Positions 1 through 64,000 of a stretch of 64,000 nt of DNA are shown piece by piece. Within the stretch, counting starts at the first letter, position 1. Every line of letters starts with the position of its first letter. The notes under the pieces were generated by a model, which had not been told where the DNA came from, made no database searches, and saw only the letters and a list, made by a program, of their open reading frames with translations. Position numbers and translations under genes: made by a program. Location: NCBI GenBank assembly GCA_027487075.1, contig JAIYEG010000006.1, forward strand, positions 4,468 to 68,467, written 5' to 3'. This stretch comes from a bacterium (GTDB lineage Bacteria; Patescibacteriota; Minisyncoccia; Phycocordibacterales; CALRBL01).

Positions 1-64
1 TAGGAATCGAACCTACGACCATCTCCTTAAAAGGGAGCCGCTCTACCGACTGAGCTACGGGCGC
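1..64 (-). tRNA. tRNA-Lys (anticodon TTT), 3' end truncated by window edge
   Basis: Reverse complement reads GCGCCCGTAGCTCAGTCGGTAGAGCGGCTCCCTTTTAAGGAGATGGTCGTAGGTTCGATTCCTA; cloverleaf with anticodon loop CTTTTAA. Confidence 0.8.
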
Positions 65-110
65 AATAACACACAAGAAGTGCGCGTGAATGCCACTTTA
101 TCACAAAAAT

Positions 111-542
111 TTATAGCGGCAAATCAAATGCAAAAGGTCCTGCACCAGTGAGAAGTAGCGAAAGTGCAATCACGAGAAGAAGGGTGAGTTCGGCGCGTGC
201 GATCTCGTTGGTGAGGCGAGCGCGCTTGTCGAAGATAGATGCACACATAAGAATGGCGATGATGAGTGCAAATATTTGGGTATAGAGACCAATAAGAAGA
301 AACACTCCAGCAATAATGAAAGCGCTGCGATACGTCATTTCACCAACAGTGAGCTCTTTTTTGACTTCAGCGACGGATCCTTCACCAGCAATAATACGGA
401 CATTCTTATGATGAGCAGAAAAGCCAATAGCAATCACATAAATGGCAAGAACACAGCGAAGTAAGAGGGGCGCATAAAAAGAAAAATCGAGTAATTCGGG
501 GAAGGGTGTGACAAACGTAGGCATGATGCTAGTATACGGCAC
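111..542 (-). CDS. small hypothetical integral membrane protein (143 aa)
   Basis: ORF with several hydrophobic helices; no recognisable motif. Confidence 0.5.
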   Translation of the reverse strand: MPYTSIMPTFVTPFPELLDFSFYAPLLLRCVLAIYVIAIGFSAHHKNVRIIAGEGSVAEVKKELTVGEMTYRSAFIIAGVFLLIGLYTQIFALIIAILMCASIFDKRARLTNEIARAELTLLLVIALSLLLTGAGPFAFDLPL

Positions 543-1025
543 ATGGTGAAAAACTCAATCAAACTCGCGCTCGTACTCCATGATCTTAGAAGTGTGCAGA
601 ACGTGGCAACGCTGTTTCGCACCGCAGACTGTGCAGGTGTTTCAAAACTGTTTTTGGTGGGTACGACGCCGACACCGATAGATCGTTTCAAGCGGTTGCG
701 TGGCGACTTTGCCAAAATTTCCCTAGGCGCTGAAACGACGGTGCCTTATGAATATGTTGCGACGATTGATGAACTCATGGAGAAATTTAAAGAAGAGGGC
801 TATCAGCTTGTTGCGCTTGAACAGAGTAAAGAGTCGATCGACTACAAGACATTTGCCCCAACAGGGAATGTGGCACTCATGGTGGGGAATGAAGTTTCAG
901 GTGTTCCGCACGATGTGCTTACTCAGTGCGATCAGGTGATAGAGATACCTATGATGGGTACAAAGGAGTCACTCAATGTTTCAATTGCTGCGGCTGTTGC
1001 GGTGTTTCGCGTGATGAATATTTAG
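543..1025 (+). CDS. SpoU/TrmH-family RNA 2'-O-methyltransferase (SPOUT fold)
   Basis: Motifs LVLHDLRSVQNVATLFRTADCAGV and GNEVSGVP...IEIPMMG...SLNVSIAAAVAVF typical of SpoU methylases. Confidence 0.8.
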   Translation: MVKNSIKLALVLHDLRSVQNVATLFRTADCAGVSKLFLVGTTPTPIDRFKRLRGDFAKISLGAETTVPYEYVATIDELMEKFKEEGYQLVALEQSKESIDYKTFAPTGNVALMVGNEVSGVPHDVLTQCDQVIEIPMMGTKESLNVSIAAAVAVFRVMNI

Positions 1026-1194
1026 GATGGTGATAGAATGGGTGGCGAATGAAAATCCTCATGCTCCTTTTAGGTGCTCAGTCACCAAAGCCAAAAAAAG
1101 AGAAACCTCCCAAAACGGACCCACCGCTCGCGGACTAGTCATCTTAAGCAGAACGTCATGCCCCCCGTCCGCTCGTCGGATGGGGGTTCATGTT

Positions 1195-2127
1195 TTATCG
1201 ATACAACACCTGATGGGTGTCACAAAAATGTCCGCTTCGTCCGCGAATTACTTTGCGTTTGATGGCGCCTTTGCATCCACGCTTCAGACAGGTAGTGCCG
1301 GTGCGTCGATATGCCTGATGATGTTCTTGGAACTCACCGCGCTCACCATCGAGATTGCGATAGTCCGACATAGAGTCGCCACCAAAATCAATACCTTTCT
1401 TCAGTGTTTCTTTCATGGCGGTATACATAAGCTCGACATTTTTCTTTGGAATCTTGGCAAACACCGACTCGGGGTGTACGTGTGCGCGCCACAACATCTC
1501 ATCGGAATAAATATTGCCAATACCCGCAATGAGCCCCTGATCCATGAGCGCGCTCTTTATCGGAGTGTGAGGTCGACGTGAAAGACGCTCGATAAATTTT
1601 TTGAGGGTGAACGAGGGAAGGAGAGGTTCGGGTCCGAGATGTGCGGTGTGAAGCGATGCCTCAAGGTCTTCGGTGGGTATGAGGGTGACTTTTGCAAACT
1701 TACGCATATCAGAAAGTGCGAGGTGGGTGGTGGCACCGCCTTTGCTTAAGGTAAATACTAAATGGATATGGCGATTGAAGGGGTCTTTCAGAGGTCCATC
1801 TTCAGTCGGTGTCCATGGATCTTTCTTTTTTGCGGCGTCGAACGCATACGTGCCATAGAGAAGGTGGCCGGTCATTTTCATGTGAATGAGGAGGGTGTAG
1901 TTGTTCGAAAGATGAATGAAAATGTTTTTCGCGCGACGATCAACTCCGATAATCTTGGCTACTCTTACCAGCGAAGCAAACACGTCAAAGTATGCAGCAT
2001 TTTTGATGTTCTCTTTTCCTTTATGAAAGCTGCTTCCGTAGTCAGTCCAACAGTCGGTAATAGTAGAGCCGACTACGTAACGACGCAGTCCTCGGACAGT
2101 AGTTTCGACTTCTGGTAATTCTGGCAT
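1195..2127 (-). CDS. mutM: formamidopyrimidine-DNA glycosylase (Fpg/MutM)
   Basis: N-terminal MPELPEVETTVRGL after trimming the ORF-track N-extension; C-terminal zinc finger CLKRGCKG...RGRSGHFCDTHQ. Confidence 0.85.
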   Translation of the reverse strand: MPELPEVETTVRGLRRYVVGSTITDCWTDYGSSFHKGKENIKNAAYFDVFASLVRVAKIIGVDRRAKNIFIHLSNNYTLLIHMKMTGHLLYGTYAFDAAKKKDPWTPTEDGPLKDPFNRHIHLVFTLSKGGATTHLALSDMRKFAKVTLIPTEDLEASLHTAHLGPEPLLPSFTLKKFIERLSRRPHTPIKSALMDQGLIAGIGNIYSDEMLWRAHVHPESVFAKIPKKNVELMYTAMKETLKKGIDFGGDSMSDYRNLDGERGEFQEHHQAYRRTGTTCLKRGCKGAIKRKVIRGRSGHFCDTHQVLYR

Positions 2128-3015
2128 ATGATGGAGCATATCATAGCTATGAAATCCACTCACATTCTGTTTATTACGTGCATCATTGTGCTCATCGCAA
2201 TGTGGCCACTCGTGACGAAAGATGGATCGATAAATACGTTGAATCAAGGTCAGACGAACTCAGGTCAAAAAATCAAACTTCTCATTGTCCCTGGCCACGA
2301 ACCCAATGATGGTGGTGCCATATATCTTGATCGCAAAGAGCGCGACATGGTGCTCATACTTTCGCGAGAGCTTCAGCAGCTGTTTGCGACAGATAAGCGA
2401 TTTGAGGTGATGGTCGCTCGCGATGAGTCTGGCTTCACGCCGACATTTCAATCGTATTTTGATGCCAATGCAGATACTATTAAGTTGTGGCAAGCGCAGA
2501 AGAAAAAAGAGACAGTCGAACTCATCACATCAGGTACTCTTAAGGAGATAAAAGAAATTGAGCACAATCGTGCGTCTGATGTAGCAGCTCTGCATCTGTA
2601 TGGCATCAATAAATGGCTCAATGATCAGCGTTATGATCTCGTGGTACATCTTCATATCAATGATGATAATCGCAAGAAGCGAAAAACTCCGGGGAAGTAC
2701 AAAGGTTTCTCAATATACATACCCGAAAAGCAATTCACTGCATCAGCGAAGTCTCGCATGGTGGCTGAATCAATTAAAAAAGAGTTAGAGCAACACTTCG
2801 CAACAAGCACACTTGCATCAGAGAAGGGGACAGTCCTTGAATCGCAAAAACTTATTGCAACAGGTCGCTATCAAACACTCGATATTCCGTCGGTGCTCAT
2901 TGAGTATGGGTATATCTACGAACCTCACTTTGAGAGGGGTGCGTTTGAACAGGGTGTAGCACAGCAGATGGCAGAAGACACGTATCGTGGCATTACGAAC
3001 GTCCTATTTCCTTGA
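2128..3015 (+). CDS. N-acetylmuramoyl-L-alanine amidase (Amidase_3 family) with N-terminal membrane anchor
   Basis: LLIVPGHEPNDGGAIY and VVHLHINDDN motifs resemble MurNAc-LAA zinc amidases; true start may be the internal Met at 2149. Confidence 0.65.
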   Translation: MMEHIIAMKSTHILFITCIIVLIAMWPLVTKDGSINTLNQGQTNSGQKIKLLIVPGHEPNDGGAIYLDRKERDMVLILSRELQQLFATDKRFEVMVARDESGFTPTFQSYFDANADTIKLWQAQKKKETVELITSGTLKEIKEIEHNRASDVAALHLYGINKWLNDQRYDLVVHLHINDDNRKKRKTPGKYKGFSIYIPEKQFTASAKSRMVAESIKKELEQHFATSTLASEKGTVLESQKLIATGRYQTLDIPSVLIEYGYIYEPHFERGAFEQGVAQQMAEDTYRGITNVLFP

Positions 3016-3574
3016 GTGCTTGCTTGATCATGTCTTCAGTGCCAAGGTCTTTGTCCATTTTTTTCACCGCATCTCGTGCCTCACGTTCATCAAAACCGAG
3101 TGACTTAAGTGCTTCGACAGCAAGTGCTTCTTTGGTGACGTCTTTTCCTGAAGGGGTAGGACCGTAATCGTCTTTGAATTTTCCTTTGAGCTCAAGTACG
3201 ATTTTTTCCGCACTCTTTTTGCCAATCCCTGACACTTTAGTGAGGTATGAAATGTCTTCACTTACAATAGCTTCACGGAGCGTGTGTGCTGATGCGAGGC
3301 CGAGGATGCCAAGAGCAGACTTTGGTCCAATCCCTGAGACGGTGATGAGAAGTTCGAACATGTCGAGAGTTTCTTGGTTTTTGAAGCCGTAGAGGTCGAG
3401 AGCAGTTTCGCGTACGGCAAGATAGGTGAAAAGGGAAACCTGTTGACCAATATTGCCCGCGAGAGCTTCGAGACACTCGCCTCCAACATAGACTTTATAG
3501 CCAACACCCGCTACGTCGATAATAGCTGCCTTGAGGTCCAGATGGATAAGTGTCCCAGAAATGCGTGAAATCAT
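2993..3574 (-). CDS. ruvA: Holliday junction branch-migration protein RuvA
   Basis: MISRISGTL...VGGVGYKV...TVSGIGPKSALGIL...VSGIGKKSAEKIVLELKGK; start trimmed to the ATG at 3574. Confidence 0.9.
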   Translation of the reverse strand: MISRISGTLIHLDLKAAIIDVAGVGYKVYVGGECLEALAGNIGQQVSLFTYLAVRETALDLYGFKNQETLDMFELLITVSGIGPKSALGILGLASAHTLREAIVSEDISYLTKVSGIGKKSAEKIVLELKGKFKDDYGPTPSGKDVTKEALAVEALKSLGFDEREARDAVKKMDKDLGTEDMIKQALKEIGRS

Positions 3575-3614
3575 TGTGGTCACATTATAGCGTAAAAGAC
3601 CAAGTAGTAAGAGG

Positions 3615-3729
3615 GCTTCTCTGAGATGTTCTTCCGTAAGGAGACTTGCGAGGCTCGACGGAGTGAGCACGAGGAATTTTCTAGTAAGAAAATATCCGTG
3701 CTCCTGGAGGAAGAATATATCAGAGAAGC
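3615..3729. repeat. structured intergenic repeat element, copy A (conserved core inside a locus-specific inverted repeat)
   Basis: Arms GCTTCTCTGAGATGTTCTTCC / GGAAGAATATATCAGAGAAGC flank the core CGACGGAGTGAGCACGAGGAATTTTCTAGTAAGAAAATATCCGTGCTCCTGG. Core is near-identical to the copy at 37468-37535 (opposite strand) and homologous to copies at 11266, 29229, 31342 and 45130. Confidence 0.8.
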
Positions 3730-3775
3730 TGGTTAATACTTTGCATTCTTATGCTTTATGTGGTAATTTCTCCCT

Positions 3776-4039
3776 ATGCCAATTACATCATCAGCTAAAA
3801 AGGCGCTCCGATCTTCAAAGCGCAAGCGAATCGTCAATCTCGCTGCCAAGGAAAAGTATGCAAAGGCAGTGAAGACGGTGAAAAAGCTTGTCGTAGCAAA
3901 GACCAAGGAGGGAACAAAAGAAGCGCTTTCTCTTGCCTATAAGGCACTCGATAAAGCAGCTAAGAAGGGGGTGATCAAGAAGAACACCGCTTCTCGCCGA
4001 AAGGCTCGCCTTGCTAAAGCAATCAAGAAGCTTAGCTAA
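3776..4039 (+). CDS. rpsT: 30S ribosomal protein S20
   Basis: Lys/Ala-rich 87 aa protein MPITSSAKKALRSSKRKR...ARLAKAIKKLS. Confidence 0.9.
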   Translation: MPITSSAKKALRSSKRKRIVNLAAKEKYAKAVKTVKKLVVAKTKEGTKEALSLAYKALDKAAKKGVIKKNTASRRKARLAKAIKKLS

Positions 4040-4056
4040 TACGTGCATCGCACATC

Positions 4057-4092
4057 AAAAAACCGCCCTTAGCATAGCTTCGGCGGTTTTTT
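4057..4092. terminator. Rho-independent terminator (bidirectional position)
   Basis: AAAAAACCGCCC...GGCGGTTTTTT hairpin plus U-tract between convergent rpsT and the 4114-4719 ORF. Confidence 0.7.
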
Positions 4093-4113
4093 GATGTTGA
4101 GTTGAGATTTTCT

Positions 4114-4719
4114 TTACTTCTTGGTGAAGATTGCCTGAGGAGCAGCTTTTTTAGTATTTGGCTGGAGTTTGTCCCACATCACAGTGACGTGTTTATCGTC
4201 GGTTCGAGTGAGAGTAAAAAGAGTATCTCCTTTGGTAAATTTTTTAGTGGTATTCGATCCAAGTACTGAGTTGTCGTAGGTATCGAAGGTCACTTTATAT
4301 GTTCCATCGTCTTGTGTTTCAAGAATAGTGGTGAAGCGGAGTTGGGTCTGGAAGCCGTCGACTTTCATGTAGCCTCGGACAGGGTCGGTGTCGGCGGTAA
4401 TGTCATAAGAGTATTGCCATCGCTGAGTAGGGCTCGCTGATTCATCAAAGTAGTAGGTACCAAATTGTGTTGCTTCAGAGTCGGCGGGAAGTTTTGATTG
4501 GGGGTGAGTCATAGGCACCTGCACCATTGAAGTTTCTTCGATATAGTAGGTCGACATTGCACGGACTTGCTCATACTGTACGCCGATACAGAAACAGAGA
4601 GTGGGGATGACACCGAGAGCAAAAATAATCCACATCAGTTTTGAATACCAGGTAACTTCGTTGAGTTTGATCATGTTTGTAATATAACATGATTTTATGT
4701 GCGGTGCTCTACGAGGCAT
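4114..4719 (-). CDS. hypothetical membrane-anchored secreted protein
   Basis: N-terminal TM helix then soluble domain; start may be the internal Met (MIKLNEV). Confidence 0.5.
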   Translation of the reverse strand: MPRRAPHIKSCYITNMIKLNEVTWYSKLMWIIFALGVIPTLCFCIGVQYEQVRAMSTYYIEETSMVQVPMTHPQSKLPADSEATQFGTYYFDESASPTQRWQYSYDITADTDPVRGYMKVDGFQTQLRFTTILETQDDGTYKVTFDTYDNSVLGSNTTKKFTKGDTLFTLTRTDDKHVTVMWDKLQPNTKKAAPQAIFTKK

Positions 4720-4809
4720 CCATCGCTCCTTACAGGAGCAGTACCCCGATTGGATACTCTGCTTCGGCTCGAATACTCGCCTCGCATAGTATGCTCAATT
4801 TATTCGCTG

Positions 4810-4881
4810 TGCTCTCGGCAGGAATCGAACCTGCATTACAACTTCCGCAAAGTTGCGTCCTATCCATTGAACGACGAAAGC
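4810..4881 (-). tRNA. tRNA-Arg (anticodon GCG)
   Basis: GCTTTCGTCGTTCAATGGATAGGACGCAACTTTGCGGAAGTTGTAATGCAGGTTCGATTCCTGCCGAGAGCA; perfect 5-bp anticodon stem, loop TTGCGGA, no encoded CCA. Confidence 0.75.
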
Positions 4882-4910
4882 ATATGACTAACGGTACTCG
4901 GCACTATACA

Positions 4911-5411
4911 CTAAAATCCGAGCCATTCAAGTACTCGGTGACCGAGACTTTCCATGTGTTCACCCTCCTCGAGGAAGATAGAAAGATATTCACGAACATC
5001 CTCAGGGTGTACTTCGGCGATAGGGATTACGATGAGGGGCATCAATGATTTCTTTGATTTGATAAAGATTTTTGCAAAGGTGCCGATGTCAGTTTCGTGA
5101 GTTTCGATATCAAATGATTCGAGGGTTTTGTAAGGGTAGAAGGTGCGATCAATCTTGACTCCGCGCTCGTTCAACGTGATTTTTACCAGTTTTGGTTCAT
5201 GATGGTGTGCATGAACAGCGAGTGAGATTGCCGCTACGATGACGAGAAGTGCAAAAATTGCATTTCCAAATATGATTGATGCCCCCGCAATCGCAAGACT
5301 GATAACAAAGAGTGCCCAATACCAATCGGGGGTCTTTGGTTCATGAAGGTACTCGTACGCTTGCCATGTAATCGAAGATTCCATACCGTAAGTATATACT
5401 ATGACTCTCAC
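4911..5411 (-). CDS. hypothetical membrane protein
   Basis: Two TM helices plus His-rich segment HAHHHEP; no family assigned. Confidence 0.5.
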   Translation of the reverse strand: MRVIVYTYGMESSITWQAYEYLHEPKTPDWYWALFVISLAIAGASIIFGNAIFALLVIVAAISLAVHAHHHEPKLVKITLNERGVKIDRTFYPYKTLESFDIETHETDIGTFAKIFIKSKKSLMPLIVIPIAEVHPEDVREYLSIFLEEGEHMESLGHRVLEWLGF

Positions 5412-5438
5412 GTTCGAAAGCGTGTTAACATATAATCA

Positions 5439-6227
5439 ATGAAAAAAATAATTCTAGGAGCACTATTCACACTCCTTGGTATAGGCTCTTTGTTTGTATA
5501 TGAGCGTAATAAAGAACTACTCTATAGTAGTAAGAGTAAGGAATATTTTTTTCATGAGCAAATCAAGAGAGAGGATAATGTTTTTTATCTGGTGTTTAAC
5601 AGTATGGGTCAGCACATTGCTTCAGCTCTTGGTATCCACAAAGAAGTCATTCTTCTCCCTATACCGTTCAAGAGGCAAGAGAATGCACTTACCTGTGAAA
5701 TAGCTTCTTTGCGTATGGCTTTGAGTTATGTTGGTGTTGAGGTAACCGAAAAAGAATTGGTAGATCGCATAGCATATAGCGCTACTACCTCGAAAAGTCA
5801 TTTAAATGTGTGGGGGGATCCTCAGAAAGGTTTTGTGGGAGATGTGAATGGTTCAGTGATGCTCGGTACGGGATACGGAGTATATAATAAGCCCATAAGA
5901 GATCTAGCCCTTAACTATCATCATGCAGAAATAATGGAAGAGCCGACCATTGAAAACCTGCTTACGAATACACAACAAGGAAGACCTGTGATCGTGTGGG
6001 GTATCAGTAAAAGTAGAACTCCTATTTACTGGTTTTCGTACGAAGGTGATCTTATAAAAGCATGGAGAGGAGAGCATGCTCGGGTTGTTATGGGGTATGT
6101 GGGAACTATGACAAATCCAACCCACATTGTTTTAATGGATCCTTTGTATGGAAAAGTAAAAATAAACACTGCTCAATTTATTGAGGACTGGGCAAGATTA
6201 GATTATATGGCGGTGGTGGTGGGGTAA
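5439..6227 (+). CDS. C39-like (papain-fold) cysteine peptidase domain protein with N-terminal TM/signal
   Basis: QENALTCEIASLRMALSYVG (catalytic Cys context) and GEHARVVMGYVG (His) as in Peptidase_C39_2 / YvpB-like proteins. Confidence 0.6.
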   Translation: MKKIILGALFTLLGIGSLFVYERNKELLYSSKSKEYFFHEQIKREDNVFYLVFNSMGQHIASALGIHKEVILLPIPFKRQENALTCEIASLRMALSYVGVEVTEKELVDRIAYSATTSKSHLNVWGDPQKGFVGDVNGSVMLGTGYGVYNKPIRDLALNYHHAEIMEEPTIENLLTNTQQGRPVIVWGISKSRTPIYWFSYEGDLIKAWRGEHARVVMGYVGTMTNPTHIVLMDPLYGKVKINTAQFIEDWARLDYMAVVVG

Positions 6228-6231
6228 CGCT

Positions 6232-6855
6232 TTAATTTTTGTAAGAACTCAAAATAAGCGCTTTATCTTTTTTATATTTTTCAACAAGTGCGAGCTCTGT
6301 TGCGGTGAGAGGGATTGCCTCACCATAGCAAGAGACATGTTCAGGTAAGTCTCCAAGATTGTTGAATGCATCAGCTAGTGCGGTAAATGTAGAACCCTCT
6401 AAGCCTTCAGAGACAATGTCTGCAATTCGTTCAGGATAGTTTGTGGTAACCCACTCACAGAATTCTTTGCTCAACATTTTCTTTATCACAATTCCTTTGG
6501 GTACATTCTCATCAAGAAGGGGGTCAGATATGCGGACTTCACACAGTGCGCTGAGTGTATCGCTGGGATTGAGTGAGTCTGAAAGATTGGTAATTGCCCA
6601 GACGAGATGTCTATTAAGCTCTTCCATCTTTCGTTCGCCTTCGAGGGTGAGCGTGTGTTCTTTTGTGGGAGGTTCGATTCTGTCGTATACGGCGTATTCT
6701 TCGGTGAGAGGTCTTGTCGAAAGTTTACCATCTTGTGGAGGAGTAAGTTTTTCAGCAAGCACTCCCGCGCCAAACGCGAGAGCAGCAACCATGCCGTAAT
6801 TAAGACGACTCACGATCTCTCTGAGTTGTTCTTGATGTTTTTTAAATGATTCCAT
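6232..6855 (-). CDS. hypothetical protein
   Basis: 207 aa ORF with coherent codon usage and no recognisable motif. Confidence 0.5.
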   Translation of the reverse strand: MESFKKHQEQLREIVSRLNYGMVAALAFGAGVLAEKLTPPQDGKLSTRPLTEEYAVYDRIEPPTKEHTLTLEGERKMEELNRHLVWAITNLSDSLNPSDTLSALCEVRISDPLLDENVPKGIVIKKMLSKEFCEWVTTNYPERIADIVSEGLEGSTFTALADAFNNLGDLPEHVSCYGEAIPLTATELALVEKYKKDKALILSSYKN

Positions 6856-6979
6856 ATATATGTGTATAAAGTTATATACGGAATAATATCATGAAGAGAG
6901 AGGTGGAGAGAATATTTGTGTTGAAGGAATGGTTAAATGTTATTGAAAAAGTAAAACCAGAATGAATGTGGCAATATAA

Positions 6980-7624
6980 CTAATTAAATAAATCCTCACA
7001 TTCCTTCTTTAATTCATAATCTGCACTGATGTTGTCACATAATTGTGAATCATTAATTTCTTTTGCAATAAAAAAATAACAAACTTCTCTGTCTTTTTTA
7101 TCGGAGAGTGTCTCACATAATGATTTGTTCCTTGTATTTATAGCAATTTTTATGTAGCAATTGTATTTAGCAGGTTCATATCCGCCAAGAGTGGGGGCAT
7201 ACTTACATAGAGATACATCATTTGTATCAGTGGCCAATTTAAAGTAGCAGTATTTTTTAGAAAATTCACCTTTGTCTCCACTTAAAGCATTTGTTTCATG
7301 AAGCAATTTTTGGCAAAGCTGAGGATTTTTTTGTGCCATAGCATCATTAAAATAGATAATACGTTGATTAATAAGGTAAAAATGAAATACGTTTATTAAT
7401 AAAGTGATTACTCCAATCGTAATTAATAAAACAAATTGTTTTCTAGTATGTAACTTTTCCAATAAAATATATACAAATGCGGCTGTGATAATCCCTCCCC
7501 ACCATGTATAACGAGCGTATTCCTCTAATGAATAGTAAACTAAAATTCTACTAATGGTCTCAAATAATAAAAATGAAGATACGAGTGAAATAATTCCAGC
7601 TGTAAAGTTTTTTTGGCTTAACAT
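6980..7624 (-). CDS. hypothetical membrane protein with Cys-rich repeated C-terminal domain
   Basis: Four TM helices then repeated C-x(n)-C spacing (CYFKL..CKY..CYIK..CETL..CYFF..CDN..CEDL); gene is markedly AT-rich. Confidence 0.5.
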   Translation of the reverse strand: MLSQKNFTAGIISLVSSFLLFETISRILVYYSLEEYARYTWWGGIITAAFVYILLEKLHTRKQFVLLITIGVITLLINVFHFYLINQRIIYFNDAMAQKNPQLCQKLLHETNALSGDKGEFSKKYCYFKLATDTNDVSLCKYAPTLGGYEPAKYNCYIKIAINTRNKSLCETLSDKKDREVCYFFIAKEINDSQLCDNISADYELKKECEDLFN

Positions 7625-7656
7625 ACTTTATTTTATTAAGTATATCAGGTAATCAG

Positions 7657-7743
7657 CGGATGGGGTGAGATTCGAACTCACGGTACCCTTGCGAGCACGA
7701 CAGTTTTCAAGACTGTTGCCTTAAACCACTCGGCCACCCATCC
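7657..7743 (-). tRNA. tRNA-Ser (anticodon TGA)
   Basis: GGATGGGTGGCCGAGTGGTTTAAGGCAACAGTCTTGAAAACTGTCGTGCTCGCAAGGGTACCGTGAGTTCGAATCTCACCCCATCCG; long variable arm, loop CTTGAAA. Confidence 0.85.
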
Positions 7744-7815
7744 GTGCAAGGCATGGTAGCAAAAAAGACGAAACAGCACAATGACGGTCTTATATATGTA
7801 TGGTAAGCTCGGTTT

Positions 7816-8211
7816 ATGAAATATCTCGGTATTGATTTTGGTGACAAACACGTAGGAGTTGCTGTCTCAAACGATGGTGGCACAATGGCGTTCCCGCTCA
7901 CGACGCTTGATGGTGGGACAGGGCTTATAGATGAGGTCTCAAAGCTCATCGAAGAAAAGGGGGTTCAAGCGGTGGTCATCGGGGAATCAAAAGATTTTCA
8001 GGGACAGGACAATAAAATTATGAAGAAAGCTCGCGTATTTGCGGAGGAGCTAGCTCAGAAAACTTCAAAAAAGGTGCCTGTCCCCATTTACTTTGAACCC
8101 GAGTTTATGACTTCAGTAGAGGCGCGACTCATTCAGGGAGGGGGAGAAAAGACGCATGCCTCGGCAGCGGCACTCATCCTCAAGAGTTATCTCGACAGAA
8201 AAAACAATTAA
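7816..8211 (+). CDS. ruvX: Holliday junction resolvase-like protein RuvX/YqgF
   Basis: MKYLGIDFGDKHVGVAVSN... diagnostic YqgF N-terminus. Confidence 0.85.
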   Translation: MKYLGIDFGDKHVGVAVSNDGGTMAFPLTTLDGGTGLIDEVSKLIEEKGVQAVVIGESKDFQGQDNKIMKKARVFAEELAQKTSKKVPVPIYFEPEFMTSVEARLIQGGGEKTHASAAALILKSYLDRKNN

Positions 8212-8226
8212 TATATAAATAGACAC

Positions 8227-8556
8227 ATGATCACTATCGACGACTTTAAAAAAGTAGAAATTAAAATTGGCACCGTAGTAAGTGCAGAAAAGGTAGAAGG
8301 GGCTGACAAGCTCATTCGTTGTATGGTGGACTTCGGCGAAGAGGCTCCACGACAGATTCTTTCGGGTATCGCTATGCATTTTCCAGATCCCTCAGTGCTC
8401 GTGGGAAAAAGTTTTCCTTATGTCACCAATCTCGAACCTCGCACGATCCGTGGTTTTGAAAGCAACGGCATGATCATGGCAGCATCAGATAGCGATGGTG
8501 GTTTTGCACTCCTTTCTCCCACTGCTCCCATCAAACCCGGAACCCTCCTCTCGTAG
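8227..8556 (+). CDS. tRNA-binding domain protein (CsaA/Trbp111-like OB fold)
   Basis: FKKVEIKIGTVVSAEKVEGADKLIRCMVDFGEE resembles the MetRS C-terminal / EMAP tRNA-binding domain. Confidence 0.65.
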   Translation: MITIDDFKKVEIKIGTVVSAEKVEGADKLIRCMVDFGEEAPRQILSGIAMHFPDPSVLVGKSFPYVTNLEPRTIRGFESNGMIMAASDSDGGFALLSPTAPIKPGTLLS

Positions 8557-8714
8557 GCAACAGATGGATTGTCAGCATGAAAGAGAAAGAAATACCTAAA
8601 GCAATGTGTTGCGGAGTGCTGGGCACGAGCATAGCAAATTTTTACCAGAAAATTATGCGCGCATTGCGTAGGTATTTTCTTTTTCTCTTTCATGCTGTGA
8701 TATAATTTCTTTCG

Positions 8715-9785
8715 ATGAACGATTACAACTTTATCGCTCGCCACTTTCCCGCACCAGACGTACTCGATGTGCCGTATGTTGGTATCGACGTGTCTCCATC
8801 CGCTGTGCGTCTCATGGAAATCATCGATGTGCCATCACGCAAAGTTGGTGTGTATGCCGAAGCTCCGCTCTCGACACCGTTTCTCATCACAGAAGGCGAC
8901 AATAAAGAAGTAAAAGATATTCTCAAAAAGTGGAAAAAAGATTTTAAACTCCAATACATCAAAGCTTCTATTCCTGAAGAAAAAGCGTACTTGTTTGATA
9001 CCGAAATAGAATTTGGAGATGAAGAAAAAATGCGCACTGCTATCGAATTTTCTCTCGAAGAGCACGTTCCTCTCAAGGGTTCTGAGGTGATTTTCGATTA
9101 TCGTCTTGTGGGGGAGAGTCCTAAAAAAGGGTTTATTAATGTTGCGGTGACGGTGCTTCCTAGTGAAGTAGTGTATCGCTACGCTGATCTTTTTGAGGAG
9201 TGCGAGCTTACCCCGATCTCATTTCTTATCGAAGCCCAAGCGGTGTCACGCGCGCTCATTAGGCGAGGAGATAAAGGAACGTATCTTATTGTGAACATTC
9301 GTCACACTCGCACAGGCGTGTTTATTGTAAGTAATGGGGCGGTGCAGTTTACCTCGACACTTCAACTTGGTTCATATGATTTTACGAAGAGTATTATGGC
9401 TAAGTTGGGAGTAAACGATGAAGATGCAAAACAAAAGAAACATACGCTTGGTTTTGTAAAGTCGAAGGAAAATGATGTGCTTGATGCAATGCTTCCAACC
9501 GCACTCGAATTTAAAAAAGAAATTGAGAAGGTGTATATCTACTGGAGTAAGCACAAAAGTGCAACAGGTGAGGCAACACCGATTCAAAAAGTAATTGTGT
9601 CAGGAAGTGAGGCAATTACCCCAGGATTTAAAGAGTTTGCGAGTCAAATGCTGAAAGTGGAAGTTGAGATAGCGAATGTATGGAACAATCTCGCTTCGTT
9701 TGATGAATATGTCCCACCGCTTCCCTTAGCACAAGCACTTAATTTTGGAGCTGCTATCGGGCTCGCCCTTCCAGAAAAAGAATAA
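8715..9785 (+). CDS. pilM: type IV pilus assembly ATPase-fold protein PilM-like
   Basis: Actin-like fold, VGIDVSPSAVRLMEI N-terminus; followed by PilN- and PilO-like genes. Confidence 0.65.
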   Translation: MNDYNFIARHFPAPDVLDVPYVGIDVSPSAVRLMEIIDVPSRKVGVYAEAPLSTPFLITEGDNKEVKDILKKWKKDFKLQYIKASIPEEKAYLFDTEIEFGDEEKMRTAIEFSLEEHVPLKGSEVIFDYRLVGESPKKGFINVAVTVLPSEVVYRYADLFEECELTPISFLIEAQAVSRALIRRGDKGTYLIVNIRHTRTGVFIVSNGAVQFTSTLQLGSYDFTKSIMAKLGVNDEDAKQKKHTLGFVKSKENDVLDAMLPTALEFKKEIEKVYIYWSKHKSATGEATPIQKVIVSGSEAITPGFKEFASQMLKVEVEIANVWNNLASFDEYVPPLPLAQALNFGAAIGLALPEKE

Positions 9786-9786
9786 T

Positions 9787-10320
9787 ATGCTCAACCTTCT
9801 ACCAGAACAAGCAAAAAAAAGATTTATTCTCGCCTATCGCTTTAAGTTTGCCATTATGTGTGCGGTATTTCTTTGTATGCTTCTCATCTCTGCCGTGGTA
9901 GGTTTGCTGCCTTCGTACCTCAATATGCGAGTGCAGGCAGAACGCAATCGAGAGCAGGCTGAACAGAAAAAGCAGACCAGTGGACCAAGTATTGAACAAG
10001 CTGAAGCTCGTGTGGGGGCAAATAAAGTACTCGCACAGTATCTTGTGGATCGAGTCAGTGTACTTGAGAAGGCTCCCACACTTTCGCTTCTTACCAAGAC
10101 AATCTTTGACGTGGCGGGGTCAGCTGTTGTTATTGAGGGGATAGAACTCACGGGTACCATTCTGACGATACGAGGAGAAGCGGCAACACGAGAAGAACTT
10201 ATTTCGTTCCACCAGCGACTCAAGAAGCAACAATACTTTGAGACAGCACTTCTTCCTATATCCGATCTTGCACAGAGTATTAAGCCACGCTTTAGTATTC
10301 AAATCGTTTTACCACAATGA
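9787..10320 (+). CDS. pilN: PilN-like pilus assembly protein
   Basis: MLNLLPEQAKKRF start, single TM helix and coiled-coil; start trimmed from the ORF track to the ATG after the pilM stop. Confidence 0.6.
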   Translation: MLNLLPEQAKKRFILAYRFKFAIMCAVFLCMLLISAVVGLLPSYLNMRVQAERNREQAEQKKQTSGPSIEQAEARVGANKVLAQYLVDRVSVLEKAPTLSLLTKTIFDVAGSAVVIEGIELTGTILTIRGEAATREELISFHQRLKKQQYFETALLPISDLAQSIKPRFSIQIVLPQ

Positions 10321-10841
10321 AGAAAAATATACCCTTTTACATCACTACACTCACTATCCTTACGGTGGTTGCCGGCGTGCTTTTTTATGGATATATGTAT
10401 TTTTATACTGAGCTTACGGCAATCAGTAATGAGCAAAATGTACAGCAGACAAAAGCACAAAGCGCTGAGGCAATTCTTGCCCGTGAAAATGAGTATGCAA
10501 AAAAACTCGCAGGTTACTTTGTAAAAGAAGGTGATGAAGCAAGCTTCTTGGGTAAGGTTGAACGTTATTGTAATCAGATTGATCTCGCATGTTCAATACA
10601 ATCTCTCGATGAGACCGCCGAAGAATCAGGACGTACAAAGTTATTACATGTCTCCATTGCTGCTGATGGTTCACTCGAAAAACAAAATGAGCTTATTTCA
10701 CACCTCGAATCTTTTGAATATCCTCTTACCATCACCGAGGTATCAATAAATAGCATCAAAACCATCACCGCAAGCTCGACAACTCAAACATGGAAGGGAG
10801 CTTATAGTGTTAACGCCCCCGTTCTTATCGGTCAACAATAA
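10317..10841 (+). CDS. pilO: PilO-like pilus assembly protein
   Basis: N-terminal TM helix, coiled coil, 4-nt overlap with upstream gene. Confidence 0.5.
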   Translation: MKKNIPFYITTLTILTVVAGVLFYGYMYFYTELTAISNEQNVQQTKAQSAEAILARENEYAKKLAGYFVKEGDEASFLGKVERYCNQIDLACSIQSLDETAEESGRTKLLHVSIAADGSLEKQNELISHLESFEYPLTITEVSINSIKTITASSTTQTWKGAYSVNAPVLIGQQ

Positions 10842-10846
10842 ATTAT

Positions 10847-11113
10847 ATGAATATCAACCTTTCGCTTTTCAAGAAAAAGAAAAATACCATTCCCACCCAT
10901 TTATCGTGGAACCCCATTCATCCACGTCGTGATTGGCACCTCCTCCTTGGAGTGTCCACGATCATTTTTCTTGCCATTGTTGCATGGAGCGCCTATCTGT
11001 TTGTGACCATACAGGCGACCGAAAAACTACAGACGGAAGCTCAGCCGACTCAACAAGATGAGGTAGGAAACAAACTCAAGACCATTGAGGCGCACTTCGA
11101 GAAGCGTAGCTAA
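10847..11113 (+). CDS. small membrane protein (pilus-module associated, unassigned)
   Basis: 88 aa, one TM helix, co-directional with pilMNO. Confidence 0.45.
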   Translation: MNINLSLFKKKKNTIPTHLSWNPIHPRRDWHLLLGVSTIIFLAIVAWSAYLFVTIQATEKLQTEAQPTQQDEVGNKLKTIEAHFEKRS

Positions 11114-11149
11114 GTGTGTTAGTATGCCCGTGTAGACACTGTCTACCAT

Positions 11150-11221
11150 GCCCCTGTAGTTCAATGGATAGAACTGCGGACTTCTAAGCCGTCAATCTAG
11201 GTTCGATTCCTAGCGGGGGCA
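11150..11221 (+). tRNA. tRNA-Arg (anticodon TCT)
   Basis: GCCCCTGTAGTTCAATGGATAGAACTGCGGACTTCTAAGCCGTCAATCTAGGTTCGATTCCTAGCGGGGGCA; loop CTTCTAA. Confidence 0.8.
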
Positions 11222-11373
11222 CAAGCCAAGAAATCCAAACCGCTTTGGATTTCGCTGGACTTGTGCCGGCCGGAGCGCGACGGCGCGAGGTGGGGTCGCG
11301 GACATTTTTAGTAAAAAATGATCCGTGACCACAAGTTAAATCTTCAAACAGGGTACTGATCCTGTAAGGATCG
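11222..11373. repeat. composite structured repeat, copy F: tRNA-3' hairpin, GCGCGACGGCGCGAG core, A/T hairpin and UGUAA-loop hairpin
   Basis: GGCACAAGCC...GGACTTGTGCC hairpin; GGAGCGCGACGGCGCGAGG; ACATTTTTAGTAAAAAATGA; CAAACAGGGTACTGATCCTGTAAGGATCG. Confidence 0.75.
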
Positions 11374-11426
11374 ATATATTGATAAAAAACATCTTTTACG
11401 CTACAGTGAGTCGGTCAGTCTAAGAA

Positions 11427-11499
11427 GGGCGATTAGCTCAGTTGGTAGAGCAACCCGTTTACACCGGGAAGGTCATAGGTTCGAGTCCTGTATCGCCCA
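11427..11499 (+). tRNA. tRNA-Val (anticodon TAC)
   Basis: GGGCGATTAGCTCAGTTGGTAGAGCAACCCGTTTACACCGGGAAGGTCATAGGTTCGAGTCCTGTATCGCCCA. Confidence 0.85.
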
Positions 11500-11605
11500 C
11501 AAATGAACAGCGAGAGCGTGGAATTTTTTTTCAAACGAAGAAGAGAATTTTTATGAAATTCAAGAAGAATGTCGCAGATTTTATACCGAGCTGACAGAAT
11601 CGTTT

Positions 11606-12226
11606 TTGGAGGATCCGCAACATCTTGTTGGTTCGGGTAACATTGCCGAAGTTCACTTTCACCCGGCAAACCCACGATTCTGTATAAAAATTATCTCAAA
11701 TCAAACGATAGTAAAGGGAGTAGATCAAAACTACTGCTCTTTGGCTGAGGAAGCTCGATTTTTAAATGATGCCGCAAGAGTAAAAGGTCCCGCACGTGTA
11801 CCTCGACCGTATCTTTCGGTGGTGTTGAAACAGGAAGATACCACACTTGATCCTGATGATGTTGGTCTTCAAATATTGATAATGGAAAGATTGGATGCTG
11901 TTTCAATTAAAGACGTGCTTGAAGGTATAGAAGATATCCCTGAGGGTTTTGATGTGGATGCTTATTTCGAAAATTTAAGAACGTACATTGAGAAAGTTCA
12001 GAATGAAGCACGCATCTACCACCGGGATCTTCATGCAGGAAATATCATGGTAGGTAAAAATAACACGGCTTTTGTGATTGATTTTGGTTCAGCTATTAAA
12101 GCCTCAAGTGAAGAAGATTCATGGCCTACAAATGTGTACGGTGAAAGAAAGAAAATCCCTTCAGATGTTGCAAAGCTTAACTCGACTGAAAAAGAGTTAA
12201 GAAAAATGCTTGGTTTGACCAGATAA
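11606..12226 (+). CDS. small protein-kinase-like domain protein (RIO/Kdo-kinase-like), apparent TTG start
   Basis: Gly-rich loop GSGNIAEV; catalytic loop IYHRDLHAGNIMV; VIDFGSA (DFG) motif. Confidence 0.6.
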   Translation: MEDPQHLVGSGNIAEVHFHPANPRFCIKIISNQTIVKGVDQNYCSLAEEARFLNDAARVKGPARVPRPYLSVVLKQEDTTLDPDDVGLQILIMERLDAVSIKDVLEGIEDIPEGFDVDAYFENLRTYIEKVQNEARIYHRDLHAGNIMVGKNNTAFVIDFGSAIKASSEEDSWPTNVYGERKKIPSDVAKLNSTEKELRKMLGLTR

Positions 12227-12251
12227 GAGGGAAAAGGTATTCTGTTTTCAT

Positions 12252-12488
12252 ATGGAAACTCGTCACGCAGGTTCTTTTGAGTTCTCCGATGACTTTACGC
12301 ATAAATTGCAGACTGCTGCGGAAGAAATGTCTTCGAAGGGTCTGGATGAATTCCAGCTTTCGACTGATGAAGGTCAGTTGTTGCTTGTGCGAATAGATTC
12401 GGAGGCTTATTTTCACAGAAAAGCCAATCCCATGATGGCTCCTTTTCAAGATGCCGAGGGAAACAACTTCATCATTTTTTACGAATAA
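12252..12488 (+). CDS. small hypothetical protein, 78 aa
   Basis: Co-directional with the kinase-like gene, followed by a strong terminator. Confidence 0.45.
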   Translation: METRHAGSFEFSDDFTHKLQTAAEEMSSKGLDEFQLSTDEGQLLLVRIDSEAYFHRKANPMMAPFQDAEGNNFIIFYE

Positions 12489-12497
12489 AGTGAAGTC

Positions 12498-12531
12498 AAT
12501 CAGTCGCTCCCCAAGGGGCGACTGATTTTTG
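12498..12531 (+). terminator. Rho-independent terminator
   Basis: AATCAGTCGCTCCCCAAGGGGCGACTGATTTTT. Confidence 0.75.
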
Positions 12532-12540
12532 CAAAGTAAA

Positions 12541-12576
12541 ACCACTGGTTCGCTGGGGGGCCAGCGAACCAGTGGT
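12541..12576. other. perfect 16-bp hairpin (second tandem stem-loop)
   Basis: ACCACTGGTTCGCTGG-GGGG-CCAGCGAACCAGTGGT. Confidence 0.7.
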
Positions 12577-12899
12577 CAATTGGTGCGGGGAGGTCTCTAG
12601 AAGAGCTTATTCATGTATCGCCGCCCGCCGCCGTCGGGGTCGCGGGTTGGGACGTAGGAATGAGCTCAAGCTTAGAAGATCTTGACCAGGGAGTCTTTGG
12701 TCTCGATTTCCTTCGGGGATTGCTCGGGTAGCGCAAAGTCCGAGTCCGGCTAATACACTTGTTTCCAGTGGCTGCTGTTGCTGCTGCTTTCTCATACGAT
12801 TTCTATTGCTTGTTTACTGCGGGCGAATTTGCCCACTACCACACATTGTGATAGATTCGATGTCAAATCTATCATGCGACATTTTATCAATCAACTTTT

Positions 12900-13637
12900 A
12901 TGAATATTCCTCTCCTCTTCGAATCATCTGACATCATCGCTATCAACAAGCCTGCTGGCTTGGTTGTTCACAGTGACGGACGAACTGACGAGAAGACTTT
13001 GGTGGATTGGATTATGAAGCACTATCCTCATGCTGTTGATGTCGGAGAACCCATTACGCTTACCGATGGTGGCATAATTCATCGCCCTGGCATTGTGCAT
13101 CGTCTCGATCGCGACACTTCTGGAGTAATGCTTATCGCACTCACTCAGGCTGGTTTCAATCATCTCAAGCTCCAGTTTCAGGATCGTGTGACGGACAAGA
13201 AGTACCATGCGTTTGTGTACGGCATCATGAAAGAAGATGATGGAGTGATCGATCGTCCTATCACGCGCTCACGCAAAGACTTCCGTTTGTGGTCGGCACA
13301 ACGTGGCGGGCGAGGGGAAGGGCGTGATGCGGTGACACATTATAAGGTGCTGGCTCGTCATGAGGCGAAAAGTGGTCTAGCTATCGATGGAATCACCCTC
13401 ATCGAGGCTTCTCCTAAAACCGGCCGTACCCACCAAATCCGTGTACACATGAAGGCCATTAACCACCCTGTAGTAGCAGACCCGCTCTATGCGCCCAAGA
13501 AAAAGCCTGTTCTTGGCTTCAAGCGACTTGCCCTCCATGCCCGCGAAATCACCTTTGAAGACCTTGAAGGCACCCCCGTAACCGTCCAAGCACCCTATCC
13601 AGACGACTTTGAAGTTGCTCTTTCTCGCATCGTATGA
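12900..13637 (+). CDS. RluA-family pseudouridine synthase
   Basis: HRLDRDTSGVMLIA catalytic motif. Confidence 0.85.
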   Translation: MNIPLLFESSDIIAINKPAGLVVHSDGRTDEKTLVDWIMKHYPHAVDVGEPITLTDGGIIHRPGIVHRLDRDTSGVMLIALTQAGFNHLKLQFQDRVTDKKYHAFVYGIMKEDDGVIDRPITRSRKDFRLWSAQRGGRGEGRDAVTHYKVLARHEAKSGLAIDGITLIEASPKTGRTHQIRVHMKAINHPVVADPLYAPKKKPVLGFKRLALHAREITFEDLEGTPVTVQAPYPDDFEVALSRIV

Positions 13638-13665
13638 TAGAGTCGGTTCTACCTAATTCATATAT

Positions 13666-14091
13666 ATGGCGGCAAAACCAAAGAAAGAAGAACACGTAAA
13701 AGCAATCAAACTCAACGAAATTAACCTCGATGAGCGTAAAGCGCTTGCATTCCGTTCAGGTGACACCGTAAAAGTGCACCAGATTATTCACGAAAAAGGC
13801 AAAGTTCGCCTTCAGGTATTCGAAGGACTTGTACTTGCTCGTAAGCATGGCACCGAAGCGGGAGCTACCTTCACTGTACGTAAGGTGACCGAAAGCGTAG
13901 GAGTAGAACGTATCTTCCCCCTCTACTCTCCCATGATCGACAAGATCGAAGTCGTACGTAGCGCAAAAGTACGTCGCTCAAAGCTCTACTACATCCGTGA
14001 TAAAGCTGCTAAGGAAATCAGCCGTCAGATGCGCAACATCAAGGTTGCCAAAGCTCCTGTTGCTGCCACCGAAGAAGTAGCCGCTGAATAA
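13666..14091 (+). CDS. rplS: 50S ribosomal protein L19
   Basis: FRSGDTVKVHQIIHEKGKVRLQVFEGLVLARKHG. Confidence 0.9.
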   Translation: MAAKPKKEEHVKAIKLNEINLDERKALAFRSGDTVKVHQIIHEKGKVRLQVFEGLVLARKHGTEAGATFTVRKVTESVGVERIFPLYSPMIDKIEVVRSAKVRRSKLYYIRDKAAKEISRQMRNIKVAKAPVAATEEVAAE

Positions 14092-14096
14092 CATCT

Positions 14097-14546
14097 ATGA
14101 AGGACTTTCTGCTTCTCGCAGGACTTCTTCTCGCTCTCATCCTTGGTCTTATCATTCTCAATAAAAACTCGTATCGAGGAGTTGATACGGTCTTTCCTCG
14201 TCCCATTGAAGAAGTAGAAAACTCTCGTGATGATAAAACAATCGTCCTTAAGCTCCGAGAGCAAGTGACGTTTAATGATGTGATAATCGAACCGTGGGCA
14301 GTCACTGAAGATAGTCGATGTCCTCAAGATGTACAGTGTATCCAAGCGGGGCGGGTCAAGGTAGCGATTAATGTGCTGGATAAGAACAGCATATTCGTTC
14401 GCACTGCCGAGCTTGAACTTGGTGTGCCCCTCACCGTGAATGATGTCACCATCATTCTTACAAAAGTCACCCCCAATCCCATTTCAACCGCAAAAATTAT
14501 CGACGATCAATACCGATTCACCTTTGATTTCGTTGCGGTGAAATAA
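14097..14546 (+). CDS. hypothetical secreted/membrane-anchored protein
   Basis: N-terminal hydrophobic helix, no recognisable motif. Confidence 0.5.
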   Translation: MKDFLLLAGLLLALILGLIILNKNSYRGVDTVFPRPIEEVENSRDDKTIVLKLREQVTFNDVIIEPWAVTEDSRCPQDVQCIQAGRVKVAINVLDKNSIFVRTAELELGVPLTVNDVTIILTKVTPNPISTAKIIDDQYRFTFDFVAVK

Positions 14547-14587
14547 GTTGAATTTAAAAGAAGTTTAGCCTATACTGGCTTCCACAT

Positions 14588-14671
14588 GCGCAGGTGTTGA
14601 AACTGGTAGACAAGCACCCTTGAGGTGGGTGTGCCTTAACCGGCGTGGAGGTTCAAGTCCTCTCCTGCGCA
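14588..14671 (+). tRNA. tRNA-Leu (anticodon GAG)
   Basis: GCGCAGGTGTTGAAACTGGTAGACAAGCACCCTTGAGGTGGGTGTGCCTTAACCGGCGTGGAGGTTCAAGTCCTCTCCTGCGCA; long variable arm. Confidence 0.85.
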
Positions 14672-14715
14672 CAAACAAAAGAAATCCCGCAAGGGATTTT
14701 TTTGTTTGTGCGCAG
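14665..14715 (+). terminator. nested terminator: ~17-bp outer stem reusing the tRNA-Leu 3' acceptor strand, with inner AAATCCC-GCAA-GGGATTT hairpin and U-tract
   Basis: CTGCGCACAAACAAAAG ... TTTTGTTTGTGCGCAG are exact reverse complements. Confidence 0.7.
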
Positions 14716-14793
14716 AGCAAGCACCAAGGTGCTTGCGTGAGAGGACTTGAAGCCTGTTTGAGCATGTTGTACGAGCGAAGCGAAGTAGAACAT

Positions 14794-14822
14794 CCAAACA
14801 GGGTACAGGTCCTGTAAGGACC
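14794..14822 (+). repeat. tRNA-downstream UGUAA-loop hairpin motif
   Basis: CCAAACAGGGTACAGGTCCTGTAAGGACC; same motif at 11346-11373 and 4725-4753 (minus strand). Confidence 0.7.
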
Positions 14823-14929
14823 AAGTCCTTTACATTGACTTATTAATTCAAGTATTGTATTTTCCCTTAAAAGTTCCTTGACTTTAGATTGTTGAGTTTG
14901 GAAGAAAGACCGTAATTGACCTGCAGACA

Positions 14930-15271
14930 TTGTGTCTAGCGGATTATGTGCTTTCACCCCAAACTCAACACATCATGCTAAGTATTGATTCAACCTCAGT
15001 TGCACCCTTTCGGGTCGGCGACCAAGTGGTCTGGAATGAACGATGGAACCCAGTATACATATCGAAATATAAAGCGATGTGGGGAGAGGGTCCCTTCGTC
15101 ATCGTTTCGGTTGTGCTCAAGAAGAACTCTTGCTCCTATGCGGTGAAGGTCAAAATGGGTCGATGGTATCTCTACGCACAAATGCCTAGGGATTGTCGTC
15201 CAGATATCCCTGTTGATCATTTGCGTGAGTGGCAACCAATCTATTTCGTCAAACATCAAGCGGACGAATGA
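14930..15271 (+). CDS. hypothetical protein
   Basis: 113 aa ORF; start may be the internal Met. Confidence 0.45.
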   Translation: MCLADYVLSPQTQHIMLSIDSTSVAPFRVGDQVVWNERWNPVYISKYKAMWGEGPFVIVSVVLKKNSCSYAVKVKMGRWYLYAQMPRDCRPDIPVDHLREWQPIYFVKHQADE

Positions 15272-15324
15272 TCACGCCTGTTCATGCTGCAAAGAGCGCT
15301 TCACCTTCGGGTGTTGCGCTTTTT

Positions 15325-15834
15325 TTATTTATTCACCATCACAAACCGAAACTCCTTCTCGCTCCACTTCGCACCCGCATATTCCACACCAATTCGTTTC
15401 GACGCACGTATCTTCGGTTTCACTCCCTTGTCCCTCGGCTCAAACCACAACCCCGTTTCAACTCCTGCTTTCTTCCCATTAAATTTCATATCAATCTCAA
15501 GCGCTCGCCCTACACGCCCCGGACCCTTCACTCCCTCAACTCCACGAATCAACACCGCAGCAGGGTACTCGGCTTTTTCAGTCACCACGTTCAACAAATA
15601 GTACATCCCATAAATCAAATACACATACAGTGTCCCAGGCTCTGCAAACATTACTTCAGTCCGCTTTGTTTGTCCTTTCGACGCATGCGACGCTAAGTCG
15701 TGCGGACCGATATATGCTTCGGTTTCGGTGATCAGGTAGCGTTTGGTGGTGCGTCCTATGTTTCTGACGATATAACAACCTATAAGTTCCTCAGCAACGC
15801 GCAATGTTTTCTTCGAAAAGTCAGGAGATTTCAT
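15325..15834 (-). CDS. DNA-3-methyladenine glycosylase (Mpg/AAG family)
   Basis: RYLITETEAYIGPHDLASHASKGQTKRTEVMF matches the Mpg family core. Confidence 0.8.
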   Translation of the reverse strand: MKSPDFSKKTLRVAEELIGCYIVRNIGRTTKRYLITETEAYIGPHDLASHASKGQTKRTEVMFAEPGTLYVYLIYGMYYLLNVVTEKAEYPAAVLIRGVEGVKGPGRVGRALEIDMKFNGKKAGVETGLWFEPRDKGVKPKIRASKRIGVEYAGAKWSEKEFRFVMVNK

Positions 15835-15867
15835 ATCACGCGCATTATATGCTATAAAGTCTGAACA

Positions 15868-15943
15868 TGGCGACTATGGTGTAACGGTTAACACTGGAGC
15901 TTGTGGAGCTCTCAATTCGGGTTCGATTCCCGATAGTCGCCCA
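15868..15943 (+). tRNA. tRNA-His (anticodon GTG) with G-1 and encoded CCA
   Basis: G-GCGACTATGGTGTAACGGTTAACACTGGAGCTTGTGGAGCTCTCAATTCGGGTTCGATTCCCGATAGTCGCCCA; extra 5' G is the tRNA-His hallmark. Confidence 0.85.
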
Positions 15944-15945
15944 AA

Positions 15946-16443
15946 ATGAAAAAGATTGCCGTCATAGGCTGTCCAGGCTCTGGTAAAACCACGTTAGTAA
16001 ATAAGATGGGTTCGATTCTTAATCTCCCTATATATCATCTCGACACCTACTATTGGCGAGAAGGGAGGAAAGAATGTTCTGAAGACGAATTTATGACGAT
16101 AATTGATGGTATCTTAAAAAAAGATACATGGATTATTGATGGAAACTTTATAAGAAATATCGAGTTTCGCGCACGCGCGGCAGATACTATTGTAGTGCTA
16201 GATTTTCCAAAAATAGTTGTTGTATGGAGAACAATTAAGCGGTACTTTCAATATTTTAATAAAGTAAGACCTGAAATGGGTGGGTATAATAAAGAAAAAC
16301 TTACATGGGGAAGTATGAAATTTATTTTAAATTTCCCGCGAGAACTCATGCTTAAAAAAGTGTATGACAATGCGCAGGGTAAAAATGTAGTAGTATTAAA
16401 AAACAGTTCAGACATTAAAAAATTTCTTAAAACACTATCATGA
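15946..16443 (+). CDS. P-loop NTPase, adenylate-kinase-like (FlaR / topology-modulation-protein-like)
   Basis: IAVIGCPGSGKTTL Walker A; low-GC gene starting 3 nt after tRNA-His. Confidence 0.6.
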   Translation: MKKIAVIGCPGSGKTTLVNKMGSILNLPIYHLDTYYWREGRKECSEDEFMTIIDGILKKDTWIIDGNFIRNIEFRARAADTIVVLDFPKIVVVWRTIKRYFQYFNKVRPEMGGYNKEKLTWGSMKFILNFPRELMLKKVYDNAQGKNVVVLKNSSDIKKFLKTLS

Positions 16444-16655
16444 CTGCAGAATCACATATCGACAATGTTGTAACAGTGGAACACGCACTCGCTCATATTG
16501 GATATGTTCGACAGAACATTGCACTTCTCGGACGAAATGATAATGAATTCGCTCGTCTCGACGAAATCCAGCAAAAGCTTGAAGCAGGGCAATGTACTCC
16601 GATAGAAGCAATTGATCTTGCAAATGAGGTAGAAGCAAGTAAGCAACAGCACTAA
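16440..16655 (+). CDS. small hypothetical protein, 71 aa
   Basis: ATGA start/stop overlap with upstream gene. Confidence 0.45.
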   Translation: MTAESHIDNVVTVEHALAHIGYVRQNIALLGRNDNEFARLDEIQQKLEAGQCTPIEAIDLANEVEASKQQH

Positions 16656-16657
16656 AG

Positions 16658-17212
16658 CTACGCAATCTTTGTAAACACCTCTTCAATCTCCTTGTAAAGC
16701 GCCTCAATATCTCCGTTATTGTTCAGCACAAAATCTGCTTGTGCGATGCAGGCATTGATATTTTGTTTATGAGGATCCGTTGAGCTTGATTCACGTTTAT
16801 CTTGTTCGACAAAGGTGTCGAATGAAATATTGTCGGTGACACTTCCACGGAGCACGATGCGCTCATAGCGGACAGGGAGGTCGGCGGTGACAGCAAGAAG
16901 ATGGAAGTGGCCGATCTTGCGCAATGCCTCGACCTCACCGAGGGTGCGGATTGACTCAATGATGCAATTTTCGCCACGTTCTTTTGCCTCCTTGTAGAGC
17001 GCTTCGATGATGTAGCTTGGAGAGTGCTCTTCACGAAGGCTGTTTGATACGATGGCCATAGAGTCGCGATCGACGGGAAGTCCACGTTTCTCAACTTCGC
17101 GCGTGATGAATGAGCGTGCAGAGTAGTGTGTGAAGCCTTTGATGGTTTTGAGATAGTCGACGACGGTGCCTTTACCTGCGCCGATGTGACCTGTAATCCC
17201 AATAATAATCAT
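16658..17212 (-). CDS. P-loop nucleoside/nucleotide kinase (dephospho-CoA-kinase-like)
   Basis: IIGITGHIGAGKGT Walker A. Confidence 0.55.
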   Translation of the reverse strand: MIIIGITGHIGAGKGTVVDYLKTIKGFTHYSARSFITREVEKRGLPVDRDSMAIVSNSLREEHSPSYIIEALYKEAKERGENCIIESIRTLGEVEALRKIGHFHLLAVTADLPVRYERIVLRGSVTDNISFDTFVEQDKRESSSTDPHKQNINACIAQADFVLNNNGDIEALYKEIEEVFTKIA

Positions 17213-17660
17213 GATATGGTTACTATATCCTATGAAAATGATTTTCCAAAAATATGCATTGTTACTAGCTTGGATTCAGGCATTTGTTGGCATGATCGGG
17301 AGTCTCTTTTTTAGTTTGGTAATGCAGTTGCCTCCGTGTGATTTGTGTTGGTATCAGCGCATCGCCATGTATCCACTCATTATTATTCTTGGTCTCGGCA
17401 TTCTTCGTAAAGACAAGACAAGTCTTGATTATGCATTTCCCCTCGCCATTATCGGCTGGCTCATTGCGGTATATCACAACCTTTTGTATTACAACATTCT
17501 TCCTGAGGCGATGGCACCGTGCAAAGCAGGTGTTTCTTGCACCACAAAGTATATTGAGTGGTTCGGTTTTGTGACGATCCCTCTCCTTGCATGTATAGGG
17601 TTTAGTGTGATTCTCGTATGTCTCTACTTTGCAAAGAAAAAAAAAAAAAAAAAGGGATAA
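17211..17660 (+). CDS. dsbB: disulfide bond formation protein B (DsbB/BdbC family)
   Basis: PPCDLCWYQRIAMYP motif, four TM helices; C-terminal KKKKKK encoded by an A17 run. Confidence 0.75.
   Translation: MIWLLYPMKMIFQKYALLLAWIQAFVGMIGSLFFSLVMQLPPCDLCWYQRIAMYPLIIILGLGILRKDKTSLDYAFPLAIIGWLIAVYHNLLYYNILPEAMAPCKAGVSCTTKYIEWFGFVTIPLLACIGFSVILVCLYFAKKKKKKKG
17637..17653. repeat. A17 homopolymer tract
   Basis: 17 consecutive A at the 3' end of dsbB. Confidence 0.9.
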
Positions 17661-17678
17661 GGGGCTATTATCGTAGGC

Positions 17679-18317
17679 ATGACTACTGAAGCAAAAGCAA
17701 TTATTATTGTAACGATCGTATGTATTGGTATCTTGTTTGGTGGCACCTTTCTTTATCAAAAAAACGCTCCTAAAGATACCCTTACCGAAAACAAAGAAGC
17801 GCTCGTGCGTGACAATAGTATGCGCATGGGAGCAGCAACAAGTTCAAAAGTAACGCTCGTGGAATTCGGAGATTATCAGTGTCCAGCATGTGCATTTATT
17901 GCACCTGGTGTGAAGAAGCTCATGGAAGAATACAAAGATCGCGTGACGTTCGTATTCCGTGATTTTCCTCTTATCATGCACAAGAACGCTGTTATTGCCG
18001 CCCAGATGACCTATATTGCCAACGAGCAGGGCAAGTACTGGGAAATGCACGAAAAACTCTATGCAACTCAGACAGAATGGGAAAACGTCGATAATCCCTC
18101 AGATCTCTTCATTGGTTATGCCAAGGAGCTTGGTATGAACACCGATGGCATTAAAGAAAAGCTTGCTTCAAATATCTATAAAGATCGCATTCAAGCCGAT
18201 GTGAAAGACGGTGATCTCGTGGGGGTAAACTCAACACCAACATTCTTTGTGAATGACACTATTGTTCGTACCGCCGACTACAATGCGCTCAAGAAAGCAA
18301 TCGATGCGCAGCTATGA
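17679..18317 (+). CDS. dsbA: thiol:disulfide oxidoreductase DsbA/BdbD-like (thioredoxin fold)
   Basis: VEFGDYQCPACAFIAP CxxC motif after an N-terminal TM helix. Confidence 0.8.
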   Translation: MTTEAKAIIIVTIVCIGILFGGTFLYQKNAPKDTLTENKEALVRDNSMRMGAATSSKVTLVEFGDYQCPACAFIAPGVKKLMEEYKDRVTFVFRDFPLIMHKNAVIAAQMTYIANEQGKYWEMHEKLYATQTEWENVDNPSDLFIGYAKELGMNTDGIKEKLASNIYKDRIQADVKDGDLVGVNSTPTFFVNDTIVRTADYNALKKAIDAQL

Positions 18318-19138
18318 TCTTAAGCGGGAAACCTCTTCAAGAACAGATTAAAGAGCAGCTTAAACGTCACACCTCAGGCGTGCCCGGCCTTGCAATTATC
18401 CAGATTGGATCTGTTGAAGCGTCACGCATTTATGTAAAAGCCAAAAAAAAGTTTGGCGAAGAAATCGGTGTGTCAGTAGTGGTGTATGAATTTCCTGATG
18501 AAGTGAGTGAGGAAGAGGTGGTGCATCTTATTCAGCAGCTCAATGCCGATACAAAGGTGGGAGGTATTATTGTCCAGCTTCCTATTCCTGCACATCTTTC
18601 AAAATCTCGAATTATCGAAACGATAGATCCCGAGAAGGATGTTGATGGACTTCATTCAGTGAATGTAAAAAAGCTCATGACGAGCGATCCGACAGGTATT
18701 GTGCCCGCAACGACACGAGGCATTCTTTCACTTCTCGCGCACTACAATATTTCGTATGAAGGGAAGCAGGTTCTGGTAGTGGGACGCTCTGATTTGGTGG
18801 GGAAGCCAACCGCACTTGCACTCCTCAATAGACAAGCTACGGTCACTATTGCACACTCCAAAACACAAAATTTGAAGCGTCTATGTACGGAGGCAGACAT
18901 TATTGTGTCTGCTGTGGGTGTCCCAGGGCTTATTACCGCAGATCATGTGAGAGCGGGTCAGGTCCTTATAGATGTTGGAATTACGCGTAAAGATGGTGTG
19001 GTGGTAGGGGATGTATCAAAAGAGGCGCAAAGCTTGGCACAGGCTTTTTCGCCAGTTCCTGGTGGAGTGGGGCTGCTTACCATTGCTTCGCTTTTCCAAA
19101 ATCTCTTAAGGAAGTATACTGGCGGTATTACTACATAA
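18314..19138 (+). CDS. folD: bifunctional methylene-THF dehydrogenase/cyclohydrolase FolD
   Basis: VVGRSDLVGKPTALALL...VGVPGLITADHV. Confidence 0.9.
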   Translation: MILSGKPLQEQIKEQLKRHTSGVPGLAIIQIGSVEASRIYVKAKKKFGEEIGVSVVVYEFPDEVSEEEVVHLIQQLNADTKVGGIIVQLPIPAHLSKSRIIETIDPEKDVDGLHSVNVKKLMTSDPTGIVPATTRGILSLLAHYNISYEGKQVLVVGRSDLVGKPTALALLNRQATVTIAHSKTQNLKRLCTEADIIVSAVGVPGLITADHVRAGQVLIDVGITRKDGVVVGDVSKEAQSLAQAFSPVPGGVGLLTIASLFQNLLRKYTGGITT

Positions 19139-19147
19139 TCACATTAT

Positions 19148-19930
19148 ATGAATACGTTTTTTGATCAACAGACCAACACTATCATCAAAGTTGTCCTCGG
19201 ACTTCTCGGTCTTTTCCTTATTGTTCAAGCGGGAGTTGCAATCGCAGATGCGGTGGCAAGGCATGACAGCATTCCTTCAAATAAAACCATCAATGTTCAG
19301 GGAACAGGTGAGGCGGTAGGAATTCCTGATGTGGCAACCTTCACCTTCACCGTGCGAGAGAAAGCAAAAGATGCTCCAGCCGCACAGAATGCAATGTCAG
19401 AGAAAGCAAACAAAGCAATCGCATACCTTAAGAGCGAAGGTATTGATGCAAAAGATATCAAGACTGAAAACTTCCAATCAAACCCTACCTATGCAAATGT
19501 CTCATGTGGTATGTACGGATGCCCATCTCCTGCCATTACAGGCTATGAAGTGTCAGAGACCGTTTCAGTAAAAGTGCGTGAGAAGGATAAGGCAGGAAAT
19601 CTCCTCAAGGGAGTCATTGACCTCAAGATTGGTGAAGTGAGTGGTCTCCAGTTTGTTATCGATGATACTGATGCGCTCAAAGCAGAAGCTCGTGCCAACG
19701 CGATCGAGAAAGCTCGTATACAAGCAGAAAAGATTGCAGATAGTCTGGGTGTTAATCTTAGTGATGTAGTGAGTTACTACGAAGATCCTGGATTCATGCC
19801 ATACGCTGAAGCTGCTTACGGAGGTGATATGATGCGAGGTGAGGTAAAATCTGCAGGCACCGCTCCTACCCTCGAAGCAGGGCAGTCAAAGGTCCGCTCG
19901 ACGGTGACCGTCACCTTCCAGATCGACTAG
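19148..19930 (+). CDS. SIMPL/DUF541-domain periplasmic protein
   Basis: Signal-anchor plus INVQGTGEAVGIPDVATFTFTV...KAIAYLKSEGI typical of SIMPL domain. Confidence 0.65.
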   Translation: MNTFFDQQTNTIIKVVLGLLGLFLIVQAGVAIADAVARHDSIPSNKTINVQGTGEAVGIPDVATFTFTVREKAKDAPAAQNAMSEKANKAIAYLKSEGIDAKDIKTENFQSNPTYANVSCGMYGCPSPAITGYEVSETVSVKVREKDKAGNLLKGVIDLKIGEVSGLQFVIDDTDALKAEARANAIEKARIQAEKIADSLGVNLSDVVSYYEDPGFMPYAEAAYGGDMMRGEVKSAGTAPTLEAGQSKVRSTVTVTFQID

Positions 19931-20023
19931 GTGCGTTTGCACTCATCAAAAATCAGTGATAGGATAAGAAAAGCCCCAATGCCTAGCCGAGGGGTTTTTC
20001 TTTAATCTAAAAATACCTAGCAT

Positions 20024-20206
20024 ATGAGCCTTATTACTTATTTCAAGGATACCAAGAACGAAATGAAGCATGTTACCTGGCCGACACCTCGCCAGACAGT
20101 GGTCTTTACCGTGTCTGTTATCGTGATGTCTCTCTTCGTGGCCCTTTTCCTCGGTTTCTTCGACTATATTTTCTCTGAATACGTTATCAAATACATTATT
20201 CAATAA
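20024..20206 (+). CDS. secE: preprotein translocase subunit SecE
   Basis: EMKHVTWPTPRQTVVFTVSVIVMSLFVALFLGFFD; precedes nusG. Confidence 0.85.
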   Translation: MSLITYFKDTKNEMKHVTWPTPRQTVVFTVSVIVMSLFVALFLGFFDYIFSEYVIKYIIQ

Positions 20207-20217
20207 TTATCACCACC

Positions 20218-20763
20218 ATGTCTAAACAAGCAGAAGGAGAACGAAATTGGTACGCTATCCACACCTACGCAGGATATGAAAATGCGGTGCTTCGTAACTT
20301 GAAGCAGCGTATCGAATCATTGAACATGCAGGACCGTATTTTCAACGTGATCGTTCCTACCGAAAAGATCATCAAGGTAAAAGCGGGAAAGCGTGTGGAA
20401 GAAGAAGAGAAGATCTACCCTGGATATATTCTCGTGGACATGATCGTAACTGACGACTCATGGTTTGTGGTGCGTAACACTCCTCGCGTGACGGGATTCG
20501 TAGGTTCTGGAGTATATCCAGTGCCTCTTGAGAAGGGGGAAGTAGAGACACTGTTCAAGCGCATGAGTGGTGGAGATGCCGCAAAGCATGCTATCGACCT
20601 TACGGTAGACGATGCGGTGACTATCGCTGATGGACCATTCAAAGATTTCGAAGGAAAGGTATCAGAAGTTGATACTGATCGCGGAAAGGTGAAAGTGCTT
20701 GTGTCTATGTTCGGCCGCGAGACACCTGTTGAGCTCGATTTCTTGCAGGTACGCAAAATCTAA
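20218..20763 (+). CDS. nusG: transcription antitermination factor NusG
   Basis: WYAIHTYAGYENAV...KVKVLVSMFGRETPVELDFLQV (NGN + KOW). Confidence 0.9.
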   Translation: MSKQAEGERNWYAIHTYAGYENAVLRNLKQRIESLNMQDRIFNVIVPTEKIIKVKAGKRVEEEEKIYPGYILVDMIVTDDSWFVVRNTPRVTGFVGSGVYPVPLEKGEVETLFKRMSGGDAAKHAIDLTVDDAVTIADGPFKDFEGKVSEVDTDRGKVKVLVSMFGRETPVELDFLQVRKI

Positions 20764-20782
20764 TATGATACAATAAGAGAGC

Positions 20783-22441
20783 ATGTTCTCTCTTGAGTAT
20801 CGAAAAAACGCCGCAGTACTCCTTACCGCGGCTTTTTTCGTGTTCGCTTTTTACCCACAAGTATCGTTTGCAGCAACAGAAGGTTCTGGCCTTCTTCATT
20901 TTATTAATACTACTTTCTTTAAAGAAACATTACCGGACGTAAAACTTTCTGAAGAAGATTTGGCTCATGTGACGAAGCCAGGTATCGTGCGCATTGTTCA
21001 CCATATGAAGGGTGAGCTGGTGATTGATGGCAATTTTGATATCGATCTTAATAAGCTCACCATTGTTCCACTTCCTGCTAAAGCTCCTATCAAGGTACCA
21101 GTTGATGTGTACTACACAGGTACTGGATTTATTATCACTCCGAACGGGCATATTCTCACTAATTCACATGTCATTTCAAAAACTACGGTGATGAGTGAAG
21201 CTGTTACTAAAATTTTGACAGTGCTTATTGCGGGAAAGCTTCAGCGGATGACCGAGGCACAATATGCTGCGTTTACTAAAAAGGGACAGACCGCAGAAGG
21301 ATTAGAACAACAGGCTAAGTTTGCAAAGTCGCTGCGTGAGGAAGCTATGAACATTGTTTCTTTTGAAGGAAATGATGAGGTGGTAGTGCTTAATGGTTCA
21401 AGTGCAGATCAAGACGATACGTTGGTGAACTTGGTTTCAAAAGGATTTCCTGCCCGTGTTGTTAGCGTTAATCATGAATTTCTCAATGATCAAAAAGATG
21501 TCGCAATAGTAAAGATAGGGCAGAGTAATCTGCCATCACTGCCGTTTGTATCATCGAGCACTTCATTCGTAATTGGTAATCGTATTTATGCGTTCGGTTT
21601 TCCAGCTAATGCCGATATTGGTTCTAAAGTGGGAACAGCTTTTACCGTACCTAGCTTTACTACTGGAGTCATCAGTGCTTTCAAAGATTCGGATGATAAG
21701 AAATTTAAACTCATACAAACTGATACTAAAATATCGTCAGGATCGAGTGGAAGTCCTGCGTTTAATAAGCGAGGCGAAGTTGAAGGGATTATGACGTATG
21801 TCACGTCAAGTAATAGTAAGACGAGTGGAGACATTTTTTCTTTTGCGATTCCAAACGAAGTAGTGAAGGAGTTGCTTGATCAAGCTGAGATCACTCCCGA
21901 AACAGGGGATCTGTATACCTACTTCATTGAAGGACTTTCGTTCTATGAAGCAAAGCGTTGCACTGATGCTATGAAAGCTTTCAATAAGGCACGAGAGGTA
22001 AATACCACATTTGGTTCAAGCGCATTTGTCGATGAGTATATCCAAAAATGCAAAGATCTACAGGCTGCGGGGCTTTCTATTGATAGTGAATGGGAAAAAC
22101 TTATGTTCAACCTTAAGCCATGGAGAGGAGCGATTATTATAAGCGTCTCAGCACTCTTCGTGTTCTTTGTGCTTCTTCTGGTATTTATGAAAGTCTTTAG
22201 AAAAATGAAGCAGGATGAAGAAGTTATTGAGCACTATGTGCATCCGATCGCTCCTGTGGCAACAACCACACCTCCATCCATATCACCATCTGTTGTAGAA
22301 GATTCAGGGACTGATATCGTGAAGTTTATTAAAATGGAACAAAGCGTTGGAAGAACAACGGTTGAAATCGTGACCGAGCTCCGTAGTAAAGGACACACTG
22401 ACGAAGAAATACAGCAAGGATTTAATGAGGTGAATCGTTAA
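20783..22441 (+). CDS. secreted trypsin-like (S1 family) serine protease with C-terminal TM and cytoplasmic tail
   Basis: GTGFIITPNGHILTNSHVI (His), DVAIVKI (Asp), KISSGSSGSPAF (Ser) triad contexts; C-terminal TM helix. Confidence 0.75.
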   Translation: MFSLEYRKNAAVLLTAAFFVFAFYPQVSFAATEGSGLLHFINTTFFKETLPDVKLSEEDLAHVTKPGIVRIVHHMKGELVIDGNFDIDLNKLTIVPLPAKAPIKVPVDVYYTGTGFIITPNGHILTNSHVISKTTVMSEAVTKILTVLIAGKLQRMTEAQYAAFTKKGQTAEGLEQQAKFAKSLREEAMNIVSFEGNDEVVVLNGSSADQDDTLVNLVSKGFPARVVSVNHEFLNDQKDVAIVKIGQSNLPSLPFVSSSTSFVIGNRIYAFGFPANADIGSKVGTAFTVPSFTTGVISAFKDSDDKKFKLIQTDTKISSGSSGSPAFNKRGEVEGIMTYVTSSNSKTSGDIFSFAIPNEVVKELLDQAEITPETGDLYTYFIEGLSFYEAKRCTDAMKAFNKAREVNTTFGSSAFVDEYIQKCKDLQAAGLSIDSEWEKLMFNLKPWRGAIIISVSALFVFFVLLLVFMKVFRKMKQDEEVIEHYVHPIAPVATTTPPSISPSVVEDSGTDIVKFIKMEQSVGRTTVEIVTELRSKGHTDEEIQQGFNEVNR

Positions 22442-22442
22442 G

Positions 22443-22479
22443 AAAACTCCGGACAGGCTACGCCTCTCCGGAGTTTTTT
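22443..22479. terminator. bidirectional Rho-independent terminator
   Basis: AAAACTCCGGA...TCCGGAGTTTTTT between convergent genes. Confidence 0.75.
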
Positions 22480-22771
22480 ATGCGAGTGGTGGTTCGGTAT
22501 TTCTGCTAAGGGGGATGAGTCTGCCCGTCGTTTCATCGTACTTGTAGGGGCCTGGTGAGAAGTGAACGGTGATACAAGGCTCTTGAAGAGTTTGTTGTAA
22601 CCCATCGTCAATTCCTACATATGGTCCGATGCCGTCATCCGATCCTGCGCCATCAAAGTGCGGGCTTTGAATGACGATGGTGTTTGCCCCTACTGGTTTC
22701 ATAGTGCAAAGAAATCTTCCCTCAACAAAAACGTCGAGACCGCCACTCGTATTTCGGCGTGCTTCGATCAT
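22478..22771 (-). CDS. hypothetical protein, 97 aa
   Basis: ORF only. Confidence 0.4.
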   Translation of the reverse strand: MIEARRNTSGGLDVFVEGRFLCTMKPVGANTIVIQSPHFDGAGSDDGIGPYVGIDDGLQQTLQEPCITVHFSPGPYKYDETTGRLIPLSRNTEPPLA

Positions 22772-22796
22772 AGGCGTGTAATGAGCTATCAGGTGT

Positions 22797-23165
22797 GTGC
22801 TTGTCTATATGATACGACAGAAAAAGTATTTTGTGATAGGGTGTGTGCAAACACTCCATGGTGGAGTGATGTCAGTTCTACATCTTATGAATGAAAGTCC
22901 AAGGCTTATCGAGCTCTGCACTCGAAACGCACATCAATTGATCGGTCGAGTAATCACCATCGAATCAAAAAGAGGTGGGGATATTACTTCGACGATTACC
23001 GCGGTGATCCGTAAAGACGGAGTGACGAAGGTCGAAATCGCAGCACGGCAGTTTGACCTAGAGAAGGTTAATTATCTCATGTATACCCGCAATGAGTGGG
23101 TTCTGAATGTGGGGAGTGGTGATCACATCAGTGTTGGTGAGCCAACGATCGTGTCGCGAGAGTAG
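22797..23165 (+). CDS. hypothetical protein
   Basis: ORF; probable start at internal Met (MSVLHLMNESPR). Confidence 0.45.
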   Translation: MLVYMIRQKKYFVIGCVQTLHGGVMSVLHLMNESPRLIELCTRNAHQLIGRVITIESKRGGDITSTITAVIRKDGVTKVEIAARQFDLEKVNYLMYTRNEWVLNVGSGDHISVGEPTIVSRE

Positions 23166-23191
23166 GGTGGCGGCAGAAGAGTGTGTTGTCG

Positions 23192-23224
23192 AGAGGTCCG
23201 GTACCCATTCCGGACCTCTTTTGT
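23192..23224 (+). terminator. Rho-independent terminator
   Basis: AGAGGTCCGG-TACCCATT-CCGGACCTCTTTT. Confidence 0.7.
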
Positions 23225-23665
23225 ATACAAAATTTAAGCCCGCGCTCCACCTGGGTAGGTGAGGCGCGGGCTTTGGGTTAAGGGTTGCTGTTGGTTTCCG
23301 TGCTCTACCCAGCAAAAGCCGGGCGGGGCCGACTGTCCGGCGTGCACTGCGAGTTGCGCGTGCGGCCGAACCCTCGAAGGGTCTCCATAACCTTCGCTCC
23401 GGCAGGCTTTGCCTTGGGAGCAGGGGTGAACATGGGAGCGTTCATCCAGCCGGGCAGGCTGGAACTGTTGGAACGAACAGTGTGTTTCATCGGGTACTAA
23501 ATATAATATATTATGTATATTTTGTCAATATACGTAGACAAACCTCTTTTTTCATGTACTATATCTAGCACTGTTACGCGCTTCACGTATCACCGCCGTT
23601 AGGTAGTGGTGCAGTATGCAATTGCCGTCAGGCCATTGCATCATATAACAGATTAAATTTATACA

Positions 23666-24091
23666 ATGGCAAAAAAAGTAACAAAAGTAATTAAGCTTCA
23701 GATCCCCGGAGGAAAGGCAACGCCTGCACCTCCTGTCGGTACCGCTCTTGGTCCTGCGGGTGTTAACATCGGAGACTTCGTTAAGAAGTTTAATGATGCC
23801 ACTCAGGACCGTCGCGACGAAATCGTACCTGTTCTTATGAACGTGTACGAAGACCGTACCTTTGATTTTATCTTGAAGACTGCTCCGGCATCTCAGATGA
23901 TCCTCAAGGCTATCGGAGCAGAGAAGGGTTCTGGAACTAACCTCACCAAGAAAGCAGGAAAGATCACCGAAGCTCAGATCCGCGCCATCGCAGAAAAGAA
24001 GCTTCCTGAGCTCAATGCAAACGACATCGATGCGGCTATGGGTATCATCAAGGGAACCTGCCGATCAATGGGAGTAGAGGTGGTTAAGTAA
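23666..24091 (+). CDS. rplK: 50S ribosomal protein L11
   Basis: [34 protein letters not shown]. Confidence 0.95.
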
Positions 24092-24111
24092 CCTTTTTAC
24101 GATAAAAATGG

Positions 24112-24150
24112 AAAGAGCGGGACCTGCGATATGCGGGTCCCGCTCTTCTG
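24112..24150. terminator. bidirectional Rho-independent terminator
   Basis: AAGAGCGGGACC-TGCGATATGC-GGGTCCCGCTCTT. Confidence 0.75.
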
Positions 24151-24155
24151 TGATG

Positions 24156-24749
24156 TTACTGCCTTCTCCTTGAGCACGCTGCGATTCCTAGCCCCATCGC
24201 TGCGAGGAAAAAACTGCTTGGCTCAGGTACGCCTTTGGCCTCGATGAGGTTAGTGGTGAATCCTGCCGGCAAATCGATGCGGGTATAGTTTGTACTCAAC
24301 GCGTCGATTCTTGAGGGGGCGATATACATGTAATCAGCGCGAAACGCGAAAGTGCCGTTGTACGGCGCCGCTGATATGAAGTTCACCTCCATGATGCCGG
24401 TTTGTCCTTCGAGCACCATAAGAAAAGGTGATGAGCTTCCAACGCTCGACAGTTCAACCAGGCTCGCTCCGTAGTGCATGAATGGTTCGACGGTGTTGCC
24501 GTAGCCATCGATGAAACTCCAGATTACACCAGCATAGGCTCCAGGCCCATTGCTTGTATGGTAAGGAAACCAAGCATCCTGATCATTGGGAGTGAGTGAG
24601 AATTTGATTTTCCCATAAATCAGGTCAGGATAGCCGGCGGTCGGACTGACACCGATCTCGGTGGCGATAAGGGTTAAGGTGAATGGTTGAGGGTTCTGGG
24701 CGAACGCAAGACTCGCCCCCAGTAGGAGGATTAAGATTAAGAAACGCAT
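24156..24749 (-). CDS. secreted protein with C-terminal PEP-CTERM-like sorting signal
   Basis: Signal peptide MRFLILILLLGASLAFA and C-terminus VPEPSSFFLAAMGLGIAACSRRRQ (PEP motif, TM helix, Arg-rich tail). Confidence 0.65.
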   Translation of the reverse strand: MRFLILILLLGASLAFAQNPQPFTLTLIATEIGVSPTAGYPDLIYGKIKFSLTPNDQDAWFPYHTSNGPGAYAGVIWSFIDGYGNTVEPFMHYGASLVELSSVGSSSPFLMVLEGQTGIMEVNFISAAPYNGTFAFRADYMYIAPSRIDALSTNYTRIDLPAGFTTNLIEAKGVPEPSSFFLAAMGLGIAACSRRRQ

Positions 24750-24827
24750 TGTTCATATATTTTTATAATACATTAAACAATTAATGTCAAATTGGGGAAC
24801 ACACGTGTTCTCGGCTTTCGCTTTGAA

Positions 24828-25505
24828 TTACCGTTTCTTAATATCTCTATCCTTATACAACTGAGGAAGCATCATTTCTGGCTTCCATTTTTTCTTGAGC
24901 TCATCAAGGGTTTTTCCAGGATTATATTTTCCAAGGACTGAATAGTCGTCACCGATGATCTGGCCAGTTTCAAAAAAGATAAGCTGAGCGATGCGACGTC
25001 CTACCACAAGAGGAATGATGTAGTTCTTTGAGTTGTTGGTAATTTCCATGGTCCAGCGATTAATGTATCCAACATCACCCCACCCAGCACACTTACACAC
25101 TTCGATGAAGCTGCGACCGAGAGATGATCGTGCTTTCATCATGGTGGTGATGTGGTTTTTACCACCGATGAATTCGTTGGTGTGAGCAAGGATGGTTTCT
25201 CCAGGGCGGAGCATAATTACTTTGTCATTTGGAGCAATGCCTTCCCATTCGAAGTTAAATTTTTGAAATGCTTCTTTTGCGGTAATTGCTTTTTCAACCT
25301 TGTCTGCTCCCCATACGTGTTTTACATGCGATTCACTCCAAATATTGAAGATGGTGTGATTATATTTTGGAGCTTGTTCCCGGTAAAAGTACTCTCCGAG
25401 CGTGAGGTCATAGCTTGAGGTAGCAAGGTTTTCTTTTTTGAAAGGGTGAATAATAATGTCTCCTTTTTTAACTTCTTCGAGAATTTTCTGGTTTGATAGG
25501 GCCAT
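24828..25505 (-). CDS. dcd: dCTP deaminase
   Basis: SSYDLTLG, MLRPGETILAHTNEFIGG, ARSSLGRS, AGWGDVGYINRWTMEITNNS; start trimmed to MALSNQKIL. Confidence 0.85.
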   Translation of the reverse strand: MALSNQKILEEVKKGDIIIHPFKKENLATSSYDLTLGEYFYREQAPKYNHTIFNIWSESHVKHVWGADKVEKAITAKEAFQKFNFEWEGIAPNDKVIMLRPGETILAHTNEFIGGKNHITTMMKARSSLGRSFIEVCKCAGWGDVGYINRWTMEITNNSKNYIIPLVVGRRIAQLIFFETGQIIGDDYSVLGKYNPGKTLDELKKKWKPEMMLPQLYKDRDIKKR

Positions 25506-25515
25506 GGTCAGTAGA

Positions 25516-26823
25516 TTACTTGGTAATAGGTTTCTTTTCAACAATATCTTGAACTCCGCGTTTAACAGAGAATTCATCAACCCCTTCGTCAATGTAAAGC
25601 GCAATGTCCGGAACAACTTTCTTGAGTACTTTGCCTATTTCTTGTGCGATGGGGCGAAGGGTAGGGTGCACTGTCTTGCCTGATCGAAGTTCAGCGATGT
25701 AGACCGCAGAAGGAAGTGATGCGGTCATCTCGATAGAAACATTGAATCCCATAGCGATGTAACACTGCTTGGTCACATCATCACCGGGGAGTGATTTAAT
25801 TTCTTTTACGAGCGCAGCAATTTCTTTTTTGAGGATGAGTTGGAAGTCTTTTGGAAACTGTGAGAGATACCATGGGTGAAAACCAAGCTTGGTAGTGAGA
25901 AGTGGCATCGGAGCAGTCATGCTGCGCTGTCGTTGAAGATCGCGGTACGAACCAAAATCAAGAGGGAAGCGGAATACGATATCGCCGCATGATCGTGCTT
26001 GGTAAGGGAGTTCAGATTTTGCAGGGCGCTTTTTGAGCGCTTTTGCGTACCGTGCGATCTGATCCTTGCGAAGATATGCTTTGTATTCGAGCTTCTTTGT
26101 TGAAAATGGCTTTTGGTATGCCAATTCTTTTTGAGTTGCAGCAAGATATGTTTCTTCTTCAGGATAGCGCTTGTGACCAAAGCTGTTCGGGTATTTTTGT
26201 TGGAGTGAAGTAGTGATGCTTTCAGCAAGATCGCGGACTTCTTGAAGAGGGTGGTGGCGCATCACTTTGAGGTGGTCTGCTGCCTGTCGGAGGTTGGTGT
26301 GCCATGCAACCATAGTCGTCATGCCAGCAGGAAGAAGGCATCGTGAAATATCGAATGCGCGTGCCTTAATTGCTTTATCATATACATCCTCTTTTTCATC
26401 AGCTTTCCGTGGATGAAGTTCTTTGAGATGAATGACGAGGCGCTCGATAGCTTTGTTGTAGAGGTTCATCCATTTCTGCTGAATCGCTTCTCCTTTCTTT
26501 GTTCCAAGCGGATTCATGATGCTCATGGTTGAGAAATCAAGATAGCGGGTGCTTGATTCCTGTCCGTTATAGAGTGGCCAATCCTGAACAGCTTTTGCGG
26601 CGAGCATTGAAATACCTTCTGCAAAGATGGTGGTGGTGCCACAATCACCGATAGACTTGTGACCGTATCCAACATAGAAACGCTCCATGAATTTACCAGG
26701 ACCTGCTTCTTTTACTTTGTCGAGGTGTACCTTAACTGAGCGGGGATCGCGAGAATAAAGGGCTTGGAGCATGGCAACGTCTTCTGGGGGCAGATTGTCT
26801 ATGATGATGATTTCGGGCTGCAT
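25516..26823 (-). CDS. thyX: flavin-dependent thymidylate synthase ThyX-like, tandem (two Thy1-like halves) long form
   Basis: First half YNGQESSTRY... and NLRQAADHLKVMRHHPLQEVRDLAESI match Thy1; second half repeats an R-x3-R-x-R-S pattern (SYRDLQRQRSMT). The ORF may extend to 26859. Confidence 0.65.
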   Translation of the reverse strand: MQPEIIIIDNLPPEDVAMLQALYSRDPRSVKVHLDKVKEAGPGKFMERFYVGYGHKSIGDCGTTTIFAEGISMLAAKAVQDWPLYNGQESSTRYLDFSTMSIMNPLGTKKGEAIQQKWMNLYNKAIERLVIHLKELHPRKADEKEDVYDKAIKARAFDISRCLLPAGMTTMVAWHTNLRQAADHLKVMRHHPLQEVRDLAESITTSLQQKYPNSFGHKRYPEEETYLAATQKELAYQKPFSTKKLEYKAYLRKDQIARYAKALKKRPAKSELPYQARSCGDIVFRFPLDFGSYRDLQRQRSMTAPMPLLTTKLGFHPWYLSQFPKDFQLILKKEIAALVKEIKSLPGDDVTKQCYIAMGFNVSIEMTASLPSAVYIAELRSGKTVHPTLRPIAQEIGKVLKKVVPDIALYIDEGVDEFSVKRGVQDIVEKKPITK

Positions 26824-26862
26824 GATGGTTTGTTGTTGATAATAAAAACATCTTAGCATAAG

Positions 26863-27504
26863 ATGAATGCCAAGATGAAAACAGCACCATTCATAGTTCT
26901 CGACGGTGGGGAGGGTGCTGGTAAAACCACACTTCTCAAACGTCTCAAGTCACACTTTGGAGACACACTGGTGGCTACTCGCGAACCAGGAGGATCTCCT
27001 GAGGCCGAAGCAATTCGTGCCTATATCTTTGCTCATCCTGAATTCACCCCCAAAGAGCAGTTTGATTTATTTTGGAAAGCTCGGGAGCTCCACTTAAGAC
27101 AAACCATTATTCCTGCTATTGAAAGTGGAAAGATGGTGGTGTGCGATCGGTTCGACTCCTCGACTTTTGCGTATCAGCTGGTGGAGAAAGGTAATATGGA
27201 ACTGGAACCCGATTTTTGGGAGAAACGTGAGCAGATTGTAGGCACTCAAGCACCGGATCTCTACATTTACTTGGATGTTGATGTCGAGACAGGGTTGCGT
27301 CGTAAGCACGTTCAACAACAGGAAGGCAAGGAAGTTCTCAATCATTTTGATGATGCGAGTGTGGAAGATCAAAAGCGTAGACAACATGGTTTTCTTACGT
27401 TTTTTCAGAGAGTCCCTCATCGTGTCGTAGATGCGAATAGAGGAATTGATGAGGTATACGACGATCTTGTCAAGATTCTTGAGGAAGCAAGAGCGAAATT
27501 TTGA
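26863..27504 (+). CDS. tmk: thymidylate kinase
   Basis: FIVLDGGEGAGKTT...TREPGGSPEAEAIR. Confidence 0.9.
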   Translation: MNAKMKTAPFIVLDGGEGAGKTTLLKRLKSHFGDTLVATREPGGSPEAEAIRAYIFAHPEFTPKEQFDLFWKARELHLRQTIIPAIESGKMVVCDRFDSSTFAYQLVEKGNMELEPDFWEKREQIVGTQAPDLYIYLDVDVETGLRRKHVQQQEGKEVLNHFDDASVEDQKRRQHGFLTFFQRVPHRVVDANRGIDEVYDDLVKILEEARAKF

Positions 27505-27576
27505 TTCAACGGGAGGACCGCAAGGTTCTCCCGTTTTTCATTTTGCGCTTTTTTGTGATCGCGCTATTCTGTATCT

Positions 27577-28764
27577 ATGAAAGACACCACCGTCAAAAAA
27601 TTACTCACCGCAGAAGCAAAGCGTCAGAAGTCAGTTGTTAACCTCATCGCATCCGAAAACTATGTGTCAGACGACGTGCTCGAAGCGCTCGGTTCTGAGC
27701 TCACCAACAAATACTCAGAGGGGTATCCAGGAAAGCGTTACTACGGCGGCAATGAGATTGTCGACAAAGTCGAGCTCCTTGCACAACAGCGCGCCTTCAA
27801 GCTGTTCGGGCTTTCTCCAAAGAAGTGGGCAGTGAATGTACAACCTCTTTCTGGTTCTCCTGCAAACTTCGCCGTGTATACCGCACTTCTTCCCAAAGAT
27901 GGTACGGGAAAAATTATGGGTATGTCGCTCGACAATGGGGGACACCTCACTCACGGACACAAAGCATCTGCGACAGGAAAATTCTTTCAGCAGATTTCAT
28001 TCGGCGTTGATGCGAAAACTGAAGTCATCGATTATGGAGCACTAAAACTCAAAGCGATTGCGGAGAAACCGCACATCATCGTTGCAGGGTTTACCGCATA
28101 CCCACGCAAAGTTGATTGGAAGCAGTTTCGAGAAATCGCAGATGCATGCGGAGCGCTTCTCATGGTAGACATGTCACATATTGCTGGACTCATTGCAGGC
28201 AAAGCGTATCCGACACCGTTTCAATATGCAGATGTCGTGACCACCACCACTCACAAGAGCCTTCGAGGTCCGCGCTCAGCAATGATTTTCTCAAAAATCG
28301 ATGATCGAGCGATTCCATCAAAAATCGACAAAGCAGTATTTCCCGGCCTTCAGGGAGGTCCTCACAACAATCAGATTGCGGGTATTGCAGTGGCACTAGC
28401 GGAAGCTGCAACGCCAAAGTTTAAGGCATATGCTAAGCAAGTGATGAAGAATGCGAAAGTGCTTGCTACCGAACTTCAGAAAAAAGGATGGAAGATTGTA
28501 TCAGGAGGAACCGACAGTCACATGGTACTTGTTGATACATGGATGGGTGGAAAGGGAATCTCAGGTTCTGAAGCGAGTGATCGCCTCGAGAAGGTAGGCA
28601 TCATCGTGAATAAAAATACCATCCCAGGAGAATCTCGATCTGCGTTTGATCCCTCAGGTATTCGTCTTGGAACTTGTGCCGAAACAACTCGAGGAAAGAA
28701 AGAAAAAGATTTCAAGAAGATCGCGGAGAAGATCGACAAGACACTTCGAGGGGAAACTAAATAA
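27577..28764 (+). CDS. glyA: serine hydroxymethyltransferase
   Basis: VVTTTTHKSLRGPRSAMIF PLP-lysine motif. Confidence 0.95.
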   Translation: MKDTTVKKLLTAEAKRQKSVVNLIASENYVSDDVLEALGSELTNKYSEGYPGKRYYGGNEIVDKVELLAQQRAFKLFGLSPKKWAVNVQPLSGSPANFAVYTALLPKDGTGKIMGMSLDNGGHLTHGHKASATGKFFQQISFGVDAKTEVIDYGALKLKAIAEKPHIIVAGFTAYPRKVDWKQFREIADACGALLMVDMSHIAGLIAGKAYPTPFQYADVVTTTTHKSLRGPRSAMIFSKIDDRAIPSKIDKAVFPGLQGGPHNNQIAGIAVALAEAATPKFKAYAKQVMKNAKVLATELQKKGWKIVSGGTDSHMVLVDTWMGGKGISGSEASDRLEKVGIIVNKNTIPGESRSAFDPSGIRLGTCAETTRGKKEKDFKKIAEKIDKTLRGETK

Positions 28765-28765
28765 T

Positions 28766-29188
28766 ATGCAGATAAAGATCAAGCGCCTTCATCCTGATGC
28801 AAAGCTGCCAAATTTCGCACGTGAGGGAGATGTGGGACTTGATCTGTATTCCTTGGAAGAAAAAACACTTCAACCCGGTGAGCACGCAATACTCTTTACT
28901 GGATTCGCACTTGAATTCCCAAATGGCTATGCCGCGATTGTTAAAGACAAATCAAGTGTTTCTAAAGCTGGTCTTCATACGATGGGTGGAGTCTTCGATG
29001 CTGGATATCGAGGTGAGTACAACGTGCACCTCGTGAATTTGAGTGACACCGCATACACTGTAGAGAAGGGAGATAAGATTGCGCAGATCGTCATGCTTAA
29101 AGTTGAACATCCGGAGATCATTGAGGTTGATGAGTTGTCAGAAAGTGAACGAGGAACAGGAGGATTCGGTAGTACGGGTAAGAAGTAA
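28766..29188 (+). CDS. dut: dUTP diphosphatase
   Basis: MQIKIKRLHPDAKLPNFAREGDVGLDLYS...GVFDAGYRGEYNVHLVN; start trimmed from the ORF track. Confidence 0.9.
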   Translation: MQIKIKRLHPDAKLPNFAREGDVGLDLYSLEEKTLQPGEHAILFTGFALEFPNGYAAIVKDKSSVSKAGLHTMGGVFDAGYRGEYNVHLVNLSDTAYTVEKGDKIAQIVMLKVEHPEIIEVDELSESERGTGGFGSTGKK

Positions 29189-29202
29189 ATAGAGGAATAA
29201 AA

Positions 29203-29307
29203 CTTACAAAACCTTTTCGGAAGGAGGCTCGCAGAGCGCGACGGCGCGAGCGTGAAAAATTTTCTAGCAAGAAAATATCTGTACTCCTGAAGAAAAGGTT
29301 TTGTGAA
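29203..29307. repeat. structured intergenic repeat element, copy B
   Basis: Arms CTTACAAAACCTTTTCGGAAGG / CCTGAAGAAAAGGTTTTGTGAA; core GCAGAGCGCGACGGCGCGAGCGTGAAAAATTTTCTAGCAAGAAAATATCTGTACTCC. Confidence 0.8.
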
Positions 29308-29521
29308 TTTTATTTGCTATACTCATTTCATGAACACCGAAGAACGCCTTCTCGCGCTGGAACAAAAGATTGATGCAATGTCAGTAGTGGTAAAAAAGCT
29401 GTACCGTGTTTTTTTGATTACCGTGATTATAAGCGTAGTTGCGTTTGTGCTTCCTTTGATCGGGCTCCTGTTTGCGATTCCATCATTTTTATCTACCTAT
29501 GCAAGTATTTTGGGACAGTAG
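29303..29521 (+). CDS. small hypothetical membrane protein
   Basis: 72 aa with one TM helix; its 5' end lies in repeat copy B, so likely starts at the internal Met (MNTEERL). Confidence 0.4.
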   Translation: MNFICYTHFMNTEERLLALEQKIDAMSVVVKKLYRVFLITVIISVVAFVLPLIGLLFAIPSFLSTYASILGQ

Positions 29522-29543
29522 CAGCTCATGCTAGACTCATCTC

Positions 29544-31310
29544 GTGAACGACACTATTAAAGCCATTATTCATAGTGCGCTTGTCGCAGAGGGAATCCCC
29601 GCTGAGGTGATATCAGCAGGAACTTTTGTGATTGAGCACCCTGCGGATCTTTCTAAAGGAGACTATTCGACCAATGCAGCGCTCGTCTACGCAAAAGTAC
29701 TCAAGCGAAATCCTGTTGAGTTGGCAAACGCGCTGGTGTCACATATCAAGCTCGAGACTGATGCGGACATAACCCGTGTAGAAGTTGCGGGTCCTGGTTT
29801 TATTAATTTCTTTCTTTCATCGCTTTTTTTCGGAAAGCAGGTGAAAGTAATTCTCGAGAATCCTGAACGTTTCGGACACTCTTCAACTATGAAAGGGCAG
29901 GTGTGGGCGGTGGAGTATGCGTCGCCAAACCCAAACAAGGCAATGCACCTTGGTCATCTTCGCAACACCATTACGGGCGTCGCACTTTGTAATTTGCTTG
30001 AAGCAAATGGAGCGACGGTCATTCGTGAGATGGTGGACAACAATCGCGGTATCTCTATCGCAAAACTTATGTGGGGCTACCTTGTGTCTGCAAAGAAAGA
30101 TGGAAACCGTGTTGAAGACCTTGCGTATTGGCAATCACACAAAGATGAATGGCACACCATCACTGCTTCAGATCGACGTGTGCTCGATGTATGGTATGTG
30201 ACAGGTTCGGAGGAGTGTAAGGATCCGGCGCAAGAAGCGAAAGTACGTGAGCTCGTGGTGAAATGGGAAGCAAAAGATCCGGTGGTGTGGGATTTATGGA
30301 AGACGGTGCTTGATTTTGCGTATCTTCTTCAGAAAGCAACGCTTACTCGTCTTGGTGCGACCTTTGATTATGTCTGGCACGAACACGAACACTATGAAGA
30401 AGGAAAGCGTTATGTAGATGCGGGTGTGAAGACTGGTGTATTTCGTGTGCTCGAAGATGGAGCAATCCTCACTACACTTGAATCATTCGGACTCAGCGAT
30501 ACGATCGTGCAAAAGAATGATGGAACATCACTCTACATCACCCAAGACATCGCTCTCACTGATCTCAAAAAGAAAAAGCACAATGCCGACCATCAGGTAT
30601 GGGTGATTGGTCCTGAGCAATCGCTTGCGCTTCAGCAATTGTTTGCAGTGTGCGAACAGCTTGGTATCGGAATGCGCGAAGAATTTTCTCATGTCTCATA
30701 TGGGTATGTGACCATCAAAGGTCAGGGCAAGATGAGTTCTCGTGAAGGGAATGTGCTCTATGCTGATGATCTTCTTGATGAGCTTCGCATAAAGACAGAG
30801 GGAATCATGGCAGAACGACTTTCGGGGCAAGATAAATCAGTTATTGCAGAAAAGATCGCGCTTGGTGCTGCAATTTATGAAATGCTCAAAGCGGGGCGCA
30901 CTAAAGATATCGCATTTGATATGGAATCAGCGCTTTCATTTGAAGGAGATTCAGGTCCGTATCTTCAGTATGCTCACACCCGCGCACTTTCTATCATGCG
31001 CAAAGCCAAAGAGCAGGGCATCGGTCCTGACGTGGATGGTGCACTTCCTCATGAAGAAAGTGAATTGATTCGAAAGATCTATCGTTTGCCAGAGGTTATC
31101 GAAGAAGCTGCAAAGCTCTATGCTCCTCAGCAGGTGGTGACGTTCCTTACCGATCTTGCGGCGACCTTTAATAATTACTATGCGCATACACAAGTGATTG
31201 CTGACAATGATGCGACGTCTGGAAGACGTGTTGCACTCGTGGCTGCGTTTGCAGAGGTTATGGAGAGTGGGTTGAAGGTTCTTGGTATCAAAACACCGGG
31301 CGTAATGTAA
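29544..31310 (+). CDS. argS: arginyl-tRNA synthetase
   Basis: Class I HIGH region (AMHLGHLRNT), DALR anticodon-binding region, KMSSREGN variant of KMSKS. Confidence 0.9.
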   Translation: MNDTIKAIIHSALVAEGIPAEVISAGTFVIEHPADLSKGDYSTNAALVYAKVLKRNPVELANALVSHIKLETDADITRVEVAGPGFINFFLSSLFFGKQVKVILENPERFGHSSTMKGQVWAVEYASPNPNKAMHLGHLRNTITGVALCNLLEANGATVIREMVDNNRGISIAKLMWGYLVSAKKDGNRVEDLAYWQSHKDEWHTITASDRRVLDVWYVTGSEECKDPAQEAKVRELVVKWEAKDPVVWDLWKTVLDFAYLLQKATLTRLGATFDYVWHEHEHYEEGKRYVDAGVKTGVFRVLEDGAILTTLESFGLSDTIVQKNDGTSLYITQDIALTDLKKKKHNADHQVWVIGPEQSLALQQLFAVCEQLGIGMREEFSHVSYGYVTIKGQGKMSSREGNVLYADDLLDELRIKTEGIMAERLSGQDKSVIAEKIALGAAIYEMLKAGRTKDIAFDMESALSFEGDSGPYLQYAHTRALSIMRKAKEQGIGPDVDGALPHEESELIRKIYRLPEVIEEAAKLYAPQQVVTFLTDLAATFNNYYAHTQVIADNDATSGRRVALVAAFAEVMESGLKVLGIKTPGVM

Positions 31311-31423
31311 CTAGCACAGAATTCTTACTCGGAGAAAACATTGCGCAAGCGCGACGGCGCGAGCATAAGAATTTTCTACCAAGAAAATATCTGTGTTTTC
31401 GAAGAGTAGAGATTTTGTGCTAG
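31311..31423. repeat. structured intergenic repeat element, copy C (exemplar), filling the whole argS-ileS gap
   Basis: Arms CTAGCACAGAATTCTTACTCGGAGAAAACAT / CTGTGTTTTCGAAGAGTAGAGATTTTGTGCTAG; core TTGCGCAAGCGCGACGGCGCGAGCATAAGAATTTTCTACCAAGAAAATATC. Confidence 0.85.
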
Positions 31424-31432
31424 GATAACCCC

Positions 31433-34400
31433 ATGTACAGCCCTCAAAGAGAGACAGAGATCCTCGATTTCTGGAAGAAACACGACATTTTTAATAAGAG
31501 CCTTGAACGGACGAAGGAGGGAGAACCTTATGTGTTTTACGATGGACCGCCTTTCGCGACGGGGCTTCCGCACGTGGGGCACGTCCTTCCATCGACGATG
31601 AAAGACCTCATGCCACGTTATCAGACCATGCGCGGTCGCTATGTGGCACGCCGATGGGGATGGGATTGTCACGGACTTCCGGTAGAAAACCTTGTCGAGA
31701 AAGAGCTTGGACTCAAAACCAAGAAAGATATTCTTGATCTTGGGATCGAGAAGTTCAACACCGCTGCCAAAAACAGCGTGCTTCGCTATGCCGATCAGTG
31801 GCGCGAGCTGGTACCACGTTTTGGACGATGGGTGGATATGGATCATGACTACCGCACTATGGATGCTGACTACACCAGCTCGGTGTGGAGTGTCTTTTCA
31901 CGCCTTAACGACAAGAAACTTGTCTACGAAGGTTTCAAAGTAATGTATGTCTGTCCTCGTTGCGAAACTAGCCTCTCAAACTTCGAAGTGAATCAGGGAT
32001 ACAAAGACATCACTGATATTTCGGTGTATGTGAAATTCGCGAAGGTGAATGCTGAAGCTGACGCGAATGCTTCAAAAGAACATCTTCTTGCGTGGACCAC
32101 AACGCCATGGACTCTTCCTGGCAATATGGCGCTTGCCGTCGGACGCGATATGGAGTATGTGAAGGTTGAAATCACGGGAGAAGAAGGTGTGGTGGTGCTT
32201 GCAACGTCACGCGTAGAGCACGTACTCAAAGGAAAAGAATATAAGGTCGTAGCAGAGATGAAGGGAAGTGAACTCGTCGGCACTTCATATGAACCTGTGT
32301 TTGATACCTACAAAAATGCTGACCTTCAAAACAAGGCGAATGCATGGAAAGTATACGCAGCTGATTTTGTAACAGATGGTGATGGAACCGGTATCGTGCA
32401 TATTGCTCCTGGATTTGGAGATGATGACCTCAGGCTTTCTCAGGCGGAGCAGATTCCATTTGTGCAGCATGTCGGAATGAATGGCATCATCAAAGATGAA
32501 GTTACTGAATTTGCAGGTCTTCATGCAAAACCAAAAGATGAAAAGAAAGATGAGCATCAAGCGACCGATATTGAAGTGATCAAGTATCTCGCAAAGAAAG
32601 GTGCACTCTTCTCAAAAGAAAAAATTGTCCACTCATATCCGCACTGTTGGCGATGCAGTACACCACTTCTTAACTTCGCTACTACCTCGTGGTTCGTGAA
32701 GGTGACTGATCTTAAAGACAAACTCGTTGCAGAGAATAATAAGATTCACTGGGTGCCAGAAGCGGTAGGTGCAAACCGCTTTGGAAAGTGGCTCGAAGGT
32801 GCTCGCGATTGGGCGGTGTCACGAGCCCGTTTTTGGGGTGCACCGATTCCCGTATGGCGAAGTGCTGACGGAAAAACTATAGAGTGCGTGAGCTCCCTTG
32901 ATGATTTGAAGAATAAGATTCGACGCAACACTTATATCGCCATGCGTCATGGTGAGTCTGAACACAATGTAAAAGGCGTGCTTGATTCATCACTCAAGAG
33001 TACCTCGCATCTCACCGACAAAGGAAAAGAAGAAGTAAAAGCAACGGCCGCTGAAATCGGCATGGTTGATGTGATATATATTTCGCCACTGCTTCGCACG
33101 AAAGAAACGGCAAAGATTGTTGAAACAACGATCGGTTATACAGGAAAGGTGATAGTTGATCCGCGACTTGCAGAGTTTGATACTGGCGACTTCGACAAGA
33201 AGCCTCGTGAAGCATTCTTTGCCTACCTCGATACACATCGAACAGGCTCATGGCTTGATATGAAGATTCCAGGTGGGGAAGGATACAAGGATGTACGCAA
33301 TCGCGTATCGGAATTTTTGTATGACATCGATGCACAGCATGAAGGTAAGCGCATCCTCATCATCACTCATGAAGCGCTTGTAAAAATGATCGAAGCGGTA
33401 TCGCTCGGTGGTACTGCAAAAGATGTGACTCATGTATGGAATCAGGGTGGGGTAGCGACTGCGGATACACGCACTATCGACTTTGCCGCTCTTCCAAAAA
33501 ATGCTGACCACGAGCTTGATCTGCATCGTCCCTATATCGACGAGATCACTTGGAACGGCTTGAAGCGAGTTCCTGATGTGTTTGATTGCTGGTTTGAATC
33601 GGGCTCAATGCCATTTGCCTCGCATCAGACCAATTACCCTGCAGAGTTTATTGCGGAAGGTCTCGATCAGACGCGCGGATGGTTCTACTCAATGCTGGTG
33701 CTCGGTGTTGCGCTCGAAGATGCATCTCCCTACAAAAACGTGGTAGTGAATGGGCTGATCCTTGCAGAAGACGGCAAGAAAATGTCAAAGAGTCTTAACA
33801 ATTATCCGCCTCTTGATAAGATTCTCGAGAAGTATGGAGTCGATTCACTGCGCTACTTCCTCCTCTCATCACCTTCAGTGAAGTCTGAAGACACCGCATT
33901 TTCTGAGAAGAGCCTGGATGAAGTGATCAAGAAGCATTTCAATCGTCTGTACAATGTCATCTCTTTGTATGACACCTTCGACTCAACGGATCTTCCGACG
34001 GTGCAATCAGAGCATGTACTCGATCAGTGGATTGTGGCACTGCTTCGCAAGACCGCTGAAACTATCACCTATCACCTTGATCGTTACGAATTCGATAAGG
34101 CAACCAAGCCACTCGGTGACTTCATCGAAGATCTTTCGGTGTGGTATATCCGTCGTTCACGCGATCGCTTTAAGAGTGATGATGTGATAGATAAAGCGGC
34201 AGCACTTGCGACGACGCGCTATGTGCTTATTGAGTTCGCAAAACTCGCGGCGCCATTTGTGCCATTCATTGCCGAAGATGTGTATCTTCATATGACGAAG
34301 GGAATGACTGATGCACAAGAAAGTGTGCATCTTGAAAGCTGGCCAACACTCGGCGCTCCCGATCAACTCGCACTCGCAAAGATGGCAGAGACACGTAAGA

Positions 34401-34861
34401 TTGTGTCGATGGCGCTTGAGGCTCGTGCAAAGCGCACCATCAAAGTACGCCAGCCACTCTCACGACTTATGCTTCGCACCGATGAATACGATATTGCCGA
34501 TGATAGTGCTTATGCCGAACTCATCAAAGATGAAGTGAATGTAAAAGAAGTGATTCTTGATAGTGCGATCGAAGATGAGGTGATGCTCGATATCACGCTT
34601 ACCCCAGAACTCATTCAGGAAGGAGTGGTGCGTGAGCTCATGCGTTTCGTGCAGGATATGCGCAAGAACGCAGGACTTTCTCCAAAAGATACGATTGTAC
34701 TCACGGTACATGCTGGTGAAAACGAAAAAGCAATCATCGAACGTTTTAAAGAAGAGCTCATGAAGACAGCGCGTATTGCAGATATTGTGTACGCTCACAC
34801 TGATGGCGAAAAACTTACCGTCGAAGACTACCACTTCACACTTTCATTGAAGACGTTGTAA
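31433..34861 (+). CDS. ileS: isoleucyl-tRNA synthetase carrying an inserted histidine-phosphatase-family domain
   Basis: HVGHVLPSTMKD (HIGH), CPRCETSLS zinc knuckle, WTTTPWTLPGN editing motif, HIAPGFGDDD, YPHCWRCSTPL, KMSKSLNN; 1142 aa single ORF. Confidence 0.9.
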   Translation: MYSPQRETEILDFWKKHDIFNKSLERTKEGEPYVFYDGPPFATGLPHVGHVLPSTMKDLMPRYQTMRGRYVARRWGWDCHGLPVENLVEKELGLKTKKDILDLGIEKFNTAAKNSVLRYADQWRELVPRFGRWVDMDHDYRTMDADYTSSVWSVFSRLNDKKLVYEGFKVMYVCPRCETSLSNFEVNQGYKDITDISVYVKFAKVNAEADANASKEHLLAWTTTPWTLPGNMALAVGRDMEYVKVEITGEEGVVVLATSRVEHVLKGKEYKVVAEMKGSELVGTSYEPVFDTYKNADLQNKANAWKVYAADFVTDGDGTGIVHIAPGFGDDDLRLSQAEQIPFVQHVGMNGIIKDEVTEFAGLHAKPKDEKKDEHQATDIEVIKYLAKKGALFSKEKIVHSYPHCWRCSTPLLNFATTSWFVKVTDLKDKLVAENNKIHWVPEAVGANRFGKWLEGARDWAVSRARFWGAPIPVWRSADGKTIECVSSLDDLKNKIRRNTYIAMRHGESEHNVKGVLDSSLKSTSHLTDKGKEEVKATAAEIGMVDVIYISPLLRTKETAKIVETTIGYTGKVIVDPRLAEFDTGDFDKKPREAFFAYLDTHRTGSWLDMKIPGGEGYKDVRNRVSEFLYDIDAQHEGKRILIITHEALVKMIEAVSLGGTAKDVTHVWNQGGVATADTRTIDFAALPKNADHELDLHRPYIDEITWNGLKRVPDVFDCWFESGSMPFASHQTNYPAEFIAEGLDQTRGWFYSMLVLGVALEDASPYKNVVVNGLILAEDGKKMSKSLNNYPPLDKILEKYGVDSLRYFLLSSPSVKSEDTAFSEKSLDEVIKKHFNRLYNVISLYDTFDSTDLPTVQSEHVLDQWIVALLRKTAETITYHLDRYEFDKATKPLGDFIEDLSVWYIRRSRDRFKSDDVIDKAAALATTRYVLIEFAKLAAPFVPFIAEDVYLHMTKGMTDAQESVHLESWPTLGAPDQLALAKMAETRKIVSMALEARAKRTIKVRQPLSRLMLRTDEYDIADDSAYAELIKDEVNVKEVILDSAIEDEVMLDITLTPELIQEGVVRELMRFVQDMRKNAGLSPKDTIVLTVHAGENEKAIIERFKEELMKTARIADIVYAHTDGEKLTVEDYHFTLSLKTL
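32920..33500 (+). other. in-frame histidine phosphatase (PGM/CobC/SixA superfamily) domain inserted in IleRS between PIPVW and DVFDCWFESG
   Basis: YIAMRHGESEHN (RHG catalytic His), ISPLLRTKETAKIV, IPGGEGYKDVRNRV, ILIITHEALVKMI (second His) in canonical order. Confidence 0.8.
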
Positions 34862-34880
34862 CTAGGTACACACATATCAT

Positions 34881-35462
34881 ATGCATACCATCTTCGAGAC
34901 CGATTGCTTCATTTTAAGAAGCGTTCCGTCAGGGGAGGCGAATAAAGTCTTCGAGCTCTTCACCAAAGAGTTTGGATTGCTTCGTGCGACCGCTCAAGGG
35001 GTGCGCCATCTTAAGTCAAAACTTCGTTACACACTCACTGATTTTGCGTTGGTGCGTGTGTCACTTGTACGCGGAAAAGAATATTGGCGCATTACCACCG
35101 CACTCAAAATAGATGATGCAATGACGGCAATCCCTGATCGTGCCTCACGTGAGGTGTTGGTGCGTATTGCGGCACTCCTTCGGCGATTGCTTCAAGGGGA
35201 AGAATCCCATCCCGAATTATTTGTATTGATGCTCACTGTATTTGAAATACTTAAGGTTGCCTCAACGGAACAACGTATGGCGATAGAAGAAGTGGCAGTG
35301 CTCCGTGTGCTGACCTTACTTGGATATGTGCAAGATGATCCGATGCTGCGTGAGCTTGCACAAGGGCAGGAATTTTCCGTGGCAGTGCTCGAACAAGCAA
35401 CACTGCTTCGAAAACAAATGGTGACGGAAATCAATCGCGCGCTACGGGCATCGAGTTTGTGA
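34881..35462 (+). CDS. recO: DNA repair protein RecO-like (short form without zinc finger)
   Basis: ETDCFILRSVPSGEANKVFELFTKEFGLLRATAQGVRHLKSKL resembles the RecO N-terminal OB domain. Confidence 0.6.
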   Translation: MHTIFETDCFILRSVPSGEANKVFELFTKEFGLLRATAQGVRHLKSKLRYTLTDFALVRVSLVRGKEYWRITTALKIDDAMTAIPDRASREVLVRIAALLRRLLQGEESHPELFVLMLTVFEILKVASTEQRMAIEEVAVLRVLTLLGYVQDDPMLRELAQGQEFSVAVLEQATLLRKQMVTEINRALRASSL

Positions 35463-35475
35463 TATACTTTTTTGT

Positions 35476-37422
35476 ATGAATGATCTTGAGCGACAACGTG
35501 AAGAAGAGGAGGAGCGAAAAAGTCGTATCGACTCTGCGCGCGACAATTTGTATCGCCCAGGAGGTCCAAGTGTGATTCATCGTGAATCAGATCCGCGATT
35601 GCCGCAGGAAGAAGAGGCGCTCCCATCTCAAACATTCGCTCCACGTGTACCGCGCACCTTCGATGAACAAAAGTTTGCCTCAAAAGCAACTACGATCTTC
35701 CGTCGCATGTTCTTGGGAGCTCTGGTGTTTTTCGTAATTGCAATTGGCGTAGCAGGGTACATGTATTACTACGGCAACACCACTATCTCCGCAAAAAATA
35801 TTGAAGTCGATATTGTTGCACCACCGTCTGTGCCTTCAAGTGACACCTTTTCGTATGATGTGAGTATTCAAAATGGCAACAATGGTGATCTTCTTAACAC
35901 CGCACTCGTCATTGATTACCCAGAGGGCACGCGTAGCGTCGAAGATAATACGAAGCCGTTGGTGAGTGAGCGTATTGAGCTCGGTACCTTGTCGAAGGGG
36001 GCAGTAGTACGCCGCACATTGTCTGCGCGATTCTTTGGAGAAGAGAATGCGCAAAAAGATGTGCAGGTCCGAATCGAATATCAGGTGCCTGGATCTAATG
36101 GGCAGTTTAGTAAAGATGCCGGATTTAGTGTGTTCTTGAGACTCGCCCCTGTCGTGCTCACCATCGATGCGCTCAAAGAAATCAATAACAACCAAGAGGT
36201 GACATTGGTTGCTAAAGTGGTGTCAAACTCAAACAATACCTTAAGCAATCTCGCTCTCAATGTGACATATCCCTTCGGTTTTACGTACAAGAGCTCGAAT
36301 CTCGAAGTTGATGGACGAAAAGGAGAATTTCCACTCGGTGAACTCAAGCCAAATGAGACAAAGACGGTTGAGATTGTGGGAGATATCAGTGGGCAAAGCA
36401 ATGAAGATAAAGTATTTAAATTTAACGTAGGTACGGCAAGTAATGCAGATTCAACACGCGTGAGCACCTCACTTGCAATGCATGTGCATGACATGGTGAT
36501 TCGTGGAGATTTCTTGGCAACGTCGATCACCTTCGCAGATCGTAAGGATTATGTGATTGTTGGTGATAAGCTTCGAGGGACTATACAATGGCAGAATACG
36601 CTCAATGTGCCAGTCAACGATGCTAAGTTCACGCTTAAGATTGACGGGGACTTGATTGATAAAGATAATATCCGCGCAACTCAGGGATATTACGACTCAA
36701 ATCGCTCACTTATTGAATGGAATAAGAATATTGATCCTCGACTTGAAGAAATAAAGCCTGGTGAAAAGGGAGAATTCGCATTCGCTGTTGATCTTAAAGG
36801 TTTCGACGAAGCTCTTGCGGAACGGATTAGTAATCCAAAAATTAATTTGAAGTTCGATGTGCATGCGCGACGTATCAATGAGAATGATGTGACAGAAGAC
36901 ATTGAATCATCATTTGAGAGATCAGTGCCCATGGTGTCAGATGTGGTACTTACAGGCAAGACACTTTATAGCAGTGGTCCCTTGAAAAACAGTGGCCCTA
37001 TACCTCCAAAGGTTGAAACCAAGACCACGTATACCGTAGCACTCACCCTTACCAACACGGTTAATGAAGTATCAAATGGAGAGCTCACCCTTACGCTTCC
37101 CAACTATGTAACCTATGAAGGCGAGGTGACGCCCTCAAGTGAACGTATTTTATGGAATAGTAGCACCAAACAGCTTCGTTGGAGTGTGGGGTCATTGCCC
37201 GTGCGCACAGGATTTGGCACCGCGCCACGCACACTCAACTTTAAAGTGAGTGTATTGCCAAGTCGAAGTCAAATTGGAAAGACGTTGAATCTGGTGAATA
37301 ATGTTAGCTTTGTAGGACGTGATAATTTCGCAAATGCAGAGGTGAAGGCATCAGGAAATATTGTGACAACTTCGGTGCAAGATCCCGGAGCTGGATTTGG
37401 CACAGGGCAAGTGGTACAGTAA
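35476..37422 (+). CDS. large membrane-anchored surface protein with repeated beta-rich (Ig/CARDB-like) domains
   Basis: Charged N-terminus, one TM helix, then ~540 aa of Thr/Ser/Asn/Val-rich repeats. Confidence 0.55.
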   Translation: MNDLERQREEEEERKSRIDSARDNLYRPGGPSVIHRESDPRLPQEEEALPSQTFAPRVPRTFDEQKFASKATTIFRRMFLGALVFFVIAIGVAGYMYYYGNTTISAKNIEVDIVAPPSVPSSDTFSYDVSIQNGNNGDLLNTALVIDYPEGTRSVEDNTKPLVSERIELGTLSKGAVVRRTLSARFFGEENAQKDVQVRIEYQVPGSNGQFSKDAGFSVFLRLAPVVLTIDALKEINNNQEVTLVAKVVSNSNNTLSNLALNVTYPFGFTYKSSNLEVDGRKGEFPLGELKPNETKTVEIVGDISGQSNEDKVFKFNVGTASNADSTRVSTSLAMHVHDMVIRGDFLATSITFADRKDYVIVGDKLRGTIQWQNTLNVPVNDAKFTLKIDGDLIDKDNIRATQGYYDSNRSLIEWNKNIDPRLEEIKPGEKGEFAFAVDLKGFDEALAERISNPKINLKFDVHARRINENDVTEDIESSFERSVPMVSDVVLTGKTLYSSGPLKNSGPIPPKVETKTTYTVALTLTNTVNEVSNGELTLTLPNYVTYEGEVTPSSERILWNSSTKQLRWSVGSLPVRTGFGTAPRTLNFKVSVLPSRSQIGKTLNLVNNVSFVGRDNFANAEVKASGNIVTTSVQDPGAGFGTGQVVQ

Positions 37423-37608
37423 AGGGGACAGGCACCTTTTTTCGTGAAGCAGAGCACCACATAATCGTCAGTGTCCTTACAGGAGCACGGATATTTTCTT
37501 ACTAGAAAATTCCTCGTGCTCGCTCCGTCGAAGCCCCACAAGGCTCCTTTCAGGACACCGCCGATTATGCGTTTCTCTGTCTTTAAAAAGGTGCCTGCCC
37601 CCTTAATT
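37422..37608. repeat. structured intergenic repeat element, copy E (core on minus strand)
   Basis: Arms AAGGGGACAGGCACCTTTTTT / AAAAAGGTGCCTGCCCCCTT; reverse-complement core CGACGGAGCGAGCACGAGGAATTTTCTAGTAAGAAAATATCCGTGCTCCTGTAAGGAC is near-identical to copy A. Confidence 0.85.
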
Positions 37609-37612
37609 TTAT

Positions 37613-39160
37613 ATGGAACAACTTATTTCACTCTGTAAGCGACGCGGGTTTATTTACCAAGGTTCTGAAATCTATGGCGGTCTTGCGGGTACCTGGGATT
37701 ACGGGCCGCTCGGCGTCGCGCTCAAGAAGAATATCGAGAACTTGTGGTGGAAGCGCTTCGTGCTCGACCGTGAGGATATGTATGGTGTCGACGCAGCGCT
37801 TCTTATGAATCAGGAAGTCTGGAAATCTTCAGGTCATGTTGCGGGTTTTTCTGACCCTCTTGTTGAATGTAAGGTTTGTAATAAAAGATATAGAGTTGAT
37901 AATATCGTTGACCAAGAAAAATACTCAGAATATCTTAATTTGTTATTTAAACTTAACAGAGAAAAACTTGATCAAGGCGATCATGCTCGTATCATTGATA
38001 AGAATATTAAAGAAATTGAAAATGAATTTAAAAAAGTTTTTGTTAAGAAAAGAATCGCTGAATTAAATCTCGATTTGCAATCAATGATATTAAATGAGGT
38101 TCTTGAAGCAAGAAAGTATATTGGTACATGGGCACAATACTTTTTAAATAATTCAGTTAAATGTCAGTCTTGTGGTGAGCAAAAGTGGGGAATGCCAAGA
38201 CAATTTAATATGATGTTTAAAACAAATGTTGGTATTACAGAAGATGAAAAATCTATTTCATATCTTCGTCCTGAAACTGCACAGGGAATGTTTGTGAACT
38301 TCAAAAACATTCTTGATTCATTTCATCCAAAATTGCCGTTTGGTATGGCGCAGATTGGTAAAGCATTCCGCAACGAAATCGCACCTCGTGATTTTATTTT
38401 CCGCGTGCGTGAGCTTGAGCAGATGGAAATCGAGTATTTCGTGAAGCCTGAGACATGGGAAGAGCACTTCGAGCTGTTCCGCAAAGACATGTGGAGCTTC
38501 GTGAGCGATATTGGTCTTCCTGAAGCAAAAGTGCACGAGCTCGAAGTTGCTCCTGAAGATCGTGCGCACTACTCTAAGCGTACGATTGATTTTGAATTTG
38601 ATTTTCCGTTTGGAAAGAAAGAATTGTATGGCCTTGCATACCGTACTGACTACGATTTGAAGCAACATAGTGAAGGTTCAAAAGTTGATTTGTCATATTT
38701 CGATGAAGAGACCAAGTCTCGTTTTATTCCTCACTGCATTGAGCCATCATTTGGTATCGGCCGCACATTGCTTGCCGTGCTTTCGTCTGCATACACTGAA
38801 GACGAGCTTGGAGGAGAGAAGCGTACATATTTGAAGTTGTCTCCGAAGGTGGCTCCGTTCGTTGCTGCGGTCTTTCCACTTTTGAAGAATAAGCCAGAGC
38901 TTGTGGTTAAAGCGCGAGAAGTATTCGATGTGCTCCGCAAGAACCCAGCATTTTCAGGACGTATTGCATTCGATGATAACGGCAACATCGGTAAGCGCTA
39001 CCGACGTCAGGATGAAATTGGTACGCCGTTTTGTATTACCATCGACTTCGACACGCTCGGTGAGAATCCAGAACACAAAGATACTGTGACGTTGCGCTAT
39101 CGCGATACCGGAGAGCAGGTGAGAGTGGCGATTGCAGAGCTTGCTGCGAAACTCGTCTAA
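37613..39160 (+). CDS. glyQS: glycyl-tRNA synthetase, alpha2 homodimeric type
   Basis: RRGFIYQGSEIYGGLAGTWDYGPLGVALKKNI N-terminus; motif 2 FRNEIAPRDFIFRVRELEQMEIEYF; Cys4 insertion domain. Confidence 0.9.
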   Translation: MEQLISLCKRRGFIYQGSEIYGGLAGTWDYGPLGVALKKNIENLWWKRFVLDREDMYGVDAALLMNQEVWKSSGHVAGFSDPLVECKVCNKRYRVDNIVDQEKYSEYLNLLFKLNREKLDQGDHARIIDKNIKEIENEFKKVFVKKRIAELNLDLQSMILNEVLEARKYIGTWAQYFLNNSVKCQSCGEQKWGMPRQFNMMFKTNVGITEDEKSISYLRPETAQGMFVNFKNILDSFHPKLPFGMAQIGKAFRNEIAPRDFIFRVRELEQMEIEYFVKPETWEEHFELFRKDMWSFVSDIGLPEAKVHELEVAPEDRAHYSKRTIDFEFDFPFGKKELYGLAYRTDYDLKQHSEGSKVDLSYFDEETKSRFIPHCIEPSFGIGRTLLAVLSSAYTEDELGGEKRTYLKLSPKVAPFVAAVFPLLKNKPELVVKAREVFDVLRKNPAFSGRIAFDDNGNIGKRYRRQDEIGTPFCITIDFDTLGENPEHKDTVTLRYRDTGEQVRVAIAELAAKLV

Positions 39161-39170
39161 CTAGATAAGG

Positions 39171-39200
39171 AAAACACCCCGGAGGTCCGGGGTGTTTTGG
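39171..39200. terminator. bidirectional Rho-independent terminator
   Basis: AAAACACCCCGGAGGTCCGGGGTGTTTT. Confidence 0.75.
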
Positions 39201-39217
39201 TGAGAGAATGATTTTGG

Positions 39218-39604
39218 TCAGGCGAGAATTCGCGCGAGAAGCTCAATAAGCTCCTTTGGGTGCGATTTTCCACTCACTTGGTGAGTGCAGCCAGCCTCGA
39301 TCTGCCGAGTGCGGAATTCCTGAAGAGCGCTGTTCGCGATCATGTGGCCACTGTAGACCTTCTTGAAGGCTTGGATGAATCCATGGAAGGTGCTCATGCT
39401 ACTCCTCCCATGCATCATGCTTCCGTCCCACACGATTGCGGAAAATGCATCCGCTTGCTCAAGGAGACGAAGGAATTGAGGTTCCTGTGGATCGATGATT
39501 TCTCGGCAAAAGTGGACTTCAAACCCAGCTTGCCCGAGGGCTTGTTGGTATGCGTTTATCCAGTTCAAGTCGTCTTCGAAGATGAGGATTTTCTTGTTGT
39601 TCAT
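39218..39604 (-). CDS. stand-alone response-regulator receiver (CheY-like) domain protein
   Basis: KKILIFEDD...AIVWDGSMM. Confidence 0.6.
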   Translation of the reverse strand: MNNKKILIFEDDLNWINAYQQALGQAGFEVHFCREIIDPQEPQFLRLLEQADAFSAIVWDGSMMHGRSSMSTFHGFIQAFKKVYSGHMIANSALQEFRTRQIEAGCTHQVSGKSHPKELIELLARILA

Positions 39605-39710
39605 GGTGCTACGTGTTCAGTTGGTGAAGGTTGGTGTTGTAGAAACGTTTCCAAAAACCTATCACTTACAGACAGTGGCGTCAAAGCCGGGAAGATAGTA
39701 TAAATACCCC

Positions 39711-41000
39711 ATGCCAACTCCTATTCGCACTACACTTTCAAACGGTCTTCGTATCTGTCTCGTGCCACTTAAGGACGCTTCGACAGCGATGGTGATGATT
39801 CTTGCCGAGACTGGCTCAGAATACGAGACCAAAGAGCAGAACGGCATCTCGCATTTTCTCGAGCACATGTGCTTCAAGGGAACGACCAGGCGACCAACTT
39901 CTAAGATCATCAATGAAGAGCTTGATGGGCTTGGTGCTGCATCAAATGCCTTCACGGGTAGTAGCTACACCGGCTTTTATGCTAAAGCGCATGCTGACAA
40001 GACAGAGCAGATGCTCGATATCGTCTCTGATATCTATCTGAATTCAACATTTCCTCAAGAAGAAATTGAGAAAGAGAAGGGGGTAGTGATCGAAGAAATC
40101 AATATGTATGAAGACCGCCCACAAAGTAAAGTGTGGGATGTGCTTGGTGAAGCAGTGTTTGGTGACCAGCCGGCAGGACGCACCATCATCGGTACCAAAG
40201 AAACGGTGAGTTCATTCACGCGCGAAGATTTGGTGAACTATCATGCATCGCACTATGTTCCTGAAGCGACGATTGTGGTGGTTGCAGGAAAGATTGATGA
40301 AGCAAAAGTGATTACGCAAATCAAGAACATGTTTGGCGGTATCAAAGCGTTGCCTAAAGCGATGCGACCACACGTGATCGACGAACAGTCTGCTCCAAAA
40401 GTGGCAATCCTCCACAAAAAGAGCGATCAAACACACATCGCTTTTGCATTTCGTACGGGTATTCATCGCTACGATGTTGGACGCGCGTATCCTGCGGGTA
40501 TGCTCGGTGCGGTGCTCGGTTCCGGAATGGGTTCACGTTTATTCCACAAGATTCGCGAGGAGCTTGGTCTGGCATACTACATTCATGCATCGCACTCAGC
40601 AGACATCGATTATGGAACATTTACTATCAGCATGGGAGTTTCAAATGCAAAAGTGGTACCTGCACTCAAAGCAGTGTTCGAAGAATTGCGAAAGATTAAA
40701 GACGAGTTTGTGCCAGAGGCTGAACTTCGCAAAGTGAAAGATATGCGCAAAGGTCACTTCTACCTCGGCCTTGAAACCTCAAATGACTGGGCGGACTACT
40801 ATGGATTTCAAGAAATCTATCACGACAAGATCGAATCTCCTGAAGAGGTGATTGCAAAGCGTGAAGCGGTGACGGCAGAGCAGATGCGAGAGATTGCACG
40901 AGCGGTGTTCAAGCCTGAGCTTCTTACGATTGCCATGGTGGGGCCTGTTAAAGATGAAAAAGTAGTTTACGAGGCAATCGAATCATTGCGTAGCATTTGA
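39711..41000 (+). CDS. M16-family zinc metallopeptidase (pitrilysin/insulinase-like)
   Basis: GISHFLEHMCFKGT inverted HxxEH zinc motif. Confidence 0.8.
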   Translation: MPTPIRTTLSNGLRICLVPLKDASTAMVMILAETGSEYETKEQNGISHFLEHMCFKGTTRRPTSKIINEELDGLGAASNAFTGSSYTGFYAKAHADKTEQMLDIVSDIYLNSTFPQEEIEKEKGVVIEEINMYEDRPQSKVWDVLGEAVFGDQPAGRTIIGTKETVSSFTREDLVNYHASHYVPEATIVVVAGKIDEAKVITQIKNMFGGIKALPKAMRPHVIDEQSAPKVAILHKKSDQTHIAFAFRTGIHRYDVGRAYPAGMLGAVLGSGMGSRLFHKIREELGLAYYIHASHSADIDYGTFTISMGVSNAKVVPALKAVFEELRKIKDEFVPEAELRKVKDMRKGHFYLGLETSNDWADYYGFQEIYHDKIESPEEVIAKREAVTAEQMREIARAVFKPELLTIAMVGPVKDEKVVYEAIESLRSI

Positions 41001-41070
41001 CGCAAATGTATAAAATGGTTTAATCAGTGAGAACGTTATCTCATGTCGAGATCGCGCGCTCCTCACTCAA

Positions 41071-41607
41071 ATGAAACCATATCTCTTCAGACTCCTTCAG
41101 CTTCTTCTCGTGTTCGGCTTAGTGTGGGCCCATGCTCGCGCGTGTGCGTACCTGCTCAATCCAGTGCAACCGTTTGAAAGGACGATTGCGCTGCAGCACC
41201 CTTCGCACTCAACACGCGTCATCAGTGATGGCGAGGCAGATGGGCTCGAACGCACATCAGTCTTTGTTACCATGAACGACGTGCGCAGGGTAAGCCCTCA
41301 AACTCTTGTTGAGGTGTTGGTACATCCCAACGGAACCGCGTACTACCATTATTGGATGAGCGGAATCTCCTTTGTGGGAAAAGATTCCTTTCGTCCCGCC
41401 ATGATGGAGGGAATTCCTGATACGGCGGGGGTTGATAGGATCTATGTCGACGATCTGGGTCGGCTTCAGATTACGTACGCAAAGGCGTGGGGGGACAGCA
41501 TTCTCCTGCTGTCGCTTTATACGTGCATCACCGTGGGGATGATCTTCGCCGTGTTGGTGCTGCCGGTGAACAGCAAATTCCAGAGGCCTCGTATGGCTTC
41601 TGCGTAA
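41071..41607 (+). CDS. hypothetical exported protein with C-terminal TM helix
   Basis: Signal-like N-terminus; GC-richer than flanks. Confidence 0.45.
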   Translation: MKPYLFRLLQLLLVFGLVWAHARACAYLLNPVQPFERTIALQHPSHSTRVISDGEADGLERTSVFVTMNDVRRVSPQTLVEVLVHPNGTAYYHYWMSGISFVGKDSFRPAMMEGIPDTAGVDRIYVDDLGRLQITYAKAWGDSILLLSLYTCITVGMIFAVLVLPVNSKFQRPRMASA

Positions 41608-41631
41608 ATCGTTCCCGAACCTCAAGAGTAA

Positions 41632-41667
41632 GAGCCGCACCGAATCAAGTAGGTGCGGCTTTTTTTA
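41632..41667 (+). terminator. Rho-independent terminator
   Basis: AGAGCCGCACC-GAATCAAGTA-GGTGCGGCTTTTTTT. Confidence 0.75.
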
Positions 41668-41694
41668 TATACAGCTTGGTGGTAGTATCGACGT

Positions 41695-43137
41695 ATGAGT
41701 CATGCCGCGCCTTTCTACGTCACTACCCCCATTTTTTACCCCAACGCTGAGCTCCACCTCGGTCATGCCTATGCCGTGACAGTCTGCGATATCTTGGCGC
41801 GCTACCACCGCCTTCAGGGTGACCCTACGTACTTTCTGACCGGTGCCGACGAAAACACCTCGAAGGTGATCAAGGCTGCCAACGAGCTCAACAAAGAACC
41901 ACGCCAACATCTTGATGATATTGTATCGAGTTTCAAAGCATTGTTTGCAGAGCTTGAGTCATCTCATGATCAGTTTATTCGTACCTCAGATGAAAAAGTT
42001 CACTGGCCGGGTGCGGTAAAGTTGTGGAATAAGCTCGTAGAGAAAGGGGATATCGAGAAGCGATCATACAAAGGTCTCTATTGCCCTTCATGTGAAGCGT
42101 TTTATACCGAAAAAGATTTGGTTGAGGGAAAGTGTCCTCAGCACTACATCGAGCTCGAAACGATCGAAGAAGAAAATTATTTCTTTCTGTTGTCTCGCTA
42201 TACACAAGCGATTAAAGAAAAAATTGAGAGTGGCGAACTCAATATCATTCCTCAGACACGAAAAAATGAAATTCTCTCAGTGCTCAAGGATGGGTTGCAA
42301 GATGTGAGCTTTTCTCGACCTCGTACTAAGGTGCCATGGGGAATTCCGGTCCCGGGGGATAATGCGCAGGTGATGTATGTATGGTGCGACGCACTTTCAA
42401 ACTACATTTCTGCACTTGGATACGGCTCAGATGATGAGAGTTTGTATGAGAAGTTCTGGCCTGCGAATGTGCATGTGGTAGGTAAGGATATTTTGCGTTT
42501 CCATGCGGCGATTTGGCCCGGTATGCTGCTTTCTGCGGGTCTTCCACTTCCACAAAATATTTTGGTGACAGGTCTTATTCAGTCGGGAGGGAAGAAGATG
42601 TCAAAGTCGCTGGGGAATGTTATTTCTCCGAAAGAGCTTATTGACGAATATGGTGTAGAGGCGCTTCGCGCATACTTTGCAAAAGAAATTTCGCTCTTCG
42701 AAGATGGAGAGCTCAATCGGGAGAGTTTTAAGGCGTCATTCAACGCTGATCTTGCAAATGGTATTGGGAACCTCACGTCACGTGTCATGAAAATGGCAGA
42801 ATCAAATCTTGATGCGCCTGTGGTGATCCCCGAAGAGAATAAGGTATGGTCAGAAGAGTACAAGAAAGCCTTCGAAGAATTCAATATTAAGAAAGCAATC
42901 GACGTGGTGTTTGAATCGATAAAGACAATCGATACTGCAATCCAGGATACTCAGCCATTCAAGGTGGTGAAGACTGATCCAGAGAAGGGGAAAGCACTCA
43001 TTGCTGATTTGGTAATCCGCCTTTACGGTGTTGCGCAGCACCTCGCGCCATTCATGCCAGAAACTTCACGAAAGATTCAAGAGGCAATTGCTTCAAACAA
43101 AATGCCAAGCGAGTCACTCTTCATGCGCAAGGATTAA
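41695..43137 (+). CDS. metG: methionyl-tRNA synthetase (short form)
   Basis: PIFYPNAELHLGHAY (HIGH), KMSKSLGN. Confidence 0.9.
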   Translation: MSHAAPFYVTTPIFYPNAELHLGHAYAVTVCDILARYHRLQGDPTYFLTGADENTSKVIKAANELNKEPRQHLDDIVSSFKALFAELESSHDQFIRTSDEKVHWPGAVKLWNKLVEKGDIEKRSYKGLYCPSCEAFYTEKDLVEGKCPQHYIELETIEEENYFFLLSRYTQAIKEKIESGELNIIPQTRKNEILSVLKDGLQDVSFSRPRTKVPWGIPVPGDNAQVMYVWCDALSNYISALGYGSDDESLYEKFWPANVHVVGKDILRFHAAIWPGMLLSAGLPLPQNILVTGLIQSGGKKMSKSLGNVISPKELIDEYGVEALRAYFAKEISLFEDGELNRESFKASFNADLANGIGNLTSRVMKMAESNLDAPVVIPEENKVWSEEYKKAFEEFNIKKAIDVVFESIKTIDTAIQDTQPFKVVKTDPEKGKALIADLVIRLYGVAQHLAPFMPETSRKIQEAIASNKMPSESLFMRKD

Positions 43138-43143
43138 CTATTC

Positions 43144-43935
43144 ATGAGTGATATTACTTACATCGACATCCACTCGCATCTCAACTTTCCGGAGTATGAC
43201 GCTGATCGTGAGCAGGTCATTGCGCGCATGAAAGAAAAAGGTGTGGCCACCATTACGGTCGGAACTTCACTCGCAACCTCGCAGAGTGCGGTCGGGCTCG
43301 CCGAACAGCACGATAATATTTTTGCCTGCATCGGTATTCATCCGATTGATGAAGAATTTCCTGAGTTTAATGAAGAAGAATTTGCGAAGTTGGTCGTGAG
43401 CCCAAAGGTGGTAGCAGTCGGTGAGTGTGGGCTCGACTACGGAAGAGAAGGAGTGATCGATGAAGATAAGAAAGCGGTGCAGATGGCATTGTTTGATCAG
43501 CAGATTGAGTTTGCAGTGAAGCACAACAAGGCAATTATGATCCACGCCCGCAATGCGAATCAGGACATCATCGCGCTTCTTGCAGAAAAGAAAAACGTGC
43601 ATGGTGAACGACTTCGGGGGAATGTCCACTTCTTCACGGGAACTATTGAGGAGGCACGGCAATTTGCTGAGCTCGATTTCAGTGTGTCGTTTACGGGGGT
43701 GATCACTTTTGCACGAGAATATGCCACAACCATCAAAGAACTCCCACTTTCTGACTTTATGTCTGAGACAGACGCACCCTTTGTGAGTCCGATTCCATAC
43801 CGTGGTACCCGAAATGAGCCAACCTATGTGATCGAGGTGGTCAAAAAAATGGCTGAAATTAAGGGGTTAGACGAGGGAGACGTAGCTCAAGAAATACTCA
43901 AGAACGCTGTTGCAAAGTTCAATCTCGTGTGGTAA
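43144..43935 (+). CDS. tatD: TatD-family metal-dependent hydrolase/DNase
   Basis: YIDIHSHLNF...AVGECGLDY...HARNA. Confidence 0.85.
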   Translation: MSDITYIDIHSHLNFPEYDADREQVIARMKEKGVATITVGTSLATSQSAVGLAEQHDNIFACIGIHPIDEEFPEFNEEEFAKLVVSPKVVAVGECGLDYGREGVIDEDKKAVQMALFDQQIEFAVKHNKAIMIHARNANQDIIALLAEKKNVHGERLRGNVHFFTGTIEEARQFAELDFSVSFTGVITFAREYATTIKELPLSDFMSETDAPFVSPIPYRGTRNEPTYVIEVVKKMAEIKGLDEGDVAQEILKNAVAKFNLVW

Positions 43936-43948
43936 GTTAGCGTAACTT

Positions 43949-44365
43949 ATGCAAGAAATAAACATTTACGAAGCTGGCTACCACATCGTGCCTACCTTGG
44001 CAGAGGATCTTATTCCTGCTGAAGTAGAGAAGGTGAAAGCCTTTATCACCGACCTTGGTGGCGAGATTATCTCTGAAGGAGCACCTGAGCTTAAGACGCT
44101 TGCATACCCTATCTCAAAGACGGTGAAGTCTATCAAGAGCACCTACGGCAAGGCATACTTTACCTGGGTTAAGTTCAGCCTTTCACCAGAGTCAGTCGAG
44201 AAGGTAAAAGCAATGTTTGATGCCTCAGAAACCACTCTTCGCTACCTCATCATCTCAACAGTAAAGGAGAGCACACTCATGGCAGACCGCGTTACCAAGC
44301 GACCTAAGACAGAAGCCGGAGCCGAGGAAGCTACCGAAGAAGCTCCTGCGGACTCTGACAAATAA
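43949..44365 (+). CDS. rpsF: 30S ribosomal protein S6
   Basis: YEAGYHIVPTLAE... with acidic C-terminal tail; precedes ssb-rpsR. Confidence 0.85.
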   Translation: MQEINIYEAGYHIVPTLAEDLIPAEVEKVKAFITDLGGEIISEGAPELKTLAYPISKTVKSIKSTYGKAYFTWVKFSLSPESVEKVKAMFDASETTLRYLIISTVKESTLMADRVTKRPKTEAGAEEATEEAPADSDK

Positions 44366-44380
44366 CCTCATCATCACCTC

Positions 44381-44848
44381 ATGTACCTTAACAAAGCACT
44401 CATCATAGGAAACCTCACTCGAGACCCAGAGATCAAAGCTCTCCCGTCAGGAATGCAGGTGACCAGCTTTTCTGTTGCTACTAATCGTGTCTGGAAAGAC
44501 AAGTCAGGAGCACGTCAGGAAAGCTCTGATTACCACAACATCGTGGTCTTTGGACGTCAGGCTGAGACGTCAGCTCAATATCTTAAGAAGGGTGCTTCAG
44601 TGCTCATTGAAGGCCGTATCCAGACTCGTTCATGGGACGGACAGGATGGCAAAAAGCAGTACCGCACCGAAATCGTAGCCGACAACGTACAATTCGGTCC
44701 TCGAGCAGGGGGTATGAGTGGAGGCGCTGTGTCCGAGGCCTCTGCTTCGGCTTCTGCAGTTCCTGGTGCACGCAAGGCTCCTATGCAAGAGGATGAGGGT
44801 ATAGCATACCCCGATGAGGAAATTAACCCCGAAGACATCCCATTTTAG
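44381..44848 (+). CDS. ssb: single-stranded DNA-binding protein
   Basis: LNKALIIGNLTRDPE...IVADNVQFG, C-terminal DIPF tail. Confidence 0.9.
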   Translation: MYLNKALIIGNLTRDPEIKALPSGMQVTSFSVATNRVWKDKSGARQESSDYHNIVVFGRQAETSAQYLKKGASVLIEGRIQTRSWDGQDGKKQYRTEIVADNVQFGPRAGGMSGGAVSEASASASAVPGARKAPMQEDEGIAYPDEEINPEDIPF

Positions 44849-44905
44849 GTCTCACATTTGCAATTTTACTGAAATACGATATAAATACCCCTACACACAA
44901 ATTAT

Positions 44906-45106
44906 ATGAAAAAATGCTACTTCTCACAGAATAATATCAAGCATGTAGATTACAAGGATACGGACTTGCTCAAAAAGTTCCTTAATCCTCATGCTCGTCT
45001 TCTTTCAAGCAAGAAGACTGGTGTGAATGCTAAGCACCAGCGCAAGCTTGCTAACGCTGTAAAGCGCGCTCGCTTCATGGCTCTCATTCCGTATATTAGT
45101 CGATAA
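44906..45106 (+). CDS. rpsR: 30S ribosomal protein S18
   Basis: VDYKDTDLLKKFLNPHARLLSSKKTGVNAKHQRKLANAVKRARFMALIPY. Confidence 0.9.
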   Translation: MKKCYFSQNNIKHVDYKDTDLLKKFLNPHARLLSSKKTGVNAKHQRKLANAVKRARFMALIPYISR

Positions 45107-45220
45107 ACTAAACAAAATACCCCGAAAGAAACATTGCGCAGCCTTGCGGCGAGCATAGGAATTTTTCAGAAGAAAAATATCCGTGTTTCTGAAGGGGTAT
45201 TTTGTTTATTTATCGCTGAC
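45099..45220. repeat. structured intergenic repeat element, copy D, spanning the convergent rpsR-efp gap
   Basis: Arms GTCGATAAACTAAACAAAATACCCC / GGGGTATTTTGTTTATTTATCG; core CATTGCGCAGCCTTGCGGCGAGCATAGGAATTTTTCAGAAGAAAAATATCCGTGTTTC; left arm overlaps the rpsR stop. Confidence 0.8.
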
Positions 45221-45222
45221 GT

Positions 45223-45786
45223 TTAGTTTACGCGTTCTACGTATTCGCCAGTTTCGGTATTGATACGCACTATGTCACCTTCTTTGATAAACATTGGAGT
45301 GGTGACTGTTGCACCAGTTTCGAGGGTGATGAGCTTGTTACCACCTTTTGCGGTATCTCCGCGTACGGCGTCAGGAGCCTCAGTAACCTTGAGTTCAACC
45401 TTGATAGGGAGCTTCACACCGAAAATTTTATCCTCGAAGAGAAGGGCGTCAACGATTGAGTTAGTCTTGATGAACTTGATAGCCACACCAAGCACTGACT
45501 CGTCGAGCTTGAAGCGATTTGAAGGATCTTTTTCGTCACAGAACCAGTACTCACCTTTGTTGAGATAGAGATACTTTACTTTTTTGGTGGTGATTTCGGC
45601 TTCTTCAGCCTTATCTGATACATGGAAAGAGTGTTCGACGATGCGGCCCGAGATGAGATTGCGAAGCTTGGTAGCATTTACCGGCTTTCGCTGTTGCTTG
45701 CGGAATACGTGTGATGCAAGTACTTCATAAGGCTCGTTTTCGAAGATAATATATTTTCGTAGGGTAATTTCATTGTATTCAAGCAT
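45223..45786 (-). CDS. efp: elongation factor P
   Basis: 187 aa, KPGKGxA-equivalent loop RKQQRKPVNA, three OB-like domains. Confidence 0.85.
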   Translation of the reverse strand: MLEYNEITLRKYIIFENEPYEVLASHVFRKQQRKPVNATKLRNLISGRIVEHSFHVSDKAEEAEITTKKVKYLYLNKGEYWFCDEKDPSNRFKLDESVLGVAIKFIKTNSIVDALLFEDKIFGVKLPIKVELKVTEAPDAVRGDTAKGGNKLITLETGATVTTPMFIKEGDIVRINTETGEYVERVN

Positions 45787-45817
45787 AGTAAGGTGATACT
45801 ATCGCATAATTAACGAA

Positions 45818-46372
45818 ATGAAAAGATATCTCTTACTAGTGCCATTCCTCGCCGTTCAAGGACCGCTCACCACGGTCTATGCTGCGTTTAAGGCTTCTCC
45901 TGCGGGTGGGGTAAAGTATGGGCTACTGACACTCTTTATCCTTGCTGTGCTTGTAGATCTGCTTACTGACGTTGGAGCGTTTCTTATAGGAAAGTACGGT
46001 AAAGAGCGTATTGTGGGACGTTATCCAAAGCGTTTCTCGATTTCCCCCGAGCGTTTCCGTGTTCTTGAGGAGTATTTTAAGGTTGAGGGTACCAAGACAC
46101 TTGCTCTTGCGAAGGTGAGTCATGGTTTGGGATGGCCGGTGATGATTGTGGCGGGAAGTGCAGGGGTGACGTATGCGAGGTTTGTTACCATTAATGTGAT
46201 CACAAGTATGGTGAAGTCAGCTGCACTTATGTGGCTTGGGTACTATTATGGCCGTCACTACAAACAAATTGTTCACGCTCTTTCAGGTATCGCACTCATT
46301 TTCACAAGTTTGCTCGTGATTGTGGTCGCGTATTTTATGTTGAGTCGACAGCGAAGAAAGAAGAGGGGGTAG
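45818..46372 (+). CDS. DedA/SNARE-associated (VTT-domain) family membrane protein
   Basis: Multiple TM helices; central RIVGRYPKRF...FFKVEGTKTLALAKVSHGLGWPVMIVAGSAG core. Confidence 0.55.
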   Translation: MKRYLLLVPFLAVQGPLTTVYAAFKASPAGGVKYGLLTLFILAVLVDLLTDVGAFLIGKYGKERIVGRYPKRFSISPERFRVLEEYFKVEGTKTLALAKVSHGLGWPVMIVAGSAGVTYARFVTINVITSMVKSAALMWLGYYYGRHYKQIVHALSGIALIFTSLLVIVVAYFMLSRQRRKKRG

Positions 46373-47473
46373 CTATTCTTCTGATTCAGCAGGACCTCCT
46401 TCATCCTGATTGCGAGATGAAAGATTCTTGTCGAGAGCGCCTTCTTTAAGTTTGGTGCGGATGTGGTTGAGAATTTCGTTAGTGAGTTTGGTATTTTCGC
46501 GGAGGAATTGGCGGGTGGCATCGTATCCACGGCCTAGCTTCACCTCGCCGTATGAGTATGAGCTCCCAGACTTTTGGATGAGCTTCATGCTTTCGCCAAG
46601 AGCGATGATTTCGCCTTCCCGTGATATTCCCTCGTTGTACATGAGGTCGAATTCGGTCTGTTTGAATGGGGGAGCAACTTTGTTCTTCACGACTTTCACG
46701 CGCACACGACCTCCCATGACTTCATCACCTTTCTTGATCTGCGCAATACGACGGATATCAATACGTACTGAAGTGTAAAACTTGAGAGCTTTTCCTCCGG
46801 GGGTAGTTTCTGGGTTTCCGAACATCACCCCAATCTGCATACGAATTTGGTTGATGAAGATGACAATGGTCTTTGAGCGGGCAACGATGGCGGTGAGCTT
46901 GCGGAGTGCTTGAGACATAAGGCGTGCTTGCTTGCCCACATGATGTGCTCCCATATCTCCCTCGATCTCGTCTTTAGGGGTAAGGGCAGCAACTGAGTCG
47001 ATGACAATAACATCAAGCTTACCTGATCGTACAAGACTCTCTACAATTTCGAGAGCTTGTTCACCTGTGTCTGGCTGTGAGATGAGGAGTTCGTCAATCT
47101 TCACTCCAAGGCGACCTGCGTACACAGGATCCATGGCATGTTCAGCGTCGATGAAAGCACAGATACCACCTTTCTTTTGTGCTTCTGCAATCACGTGAAG
47201 AGTGAGAGTGGTCTTACCAGATGATTCAGGACCAAAGATTTCGACAATGCGTCCGCGGGGAAGTCCTCCTACGCCAAGTGCGGCATCAAGGCCGATAGAT
47301 CCGGTAGAGATAGCATCAACGTCGACCTTGGTTTTTTCACCAAGCATCATGATTGAATCGTCGCCAAATTTGCTTTTGATTTCGTTCAGGGTTGCCTGAA
47401 TATTTCCAGAACCTCGTTCTCGTGCTTCATTTTTTTCTTCGGCTTTTTCACTTTTTCGTGTTTTTTTAGGCAT
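46373..47473 (-). CDS. recA: recombinase RecA
   Basis: [20 protein letters not shown] Walker A; L1/L2 loops; acidic C-tail; ~20 aa basic N-extension. Confidence 0.95.
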
Positions 47474-47519
47474 GTCTGTAGTTTAGGTTAGGGTGAGTAA
47501 AATTCTTGATAAGGAAGGT

Positions 47520-47876
47520 TCAATTAAGATTCAATTCGATTACTTTCTTCGTCTCCTTGTTGAACTTATCTTTCGCTTCAAGCTTTATTATATTATATCC
47601 CCGAAGAAGCACTAGCCTTTCGTTGAAATTTCCTTGCTCGTCGATATAGATAGGGGAGCCATTGAGGCTAATTTCTTTAATATTAGTGGCAATGCCAGCA
47701 AGCTTGACGAGAGGCTCTGACACGCTTCCTCCAAGTTGCACAGGTGAGGTGATCTTGATCTCAGGCCCCTCGACAATCTTACGTGCTTGGAATGCTGAAT
47801 AGCCGAGGATAACCACTAAAAGAGTAGTGAAGAAGCCTATGCGGAGCCATGTTTTTACATCTTTTCTATTAGTCAT
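47520..47876 (-). CDS. hypothetical membrane-anchored protein
   Basis: One TM helix; 4-nt overlap with ftsK stop. Confidence 0.45.
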   Translation of the reverse strand: MTNRKDVKTWLRIGFFTTLLVVILGYSAFQARKIVEGPEIKITSPVQLGGSVSEPLVKLAGIATNIKEISLNGSPIYIDEQGNFNERLVLLRGYNIIKLEAKDKFNKETKKVIELNLN

Positions 47877-50077
47877 TCTTCTTCTGGTGCTACTTCAGCA
47901 CTTCCTTGAAATCCGTACACCTCACGAGGTTTTGAGCCATTAGCGGGACCAATAACGCCTTTTTCCTCGAGAATATCCATAAGCCGGGCAGCACGACCGT
48001 ATCCGATGCTAAGCTTTCGTTGGAGATATGAGGTAGAAGCTTTGCCTGATTTAATGACAAGGTCTTTAGCTTCTTCATAGAGGTCGTCATCGGCCTCATC
48101 ATCTGCTTCGAGGCTAGTACCAAGGGTTGCATCAAAGAGGGCGTCTTTAGTGACTTGTTCGCCAGAAATGTTGATTTCAGAAGGGAGAGAGTCATAGTTG
48201 TCGGCAAGATATTTTACTACTTCCTTTACTTCGCTTTCGCTAATATAGGCAGATTGGATACGTTCAGGGTTAGGAGCTTTGCTTGAGAGATAGAGCATGT
48301 CTCCAGCTCCAAGGAGTTCTTCAGCACCTCGCATATCAAGAATGGTACGTGAGTCGATCTGTGAAGCCACCTGAAGAGCAATACGTGAGGGTACATTTGC
48401 CTTAATGAGACCGGTGATGACGTTCACCGAAGGACGCTGGGTTGAAAGAATGAGGTGAATACCGACAGCACGTGACATCTGGGCAAGGCGCACAATAGCG
48501 GATTCAAGTTCGCGAGGGTAGGTCTGCATGATGTCAGCAAGCTCGTCGATAACCACGACGATGTAAGGCATGGTTTCTGGTACAGGATCACCTTCTTTCA
48601 CATTCTTCATGGCAGGAGCCAAGATAGTTTTGTGGTAGGAGCCAATGTCACGTACTGAACACTTTTCGAGGATGTTGTATCGTCTATCCATTTCTTTAGC
48701 TGCCCATTTAAGAGAAAGGATAGCTTTTTTAGCATCGGTGATGACGGGGGTGAGAAGGTGAGGGATCTTGTTGTAGAGGGTGAGCTCAACACGCTTAGGG
48801 TCGATCATAATGAAGCGAAGGTTGTCTGGAGAATTGCGGTAGAGGAGAGAAGTGATGATGGTATGGATGGTCACCGATTTACCTGAGCCTGTCGTACCAG
48901 CAATAAGGGTGTGGGGCATACCCGCAATGTCAGCAAAGTGTGATTTACCTGAAATACCTTTACCAAGCGAAGCCAGGAGAGGCTTATCAGAGTTTTGGAA
49001 CTCAGGGCTTGCAAGGAGTGTTCCGAGACCAACGGTCGTTTTGATACTGTTTGGAATTTCGATACCCACGAGTGATTTTCCTGGAATTGGTGCCTCGATA
49101 CGGATAGGGTGAGCGGCGAGAGCAAGGGAAAGATTATTTTGAAGACCTAAGATGCGCGAGAGCTTCACTCCTTCAGCGGGTTTGAGGGCATAGCGAGTAA
49201 CAGATGGTCCGATAGAGATTTCATCCATCTCAACATCGATGCCGAAGTTCTGTAGGGTGCGCTTGATGATGTTGGCGTTTGCTTTGATGTCTCCAACGCC
49301 AGGCTTTCCTTTATCGACTTCAAGAATTGAAAGTGGAGGAGGTACAAACTTTTTACCCATAAGAGTGAATGAAGGGGTGCCAATAGGCATATCATCCTTT
49401 GTCTTCTCCGGAGCAGTTTTTTTAGGCTCGGCTACTTTCTCAGGTCGGACTTCTTCGGCTTTTGCCTTCTCTGATTTAAGGATGGTATTTTCGACGCTCT
49501 TTTCGATATCATCATTATTTGTATTTCCAAGCGCTTTTGTTTTTGCGAGTACAGCCTCAGCTTTTTTGAAAGGTGTAATAAGCATCGAGAGATGAGAACG
49601 CTTGAGGCGGGTGTTGAAGATCACAAAACAAGAAATAAGCATGAACGCAATTAGAAGGGCAGATGCAACATAGGTATCAAAAGTGGAAATAAGGGGTACG
49701 CCGATTATGCGACCAACGACTCCTCCAAGATCGCGCGACATGATCTCCAGAAGACCAAGTCCTGACATTACAAAAAGAATAGATCCAAGGATGCGAGAAA
49801 GGGGGAATCGCTTTTCAACTTGGGTAAGGTATGAGAGTCCTAAAATGACAAAAATAATAGGGAGGAGATAGTAGCCGATTCCTGAAAGATGAGAAAGAGC
49901 GTTATAGGCTGCGGTACCCGCTGGGCCACCTTTTCCAAAAGGAGCAAGCATGAAAAAGAATGCAATAACAAAAAAACACACCGACCAAATTCCGTAGAGA
50001 GCCTCTTCCTTTAGAAGGGGATCACGCTCTTTTTTTTCTTTAGTTTTATTAGCCATATTTGCCTTATATGGTAACAC
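47873..50077 (-). CDS. ftsK: DNA translocase FtsK/SpoIIIE
   Basis: N-terminal TM domain, GTTGSGKSV Walker A, C-terminal winged-helix gamma domain. Confidence 0.9.
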   Translation of the reverse strand: MLPYKANMANKTKEKKERDPLLKEEALYGIWSVCFFVIAFFFMLAPFGKGGPAGTAAYNALSHLSGIGYYLLPIIFVILGLSYLTQVEKRFPLSRILGSILFVMSGLGLLEIMSRDLGGVVGRIIGVPLISTFDTYVASALLIAFMLISCFVIFNTRLKRSHLSMLITPFKKAEAVLAKTKALGNTNNDDIEKSVENTILKSEKAKAEEVRPEKVAEPKKTAPEKTKDDMPIGTPSFTLMGKKFVPPPLSILEVDKGKPGVGDIKANANIIKRTLQNFGIDVEMDEISIGPSVTRYALKPAEGVKLSRILGLQNNLSLALAAHPIRIEAPIPGKSLVGIEIPNSIKTTVGLGTLLASPEFQNSDKPLLASLGKGISGKSHFADIAGMPHTLIAGTTGSGKSVTIHTIITSLLYRNSPDNLRFIMIDPKRVELTLYNKIPHLLTPVITDAKKAILSLKWAAKEMDRRYNILEKCSVRDIGSYHKTILAPAMKNVKEGDPVPETMPYIVVVIDELADIMQTYPRELESAIVRLAQMSRAVGIHLILSTQRPSVNVITGLIKANVPSRIALQVASQIDSRTILDMRGAEELLGAGDMLYLSSKAPNPERIQSAYISESEVKEVVKYLADNYDSLPSEINISGEQVTKDALFDATLGTSLEADDEADDDLYEEAKDLVIKSGKASTSYLQRKLSIGYGRAARLMDILEEKGVIGPANGSKPREVYGFQGSAEVAPEEE

Positions 50078-50180
50078 ATTCTTTTCTCACACTGTAATGA
50101 AACACACAATAAAATATGGCTCAATATTGTCTTTTATAATGTCCTCTATATAATGGACCCAACTTTTACTTATTAAGGAC

Positions 50181-50945
50181 ATGGAAGAAAAAAAGACACA
50201 CCTCCCATCAGAAATTAAAGACATGTCTTTAATCATAAATAAGCCTTATATTGCTTATCTTTTTAAAAAGACACAAAAAATTGCCCAAGCACTCTACATG
50301 GTTTCTGAGTACTTCGATACCAAAGAACCACTGCGAGAAACATTCCGCAAAAACGCTACTTCATTGCTTCGTGCGGGGGGTGAATTTCTTCGTGGAGAAC
50401 TAAAGGACAATGAGGCGCAAGCGCACCAGTTGATGAGCTTCTACATCGAAGTACAAAGTGCTGTTGAAATTGCTGAAGCAGTAGGGTTGGTATCTTCTCG
50501 AAACGCTCAAATTCTTAAAGAACAGATTGCACTTGTATTAAATGAAATAGAGCATCACAAAGAAAAGAAGATTCAGCTTAGCGTGGACTTCATGAATGTC
50601 CCAAGTGTAGAAGAATATAAAAGACAGGATGTCCTTTATAAAGGACATGAGAGTGTCCTTGAGAAAAAAATCCTAACAACACCTCTTGTTGCTCAGACTC
50701 CAGAACGTAAAGATGTTTCTCGTGTCCTTTATAACCCTAAGCCGACTGCTGATTCAAAAGCACAACGATCAGTCCAGATCATTGCACTTTTTAAACCGGG
50801 TGCTGAACTCATGATTAAAGACATTACTACCCACTTGAAAGATGTCAGTGAAAAGACTGTTCAACGCGAATTACTCTCTTTGGTTGCTCGGGGAATTCTC
50901 AAGAAAAAGGGGGAGAGAAGGTGGAGTAAATACATGCTCAGATAG
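50181..50945 (+). CDS. hypothetical protein with C-terminal winged-helix-like segment
   Basis: KDITTHLKDVSEKTVQRELLSLVARGILKKKGERRWSKY resembles a wHTH. Confidence 0.45.
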   Translation: MEEKKTHLPSEIKDMSLIINKPYIAYLFKKTQKIAQALYMVSEYFDTKEPLRETFRKNATSLLRAGGEFLRGELKDNEAQAHQLMSFYIEVQSAVEIAEAVGLVSSRNAQILKEQIALVLNEIEHHKEKKIQLSVDFMNVPSVEEYKRQDVLYKGHESVLEKKILTTPLVAQTPERKDVSRVLYNPKPTADSKAQRSVQIIALFKPGAELMIKDITTHLKDVSEKTVQRELLSLVARGILKKKGERRWSKYMLR

Positions 50946-51328
50946 ATATACATATATATAAGTATATTTTGACTTTCGACCCCAAAACCTGTAAGATACC
51001 GCCAGATTTACCGTCATCAAATACGTAGGCGAAACGGCCCTAGTTTCTTAGGTATACACTTCGGTTATCCACAGAAACTATTTGCACCAGCAAAACCGTT
51101 CCGCTTATAATAAAGCTTGCGACGACAGAACTTTGAAAAATCAATAGTAGACGTAAAGTAAGTTAGTTCCGCCCCACCTTATTCCGATATGACCGCACGA
51201 CAGATATTCCCCATCCCCTTTACAGCTCTTTTCATTGTTTTGTGTCGATAATAAAGCAATGAATTATGAAAAGAGTTTGTTCGGTATTATTAACAAAAAT
51301 TACTAATAAATATTTATTAAGTTTTATT

Positions 51329-53242
51329 ATGAAAAAATTTATCGTAAGTGTTAGCGCAGTTGCGCTCGCGCTTGCATTCACATTCAATGTGGCTGCTGCG
51401 CAGACCGTAACTACAACCACTACTACCACATCAAGTGCGTTCACTCGCAACTTGACTATCGGTAGTACTGGTGCAGATGTTTCTGCTCTTCAGGCCCTCC
51501 TTATTGCAGGTGGCAAGCTTCAGATCGCAGCTCCTACAGGTTACTTCGGAGCAATGACAAAGGCTGCTCTTGCATCATGGCAGGCATCAGTTGGAATTAC
51601 TCCAGCTTCAGGATACTTTGGTCCTAAGACCCGAGCATACGTAGCAACTATGGGCGGATCAACAACCGGTGGCTCAACCGTTCCAGGTTGTGTTGCAGGT
51701 GCAATGTTCAGCTCAACAACAGGAGCTCCTTGCTCAGGTTCAACTTCAGGAAGCTCATCTTCACTTAACGGTGGAGAGGCTTCACTAGAAGATTTCGACC
51801 TCGTTAGTGAAGATGATGCTGAGGAAGGAGAGAGCAAGGTTGAAGTTGCAACAGCTCGTTTCTACGCTCGTGATGCCGATGCTAAGCTCGACCGAGCTGA
51901 CTTCGAATTCGAGTCAACAGGAACTGGTTCAACAGACAACGAGCCTTGGAAAGTCTTCGAGAAGGCATACCTTATGATGGATGGAAAGACCATCGCAACA
52001 AAGGATGTTGACAATGAAGATGACTGGTCAGACGAGGGAAGTGACGTGTACCGCGTTCGATTCACTGGTCTTAACTCAGTTGTTAAGGAAGATAAACGAG
52101 CAGAAATTACTCTTGCTCTTGATGTAATGGATAACATCGATGATGCAGACAATGCTTCATGGGAAGTTACTGTTGCTGACGAAGGTATCCGAGCTATCGA
52201 TGGAGCAGGAATCGACCAGTACACTGGAGATGCTGCTGACACCGTAGCATTCGATATCAACGTTGCAGGAGAGAATGATGACCTTACATTCCGTGAGTCT
52301 TCAGACAATCCTTCAGCTCAGACATTCCGAGTTGATGCAGACCAGACTTCAGACTGGGCAACTGTCCTTAAGTTCGAAGCAGAAGCTGATGATTCAGGAG
52401 CTGATGTTCAGATTAAGAAGCTTCCTATCACCATCGACTTCAGCAACTCAGAGACTTATGCTCAGGTTGTAAACGATGCTAAGCTTGTTATTGACGGTGA
52501 AGACTACAATGATTTCGAAGTTGCTACTTCAACTAACGGATCAGCTGTTCTTGTCTTTGACCTTGATAATGGTGATGATGTAATTGTTGATGCTGGAGAA
52601 ACTCTTGATTTTGAGTTTGCACTTGAATTCAAGAAGACTACTCAGTACAACGAAGGCACAACTGTTACTGCAAACCTTACAGCTGTTAACGTAAACAACG
52701 TTGATGCAGAAGGAGCTGATGATCTTGATCAGGATGCTCTTAAGGGTTCAGTAGACGGAGAAGCATTCACACTTCGAACATCTGGAGTTACTGTAGAAAA
52801 GACAGCAGCAAGTGCAACAAGCGATGCTGGTCTTGATACCACAACTACTGATGACCAGGGTATGTACACTATCTCATTCGATGTCACTGGCTTCGAAGAA
52901 GATACTTATGTACAGCTCACAGCTGGACAGGGTTCAACAACAGGAGCAACCTTCCGTGTTGAGAACTCATCAAACATTGAAATTGCTTCAACAACTGGAA
53001 CCACAACTGCAGCTCTCGAGCTTGTATCAGGTGGAAGTCAGACTGGAAACTATGTTCGCATCAGCGATGGTCAGGTTGCTAAGTTCAAACTTACTGTAAA
53101 CTTTGACCCTGCTACAACTGCGTTCTACCGAGTACAGCTTGTAAGTGTGAACACAAACACTTCAGCATCTGCTCCTAACGTATTCCAGAATGTAGGACCA
53201 GAAGAAGAATTCCAAACAAATTCAATTCAGGTTCGAAACTAG
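51329..53242 (+). CDS. secreted acidic surface protein with N-terminal peptidoglycan-binding (PG_binding_1-like) domain
   Basis: Signal peptide; LTIGSTGADVSALQALLIAGG...GYFGAMTKAALASWQASVGI...GYFGPKTRAYV; then ~500 aa D/E/T-rich; ORF track starts earlier at 51266. Confidence 0.6.
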   Translation: MKKFIVSVSAVALALAFTFNVAAAQTVTTTTTTTSSAFTRNLTIGSTGADVSALQALLIAGGKLQIAAPTGYFGAMTKAALASWQASVGITPASGYFGPKTRAYVATMGGSTTGGSTVPGCVAGAMFSSTTGAPCSGSTSGSSSSLNGGEASLEDFDLVSEDDAEEGESKVEVATARFYARDADAKLDRADFEFESTGTGSTDNEPWKVFEKAYLMMDGKTIATKDVDNEDDWSDEGSDVYRVRFTGLNSVVKEDKRAEITLALDVMDNIDDADNASWEVTVADEGIRAIDGAGIDQYTGDAADTVAFDINVAGENDDLTFRESSDNPSAQTFRVDADQTSDWATVLKFEAEADDSGADVQIKKLPITIDFSNSETYAQVVNDAKLVIDGEDYNDFEVATSTNGSAVLVFDLDNGDDVIVDAGETLDFEFALEFKKTTQYNEGTTVTANLTAVNVNNVDAEGADDLDQDALKGSVDGEAFTLRTSGVTVEKTAASATSDAGLDTTTTDDQGMYTISFDVTGFEEDTYVQLTAGQGSTTGATFRVENSSNIEIASTTGTTTAALELVSGGSQTGNYVRISDGQVAKFKLTVNFDPATTAFYRVQLVSVNTNTSASAPNVFQNVGPEEEFQTNSIQVRN

Positions 53243-53315
53243 TTCTCTAGCGTAAGCTTTAGAAGGTAGATTCAACAAAAACACCCCGAAAGGGGTGTTT
53301 TTGTTTGCCTAATTT

Positions 53316-53774
53316 TTGAAATCACCTATAATCAATTATATGAAATCATTCTTTGTATCAATAAGTGCCATTGTATTATTACTAGTTAGTGTGCAACATG
53401 CTCGCGCTGAAATTGCGGTATCAAATGTATTACAAAAAGTATCTTTTGATCTTGAACTTACCGAAACAGCGAATATAAAGAATACCAATAAAACTATTTT
53501 TACTTTCAATGCAAAAAATATTAAAAATTCTACGGCTATCAACTCATGGTCTATTGTTCTCTATTGCCCACAGTACATATCAGTCAGTGTGAATAAGGGA
53601 ATAGGTAACGATTGTGGAAAGGAAATCATCTTGCCAAAGACAGTCTCGCCATCTTTCTATCTTTTGTTTGAATCACAAAATAGGCGTCCCGCAGAATTCT
53701 TTTTTAGAATGAAGGCTCTCGATGTAAACGGTCGTCGCCTCGATGTAGAAAAACAAAACTTTAATTGGAAATAA
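53316..53774 (+). CDS. hypothetical secreted protein
   Basis: Signal peptide; AT-rich. Confidence 0.45.
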   Translation: MKSPIINYMKSFFVSISAIVLLLVSVQHARAEIAVSNVLQKVSFDLELTETANIKNTNKTIFTFNAKNIKNSTAINSWSIVLYCPQYISVSVNKGIGNDCGKEIILPKTVSPSFYLLFESQNRRPAEFFFRMKALDVNGRRLDVEKQNFNWK

Positions 53775-53897
53775 TGCTAGATCGCACCGCACTTCGTTTC
53801 ATTGCTGCTTTTGTCTCCATCATCGCCCTCAGTTTTATTTTTGCTGGGGTGGTGCGGTTTATTGAGATTTGATATTTTCTTAAAGCTGGTTTGATGT

Positions 53898-56627
53898 GTG
53901 TTTGTCCATACTGTGGACATGCACACATTTTTATATACATTATTTCGATCGGCTCTGGTTTTTATTATGTTATGTGGCGGGCTTTATGGGGTTGCACATG
54001 CAGATACTGAGCTCGACTCTTTTTACAATACTGATCTCCGCTTAGAAAAAAGTGGTTCGCCATATGTTGTGCCCAATGGAGGAGTATACGTTGCCCCAGA
54101 CCATACGGTGACGATTGATCCTGGTGTTGAGGTGAGAGTTGGTTCAGGATGGTTCTATGTAGATGGCTCTACGCTTATTGTTGGAAGTTCAAGTTCTCAG
54201 GAAGGTGTGGTCATGAAGAGTGATAGTTCTTCACTCTGGCAAGGAATATACTTGTTGAATGCAACTGCTGATATGTATGCACTCACTATCAATGGAGCAC
54301 AAACCCCTGTTTTTGCGGTGAATAGTAGCACTACTATCAAGGGTGCTGTTATTGATGGTTCAGGTGTTACGAGTGGTTTAGAAAGAGGTCTTTCTTTTAT
54401 AGGAGGAACTTTCGATGTTGCCACATCGACAATATCGAATTGGGGATCAATGGGGATTTTCGCTGAGGATGCATCGGGTGGTATCGATAGAACTATAATT
54501 ACTAGGAACAGGGTGGGAGTACTTTACTCAGGAAACCACATTCACAATGTTCGTGGCAGACATAATGTATTTTCTGAAAACGACATATCCATTCAAAATG
54601 TAAACCAATTTACCGAACTAGACTTCAGGGATAATGAGTGGGGTACAGGAGGTGCTCCACAGGAGGGGAGTGTCATTGGGAGAGTGATAACTGGTTACGA
54701 ACCAGAAATACCTTGCTGTTCAAATGTGGTGTTTATTCCTGGTTTTGGGGGCTCACGACTCCATCTTGGGAATAATCAATTATGGGAACCAAATATCAAT
54801 GCGGATGTGAAGAAGTTGTACATGGATGAGAATGGGCAAAGTCTTGAGCAAGATGTTACGGTGGGTGAGATTATTAAAAAGACAAATTCATACGGACCAA
54901 TAGGAAGTTTTGATGTGTACCAGAGTTTTGCAAATACCATGGACTCACTGGTGTCCGGAGGACTAATACAATCTTGGAAGCCTCTCCCTTATGATTGGCG
55001 TAATAATATTGAAGAGGTGGCACAAGGAATGGTCGATAGTATTGAGCAGGTTGCTTCATCATCTAAAAATAAAAAGGTAACAATCGTTGCTCATAGTAAT
55101 GGTGGATTAGTCGCAAAAGCGCTCATAAAAATTTTCGAAGAACAAGGTAAAAGTAATTTGATCAATGAGCTTGTGCTTGTGGCGGTGCCACAGGTAGGCA
55201 CCCCAGAATCAATTGGCAGTCTGCTTCATGGCGATGGTCAAGAAAAGGGCCTTGGCTTTGTGATAAGTCAAAAAACCGCACGCACTTTTGGTGAACATGT
55301 TCCAAGTTCGTATGGTCTCATTCCTTCAGGTAGTTATTTTGATCAAAGTATAGATCCGGTAGTGAAGTTTAATTCAACAATCGATCAACTTACTGCATGG
55401 AGAGCTGCATACGGTGACAGTACTGATAGTAAGCATATGCTAAATAGATTTTTGCTGGGAGCGGAAGGAAGAGAAAAACCAAGTGAAGATGACTTATCTC
55501 AGCCGAATGTTTTGAATGAGCAACATCTATCTATTGCAGATGAAATGCATCAATCTCTCGATGGGTACCGCATTCCTTCATCGATAAAAGTGTCTCAAGT
55601 GTCTGGGTGGGGTATAAATACGGTCTCAGGTATTGAGTACTATGCTTCTAGACATTGTGGATTCACCAACTTCTTCTGCATTGGAAATACCGGTCTTGGA
55701 CTTGATCATAAAGCCCTACTCACGACAGATGGCGATGGAATTGTCGTAGCAAGTAGTTCAGTGGCAATGCGTGGTTCTAACATCAGTACTTATTACGTGA
55801 ATTTGTATTCAGAAAATGTAAACAGAGGAAAGAATAATAGTCATGCGATTATTCTTGAATCACCAAGTGTATTGAATCTCATTACTAATATCGTGAAAGG
55901 AAGTTCAACTAATCCGGTTGCGCATGTTTCAACCACAACTCCTAAGCAGTCATCTATCTCAAGTCTTCAAATTTCAATACATTCACCAGCAGATATTCAT
56001 GCATATGATACTCAGAGAAGACATACGGGAATTGTATACTCATCTTCAACCGATCTTATGATCGTGGAAGAACAGATTCCAAATAGTTCGTATGCGATGG
56101 TGGGTGAGGGTTCTTACATAAATGTTGTTGGAAACAGTGTCAAACGTGTCTCACTTCAGGGTACAGGGGTTGGTGTGTTTACACTTAATGTTGATAAAAA
56201 AGTAAATGGAGTGATGACATCAATTGAGTTTGTCGATATTCCAGTCACTGATGTAACCAAAGCTGAAGTACTAGTAGCCTCCAATCTTAGTCAAAGTTCG
56301 CTCGCGCTTGATGTTGAAGGCGATGGGAAAGTAGATAACGTTATCAAGCCTCAAAAAGAATGTGACGCCATTTTGTATCTAGAAATCCTTAAGAAACAGA
56401 TATATCTTCTAAAACTAAAGCCCTCGGTTGAAGCTAGGGTAATAGCAAAGATCGATAAGACAATAAAAGCTCTCACAAAAGAAAAAGTAAAAGTGGCAAC
56501 AAAACGACTTAGTCGATTTGGCTTACAACTCAATACCAAAAAGTGGAGCATCAAGCATCTTTCCGAATCTAATAGAAATGAGATACTTAAGAGCATAGAT
56601 GAAACACTCGATCTTCTCACGAATTGA
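53898..56627 (+). CDS. large secreted protein with alpha/beta-hydrolase (lipase/esterase, PGAP1/LCAT-like) domain
   Basis: VVFIPGFGGSRLH and TIVAHSNGGLVA (GxSxG) motifs after a beta-helix-like N-terminal region. Confidence 0.6.
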   Translation: MFVHTVDMHTFLYTLFRSALVFIMLCGGLYGVAHADTELDSFYNTDLRLEKSGSPYVVPNGGVYVAPDHTVTIDPGVEVRVGSGWFYVDGSTLIVGSSSSQEGVVMKSDSSSLWQGIYLLNATADMYALTINGAQTPVFAVNSSTTIKGAVIDGSGVTSGLERGLSFIGGTFDVATSTISNWGSMGIFAEDASGGIDRTIITRNRVGVLYSGNHIHNVRGRHNVFSENDISIQNVNQFTELDFRDNEWGTGGAPQEGSVIGRVITGYEPEIPCCSNVVFIPGFGGSRLHLGNNQLWEPNINADVKKLYMDENGQSLEQDVTVGEIIKKTNSYGPIGSFDVYQSFANTMDSLVSGGLIQSWKPLPYDWRNNIEEVAQGMVDSIEQVASSSKNKKVTIVAHSNGGLVAKALIKIFEEQGKSNLINELVLVAVPQVGTPESIGSLLHGDGQEKGLGFVISQKTARTFGEHVPSSYGLIPSGSYFDQSIDPVVKFNSTIDQLTAWRAAYGDSTDSKHMLNRFLLGAEGREKPSEDDLSQPNVLNEQHLSIADEMHQSLDGYRIPSSIKVSQVSGWGINTVSGIEYYASRHCGFTNFFCIGNTGLGLDHKALLTTDGDGIVVASSSVAMRGSNISTYYVNLYSENVNRGKNNSHAIILESPSVLNLITNIVKGSSTNPVAHVSTTTPKQSSISSLQISIHSPADIHAYDTQRRHTGIVYSSSTDLMIVEEQIPNSSYAMVGEGSYINVVGNSVKRVSLQGTGVGVFTLNVDKKVNGVMTSIEFVDIPVTDVTKAEVLVASNLSQSSLALDVEGDGKVDNVIKPQKECDAILYLEILKKQIYLLKLKPSVEARVIAKIDKTIKALTKEKVKVATKRLSRFGLQLNTKKWSIKHLSESNRNEILKSIDETLDLLTN

Positions 56628-56895
56628 CAAAATTGTATGGGTGATTTTACTTGTCACTATCTTTGGAATACTACTTAGTTTCCTTGTTGACCCTGGAATT
56701 TGGCTTGGAGGAACTATCTATTTGTATCCTCTGCCATTCTTTATTACATGGTACTTCTTGGTAAGGAATATAGTTGCTGGTAAGGGTGCAAATCGTATGA
56801 TGATTAGAGGATTTATTACTGGAATGTTATGGTGTATTGCGATGTATTTTTTGGTCTCATATATAATGAGTGATTATCAAATCAGGATGGTATAG
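56599..56895 (+). CDS. hypothetical small membrane protein
   Basis: Three TM helices; overlaps upstream stop by 29 nt. Confidence 0.4.
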   Translation: MKHSIFSRIDKIVWVILLVTIFGILLSFLVDPGIWLGGTIYLYPLPFFITWYFLVRNIVAGKGANRMMIRGFITGMLWCIAMYFLVSYIMSDYQIRMV

Positions 56896-56908
56896 TGAAG
56901 GGAGGTAA

Positions 56909-56937
56909 TTGACACCACCTCGTTTCTCCGGTATATT
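56909..56937 (+). promoter_or_regulatory. sigma70-type promoter for rplJ-rplL
   Basis: TTGACA - 17 nt - TATATT, ~130-nt leader before rplJ. Confidence 0.55.
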
Positions 56938-57069
56938 CTCTTCAAAGCTTCAAAGACTACAGGCGCCGCCGCAAGGCTATAAGTCCTGTATAGGAGATAC
57001 ACTCTACTATCGTCACTTGGGCTTTTGGTCGAATCTCTTTATCAGCACATTACGTGTAAGAATCAGAAC

Positions 57070-57558
57070 ATGCCAATTACAAAGGAACAGAAGAAAGAAA
57101 CTCTTGATCAGATCAAGGGAGCAGTAAAAGATTCTTCATCAGTAGTCTTCGTAAACTTCCATGGACTTAACGTTGCGGATTCAAGTGAGATGCGTCGAGC
57201 ACTTCGCGCAAACAATGTTGGGTACTTGGTAGCAAAAAAGACACTTATCAAGAAAGCGCTTGAAGATCAGTCAATCGCGAGCGATATGCCCGTACTTGAT
57301 GGGGAAGTAGCAATTGCCTACAGCAAGGATGCTATCTCACCAGCGCGCGAGATCTACACATTCCAGAAGAAGTTTGACGGAAAACTTGCAATTCTCGGAG
57401 GTATCTTCGAGGGTTCATTCCGCGACAAGGAAAGTATGATGTCGATTGCTACCATCCCACCTCTACAGGTGCTCTATGGTCAGTTCGTCAACCTCATCAA
57501 TTCTCCTATTCAGGGGCTTGTACTCGCTCTCAATGCAATCGCAGAAAAGAAGCAGTAA
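57070..57558 (+). CDS. rplJ: 50S ribosomal protein L10
   Basis: MPITKEQKKETLDQIKGAVKDSSSVVFVNFHGLNVADSSEMRRALRANNVGYLVAKKTL; start trimmed from the ORF track. Confidence 0.9.
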   Translation: MPITKEQKKETLDQIKGAVKDSSSVVFVNFHGLNVADSSEMRRALRANNVGYLVAKKTLIKKALEDQSIASDMPVLDGEVAIAYSKDAISPAREIYTFQKKFDGKLAILGGIFEGSFRDKESMMSIATIPPLQVLYGQFVNLINSPIQGLVLALNAIAEKKQ

Positions 57559-57592
57559 GCAACGTTTATTTATTCATCATTAATCAATTATT

Positions 57593-58000
57593 ATGGCAGA
57601 AGAAAATACAAACGCAGTGATCGAAACTCCAGCACAGTTCAAGACTGTTGTTGAAGCTATCGAAAAGATGTCAGTACTTGAGCTCCACGAGCTCGTAAAG
57701 TTCCTCGAAAAGAAGTTTGGTGTATCAGCAGCTGCAGTAGCAGTAGCTGGTCCAGCAGCAGGAGGAGCTGCAGCAGCGGCTGAAGAGAAGTCTTCATTCG
57801 ATGTTGAACTCAAGGATGCTGGCGCACAGAAGATCGCTATCATCAAGGTAGTGAAGGAAGTGCTCGGACTTGGTCTTAAGGAAGCTAAGGACCTCGTTGA
57901 CGGTGCACCTGCAATGCTTAAGCAGGGTATGAAGAAGGAAGAAGCAGAAGCCCTCAAGAAGCAGATTGAAGACGCAGGAGGAAAGGTAGAACTCAAGTAA
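57593..58000 (+). CDS. rplL: 50S ribosomal protein L7/L12
   Basis: Ala-rich hinge and C-terminal [22 protein letters not shown]...GGKVELK. Confidence 0.95.
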
Positions 58001-58012
58001 TACCACCCCTCA

Positions 58013-58053
58013 AAAAAGAGCCTCCAGACAACTCGTCTCGGGGCTCTTTTTTG
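58013..58053 (+). terminator. Rho-independent terminator after rplL
   Basis: AAGAGCC...GGGGCTCTTTTTT. Confidence 0.65.
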
Positions 58054-58083
58054 TTGTGCCTGTAATCTGCTATACTATCGCTC

Positions 58084-58674
58084 ATGGATATTTTAGATAA
58101 ACTATTTGGGTCAGCCGGAAAGGTGCGTGTTATTAAGCTTTTTGTCTTTAATGTCGACCATCTTTTTGATGTAAAGTCTGTTATGCAGCGTGCACGTCTT
58201 ACCTCAGCGCAGGCGCGCAAAGAGCTTTCATTGCTCGCAAAGATTGGTCTCCTCAAGCAGAAGGGAAAGACGGGAAGTAAGATCTATTCTCTCAATGAAT
58301 CGTTCCCCTACGTGCGTCCCCTCACCGAGCTTATGACACACACCATCACTATCAGCTACGATGAGATCGTGAAGAAAATTGGTCGTACCTGCAAGCTCAA
58401 GAGTGTGGTGCTCTCAGGTATCTTTTTGGGGAACCAAGAAAGTCGTGTGGACATGCTCATTATCGGTAATCACTTCAACAAGAACGCGCTCACTAAGTGC
58501 ATGAAAAAGATAGAGACCGAAATTGGCAAAGAGATAAGCTACGCCATTCTAGAGACCGAGGATTTCAAGTTTCGTATGAGTGTGGGGGACCGTTTGGTGC
58601 GTGATATTTTGGAATTTCCTCATCAGGTTGCGTACGACAAAATAGGGTTACAGAGTGTGGAGAGTATGGTATAG
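58084..58674 (+). CDS. hypothetical protein with N-terminal wHTH-like region
   Basis: SVMQRARLTSAQARKELSLLAKIGLLKQKG. Confidence 0.45.
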   Translation: MDILDKLFGSAGKVRVIKLFVFNVDHLFDVKSVMQRARLTSAQARKELSLLAKIGLLKQKGKTGSKIYSLNESFPYVRPLTELMTHTITISYDEIVKKIGRTCKLKSVVLSGIFLGNQESRVDMLIIGNHFNKNALTKCMKKIETEIGKEISYAILETEDFKFRMSVGDRLVRDILEFPHQVAYDKIGLQSVESMV

Positions 58675-58711
58675 TACAAGGGTCGGTATGTTATCAGCTT
58701 AATTCACCTTT

Positions 58712-59401
58712 ATGATTAACAATTACGGTACTTCCTTGGTTACTTCCTTTAATACCCTCGGTCCAGTGTTGCTTCAGATTGCAGCCCGACTTGTGATCGC
58801 GCTTGCTATCTTTATCATCGGTTGGATCGTCGGTATGTTCGTTGCAAGCATTGTTGAGAAAATCTTTAAGAAGCTCAATATTGATAATGCACTTCGAAAG
58901 GCTGGTGTAGAAAGCACCCTCCACAAGGGTGGTCTTACACTTAACTCAGGATACTTTGTTGGATCTCTTCTTAAGTGGTTCATCATCATTGTCTTCCTCA
59001 TTTCATCACTAGGTGTGTTGGGACTTACGCAGGTTACGTACTTCCTTCGAGAGATCGCCGTCGGATTTCTCCCACAGATTATTATTGCAATCCTCATCCT
59101 CATGGCAGCAGCTGTCATCGGTGATGTAGTGCAGCGAATTATTCGCGCTTCAGCAGGAGCAGCGGGTGTTCGCCCAGCACAGCTTCTTGGTGCTATTGCT
59201 AAGTGGATCATTTGGATCTTTGCAATCCTCACTGTCCTCGTACAGCTCGGTATCGCAGCAGACCTTATCCGCATTCTCTTTACTGGCATTGTGGTAGCAG
59301 GGGCTATTGCATTCGGTATTGCGTTCGGACTAGGAGGTCAGACTCATGCATCTCAGTTGATCGAGAAGATCAAGAAGGAGATCGGAGATCATCGCGAGTA
59401 A
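58712..59401 (+). CDS. hypothetical multi-pass membrane protein with repeated conserved TM-helix motifs
   Basis: Gly/Ala/Ile-rich helices; possibly MscS-N-like TM_helix repeats. Confidence 0.45.
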   Translation: MINNYGTSLVTSFNTLGPVLLQIAARLVIALAIFIIGWIVGMFVASIVEKIFKKLNIDNALRKAGVESTLHKGGLTLNSGYFVGSLLKWFIIIVFLISSLGVLGLTQVTYFLREIAVGFLPQIIIAILILMAAAVIGDVVQRIIRASAGAAGVRPAQLLGAIAKWIIWIFAILTVLVQLGIAADLIRILFTGIVVAGAIAFGIAFGLGGQTHASQLIEKIKKEIGDHRE

Positions 59402-59428
59402 GTCTATAAAGGCTCTTTCGGGAGATCG

Positions 59429-59468
59429 TAAAACCCTCTTGGAACCATGGTTCCAAGAGGGTTTTACC
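59429..59468 (+). terminator. strong hairpin terminator (17-bp perfect stem)
   Basis: TAAAACCCTCTTGGAACC-ATG-GTTCCAAGAGGGTTTTA. Confidence 0.75.
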
Positions 59469-59486
59469 TTGGTTTGTGGGGTCTAT

Positions 59487-59514
59487 TTGACATTTATTTT
59501 TGCTCGTATATACT
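59487..59514 (+). promoter_or_regulatory. candidate promoter upstream of 23S rRNA
   Basis: TTGACA - 16 nt - TATACT. Confidence 0.35.
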
Positions 59515-60377
59515 CACTTCTACATCGCAAATATGTCACTCACCTCAAAACCCAAGCGCCTCGAATAACGCCCCATTGTTGAGTGTTATTCAAGACCGCT
59601 CGGAAGAGCGGTTTTTCTTTAAAACGATAGTTTTAAAGAAGATATAATCGCAAGCGAGGGGTCATGTTACGATGTCGATTTTTGACAAATCCATCCCGCC
59701 CCGACACTTTTGTTCAGAAGCCGCAAGGCCTATGAACAACTGGAGGTCTTTTCAGTTGGAGGCGGAAAGGTAATAGAAAGTAAATGTAAGTAATTGTGGT
59801 CTTTAAATTTCCTAATAGGAAATTAAGAGCATATGGTGGATGCCTTGACTTAAAGTGACGATGAAGGACGCTGCGTAGCTGCGATATGCTTCGGGGAGGT
59901 GCCAAGCAACCTTTGATCCGGAGATCTCCGAATGGGGAAACCCTACCGCTTCGGCGGTAATCCACGCGCTAGACGTGTGGAGGTGTTACCTGGGGAAGTA
60001 AAACATTTCAGTACCCAGAGGAATAGAAAAGAATGTCACATTGTGACGATATTTCGTTAGTAGCGGCGAGCGAAAACGAAAGAGCCCAAACCGAACTCCT
60101 CTATTGAAGGCGCTTCGTAGACTCAGCGCGCAAGTGCTGTGTCCGCGAGTTCCTTCGATAGGGTAGTTCGGGGTTGTAAGGTAGTGATCGTAATTTATTA
60201 CAGAGAGTTACAAATTATATTGTTAGCAGAATGAGCTGGAAAGCTCGGCCCAAGCAGGTGATAGCCCTTTACGCGAAAACAATATAACTCTCATCGCTAT
60301 TCTTGAGTACCTCGAGACACGAATGGCTCGGGGGAATCCAGCGGAACTAACCGCTAAGGCTAAATACACTTTAAGAT

Positions 60378-60420
<43 letters not shown>

Positions 60421-61835
60421 GGAGAGGGGAGTGAAATAGAACTGAAACCATATGTTTACAAGGAGTCGAAGAGGGTATTTATATCCTCGACGGCGTGCCT
60501 ATTGAAGAATGAGCCAACGAGTTGTTGCATGCGGCCCGGCTAAGTCCTAAGGGACGAAGTCATAGGGAAACCGAGTATTAATAGTGCGTTAGTCGTATGC
60601 ATCAGACCCGAAGCCAAGTGAGCTTGCCTTGCGCAGGGTGAAGTTCGCCGAAAGGCGGATGGAGGCCCGAACCGTTTTGCCGTTCAACACATTCGGATGA
60701 CGTGAGGTAAGAAGTGAAAAGCTAATCGAACTTGGTAATAGCTGGTTCTCTCCGAAATAGCTTTTGGGCTAGCGTCGGATGTTCCTTTTGGGGGTAGAGC
60801 ACTGGAAGGTCTCGACAGGGAGAAATCTCGCGAGACCTATCAAACTCCGAATACCAAAAGTTAATAGTCCGGCAGTTAGACCGTGGGGGCTAAGCTCCAC
60901 TGGTCAAAAGGGAAACAGCCCTTGATCTCAAGTTAAGGTCCCAAAATCTACGTTAAGTACACTTAAGGTGGTAGAATTTCTCTGACAATGAGGAGGTTGG
61001 CTTAGAAGCAGCCATCCTTTAAAGATAGCGTAACAGCTCACTCATCCAGAGATTCCGCGCCGCAAATGATCGGGGTTAAACGTAGTACCGAAGCTGAGGG
61101 CTTTCCGTGTGTTCGCACATGGGGAGCGGTAGGAGAGTGTTCCATTCGCGATGAAGGCAAAGGGGTGACCCATGCTGGAGCGCTTGGAAGTAAGAATGTT
61201 GGCACAAGTAACCACAATGCGGGTGAAATCCCCGCACGTCGAAAGATCCAGGTTTCCTTCGCTACGACAATCGGCGAAGGGTTAGTCGGCCCTAAGGGGA
61301 TGGCGAAAGCCGCACCCGATGGACACATGGTTAATATTCCATGACCGTTATATATTGCGATGGGAGGACGGAGAGTAGTATGTGTTGCGTATTATTGGAT
61401 TTACGTTCGTGTTGTAAGGATGAGTTCTAGGCAAATCCGGAACTCGCTAATCCAAGCAAAGCGAAAATGTCCGCCGAAAGACGGATAAATTATGCAAAGC
61501 ACTCTTCCAAGAAAAATCTCTAAGCTTCAAATATATAATGACCGTACCGCAAACCGACACAGGTGATCAGGGCGAGTAGCCCAAGACGAACGAGTGAGAA
61601 GTCCCCAAGGAACTCGGCAAAAAAGCAGCCGTAACTTCGGAATAAGGCTTGCCCCATTTCAGCAATGAAAGGGGGCCGCAGCTAAAGTATCTCTGGCAAC
61701 TGTTTACCAAAAACACAGCTCCCTGCGAACTCGTAAGAGGATGTATAGGGGGTGACACCTGACCAATGCCCGAAGGTCAAACGATGGCGGTGCGACACTA
61801 TTTATTTAGTGGCAAGCTGACCGTTGTAAGCCCGG

Positions 61836-61886
<51 letters not shown>

Positions 61887-62440
61887 TGGTAAGTTCAGAC
61901 GCGCACGAATGGTGTAATGACTGGAGAACTGTCTCGGGGACCTGCTCGGTGAAAATACAGTAGCGGTGAAGATGCCGCTTACCTGCAGTTAGACGAAAAG
62001 ACCCCAGAAGCTTTACTGCAACTTGGTATTGAATATACATTTCTGCTGCGTAGCATAGTGGTGAGACTTTGAAGTATCGATTTCGGTTGGTATGGAGTCG
62101 TCAGTGAAATAGCCATCTGTATTTGTGTATATTCTAACCTCAACGGCAAAAACGATGAGAGACAGTATCTGGCGGGCAGTTTTAGTGGGGCGCTATCCTC
62201 CCAAAAAGTAACGGAGGAGTTTATTAAGGTCAGCTAGGCGCGAATGGAAACCGTGCCGATAGTGTAATGGCACAAGCTGGCTTGACTGTGAGACGTATTT
62301 GTCAAACAGGCGCGAAAGCGGAACATAGTGAACCGACCATAGGCATTAGACGCCGTGGAAGATTATCAGACAAAAGCTACTCTGGGGATAACAGGCTGGT
62401 TGTATCTAAGAGTCCAAATCGACGATACAGTTCGGCACCT

Positions 62441-63243
62441 TAACACATCGGGGTGCCTAGGAAAGTAATTTCCTACAAAAAATCTTGGCTTATAACGGTG
62501 GACTCCATGTATAATTAATACATGGACAATACCGTGGGAAGTTTAACCAAATTGCAAAGATCAGTGATCATCGGAACCCTTTTAGGTGATGGATATGTGA
62601 GAATTGTTCCAAGAAGAGTACATGCTTTTCTTGAAATAAATCATTCAATCACTCAAAAGGAATACGTTGACTGGAAATATGAAATGTTAAAATCGGTATG
62701 CAAGTCTGGACCAATCCAAAGAAAAGGGAATGGAACAAGAATTGCATATAGATTTACGACAAGACAAAGCAAAGAATTAACTTCGCTTTATCAAGCTTTT
62801 TATCAAAATGGTAAAAAGATTATTCCGGAAATATTGGAAATTGATCCAATTTCACTCGCAGTGTGGTTCATGGATGATGGAAGTAGATGCAGAGAAAGAG
62901 ATGTCTATCTGAATACTCAACAATTTGATGTTGAAGATCAGAAAAAACTCATCTCTTTTCTGCAAAAATGGGGAATCGAGAGTACATTGAATAAAGATAA
63001 AATCTATTGGAGAATTCGAATCAAGAAATCTTCAATACATACCTTTTTCAAAATAATTTCTCCCCATGTTATTCCATCTATGAATTACAAAATTGGTTAT
63101 AACCCTGTAGAGACTTGTATTGAAGAGCAATTTCTTCATACAGAGCTGCTTCCAAGGGAAGCGGTTAACACGCCAACTCCTTTCTGATCAGAAAGGATGA
63201 AGATATAGTCCGATCCTTCTAGTAATAGAAGCAAAATACGACA
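62441..63243 (+). mobile_element. group I-like intron in 23S rRNA (site homologous to E. coli ~2449) carrying a homing-endonuclease ORF
   Basis: Exon junction ...TTCGGCACCT | intron | CGATGTCGGCTC...; intron ends in G. Confidence 0.75.
62522..63187 (+). CDS. double-motif LAGLIDADG homing endonuclease (intron-encoded)
   Basis: GTLLGDGYV and [19 protein letters not shown] motifs; 221 aa ORF wholly within the rRNA intron. Confidence 0.8.
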
Positions 63244-63337
63244 GCGATGTCGGCTCAACTTATCCTGGGGCTGGAGAAGGTCCCAAGGGTTTGGCTGTTC
63301 GCCAATTAAAAAGTTACGCGAGCTGGGTTCAGACCGT

Positions 63338-63714
63338 TTTGAATCGCAAGATTCAAAACAGATATATAGCGTGTTTTTGCGCAAGGTATTTGTTTTGACT
63401 TTAGGTTTAAAACACTCTGAATCCTTAGAGGAAAAATGAGAAATTTAATGTTATGTCTTTTCGACAAAAATGATAGAGATATCATGTTAGGAAACAACCA
63501 AAACGGCGGTCGTACATAGAGATGTGTATGAAAGCAGTTGACTTATATCGGTAGAAGCCCAATTTGAAAAAATGGCCAATACCGAGGGAAGAGGGTCCGT
63601 CCTTACCCGTAGAGACTGAACGTCAACCATCACGAATTTATTCGAGATGATATTACAGTCCGAACCTCACAGTAATGTGAGTTGCTAAGCAACAAAATTG
63701 TTTAGGTACACAAG
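63338..63714 (+). mobile_element. second, ORF-less group I-like intron in 23S rRNA (site homologous to the I-CreI / E. coli ~2593 site)
   Basis: Exon junction ...GAGCTGGGTTCAGACCGT | intron | CGTGAGACAGGTTGGTCTCCTATC...; ~377 nt, ends in G. Confidence 0.65.
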
Positions 63715-63766
63715 CGTGAGACAGGTTGGTCTCCTATCTACTGCAGGCGTTGATTTTTGAGAAGAT

Positions 63767-63797
<31 letters not shown>

Positions 63798-64000
63798 TGA
63801 CCTCTGGTGTGTCTGCTGTCCTGCCAAGGGCACCGCAGAGTAGCTAAGTCGGGAATGGATAAACGCTGAAAGCATCTAAGCGTGAAGCCAGCTTCAAGAT
63901 AAGAAATCGTAGACCCGTAAGAGATGATTACGTTGATAGGCGCTAGATGTAAGCTCAGTAATGAGTTGAGTCGAGGCGTACTAATTAGTCGTATCCTATT

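Follow-up and report, generated by a model that had tools for sequence, protein, structure and literature searches.

Among the small, non-autonomous repeats of bacterial genomes, MITEs, ERIC, BOX and the Correia/NEMIS elements form hairpins, occur in multiple copies and are co-transcribed with neighbouring genes; ERIC is conserved across genera, and MITEs carry conserved terminal inverted repeats as well as direct target-site duplications. A small mobile unit of two adjacent hairpins, defined by its fold and found in spacers as well as in genes, is also represented by the double-hairpin elements of fungal mitochondria. REPs are extragenic palindromes that lie mostly downstream of genes and between co-directional or convergent ORFs, show no target duplication, occasionally form head-to-head doublets or reside within genes, and are believed to act in the form of a folded single strand (PMC3733652). 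The Rickettsia palindromic elements (RPEs), in turn, are multi-copy palindromes located between genes and, unusually often and in frame, within unrelated housekeeping genes, where they are translated as inserts (PMC10969869).

The repeat considered here was studied in a 64-kb stretch of patescibacterial DNA, referred to as the window. A covariance model built from the window copies and their homologues, and run against the window with filters off, identifies seven copies (Table 1) and not a lone pair; repeat finding gave related copies near 29.2, 31.3 and 45.1 kb, and the next-best model matches in the window, with at most 15 bits, are plain palindromes. Each copy forms one long hairpin of 75-190 nt (fold z -6.4 to -9.5) with arms of 8 to about 60 nt, which differ in sequence in every window copy while complementarity is kept. 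The tip is a conserved three-way junction of about 57 nt with the consensus A-CUUGCGAG-CGC-GACG-GCG-CGAGCACG-A-GGAAUUUUUC-AGCA-GAAAAAU-A-UCC-GUG, comprising a GC-rich hairpin (P2) with a tandem G.A/A.G step in its stem and an AU-rich hairpin of 10 bp (P3) with a bulged A and a 4-nt loop. In many copies a further tandem-G.A internal loop lies 5-6 bp below the junction, and in the window copies this extra loop has the form GAA/GAA or a near variant (GGA/GAA, GUAA/UGGA). Apart from these copies, about 30 nt within the coding sequence of ORF 7816-8211 (8063-8090 on the plus strand, CTTCAAAAAAGGTGCCTGTCCCCATTTACT) nearly repeat the outermost 3' arm of copy E (37418-37449 on the minus strand).

Table 1. 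Copies of the element in the window, copies inside genes and doublets at loci of other genomes (L numbers), and associated features
Feature	Position or locus	Strand	Model match	Fold	Context
Copy A	3614-3730	+	3631-3713, 86.5 bits, E 4.5e-21; core ~3644-3700	RNA fold -58.3 kcal/mol, z -6.4	
Divergent copy, arms ~31 bp	8575-8695	+	8593-8674, 45.9 bits, E 5.9e-10		tRNA-binding-domain gene 8227-8556; pilM 8715-9785 (Pfam)
Divergent copy, short arms	11258-11337	+	40.5 bits, E 1.8e-8		spacer of tRNA-Arg (11150-11222) and tRNA-Val (11427-11500)
Copy B	29196-29314	+	29214-29296, 76.5 bits	z -6.6	dUTPase (stop 29188) / small ORF, ArgRS
Copy C	31311-31423	+	31326-31408, 71.2 bits	z -7.6	ArgRS (stop 31310) / IleRS (start 31433)
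Copy E, longest hairpin, arms ~60 nt	37421-37604	-	37473-37556, 82.8 bits	-102.6 kcal/mol, z -9.5	fills whole gap between DUF11-like gene (stop 37422) and GlyRS (start 37613)
Copy F	45101-45215	+	45119-45198, 63.0 bits	z -9.5	end of short plus-strand ORF (stop 45105, taken as S18 by synteny) / end of EF-P (45223-45786, minus strand)
Intragenic, GlmM/PGM	L089, L162, L161				
Intragenic, PheT	L033, L104, L041				
Intragenic, Dus	L073, L036				
Intragenic, TsaD	L091				
Intragenic, SecA	L005				
Intragenic, TGT	L057				
Doublet	L059 6326-6407 / 6504-6585	- / +			
Doublet	L054 6681-6763 / 6824-6876	- / +			
Doublet	L067 1223-1306 / 1381-1465	- / +			
Doublet	L161 14118-14199 / 14250-14332	- / +			
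Doublet, same orientation	L105 1531-1613 / 1651-1732	+ / +			
-10-like boxes	window 29320-29333, 31416-31435, 3764-3778; also L086, L099, L015, L117				
Plain gene-end hairpins	4053-4096, 12544-12573, 14672-14712, 22445-22475, 24114-24146, 39171-39198, 53274-53305, 59433-59462				

With respect to the fold, 92.5% of cells are paired in a MAFFT alignment of 72 copies, which is independent of the covariance model, compared to 71% in shuffles and 37-56% in slid controls. For 98 copies aligned to the model, an alignment that leans towards the latter, the corresponding values are 93.7% as against 69% and 44-57%, and changes on both sides are seen at 30 of the 31 pairs. P3 covaries also in pattern-free copies from the flanks (GCAAAAAUCC/GGAUUUUAUGC, GCAAAAACCC/GGGUUUUAUGU). 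By the covariation test applied to structured non-coding RNAs, the fold is conserved. A pseudoknot between the loop of the GC-rich hairpin (ACGG) and CCGU was considered and dropped, the loop variants GUCG, GGCG and GACUG being uncompensated. Comparison by eye with the cores of two known small ribozymes, hammerhead and twister, gave no match, in agreement with Rfam: a search of the whole window against Rfam 15 at gathering scores yielded no match on any copy, and at E<=10 copies A, B, C and that at 11258 had chance-level matches only, far below gathering scores. A description of the hairpin repeat could likewise not be found in the literature, searched by topic and by sequence.

A second, unrelated motif was seen at 11345-11375(+), 14795-14822(+) and 4722-4752(-), about 60-125 nt downstream of tRNA-Arg, tRNA-Leu and tRNA-Arg, respectively. 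Here CCAAWCRGGGUAC precedes a hairpin whose loop is UGUAA and whose stem covaries (GAUCC/GGAUC, GGUCC/GGACC, GCUCC/GGAGC); the motif has no Rfam match at E<=10. As to the ribosomal RNA genes, the 23S gene at 59813-62497 matches its model end to end (2685 nt for 2925 positions) and no 16S or 5S gene was found anywhere in the window; the rRNA genes thus appear unlinked.

The original prediction was concerned with copies A and E, which were reported as near-identical, inverted and 34 kb apart. This is indeed the case: an ungapped match of 52 nt connects 3655-3706(+) with 37480-37531(-), 51 of the 52 bases being alike (98%), a 39-mer of copy A (3665-3703) has an exact counterpart at 37483-37521(-), as compared to 0 matches in 100 shuffles, and the likeness is about 70 nt long once one indel is allowed. 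The string quoted for copy A is present on the plus strand, with its end coordinate given one base too high (3656-3707 instead of 3708), and the span flagged at the time (3615-3729) corresponds to the entire hairpin. In the pairwise alignment the likeness is not confined to the A/T hairpin and covers the GC-rich hairpin and the junction as well; the rarer AGUA loop and the GGAG/CUCC inner pairs are also common to both copies. However, across the full 57-nt core copies A and E are only 89.7% identical, whereas the core of copy A is 93% and 91% identical to copies from other genomes (L076 and L005, respectively), and the remaining window copies are 50-81% alike to it. Core similarity is thus as high between species as within the source genome, and the arms of A and E have no sequence in common. 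Since the core of A is nearer to copies of other genomes, since the arms are unlike and since true recent duplicates share the whole hairpin (see below), the likeness of A and E is, as judged from these sequence comparisons, due to constraint on the tip and not to recent duplication. From the alternatives originally offered, i.e. recent duplication or transposition, or strong constraint, it is therefore the latter that applies to this pair; for the family as a whole, gain and loss, whole-hairpin duplicates and intragenic copies speak in favour of transposition, though not of a recent event from A to E.

The same pair had been noted for a peptide, STRNFLVRKYPCS, in the open reading frames 3663-3872(+) and 37269-37541(-). 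Both frames exist, and both overlap real genes, the first one rpsT (3776-4039) out of frame, and the second one the 3' end of the gene at 35476-37422 on the other strand. The peptide had been considered spurious, which holds for the window, given the 1-nt indels between copies (GAGCAU-AGG versus GAGCACGAGG) and the reading of copies elsewhere in at least four frames and in both orientations. Elsewhere, however, housekeeping proteins do contain the translated element as an insert. A bias towards synonymous substitutions, which would have pointed to peptide coding, was not found, the changes being compensatory for base pairs.

In particular, 11 of about 103 copies lie in frame within housekeeping genes (Table 1), as revealed by an ORF search and subsequent detection of Pfam domains on both sides of the insert. 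In GlmM the insert is located in the linker between domains I and II, in sense orientation at L089 and L162 (85.9 bits for the latter) and in antisense orientation at L161 (61 bits), and it is absent from the homologue at L163 and from several others of 452-457 aa. Covariation in the GC hairpin is also seen among the three orthologous copies in PheT and might reflect in situ selection instead of mobility. Altogether, translation of the intragenic copies involves both orientations and no fewer than four frames, with LGSATARARGIFQQKNIR, LRARRSEHEEFSSKKIS, GYFSAEKFLVL and GTDIFLLENSS among the frames read through, and the use of different frames therefore excludes a conserved peptide.

Gain and loss of copies can be followed in four relatives in which the gene order dUTPase/ArgRS-IleRS-RecO-DUF11-like-GlyRS...S18...EF-P is kept and whose ArgRS and GlyRS are 63-73% and 68-75% identical, respectively, to those of the window. 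Over the 16 kb of synteny between ArgRS and EF-P, four copies (B, C, E and F) are present in the window, as compared to a single, divergent one (at site C in L159) in 68 kb from the four relatives searched with filters off. None of the four relatives has a gap at site E, where the flanking genes abut or overlap, and the whole 184-nt hairpin is therefore an insertion. The copy at site B is absent from the orthologous site of the relatives, with an empty site in L122, and site C lacks a copy in L122/L158 and L157, has a divergent one in L124/L159 and is occupied by another gene between ArgRS and IleRS in L125/L160. The IleRS gene next to site C (31433-34861) itself harbours a histidine-phosphatase domain (His_Phos_1) inserted in the catalytic domain (residues 503-663), an architecture seen in all four relatives.

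The unit that is copied is evident from two recent pairs within one genome bin (L061:3341/L061:5320 and L061:6393/L062:6856), in which the likeness extends over the complete hairpin down to its base and stops there. The arms of one of the recent duplicate pairs differ only by a coupled change, T>C on one side and A>G at the position paired with it (GGTAT/ATACC versus GGTAC/GTACC), which hints at hairpin-templated correction or strong selection. A fresh insertion, i.e. the same species with and without the element, was not seen among the compared loci, which counts against a selfish nature of the repeat.

In the nearest relative (L122), sites B and C contain short plain hairpins only, from which the idea arose that the element inserts into pre-existing terminator loops; as a general rule this was ruled out by site E and the intragenic copies, where there was no prior hairpin, and by the recent duplicates, which carry their own arms. 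Most gene ends of the source genome have unusually long perfect hairpins (Table 1) with stems of 10-22 bp and loops of 4-5 nt, which are often flanked on both sides by A- and T-runs and resemble the arms of the element without its tip. In L158 a perfect 14-bp palindrome (GGTGACCATTGTGC...GCACAATGGTCACC; 5808-5839 and 2863-2885) lies in frame inside IleRS and repeats a plain hairpin just upstream of the same gene, so that simple palindromes, too, seem to enter genes.

Most intergenic copies begin about 5-40 nt from a stop codon. As for genes that terminate at the hairpin, 35 copies have such a gene on the opposite strand and 15 on the same strand, and a further 12 have one on both sides; the mRNA would thus usually carry the antisense core. 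Across loci, the C-rich strand is the sense strand of the element in 64 of 98 cases (64:34), in the window six of the seven copies are on the G-rich strand, and copies point both ways within a single 8-kb locus; a replication-strand rule was ruled out on account of this mere 2:1 bias and of the mixed orientations in one locus. On the sense strand of the core, G.U pairs exceed A.C mismatches by 47:9 in P1 under a symmetric rule (p = 2.6e-7) and by 17:2 in the outer arms, the ratio being weaker (14:6) where a convergent gene ends nearby. This excess implies that one particular strand folds, whatever the direction in which the neighbours are transcribed.

With regard to a transcript of its own, no -10 box at a fixed distance was found at the copies, T-tracts were neither enriched nor asymmetric on either side in 92 copies, and a scan for intrinsic terminators at A and E gave none. 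Copy A does lie, as stated originally, between the divergent genes ruvA (start ~3574-3577, minus strand) and rpsT (3776, plus strand). However, the suggestion that it could serve both as a shared regulatory site received no support, as other copies follow stop codons, separate two tRNA genes or lie within coding sequences, and no consensus for a promoter or terminator coincides with the element. At some genes in the window and elsewhere (Table 1), a -10-like box (TATACT, TAGGAT, TAATTT, TATAAT) is located 6-7 nt upstream of the ATG and a Shine-Dalgarno sequence is missing; judged from these sequences, this suggests that leaderless mRNAs may be common in these bacteria.

To assess its breadth, the element was searched for by a degenerate pattern in one genome per species, which gave at least 120 loci with about 71 true copies; these are a biased sample with respect to P3, of which the pattern fixes 20 bases, whereas the pattern CTTGSGAGNNNGNCGNNNCGAGCWCGAGG would allow this AU-rich hairpin to be sampled without ascertainment bias. 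By the covariance model, at least about 100 copies are present in genome bins of Patescibacteria, mostly Paceibacterota, including Yonath-, Wildermuth-, Vogel-, Taylor- and Nomurabacteria, bins named 'Paceibacterota' and some labelled Saccharibacteria. Among the matches listed, all true copies are in Patescibacteria bins and those in other phyla are chance matches, and of 31 pattern matches in IMG/VR viral contigs none passed the covariance model. Copy scores form a continuum between about 100 and about 30 bits, the pattern of a birth-and-death family, and copy density differs strongly between related genomes. Close doublets, 40-100 nt apart and mostly in opposite orientation, are frequent, as with REPs (Table 1).

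A gene that might mobilise the element did not emerge from its neighbourhood: clustering of neighbouring ORFs, which in loci of other genomes are crude ORF calls, showed no transposase, reverse transcriptase or other candidate gene enriched beside the copies, the top neighbours being IleRS, PheT, HisRS and FtsK. Direct repeats at the boundaries match the permuted control save for a small excess at >=6 nt (10 of 94), a target-site duplication is absent from the two recent duplicate pairs, and no defined target was found. RAYT-like Y1 genes are present in L124 and L065. In L065, from a Nomurabacteria bin, ORF 3237-3917 encodes a Y1 (RAYT-like) transposase of 226 aa and is flanked by the identical plain hairpin TTCGGAAGTCCGACTTCCGA at 3196-3216 and 3926-3946, a classic REP-RAYT arrangement; downstream of the related gene in L124 there is a hairpin that likewise has GTCCGAC at its centre. 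Within 3 kb of the L065 gene, the one inspected, there is no copy of the element, and a link to RAYT was ruled out at this locus, the Y1 gene being flanked by a different hairpin.

Among the systems outlined at the beginning, the element is comparable to RPEs, which are likewise palindromic repeats (~100-150 nt) present in multiple copies and without a gene of their own in small genomes of host-dependent bacteria. The 98 aligned copies have no coding capacity of their own, and the inserts in housekeeping genes (GlmM, PheT, Dus, TsaD, SecA and TGT) match the hallmark of RPEs (PMC10969869), a likeness in described features. However, RPEs are conserved over their whole length, have one conserved peptide per family and are confined to Rickettsia, whereas here only the apical ~57 nt are conserved, the arms are copy-specific, no single peptide is retained and many candidate orders of Paceibacteria are involved. 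With REPs and REPINs the element has in common its extragenic location, the doublets, some intragenic copies, the lack of target duplication and a presumed action as a folded single strand. Yet REPs are only 20-40 bp in size, are tagged by GTAG or CGTC, have a conserved stem and as a rule do not extend beyond a species or genus, in contrast to an element whose stem is variable and whose conserved part is an apical three-way junction, and a cognate RAYT gene flanked by the element was not found, with one gene (L065) inspected. MITEs and the ERIC, BOX and Correia/NEMIS repeats resemble the element in small size, hairpin formation, multiple copies and presumed co-transcription with neighbours. 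Unlike in MITEs, terminal inverted repeats are not conserved, as the arms of the seven window copies and of most others are unlike, and direct target-site duplications were not found. As regards a derivative of the IS200/IS605 type, the lack of target-site duplications and the strand-specific fold would both fit; two subterminal hairpins are missing, the strand bias is 2:1 and no link to a Y1 gene was found. The fungal mitochondrial elements, finally, belong to another genetic system and lack a long variable outer stem, so that the resemblance is a lead only.

On balance, we consider it fairly probable that the repeat is a family of palindromic mobile elements, selfish and non-autonomous, which are dispersed in Patescibacteria (class Paceibacteria). 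The unit that is copied would be the whole hairpin, and after landing its arms would lose all likeness to the parent while retaining complementarity, in contrast to the tip of about 57 nt, which would retain both sequence and fold. The tip might then be the handle for a putative conserved trans-acting factor, which would recognise one single strand (DNA or RNA) of the element and bring about its propagation, and surviving copies would be those at sites where a compact hairpin is tolerated, i.e. just past stop codons, in tRNA spacers and in frame in putative surface linkers of housekeeping proteins. A core that is about 80-93% identical across many candidate orders is unusual for a selfish repeat, since such repeats are usually specific to a species or genus, and could point to a host function. 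The main competing explanation is a structured RNA module beneficial to the host, the hairpin being transcribed with, or divergently from, its neighbours and the tip binding a protein or acting as a ribozyme, with 3'-end protection, RNase III processing, insulation of closely spaced genes or the release of a small, abundant RNA as conceivable roles. It is kept alive by the exceptional conservation of the core throughout the class and by the tandem sheared G.A motifs, which are typical of RNA-protein sites, and is also in line with covariation as strong as in bona fide RNAs, with the prevalence of G.U over A.C, with the copy in a tRNA spacer and with intergenic copies near stop codons, where the source genome otherwise has long plain hairpins. 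However, the antisense bias with respect to adjoining genes, the absence of a fixed -10 box and of U-tract asymmetry, positions that are not conserved among relatives and the 11 copies within coding sequences in either orientation weaken it to such an extent that we regard it as rather unlikely.

An even more doubtful candidate is a DNA-level host element, in which the tip would serve replication priming, recombination, chromosome organisation or DNA uptake, either as a binding site for a protein or as a cruciform: the orientation of copies does not depend on transcription, there is some bias for the C-rich strand across loci (and, in the window, for the G-rich one), and long perfect inverted repeats could extrude as cruciforms, but compensatory changes in all helices together with the G.U bias point to a folded single strand and not to recognition of a duplex, and both orientations in one 8-kb locus, the free gain and loss of copies and their highly variable density in related genomes do not fit either. 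That A and E are a recent duplicate pair and A a regulatory site common to ruvA and rpsT appears very improbable in spite of their near-identity, the shared rarer loop and inner pairs and the position of A between divergent gene starts, because the full core of A is closer to copies of other species, true recent duplicates share their arms, no promoter consensus overlaps copy A and the element occurs in unrelated contexts, including the inside of genes. A small conserved protein gene, for which the same peptide from open frames of both copies might argue, can for practical purposes be dismissed in view of the indels, the compensatory substitutions, the overlaps with real genes and the other frames and strand used by intragenic copies. 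Going beyond the reading as a selfish mobile element, it might be speculated, with considerable reservation, that the three-way junction represents a functional nucleic-acid module of a new class, being a ribozyme or else the site recognised by a mobility system based on single-stranded RNA or DNA, and that it has spread through a whole class of the candidate phyla radiation and is actively kept folded even inside essential coding sequences. Such a module would account for the 80-93% identity retained by non-orthologous copies of distant genomes, and also for the coupled paired changes in otherwise identical recent duplicates.

The genomes of Patescibacteria are tiny and thought to be streamlined, and yet about 1.3% of the window consists of a repeat that also interrupts genes of the secA, pheT and glmM type. 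For the annotation of such genomes, the covariance model can be used to account for about 10% of the intergenic spacers and helps to avoid false small-ORF calls like STRNFLVRKYPCS. Moreover, the element provides a second, independent case of palindromes of the Rickettsia type that become part of essential proteins by translation, from a lineage which is unrelated but likewise has a small genome and is presumed to depend on a host, and its defined and strongly covarying fold makes the search for a mobilising or binding factor directly testable.

Follow-up and report, generated by a model that had tools for sequence, protein, structure and literature searches.

Structured modules built around copies of the host tRNA 3' end in Patescibacteria as candidate non-autonomous insertion cassettes

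Integration of islands and prophages at the T-loop of tRNA and tmRNA genes is well established, and is said to have been described for genomic islands and prophages by Williams in 2002. Here we compare this and other known systems with a module found in Patescibacteria, in which a structured core lies between an antisense and a sense copy of the 3' end of the host tRNA itself, an arrangement that we did not find in any described system. Like the tRNA-integrating islands, the modules show direct repeats that start in the T-loop, leave the gene intact, accrete in tandem and bring accessory cargo. A sense copy of the tRNA end lies within 600 nt downstream at 61 of the 198 tRNAs of the fetched loci, and 0.9 to 3.8 kb downstream in six loci, with none upstream in either case. 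Unlike the islands, module units can be as small as ~150 nt and contain an inverted copy of the target together with a structured core, and the cargo open reading frames (ORFs) of five loci include no integrase.

The attC sites of integrons resemble the modules in being imperfect palindromes whose structure is kept above the sequence of the arms and whose fold is selected on one strand, in their branched center and extrahelical elements (the hairpin P0 in the modules), and in forming arrays that sometimes enclose promoterless genes. We also count as a likeness that integron cassettes and CALIN arrays use a recombinase in trans and have the newest unit beside the entry site. By our reading the R'' and R' boxes of attC (RYYYAAC and GTTRRRY) are absent from the module arms, which are tRNA-specific 3'-end copies; the module core keeps its sequence; entry is at a tRNA or tmRNA end in place of attI; and most module units have no gene. 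No integrase domain such as that of IntI was present among the cargo and window ORFs scanned, which represent part of each genome.

REP/BIME, REPIN, ERIC, Correia and MITE-like repeats are also small, non-coding, hairpin forming, multicopy, non-autonomous and located in compact intergenic space, but the module arms are target specific, the conserved part is the hairpin apex and the association with stable-RNA ends is tight. The common terminal inverted repeats and fixed short duplication of MITEs are lacking, the module duplication ranging from ~7 nt (third unit of locus L220) to more than 21 nt. The CTX-type attP (XerCD), the omega RNA of IS200/IS605 and the bridge RNA of IS110 likewise mimic or read a target through paired arms beside a scaffold; however, no phage, XerCD site, TnpB, IscB or IS110 recombinase was seen linked to the modules in the loci and ORFs scanned, and their arm geometry differs from all of these. 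tRNA mimics (T-box, the tRNA-like domain of tmRNA, RNase P external guides and mascRNA-type RNAs) are comparable in that a module with both arms intact forms an acceptor/T minihelix carrying the sequence of the neighboring tRNA, whereas the 5' strand of the module is a perfect complement reaching the discriminator and trailer, a three-way junction replaces the T-loop, and there is no anticodon or specifier and no Rfam match. T-box leaders differ further in that the module arms pair with tRNA nt 54-76, including non-CCA trailer bases, and the window has no RF00230 match at E<=5. The P3-P9 core of group I introns is absent as well, the module core being 75-90 nt with three helices and no RF00028 match; group I introns in Patescibacteria tRNAs have been described (PMC13011429) and are a different feature. 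Rfam 15 returned only tRNA, 23S and weak group I hits for the window, at gathering thresholds and at E<=5, only tRNA and tmRNA for 15 loci with canonical modules, and nothing for the module in eight further loci. A literature search found nothing describing the module.

The original prediction placed a hairpin motif 3' of three tRNAs in the 64-kb stretch of DNA analyzed here (the window), and pattern search, shuffling and tRNA annotation all agree with it. The 22-nt pattern GGGTACNGNTCCTGTAAGGANC matches at 11351-11372 and 14801-14822 on the plus strand and at 4725-4746 on the minus strand, with no match in 100 shuffles of the window (0 expected against 3 observed). ARAGORN and Rfam locate six complete tRNAs in the window, and from the ARAGORN placements all three copies lie 62-128 nt 3' of a same-strand tRNA (Arg-TCT, Leu-GAG and Arg-GCG), as would ~0.6% of window positions by our own arithmetic. 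A covariance model built from relatives (R1) recovers exactly three window copies, at 93.6, 38.4 and 29.0 bits, all remaining matches having E>0.1; the tRNA-Val, tRNA-His and tRNA-Ser genes of the window have no module. The predicted hairpin is only the last quarter of the element, and the CAAACAGGGTAC noted with it is the 3' strand of helix P1 plus the start of the junction. The three copies represent one complete unit, at tRNA-Leu, and two relics. The Leu unit is complete from the hairpin Pal-1 to the core (14665-14824), with its sense copy decayed, and is composed as follows:

14588-14672, plus strand: tRNA-Leu(GAG) (ARAGORN, Rfam), its last ~21 nt copied in both module arms
14665-14716, plus strand: Pal-1, a near-perfect hairpin (predicted fold with 22 Watson-Crick pairs and one G.U, -35.9 kcal/mol) that takes in the tRNA 3' end, an A-run, a terminator-like stem-loop (14681-14699), a T-run and S'acc
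14707-14715, plus strand: S'acc, antisense of the acceptor 3' strand (TGTGCGCAG), within Pal-1
14717-14739, plus strand: hairpin P0 (GCAAGCACC AAGG TGCTTGC) and GTG linker, from the sequence
14740-14751, plus strand: S'T, antisense of the T-loop and T-stem 3' strand of tRNA-Leu (AGAGGACTTGAA), 12/12 matches
14752-14824, plus strand: complete type-1 core (R1 match 14740-14831, 93.6 bits, E 4.6e-25)
14753-14760 with 14795-14802, plus strand: core helix P1 (structure model)
14762-14794, plus strand: core helix P2 (structure model)
14803-14808, plus strand: core junction GTACAG (structure model)
14809-14821, plus strand: core helix P3, GTCC-TGTAA-GGAC (structure model)
14825-14834, plus strand: decayed sense copy of the tRNA-Leu 3' end, GTCCTTTACA where GTCCTCTCCT is expected

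P0 splits the antisense arm of this unit exactly at the acceptor/T-stem boundary, and in relatives it stands at the same place with the form GNAAG...CTTNC-GTG.

A composite between two tRNA genes had been predicted at 11222-11373, and tRNA-Arg and tRNA-Val do flank it. It is a unit with a Y-shaped (type-3) core in the slot at the tRNA end (11260-11337), and behind it stands what is left of an older type-1 core, its 3' half; the third copy, at tRNA-Arg(GCG), has lost its 5' parts. The features of the two Arg loci are:

11150-11222, plus strand: tRNA-Arg(TCT) (ARAGORN)
11230-11253, plus strand: hairpin GAAATCCAAA CCGC TTTGGATTTC past the tRNA (sequence, fold)
11260-11267, plus strand: antisense copy CTTGTGCC of the tRNA-Arg(TCT) end and trailer (GGCACAAG), from the sequence
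11268-11330, plus strand: type-3 (Y-shaped) core (alignment A4)
11331-11337, plus strand: short sense copy ACAAGTT of the tRNA-Arg(TCT) end/trailer (ACAAGCC), from the sequence
11338-11374, plus strand: relic with only the 3' half of a type-1 core (R1 match 11329-11381, 29 bits, 44 model positions missing), holding a P2 3' strand remnant, the P1 3' strand (11345-11352), GTACTG, P3 GATCC-TGTAA-GGATC (11358-11372) and GA
11427-11500: tRNA-Val (ARAGORN)
4809-4881, minus strand: tRNA-Arg(GCG) (ARAGORN)
4723-4800, minus strand: type-1 core without antisense arm, P0 or P1 5' strand (R1 match 4716-4814, 38.4 bits)
4738-4726, minus strand: P3 CTCC-TGTAA-GGAG, from the sequence
4698-4722, minus strand: decayed sense copy of the tRNA-Arg(GCG) 3' end, TGGATGCCTCGTAGAGCACCGCACA against TTCCTGCCGAGAGCACA

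The type-3 core at 11268-11330 groups in one family with window repeats A, B, C, E and F and with tRNA-linked cores in L027, L043, L056 and L079. The repeat copies, all placed in alignment A4, are:

3615-3730, plus strand: copy A, fold z -8.1, with long arms that are not tRNA derived
29195-29315, plus strand: copy B, fold z -6.6
31311-31424, plus strand: copy C, fold z -6.9
37415-37612, minus strand: copy E, with nested long arms
45101-45215, plus strand: copy F, fold z -10.8

A link between the tRNA-associated hairpin and this larger repeat family had been proposed, and part of it stands: the type-3 family uses the same post-tRNA slot elsewhere and forms 11268-11330. The other part, that the tail of copy E is the same hairpin, does not. 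The sequence CCTGTAAGG also occurs inside copy E, at 37475-37483 on the minus strand, but the CTCC-TGTAA-GGAC there is predicted to be a strand of an internal loop and copy E scores 12 bits against R1; the resemblance to P3 is superficial. For repeats A, B, C and F, a search of the window for a third occurrence of the arms gave only chance-level matches.

Rather than standing free, the UGUAA hairpin forms helix P3 in a conserved core of ~75-90 nt with a three-way junction. The type-1 core runs TCGAAG, P1 (8 bp), a bulged A, P2 (a long variable hairpin opening with an invariant G-C pair), GUACUG, P3 (4-5 bp, loop UGUAA) and (A/C)GA, and P3 is always embedded in this larger core. Across an alignment of 63 cores with 7-nt flanks (A1), 90.7% of pairs in the structure are standard, versus 74.2% in column shuffles and 36-53% with slid partners; changes on both sides are seen at 21 of the 28 pairs, and RNAalifold independently predicts the same helices. 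The pair at the T-loop center covaries (CG 46, UA 8, UG 6), and the fourth pair of P3 is GC in 22 cores, CG in 20, AU in 18, UA in 2 and unpaired in 1. G.U pairs outnumber A.C combinations in the core helices by 46 to 7; selection therefore acts on the fold of the tRNA-sense strand, whether as RNA or single-stranded DNA. Stem covariation around a constant UGUAA loop, suspected from the window, is thus confirmed in relatives, both in the aligned cores and in R1 matches without the exact pattern. Retrieval of the loci by exact pattern is the only reason why the GGGTAC and TCCTGTAAGGA columns of A1 do not vary; the 33 R1 matches without that pattern have free P3 stems (GAAAC/GTTTC, GGTCG/CGACC, GACCC/GGGTC), keep the UGUAA loop and mostly keep GUAC. 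Read by eye, a tandem G.A motif (UGAG...CGAA) of the kink-turn kind in P2 is plausible.

Type 1 is one of several cores found in this position. In other genomes the same slot holds a type-2 core (AGGCTTTTCG...ACCCGCGACGGTAGTCGAGA), the Y-shaped type-3 core reads GRCGGA, hairpin, GAG, GGGGTCGCGG...AGTA...CCGTGACCGA, and several more unrelated cores occupy the post-tRNA slot. In L110 and L030 a related type 1b core with P0 lies upstream of an intron-bearing tRNA-Asn, embedded in a partial direct repeat of the 5' exon of that gene and not within the intron.

An exact-pattern scan of one genome per species gave at least 118 loci. The taxa among the matches listed are almost all Patescibacteria, including Paceibacterota, Parcubacteria and the Kaiser-, Taylor-, Zambryski-, Lloyd- and Nomurabacteria groups, although some taxon labels may be wrong because many loci come from metagenome bins. 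Four matches in Bacteroidales, Bacteroidetes, Chitinophagaceae and Ignavibacteriaceae contigs have no surrounding module and look like chance. A phage origin was rejected, with 0 matches in 2.9 million viral contigs. An intact same-strand tRNA lies within 160 nt upstream in 76 exact-motif matches, representing at least 15 isotypes among the matches listed. From 5' to 3', a unit follows the order tRNA 3' end; a terminator-like hairpin (usual) or sometimes cargo genes; an antisense copy of nt 76-54; the core; and a sense copy of nt 56-76. The stretch from tRNA to module consists of an A-rich trailer, a terminator-like stem-loop and a T-run, followed by S'acc; the antisense arm is often split by P0 into S'acc, P0 with GTG, and S'T; and the sense copy (S2) extends from ~nt 56 to the tRNA end plus a few trailer bases.

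Both arms match their own tRNA closely. S'T agrees with the expected antisense at 10 or more of 12 positions in 64 of the 76 units, and S2 agrees with the tRNA at 12 or more of 13 positions in 29 of 76, shuffled controls being much lower in each case. That S'T follows unusual T-loops (ACTTGAA for TTCAAGT, AATCGGA for TCCGATT) indicates that it is truly antisense. Where a G.U or mismatch in the acceptor makes the comparison informative, S'acc is the exact complement of the tRNA 3' strand and not a copy of the 5' strand in 10/10 cases, so the module is not a tRNA paralogue; a paralogue with a 5' acceptor strand is rejected 10 to 0. An antisense T-arm copy was present within 600 nt downstream at 97 of the 198 tRNAs of the fetched loci and upstream at 2. 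Perfect 9-nt antisense copies of the tRNA end without a module are essentially absent, and seven apparent exceptions precede P0-like hairpins by our own reading. Pal-1-type hairpins of 20-31 pairs, made of the last 9 nt of the tRNA, the trailer, the terminator stem and S'acc, occur at 44 tRNAs, and their arms comprise 894 Watson-Crick pairs versus 24 G.U. All modules are co-oriented with their tRNA. The antisense T arm matches the tRNA at 90.5% of positions, and the sense copy has decayed to 71%.

Enrichment near tRNAs had been set as a test of the original prediction, and a survey with R1 (135 matches in 98 loci) bears it out: 73 matches begin no more than 100 nt past a same-strand tRNA, where 1.3% would be expected. 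A further 18 lie 100-400 nt past a tRNA, in arrays, 21 are at a contig edge and 23 have no tRNA within 400 nt. Among these 23 is a module after tmRNA in L055, confirmed by Rfam, and by our own reading tmRNA-like 3' sequences end three further loci. The module is also present at orthologous tRNAs of relatives, a further test set for the original prediction, with Arg-TCT followed by Val-TAC in L088 and Arg-TCT modules in L003, L054 and L100. Roughly a third to half of the tRNA genes in the sampled Patescibacteria genomes have at least one module.

Units are gained or lost between close relatives. A metagenome scan that was blind to the module, using the 22-nt 3' end of the window tRNA-Leu, yielded 102 distinct loci. 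Sixty-seven were empty, with an ordinary trailer only, and 35 were filled by an antisense T-arm copy and then a type 1, type 3 or other core, with a sense copy after the core in 24. Loci L220 and L159 share 95.8% identity across 2 kb downstream. In L159 the tRNA is followed by a 50-nt trailer/terminator and the downstream sequence; in L220 the tRNA and 50 nt are followed by 409 nt with three modules, the identical 50 nt again and then the downstream sequence. The most distal unit of L220 is in a second slot, comprising the tRNA end and trailer (arms CGCTTTTGTG and AAAAGCG), a design common to the window Arg-TCT unit (arms CTTGTGCC and ACAAGTT) and also seen in L135. Tandem identical units are found in L088, L092, L094, L082 and L224, a second trailer/terminator copy in L042 and L220, and relics and nested units are common, the window included. 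Units stack next to the tRNA, different core families share the slot, and the tRNA gene is left intact. Core identity is 0.71 within a genome and, between genomes, 0.68 for the same anticodon and 0.65 otherwise; recent intragenomic spread was rejected, as within-genome identity is barely raised. Orthologous modules show compensating P1 changes, for example at tRNA-Leu(TAG) (CCTGTTTG/CAAACA versus CCCGATTG/CAATTG), which suggests long residence under constraint. A search for near-identical strains through the L19 protein gave only a 1.3-kb contig.

Some units enclose genes. In five of the five loci inspected, a module or remnant stands just before the distal sense copy, and the cargo between tRNA and distal copy includes XRE-type HTH (HTH_3), KilA-N, DUF6671, zinc ribbon and HIT domains, with other ORFs lacking a recognizable domain (ORFs of L017, L029, L032, L043 and L058). 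NCBIfam assigned no function to the cargo ORFs. The units, their immediate surroundings and the window ORFs scanned yielded no recombinase, transposase or reverse transcriptase, and neither TnpA/TnpB nor a DEDD recombinase was seen in the ORFs scanned of 8-kb loci.

The best explanation we can offer, and one to which we give about half of our belief, is that the modules of Patescibacteria are insertion cassettes, small and non-autonomous, whose targets are the 3' ends of genes for stable RNAs (tRNA, tmRNA). Most orthologous tRNAs are without a module, the same slot takes unrelated cores, arrays and relics are common, the target is duplicated and cargo is occasionally enclosed, all of which argues for cassettes and against a required role in tRNA maturation. 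The antisense and sense arms would fold around the core into a hairpin imitating the double-stranded end of the target gene, recalling integron attC sites and the CTX attP, which are read as structures by enzymes encoded elsewhere. Such an enzyme, also encoded elsewhere, would use the arm hairpin as single-stranded DNA or read-through RNA and insert the unit at the T-loop or 3' end of the target, and the target end would be duplicated on insertion, leaving the tRNA undamaged. The hairpin that the enzyme would most plausibly recognize is P3, which borders on the sense copy; recognition of the hairpin by a protein or nuclease, one of the roles first proposed for it, is possible and fits this model. 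Closed into a circle together with Pal-1, a minimal unit would form a rod. Counting against cassettes are that no enzyme was found, that there is no sign of recent bursts, and that the difference between L220 and L159 may just as well have arisen by deletion between the paired 50-nt repeats. Moreover, we know of no integration mechanism that makes an inverted target copy beside the insert. A bolder version, which we regard as improbable but worth stating, is that Patescibacteria run integron-like, base-pair-programmed cassettes, in which enzyme-free units encode the target in arms around a structured handle (UGUAA or a sister core) and an enzyme in trans reads the arms. The stable-RNA gene chosen as target would receive the unit, with or without cargo, at its end, and this end would be duplicated over a length that depends on the length of the arms; new arms would retarget the unit.

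Other explanations account for part of this evidence. The modules could instead be a cis-acting RNA domain of tRNA read-through transcripts, in which the antisense arm pairs with the tRNA 3' half or the sense copy as an acceptor/T-arm minihelix mimic, P0 replaces the tRNA body, and RNase P, RNase Z, RNase III or another factor uses the mimic in 3'-end processing, quality control or insulation of tRNA units. Strict co-orientation with the tRNA and the G.U excess fit an RNA role equally well, and the greater fidelity of the antisense T arm than of the sense copy, the position of P0 exactly at the acceptor/T boundary, the inclusion of the last 9 nt of the tRNA in Pal-1 hairpins and the better conservation of the module than of the terminator between L016 and L027 all speak for it. 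We nevertheless think it unlikely: the module is missing from two thirds of orthologous tRNA-Leu loci and the filled ones have unrelated cores, which also makes the general tRNA 3'-processing signal of the original prediction unlikely; arrays, relics and copies kilobases away cannot act on the tRNA transcript; a terminator-like hairpin and T-run precede the antisense arm; and type-3 copies with non-tRNA arms lie between protein genes. The cassette and RNA views can be combined if the read-through RNA of a unit serves its own propagation. Somewhat further from our expectation, and doubtful, is a programmable guide device, a transcript from the strong tRNA promoter whose antisense and sense arms guide a trans-encoded nuclease or recombinase to matching DNA, comparable to omega RNA with its guide taken from the flank or to the target loops of bridge RNA. 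A conserved scaffold does adjoin variable target-matched segments of 7 to 23 nt, the length of duplicated target equals arm length in both slots (T-loop; tRNA end and trailer), and a remote site within ruvX agrees at 33/37 nt with an arm of window copy E. However, no effector gene was found, both arms span the same target positions, unlike the adjacent halves in bridge RNA, third matches in the window to the remaining four type-3 copies do not exceed chance, and the device is without a clear route for rewriting its arms to a new target.

The sense-antisense-sense order also recalls replication template switching at the terminator and T-arm hairpins (tandem inversion duplication), by which the arrangement would be functionless and the cores unrelated structured repeats that settled later in the new loops. 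The succession of sense copy, terminator loop, antisense copy, T-loop center and sense copy, the further trailer/terminator copy in L042 and L220, and the almost exclusively Watson-Crick arms of Pal-1 are as this would have it; yet no core-free antisense copy was seen, the arrangement is at a third to half of tRNAs over the whole class, and P0 and the cores are conserved with covariation, making template switching very unlikely. Least probable of all, to the point of being barely conceivable, is an intrinsic terminator or the protein operator of a following promoter. Promoter-like hexamers do follow two window copies (11379-11407 and 14835-14863), but a promoter scan found 23 against a shuffled expectation of 19.6, which is not above chance, and a freely varying stem is unlike a sequence-specific DNA operator. 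An intrinsic terminator calls for a G+C hairpin with a T-run; P3 is followed by GATATATTG, AAGTCCTTT and GATGGATGC, has no T-run and no scanned terminator, and is always part of a larger core, and the terminator-like hairpin that the scan lists, at 14682-14699, sits upstream, between the tRNA and the module. The terminator reading, including the termination-signal role first suggested, is contradicted by the sequence and is excluded.

Several other candidates were rejected. A split tRNA, suggested by the likeness of CU-GUA-AG to the anticodon loop of tRNA-Tyr, has no matching halves, and the register in relatives is that of a 5-nt loop. An intron in the T-loop of a real tRNA does not suit an upstream flank that is antisense (AATCGAA for TTCGATT, ACTTGAA for TTCAAGT, AATCGGA for TCCGATT) and an intact tRNA that is always upstream. 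Read against consensus, the junction strands misfit hammerhead, twister, pistol, hatchet and HDV ribozymes, for which Rfam also gave nothing.

The modules are abundant in some of the smallest and most gene-dense bacterial genomes, yet no Rfam family or paper was found for them. They are of consequence for annotation as well: tRNA finders, assemblers and island predictors can be misled by the long palindromes and by the repeated tRNA ends. The covarying structure, clear boundaries and filled and empty alleles make the question of what they do directly testable. If the modules act as RNA, they would add a lineage-specific layer to tRNA biology. If they are cassettes, they would add a new case to the mobile elements that use base pairing to mimic or read a target, systems from which genome-editing tools have repeatedly come, and they would show how genes can be gained at tRNA ends without an integrase in cis.

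Modules, putative insertion elements in which an antisense arm, a core and a sense copy of a tRNA 3' end follow a stable-RNA gene, also occur in other settings in loci from other genomes and metagenomes. At two of these loci, L110 and L030, a group I intron splits the anticodon loop of the tRNA-Asn gene:

L110 760-1290, tRNA-Asn locus
L030 2740-2090, minus strand, tRNA-Asn locus

Upstream of each, the 5' exon and the beginning of the intron are partly repeated in direct orientation, and this repeat contains the arm hairpin P0 and a type-1b core, CGCAAGACC...GGTGTACAG...UGUAA. In L033, L073 and L077, modules with matching antisense arms sit 3' of an apparently structured RNA ending in ...GGGTACTTAACCC...GAGTA. 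Rfam gives no match to this RNA at E<=0.01; it may represent a diverged form of RNase P RNA or some other stable RNA.

Several units (L040, L087, L031, L055, L080, L102, L020 and L137) carry a small extra motif, (T/A)AAGYGTACTCRCGGT, between core and sense copy, and it accompanies type-1 (three-way-junction) as well as type-3 (Y-shaped) cores. At L032 4340-4443, two oppositely oriented cores are fused head to head on a single common P2 hairpin, which suggests recombination between palindromic P2 arms.

Within the window, the gap 3' of the complete type-1 unit at tRNA-Leu(GAG) is occupied by a small ORF of ~100 amino acids with no assigned family:

14835-15330, gap holding the ORF
14835-14863, promoter-like site
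near 15290-15330, terminator-like hairpin

Intron-bearing rRNA genes are common in the Patescibacteria phylum, and the features that follow the 23S rRNA gene suggest one at 59813-63682:

59813-62497, 23S rRNA gene
62522-63187, LAGLIDADG_2 endonuclease ORF
63178-63230 and 63435-63682, two group I intron-like Rfam matches, each under the cut-off

Five type-3 copies in the window (A, B, C, E and F) have arms that are not tRNA-derived, and aminoacyl-tRNA synthetase genes adjoin three of them, an arrangement with a chance probability roughly estimated at ~0.005:

29195-29315, copy B, which with copy C brackets argS
31311-31424, copy C, with argS on one side and a class I synthetase gene beginning 8 nt past its end
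37415-37612, copy E, adjoining a class II synthetase gene

Copy A adjoins ruvA, and copy F is placed between ssb and efp. The outer arm of copy E is identical at 33 of 37 nt to the interior of a ruvX-like ORF 29 kb away, and its second arm is an inverted copy of the first:

8062-8098, matching segment of the ruvX-like ORF
37409-37445 and 37585-37611, arms of copy E

In this one non-tRNA copy, the arms therefore stem from, or correspond to, part of a gene located far away.

What the first reader, a model, noticed from the sequence alone, without database searches (positions are those of the whole stretch)
31311..31423. Family of structured intergenic repeats: conserved ~60-nt core nested in locus-specific long inverted repeats at gene 3' ends
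At least six copies share a core: a GC box GAGCGCGACGGCGCGAGC followed by an A/T hairpin AATTTTCT-N4-AGAAAAT and a (C)CGTGYTCCTG tail. Copies are at 3615-3729, 11266-11373, 29203-29307, 31311-31423, 37422-37608 (inverted) and 45099-45220. The A/T hairpin shows compensatory changes: ATTTTCT/AGAAAAT in copies A, B and C; ATTTTTC/GAAAAAT in D; CATTTTT/AAAAATG in F. That argues for selection on structure rather than sequence. In every copy the core sits inside a different ~20-30 bp perfect or near-perfect inverted repeat, so each element can fold into a ~110-190 nt Y-shaped hairpin. Copy C occupies the whole 122-nt gap between the argS stop and the ileS start, and copy D covers the rpsR stop and the whole convergent gap to efp. 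A repeat family of this density is unexpected in a streamlined genome. It is not a tRNA, a CRISPR or a simple terminator (cores lack U-tracts). Candidates: a REP/MITE-like element that targets terminator hairpins; a protein-binding RNA or DNA structural motif; or a new cis-regulatory/3'-UTR RNA family tied to translation genes (rpsT, argS, ileS, glyQS, rpsR, efp flank copies).
Basis: seen in the sequence. Interest (0 to 1): 0.85.

Follow-up and report, generated by a model that had tools for sequence, protein, structure and literature searches.

The report
Y-capped palindromic repeat family in Patescibacteria
The flagged sequence is one of seven copies in this window of a previously uncatalogued repeat: a long hairpin capped by a conserved Y-shaped fold, scattered through many tiny-genome Patescibacteria between genes, next to tRNAs and even in frame inside essential genes, so it behaves like selfish palindromic DNA and not like a regulator of translation genes.

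Summary
The window holds seven copies, not six. Each is a 115-185 nt hairpin whose arms differ between copies. The arms carry a 70-75 nt unit that is 64-89% identical between copies and folds into a three-way junction. A pattern scan of species-representative genomes gave about 108 true copies, all in Patescibacteria MAGs, and none in viral contigs. All helices covary (95.7% paired against 35-58% in slid controls). Rfam 15 has no match even at E<=10, and four of eight literature searches aimed at such an element found no description.

The reading as a 3'-UTR regulator of translation genes fails. Orientation is random relative to genes (27 sense, 39 antisense) and to GC skew. At least nine copies elsewhere lie in frame inside essential genes (SecA, PheT, UvrD, Tgt, TsaD, Dus), six of them antisense. 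One genome carries near-identical copies at unrelated loci. Two orthologous spacers hold copies in opposite orientation.

Best reading, at about 0.5: a new, structure-constrained, RPE/ERIC/MITE-like interspersed palindromic element. Why the cap is so deeply conserved is unexplained. A variant linked to tRNA genes and always co-oriented with them (copy B) suggests that the fold is also used as RNA.

The parts
31311..31423 (+). Copy D (the flagged one): complete hairpin filling the argS-ileS spacer. The conserved unit is 31331-31403 (GGA / P1 GAAAACA:UGUUUUC / cap / GAA).
   Evidence: CM 76.1 bits. Fold -47.5 kcal/mol, z -7.8. The same sequence occurs in Logan contig L001. A degenerate copy lies in the same spacer of a relative with 67% ArgRS identity.
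3614..3730 (+). Copy A: hairpin between the divergent starts of ruvA(-) and rpsT(+). Unit 3636-3708.
   Evidence: CM 90.1 bits. Fold -58.3 kcal/mol, z -7.2. Pfam assignments of the neighbours.
8574..8696 (+). Unit 8599-8668, with a covarying P3 (AAAUUUUU/GAAAAUU).
   Evidence: CM 50.8 bits. Fold of 8556-8700 -59.8 kcal/mol, z -8.0.
11259..11336 (+). Copy B: the tRNA-linked variant (type T2). It has the same P2b hairpin and P3 but a different junction (CCGGAG..GAGGUGG, GGUCGCGG:CCGUGACC). It lies between tRNA-Arg (11150-11222) and tRNA-Val (11427-11500), with small hairpins on both sides.
   Evidence: CM 38.3 bits. Fold. tRNAs. T2 lies next to a tRNA gene on the same strand in 8 of 8 loci where one is within 170 nt. 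P2a covaries in the 14-sequence alignment.
29198..29312 (+). Copy C: hairpin after dut and before a small ORF and argS. Unit 29219-29291. The arms are A-rich on the 5' side and U-rich on the 3' side.
   Evidence: CM 87.2 bits. Fold -44.3 kcal/mol, z -5.7. Exact copy in L001. A relative has a plain terminator at this site.
37422..37604 (-). Copy E: a 183-nt nested hairpin on the minus strand, antisense to both flanking + strand genes (a DUF11 protein and a class II aaRS). Unit 37478-37552. The outermost stem, GGGGACAGGCACC + U-tract, reads as a terminator on the + strand.
   Evidence: CM 83.2 bits. Fold -102.6 kcal/mol, z -11.7. Pfam.
45099..45216 (+). Copy F: hairpin covering the rpsR stop and the convergent gap to efp. 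Unit 45124-45193. The arms ACAAAAUACCCC/GGGGUAUUUUGU resemble the genome's plain terminators.
   Evidence: CM 73.2 bits. Fold -51.6 kcal/mol, z -9.0. Exact copy in Logan contig L160.

Best explanation
Copy D belongs to a Patescibacteria-wide family of interspersed, polar, imperfect-palindrome elements. An element is about 110-190 nt (median about 119). It consists of a conserved cap of about 60 nt on a long stem.

The cap is a three-way junction with two arms. P2 is 3-5 bp, then a tandem G.A/A.G loop, then 4 bp, then a GNCG loop. P3 is GGA:UCC, then a bulged A, then 7 bp, then an ANNA loop (mostly AGCA). The long stem may have any sequence but is kept paired, and it carries G.A-type internal loops on the same strand as the cap.

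The element behaves as non-autonomous, selfish or semi-domesticated repeat DNA of the RPE/ERIC/MITE kind. It is copied to new places as cap plus inner arms. It lands in either orientation. It survives where it does no harm: in spacers, often where a transcript-end hairpin would be, in tRNA operons, and in surface loops or linkers of proteins, where it stays in frame and is read through.

The cap is held constant because it must fold in a single-stranded state of its sense strand. That state is either ssDNA during copying and replication, or an RNA. The fold is presumably the site recognised by an unidentified trans-acting protein.

Shown: the family, its fold, its distribution, its orientation statistics, the in-ORF copies and the paralogous copies. 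Inferred: mobility as the cause, the nature of the single-stranded state, and the existence of a partner protein.
For: Family and fold: about 108 true copies among 120 pattern hits, all in Patescibacteria MAGs. 129 CM hits in the genome loci plus 7 in the window. 95.7% of cells pair against 35-58% in slid controls. The covariation score is 0.419 against at most 0.108. 14 of 22 pairs show double changes. P3 covaries completely in copies found only by the CM, for example AUCCGCC/GGCGGAU.

Polarity of the whole hairpin: the arm loops are purine-rich on the cap's strand in 65 elements against 24 (p=1.6e-5), with GA/GA the commonest. The sense strand folds better in 86 of 109 elements.

Repeat-like behaviour:
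- Orientation relative to genes is 27 sense against 39 antisense, and relative to GC skew 61 against 68.
- There is no sense-specific promoter signal.
- One MAG has 96%-identical cap plus inner arms at two loci with unrelated flanks, and a gene flanked by two near-identical whole hairpins.
- The orthologous ftsZ-trxB spacer and one other are occupied in two genomes each, in opposite orientation and with unrelated arms.
- 0 CM hits were found in 102 kb around ArgRS genes of relatives, against 7 in this 64 kb window.

In-ORF copies: nine long ORFs with Pfam domains on both sides of the copy. The PDB alignment places an insert of about 41 aa in a SecA loop that is 38 aa long in 31 of 82 homologs. 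No split genes were found in the 5 flanking ORF pairs tested. Caps have more stop-free frames than shuffles, 3.79 against 2.51 of 6.
Against: No transposase, target-site duplication or parent element was found.

A purely selfish repeat should decay once it is resident. Instead, window caps are as close to caps of unrelated genomes (82-93%) as to each other (70-90%), and the median over all pairs is 80.5%. This figure is partly inflated by the search pattern.

The PheT insert sits at the same residue in two genomes whose flanking protein sequence is only roughly half identical by eye over the 40 residues printed. Yet the two caps differ, by inspection, by one compensated pair and one loop base over most of their length.

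The argS-ileS copy persists in a relative with 67% ArgRS identity, with P3 fully compensated.

The tRNA-linked variant is co-oriented with its tRNA in 8 of 8 loci.

Together these point to selection on resident copies, that is, some function. G.A loops are classic RNA motifs.
Confidence: 0.5

Rival explanations
1. A structured RNA module that works for the host. The cap would be a protein-binding three-way junction on a very stable hairpin, used for transcript-end formation, processing or stabilisation, or as a dispersed binding site or decoy for an RNA-binding protein. The tRNA-operon variant (T2) would be the free small-RNA form. Copies would spread by duplication but be kept by selection.
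For: Covariation in all helices. Tandem G.A and GAA/GAA loops on the sense strand only. T2 lies on the same strand as its adjacent tRNA in 8 of 8 loci. Copy D's site is occupied in a distant relative, with the P3 pairs all changed but kept. Cap sequence is near-universal across lineages, with no homogenisation within genomes. A plain terminator occupies the orthologous place of copy C.
Against: Orientation relative to the flanking genes is random (27 against 39). Six of nine in-ORF copies are antisense to the mRNA yet score as well as sense copies (67-102 bits). The same spacer holds opposite orientations in two genomes. There is no promoter signal on the sense side and no U-tract enrichment. 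Density differs greatly between related genomes.
Confidence: 0.28
2. A DNA-level signal read in single-stranded DNA, for example a priming, repair, recombination or uptake-related structure that forms when the sense strand is unwound. This would explain conservation that is independent of transcription.
For: The cap is equally intact in copies antisense to essential ORFs. Polarity is shared by arms and cap. Orientation is unrelated to gene direction. G.A mismatches and GNA-type loops are also stable in DNA (established knowledge).
Against: There is no orientation bias relative to GC skew (61 against 68), which a signal tied to the replication strand should show. No known system uses such a cap. 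T2's strict co-orientation with tRNA genes argues for an RNA form. Nothing here tests DNA folding directly.
Confidence: 0.12
3. An intron-like element. The long stem would bring the flanks together and the whole hairpin would be cut out of the RNA and the ends rejoined, so that copies inside genes do no harm.
For: Copies sit inside essential genes (SecA, PheT, UvrD, Tgt, TsaD, Dus). Their hairpins stay nearly perfect inside coding sequence. Patescibacteria are rich in introns (PMC13011429, abstract seen).
Against: All nine in-ORF copies recognised are in frame and free of stops, although only open copies could be recognised that way. None of the 5 flanking ORF pairs tested is a split gene. Both orientations occur. 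There is no match to any ribozyme or intron family. The inserts sit in known variable loops and linkers where extra peptide is tolerated.
Confidence: 0.05
4. A cis-regulatory or 3'-UTR RNA dedicated to translation genes.
For: In the window several neighbours are translation genes (rpsT, argS, ileS, a class II aaRS, rpsR, efp).
Against: In a small genome most genes are of this kind. Elsewhere the neighbours are cell-wall, division, transport, pilin and repair genes. Orientation is random. Copy A is upstream of rpsT and copy E is antisense.
Confidence: 0.03

Closest known systems
Rickettsia palindromic elements (RPEs)
   Same: Both are palindromic repeats of about 100-150 bp in a reduced genome. 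Both occur in spacers, in RNA-gene regions and in frame inside unrelated essential protein genes, at positions the protein tolerates (RPE background: PMC10969869; here).
   Different: RPE families are alike along their whole length and are confined to one genus. Here only a cap of about 60 nt is conserved, it is conserved as a covarying three-way junction, the arms are free, and the family spans very distant Patescibacteria lineages. Several frames and both orientations are used inside ORFs. No sequence comparison with RPEs could be run.
ERIC (enterobacterial repetitive intergenic consensus) and Correia/NEMIS elements
   Same: Both are imperfect palindromes of 100-200 bp found in either orientation in spacers that are probably transcribed (no expression data here). 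Both form long RNA hairpins, and both are unusually well conserved across genera. Correia hairpins are RNase III substrates, and ERIC orientation changes mRNA stability (PMC10969869). These are plausible side-effects here too.
   Different: Those elements have family-wide terminal inverted repeats, and Correia has a TA target duplication. Here the termini are copy-specific and the centre is conserved. No branched cap with covariation is known for them (own knowledge).
REP/REPIN sequences mobilised by RAYT transposases, and IS200/IS605-type elements that act on ssDNA hairpins
   Same: Both are strand-specific folded hairpins that matter in a single-stranded state. Both are dispersed in spacers, often at gene ends, in both orientations, and both lack a coding gene of their own.
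   Different: REPs are 20-40 nt simple hairpins with a conserved 5' tetranucleotide. REPIN stems are the conserved part. No RAYT or TnpA gene was seen near copies, and there is no replication-strand bias.
Intrinsic (bidirectional) terminator hairpins of the same genome
   Same: They occupy the same places between genes. Several window copies have A-rich 5' and U-rich 3' arms with a G+C-rich top, like the plain hairpins at 53267-53312 or 39164-39205. A relative has a plain terminator where copy C sits.
   Different: A 70-nt branched unit replaces the 4-nt loop. Across genomes there is no U-tract enrichment at the hairpin base. Copy D and copy A have no U-tract.

Membership tests
Any Rfam 15 family (4227 models, including the self-cleaving ribozymes, 5S, SRP, 6S, Y RNA-like, HEARO and riboswitches) | A score at or near the family's gathering threshold | tested here: not met
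   The window at gathering thresholds gives only a 23S rRNA and tRNAs. The stretch 29150-31480, which holds two copies, gives 0 matches at E<=10. Copy B's region gives only chance matches at E>5. 17 other loci give only tRNAs.
Structured single-stranded nucleic acid under selection (generic criterion) | Base pairs kept through compensatory changes, well above shuffled and slid controls | tested here: met
   95.7% paired; 293 cells with double changes against 80 +/- 14 in shuffles; slid controls at most 62. Searches show covariation in P3 and in P2a of T2.
Intrinsic terminator | A G+C-rich hairpin immediately followed by a U-tract in the direction of the upstream gene | tested here: not met
   Mean of 4.16 T in a 12-nt window in the gene direction against 3.91 in the opposite direction; 8 of 58 have at least 7 T. 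Copies A and D lack a U-tract. C, F, G and the outer stem of E are U-rich.
MITE | Terminal inverted repeats shared by all copies of the family | tested here: not met
   For most pairs of window copies the arms are at chance identity; F-G are 61-72% alike over A/T-rich arms. Some subfamilies in other genomes do share arm ends (AAAUAGUCUU../..AAGAGCUAUU; UCGUCGAAG../..CGAGAAAGA).
MITE | A target-site duplication and a related autonomous IS with matching ends | tested here: inconclusive
   GRA triplets flank the unit on both sides in the window (GGA..GAA, GAA..GAA, GUA..GGA). They are equally well read as a G.A internal loop that belongs to the unit. No transposase was seen beside copies. Whole genomes could not be searched.
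Rickettsia palindromic elements | A palindromic repeat inserted in frame in unrelated protein genes at tolerated positions | tested here: met
   Nine ORFs with Pfam domains on both sides. The SecA insert is mapped to a variable loop. The PheT insert lies in the linker before the FDX-ACB domain.
Rickettsia palindromic elements | Sequence membership in one of the RPE families of Rickettsia | not testable with these tools
   No RPE sequence library is available here. The host phylum differs, so membership is unlikely, and the resemblance is one of behaviour.
REP/REPIN-RAYT | A short (20-40 nt) simple palindrome with a conserved 5' tetranucleotide; a RAYT gene in the genome | tested here: not met
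   The conserved part is a 60-nt branched cap. The presence of a RAYT gene could not be checked genome-wide.
Integron attC site | Conserved R''/L''...L'/R' boxes at the base of an imperfect hairpin with a variable centre, at the 3' end of cassettes | tested here: not met
   The arrangement here is the reverse, with a conserved centre and a variable base. The neighbours are housekeeping genes, not cassettes.

The most novel reading that the evidence does not exclude
The cap is a new functional fold of Patescibacteria, not just repeat debris. In one form, it is the binding module of an unknown ribonucleoprotein: the tRNA-operon variant would be the free small RNA, and the dispersed copies would be extra binding sites. 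In the other form, it is the cis site of a new ssDNA-based copying mechanism that places a 70-nt branched unit at the tip of hairpins. Either way, a 60-nt structure kept across a superphylum-scale clade, even antisense inside essential genes, would have a dedicated and still unknown protein partner.
Probability: 0.3. Interest if true: 0.85.

Novelty: new variant of a known kind. Interest (0 to 1): 0.68.

Why it matters
Patescibacteria have tiny genomes in which every 100 bases are thought to be under pressure, yet this window spends about 0.9 kb on seven copies of one element. Relatives tolerate the same element inside SecA, PheT and other essential genes.

The family gives three things. First, it is a large, clean, strongly covarying motif that is missing from Rfam, ready for an RNA-family entry and for structure probing. 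Second, it is a second, independent case of RPE-like repeats in protein genes, in a different reduced-genome lineage. This makes testable the old question of whether such inserts are harmless passengers or raw material for proteins. Third, it poses a puzzle: the cap is conserved regardless of orientation. That points to an unknown partner protein or copying mechanism in a group that cannot yet be grown easily.

Practically, the repeats break assemblies. One Logan contig (L161) starts only 100 nt upstream of rpsT, about where copy A lies, though its sequence was not checked. They also inflate or split gene calls in these MAGs.

Tried and rejected
- **Known RNA families.** Rfam at gathering thresholds and at E<=10 found nothing. 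By eye I considered hammerhead, twister, guanidine-II (ACGR loops), group II domain V, 5S rRNA, SRP RNA, K-turn and attC. All were dropped because the conserved positions or the pairing register do not fit. Covariation supports a GNCG loop, not an ACGR loop.
- **Own promoter.** The best sigma-70-like score upstream of the hairpin is the same on the sense and antisense sides (7.11 against 7.24).
- **Replication-strand bias.** None.
- **Viral origin.** 18 pattern matches in IMG/VR, none confirmed by the CM.
- **Split genes or intron signature.** Five ORF pairs flanking copies are complete, unrelated genes.
- **G.U against A.C counts in the arms, as a strand test.** MFE-based counts were unreliable: 222 against 179 when each strand was folded separately. 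The anchored ungapped count is small, 19 against 6. I relied instead on the purine bias of the arm loops.
- **Terminator hypothesis across genomes.** No U-tract enrichment.
- **Neighbouring transposase.** None beside multi-copy loci.
- **Strain-level empty sites.** Look-ups of rpsR and rpsT returned only the same organism.
- **Literature.** Eight searches were run. Four were aimed at a Patescibacteria repeat or RNA motif of this kind and found no description. The others were broader or returned only unrelated hits.
- **nhmmer.** It was less sensitive than the CM and was abandoned for counting.

Full report
**1. The observation.** The GC box has three matches with at most one mismatch, against none in 100 shuffles. 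The other copies carry variants of it that keep the pairing. Each copy folds into a long hairpin with a branched top (-44 to -103 kcal/mol, z -5.7 to -11.7). For all six, the strand I call sense folds 2-15 kcal/mol better than its complement. A covariance model built later finds a seventh copy at 8574-8696 (50.8 bits). Copies C, D and F recur base for base in contigs assembled independently from two sequencing runs. Assembly artefact is therefore excluded.

**2. Anatomy in the window.** The part shared by copies is a 70-75 nt unit: A 3636-3708, G 8599-8668, C 29219-29291, D 31331-31403, E 37478-37552 (minus strand) and F 45124-45193. It reads as follows:
- a purine triplet (GGA, GAA or GUA);
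- P1, 5-8 bp, either AGGAG:CUCCU or GAAAACA:UGUUUUC;
- P2, made of UGC:GCA, a tandem GA/GA loop, 4 bp and a GACG loop;
- P3, made of GGA:UCC with a bulged A, 7 A/U-rich bp and an ANNA loop;
- GUG, the other P1 strand, and a second purine triplet.

Units are 64-89% identical between copies. Immediately outside them the arms are at chance identity for most pairs, with F-G an A/T-rich exception at 61-72%. The arms are 13-50 bp long. Copy B (11259-11336) is a variant with the same P2b and P3 but a different junction. It lies between tRNA-Arg and tRNA-Val.

**3. Gene context in the window**.
- A lies between the divergent starts of ruvA and rpsT.
- G lies between two + strand ORFs.
- C follows dut and precedes a small ORF and argS.
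- D fills the 122-nt argS-ileS gap.
- E is on the minus strand between two + strand genes.
- F spans the rpsR stop and the convergent gap to efp.

The same genome also has at least eight plain, long, perfect hairpins with A- and U-tract flanks between genes. Several arms (C, F, G, outer E) look like these.

**4. The family outside the window.** I scanned one genome per species with AATTTTYYNNNNRRAAAATATCYGT. About 108 hits carry the whole cap, and all of them are in Patescibacteria MAGs. These are titled Paceibacterota or Parcubacteria group, including Nomura-, Taylor-, Yonath-, Zambryski-, Wildermuth-, Vogel-, Lloyd- and Morani-bacteria, and many are titled 'Candidatus Saccharibacteria'. The 12 hits in other phyla lack the rest of the cap. 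Eighteen matches in viral contigs are all chance matches. The organism of the window is therefore inferred to be a Patescibacterium. Its shortened, unlinked 23S rRNA fits that inference.

**5. Structure.** In an 89-sequence alignment, 95.7% of cells form standard pairs, against 35-58% when partners are slid. The covariation score is 0.419, against at most 0.108 slid and 0.159 shuffled. Fourteen of 22 core pairs show changes on both sides. The apparent invariance of P3 comes from the search pattern. Copies found only by the model have completely different, still paired P3 stems, for example AUCCGCC/GGCGGAU and AAUUCGCC/GGUGAAU. What stays constant is the tandem GA/GA in P2, the GNCG loop, the A/AU internal loop, the AGCA loop and the GUG junction. 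In rare copies the GA/GA is replaced by Watson-Crick pairs (L007, L042), which confirms the register. Rfam 15 has no match even at E<=10.

**6. The whole hairpin has a polarity.** The internal loops of the arms are purine-rich on the cap's strand in 65 elements and pyrimidine-rich in 24 (p=1.6e-5). GA/GA, GAA/GA and GAA/GAA are the commonest small loops, and their complements are absent. Many copies in other genomes carry a second module about 18 bp below the cap: 5' UCGUYGAAG / 3' CGAGAAAGA, or GCGAAGC on both arms. The sense strand folds better in 86 of 109 elements. The element is therefore selected as a folded single strand of one particular strand.

**7. That strand bears no fixed relation to its surroundings.** Between co-directional genes, 27 copies are sense and 39 antisense; 21 lie between convergent genes and 15 between divergent genes. 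Relative to local GC skew the split is 61 against 68. No promoter-like signal favours the sense side. Two orthologous spacers, ftsZ-trxB in L035/L106 and another in L004/L090, are occupied in both genomes, but in opposite orientation and with unrelated arms. Hairpin bases are not enriched in U-tracts. A role in cis in the flanking mRNA, which is what a 3'-UTR element or terminator cap would have, is therefore not supported.

**8. Copies inside genes.** Nine copies lie within long ORFs that have Pfam domains on both sides: SecA, PheT (two genomes, same residue), UvrD/PcrA, Tgt, TsaD, Dus (two genomes, different positions) and one unknown. All are in frame without stops. Three are sense and six antisense, and several frames are used.
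- In SecA the insert of about 41 aa falls in a loop between GLSVG and R.EAY. This loop is 8 residues in the Bacillus structure and 38 in 31 of 82 Parcubacteria homologs. In other homologs it carries unrelated inserts of up to +47 aa.
- A homolog 77% identical in the queried N-terminal 330 residues has a different palindrome of the same length at the same point.
- In PheT the insert is in the linker before the anticodon-binding domain.
- Five pairs of ORFs flanking spacer copies are complete, unrelated genes, so I found no gene split by a copy.
- Caps have more stop-free frames than shuffled caps, 3.79 against 2.51 of 6.

This is the behaviour described for Rickettsia palindromic elements (PMC10969869).

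**9. Evidence for copying.** L086, L087 and L109 come from one MAG. In that MAG, L086:6381-6481 and L087:6850-6950 are 96% identical over cap plus 19 bp of arm, with one compensated arm pair, while the flanks are unrelated. Two whole hairpins that are nearly identical apart from their P2 flank an ABC-transporter gene in inverted orientation. Density is very uneven. There are seven copies in this 64 kb window. In 102 kb around the ArgRS genes of 19 relatives there is no model hit and only one degenerate copy.

**10. Evidence that resident copies are constrained.**
- The degenerate copy sits in the same argS-ileS spacer of the closest relative (67% ArgRS identity). It has the D-type UUGCGCA junction, a reduced P2, and a P3 in which all seven pairs differ yet pair.
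- The two PheT inserts have caps that differ, by inspection, by one compensated pair and one loop base over most of their length, while the neighbouring protein sequence is only roughly half identical by eye.
- L031 and L073, from two species, share a 130-nt hairpin at 97%, while the 5' flank aligns at about 67%.
- Window caps are as similar to caps of unrelated genomes (82-93%) as to each other (70-90%), so homogenisation within a genome does not explain the conservation.

A purely neutral, dead-on-arrival repeat does not predict this.

**11. The tRNA-linked variant.** Fourteen loci plus copy B carry type T2. Where a tRNA gene lies within 170 nt, T2 is on the same strand in 8 of 8 cases and often 0-40 nt away: Val-T2-Arg, Ile-T2, Ser-T2, T2-Leu. 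Its P2a covaries: GCC:GGC, GGC:GCC, AGC:GCU, GUC:GAC. This is the one context in which orientation is not random, and it suggests that the fold is made as RNA there.

**12. Interpretation.** The data fit best a new family of structure-constrained interspersed palindromic elements of the RPE/ERIC/MITE kind. It is multi-copy, copied to unrelated loci, orientation-free, tolerated in spacers and protein loops, and unevenly distributed. The unusual features are these: the conserved part is a branched cap at the tip and not the termini; the arms are free in sequence but kept paired and polar; and the cap is conserved over a very wide clade even where it is antisense to an essential mRNA.

I put about 0.5 on 'selfish or semi-domesticated repeat whose cap is the cis site for an unknown copying or binding factor'. 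I put about 0.28 on 'host-functional RNA module', about 0.12 on 'ssDNA-level signal', about 0.05 on 'excised like an intron', and about 0.03 on the translation-gene 3'-UTR idea. No partner protein, target duplication or parent element was identified. Mobility is inferred from the distribution and was not observed.

**13. Novelty.** There is no Rfam match, and four literature searches aimed at such an element found no description. In behaviour the closest known elements are RPEs and ERIC/Correia elements. Membership of any known family is not supported. I rate it a new variant of a known kind, with a substantial chance that the cap has a dedicated function still to be found.

Noticed in passing
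window 59813-62497 (+): The 23S rRNA covers Rfam model positions 1-2925 in only 2685 nt. It has no 16S or 5S gene beside it, and an ORF follows at 62522. A shortened, unlinked rRNA gene.
   Followed up: no
window 4046-4103, 12533-12584, 14658-14722, 22434-22487, 39164-39205, 53267-53312, 58004-58060, 59421-59475: Plain, long (12-23 bp), near-perfect hairpins, most with A-tract 5' and U-tract 3' flanks, lie between genes. They look like bidirectional intrinsic terminators and score weakly on both strands with the model.
   Followed up: partly
window 11150-11500: A tRNA-Arg(tct) / small hairpin / T2 element / small hairpin / tRNA-Val(tac) cluster. The same Val-T2-Arg neighbourhood, in the reverse gene order, occurs in L025:6515-6812.
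   Followed up: partly
L140:4745-4800: The closest relative found (67% ArgRS identity) has a degenerate copy in the same argS-ileS spacer that the covariance model misses. Its P2 hairpin is reduced to GUGCAC and its P3 is fully compensated. Model-based counts therefore underestimate the family.
   Followed up: partly
L159:129-1376 (soil metagenome SecA): An in-frame TAG stands where SecA proteins have Trp (..QPGRR*SEGLHQAIEAKEG). The reading frame continues as SecA after it, and the gene caller split the gene there. It could be a sequencing error, a pseudogene or recoding.
   Followed up: no
Parcubacteria SecA homologs P0001-P0120, loop between GLSVG and R.EAY..DITY: This loop is an insertion hot spot. 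It is 38 aa in 31 of 82 homologs and up to 85 aa in others. Many inserts read like translated palindromes or low-complexity repeats (for example KNKSEIRNQKSETNPKNEIQNSKDD). L159 carries a different 39-aa palindromic insert exactly where L011 carries the Y-capped element.
   Followed up: partly
L086:3328-5416 (MAG CAZFHL01): An ABC-transporter gene (3511-5286) is bracketed by two whole hairpins in inverted orientation that are nearly identical apart from their P2. A third copy lies 1 kb further on. It looks like a composite unit or a recent duplication.
   Followed up: partly
L009, L026, L031, L036, L037, L060, L073, L086, L089, L109, L118, L120 (arms of the element): A second conserved module lies about 18 bp below the cap: 5' (U)UCGUYGAAG opposite 3' CGAGAAAGA(A), closed by a further short stem. 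Another subfamily shares the arm ends AAAUAGUCUU.. / ..AAGAGCUAUUU with a bulged G.
   Followed up: partly
L161 (Logan SRR30952591 contig), relative to window copy A (3614-3730): This independently assembled contig starts only 100 nt upstream of rpsT, which by that distance falls inside or beside copy A. Its sequence could not be read to confirm the position. If so, the repeats break short-read assemblies of this genome.
   Followed up: no
L085 and L092 (both MAG CAYHML01): Two T2-type copies occur in one MAG, so the tRNA-linked variant is not strictly single-copy.
   Followed up: no
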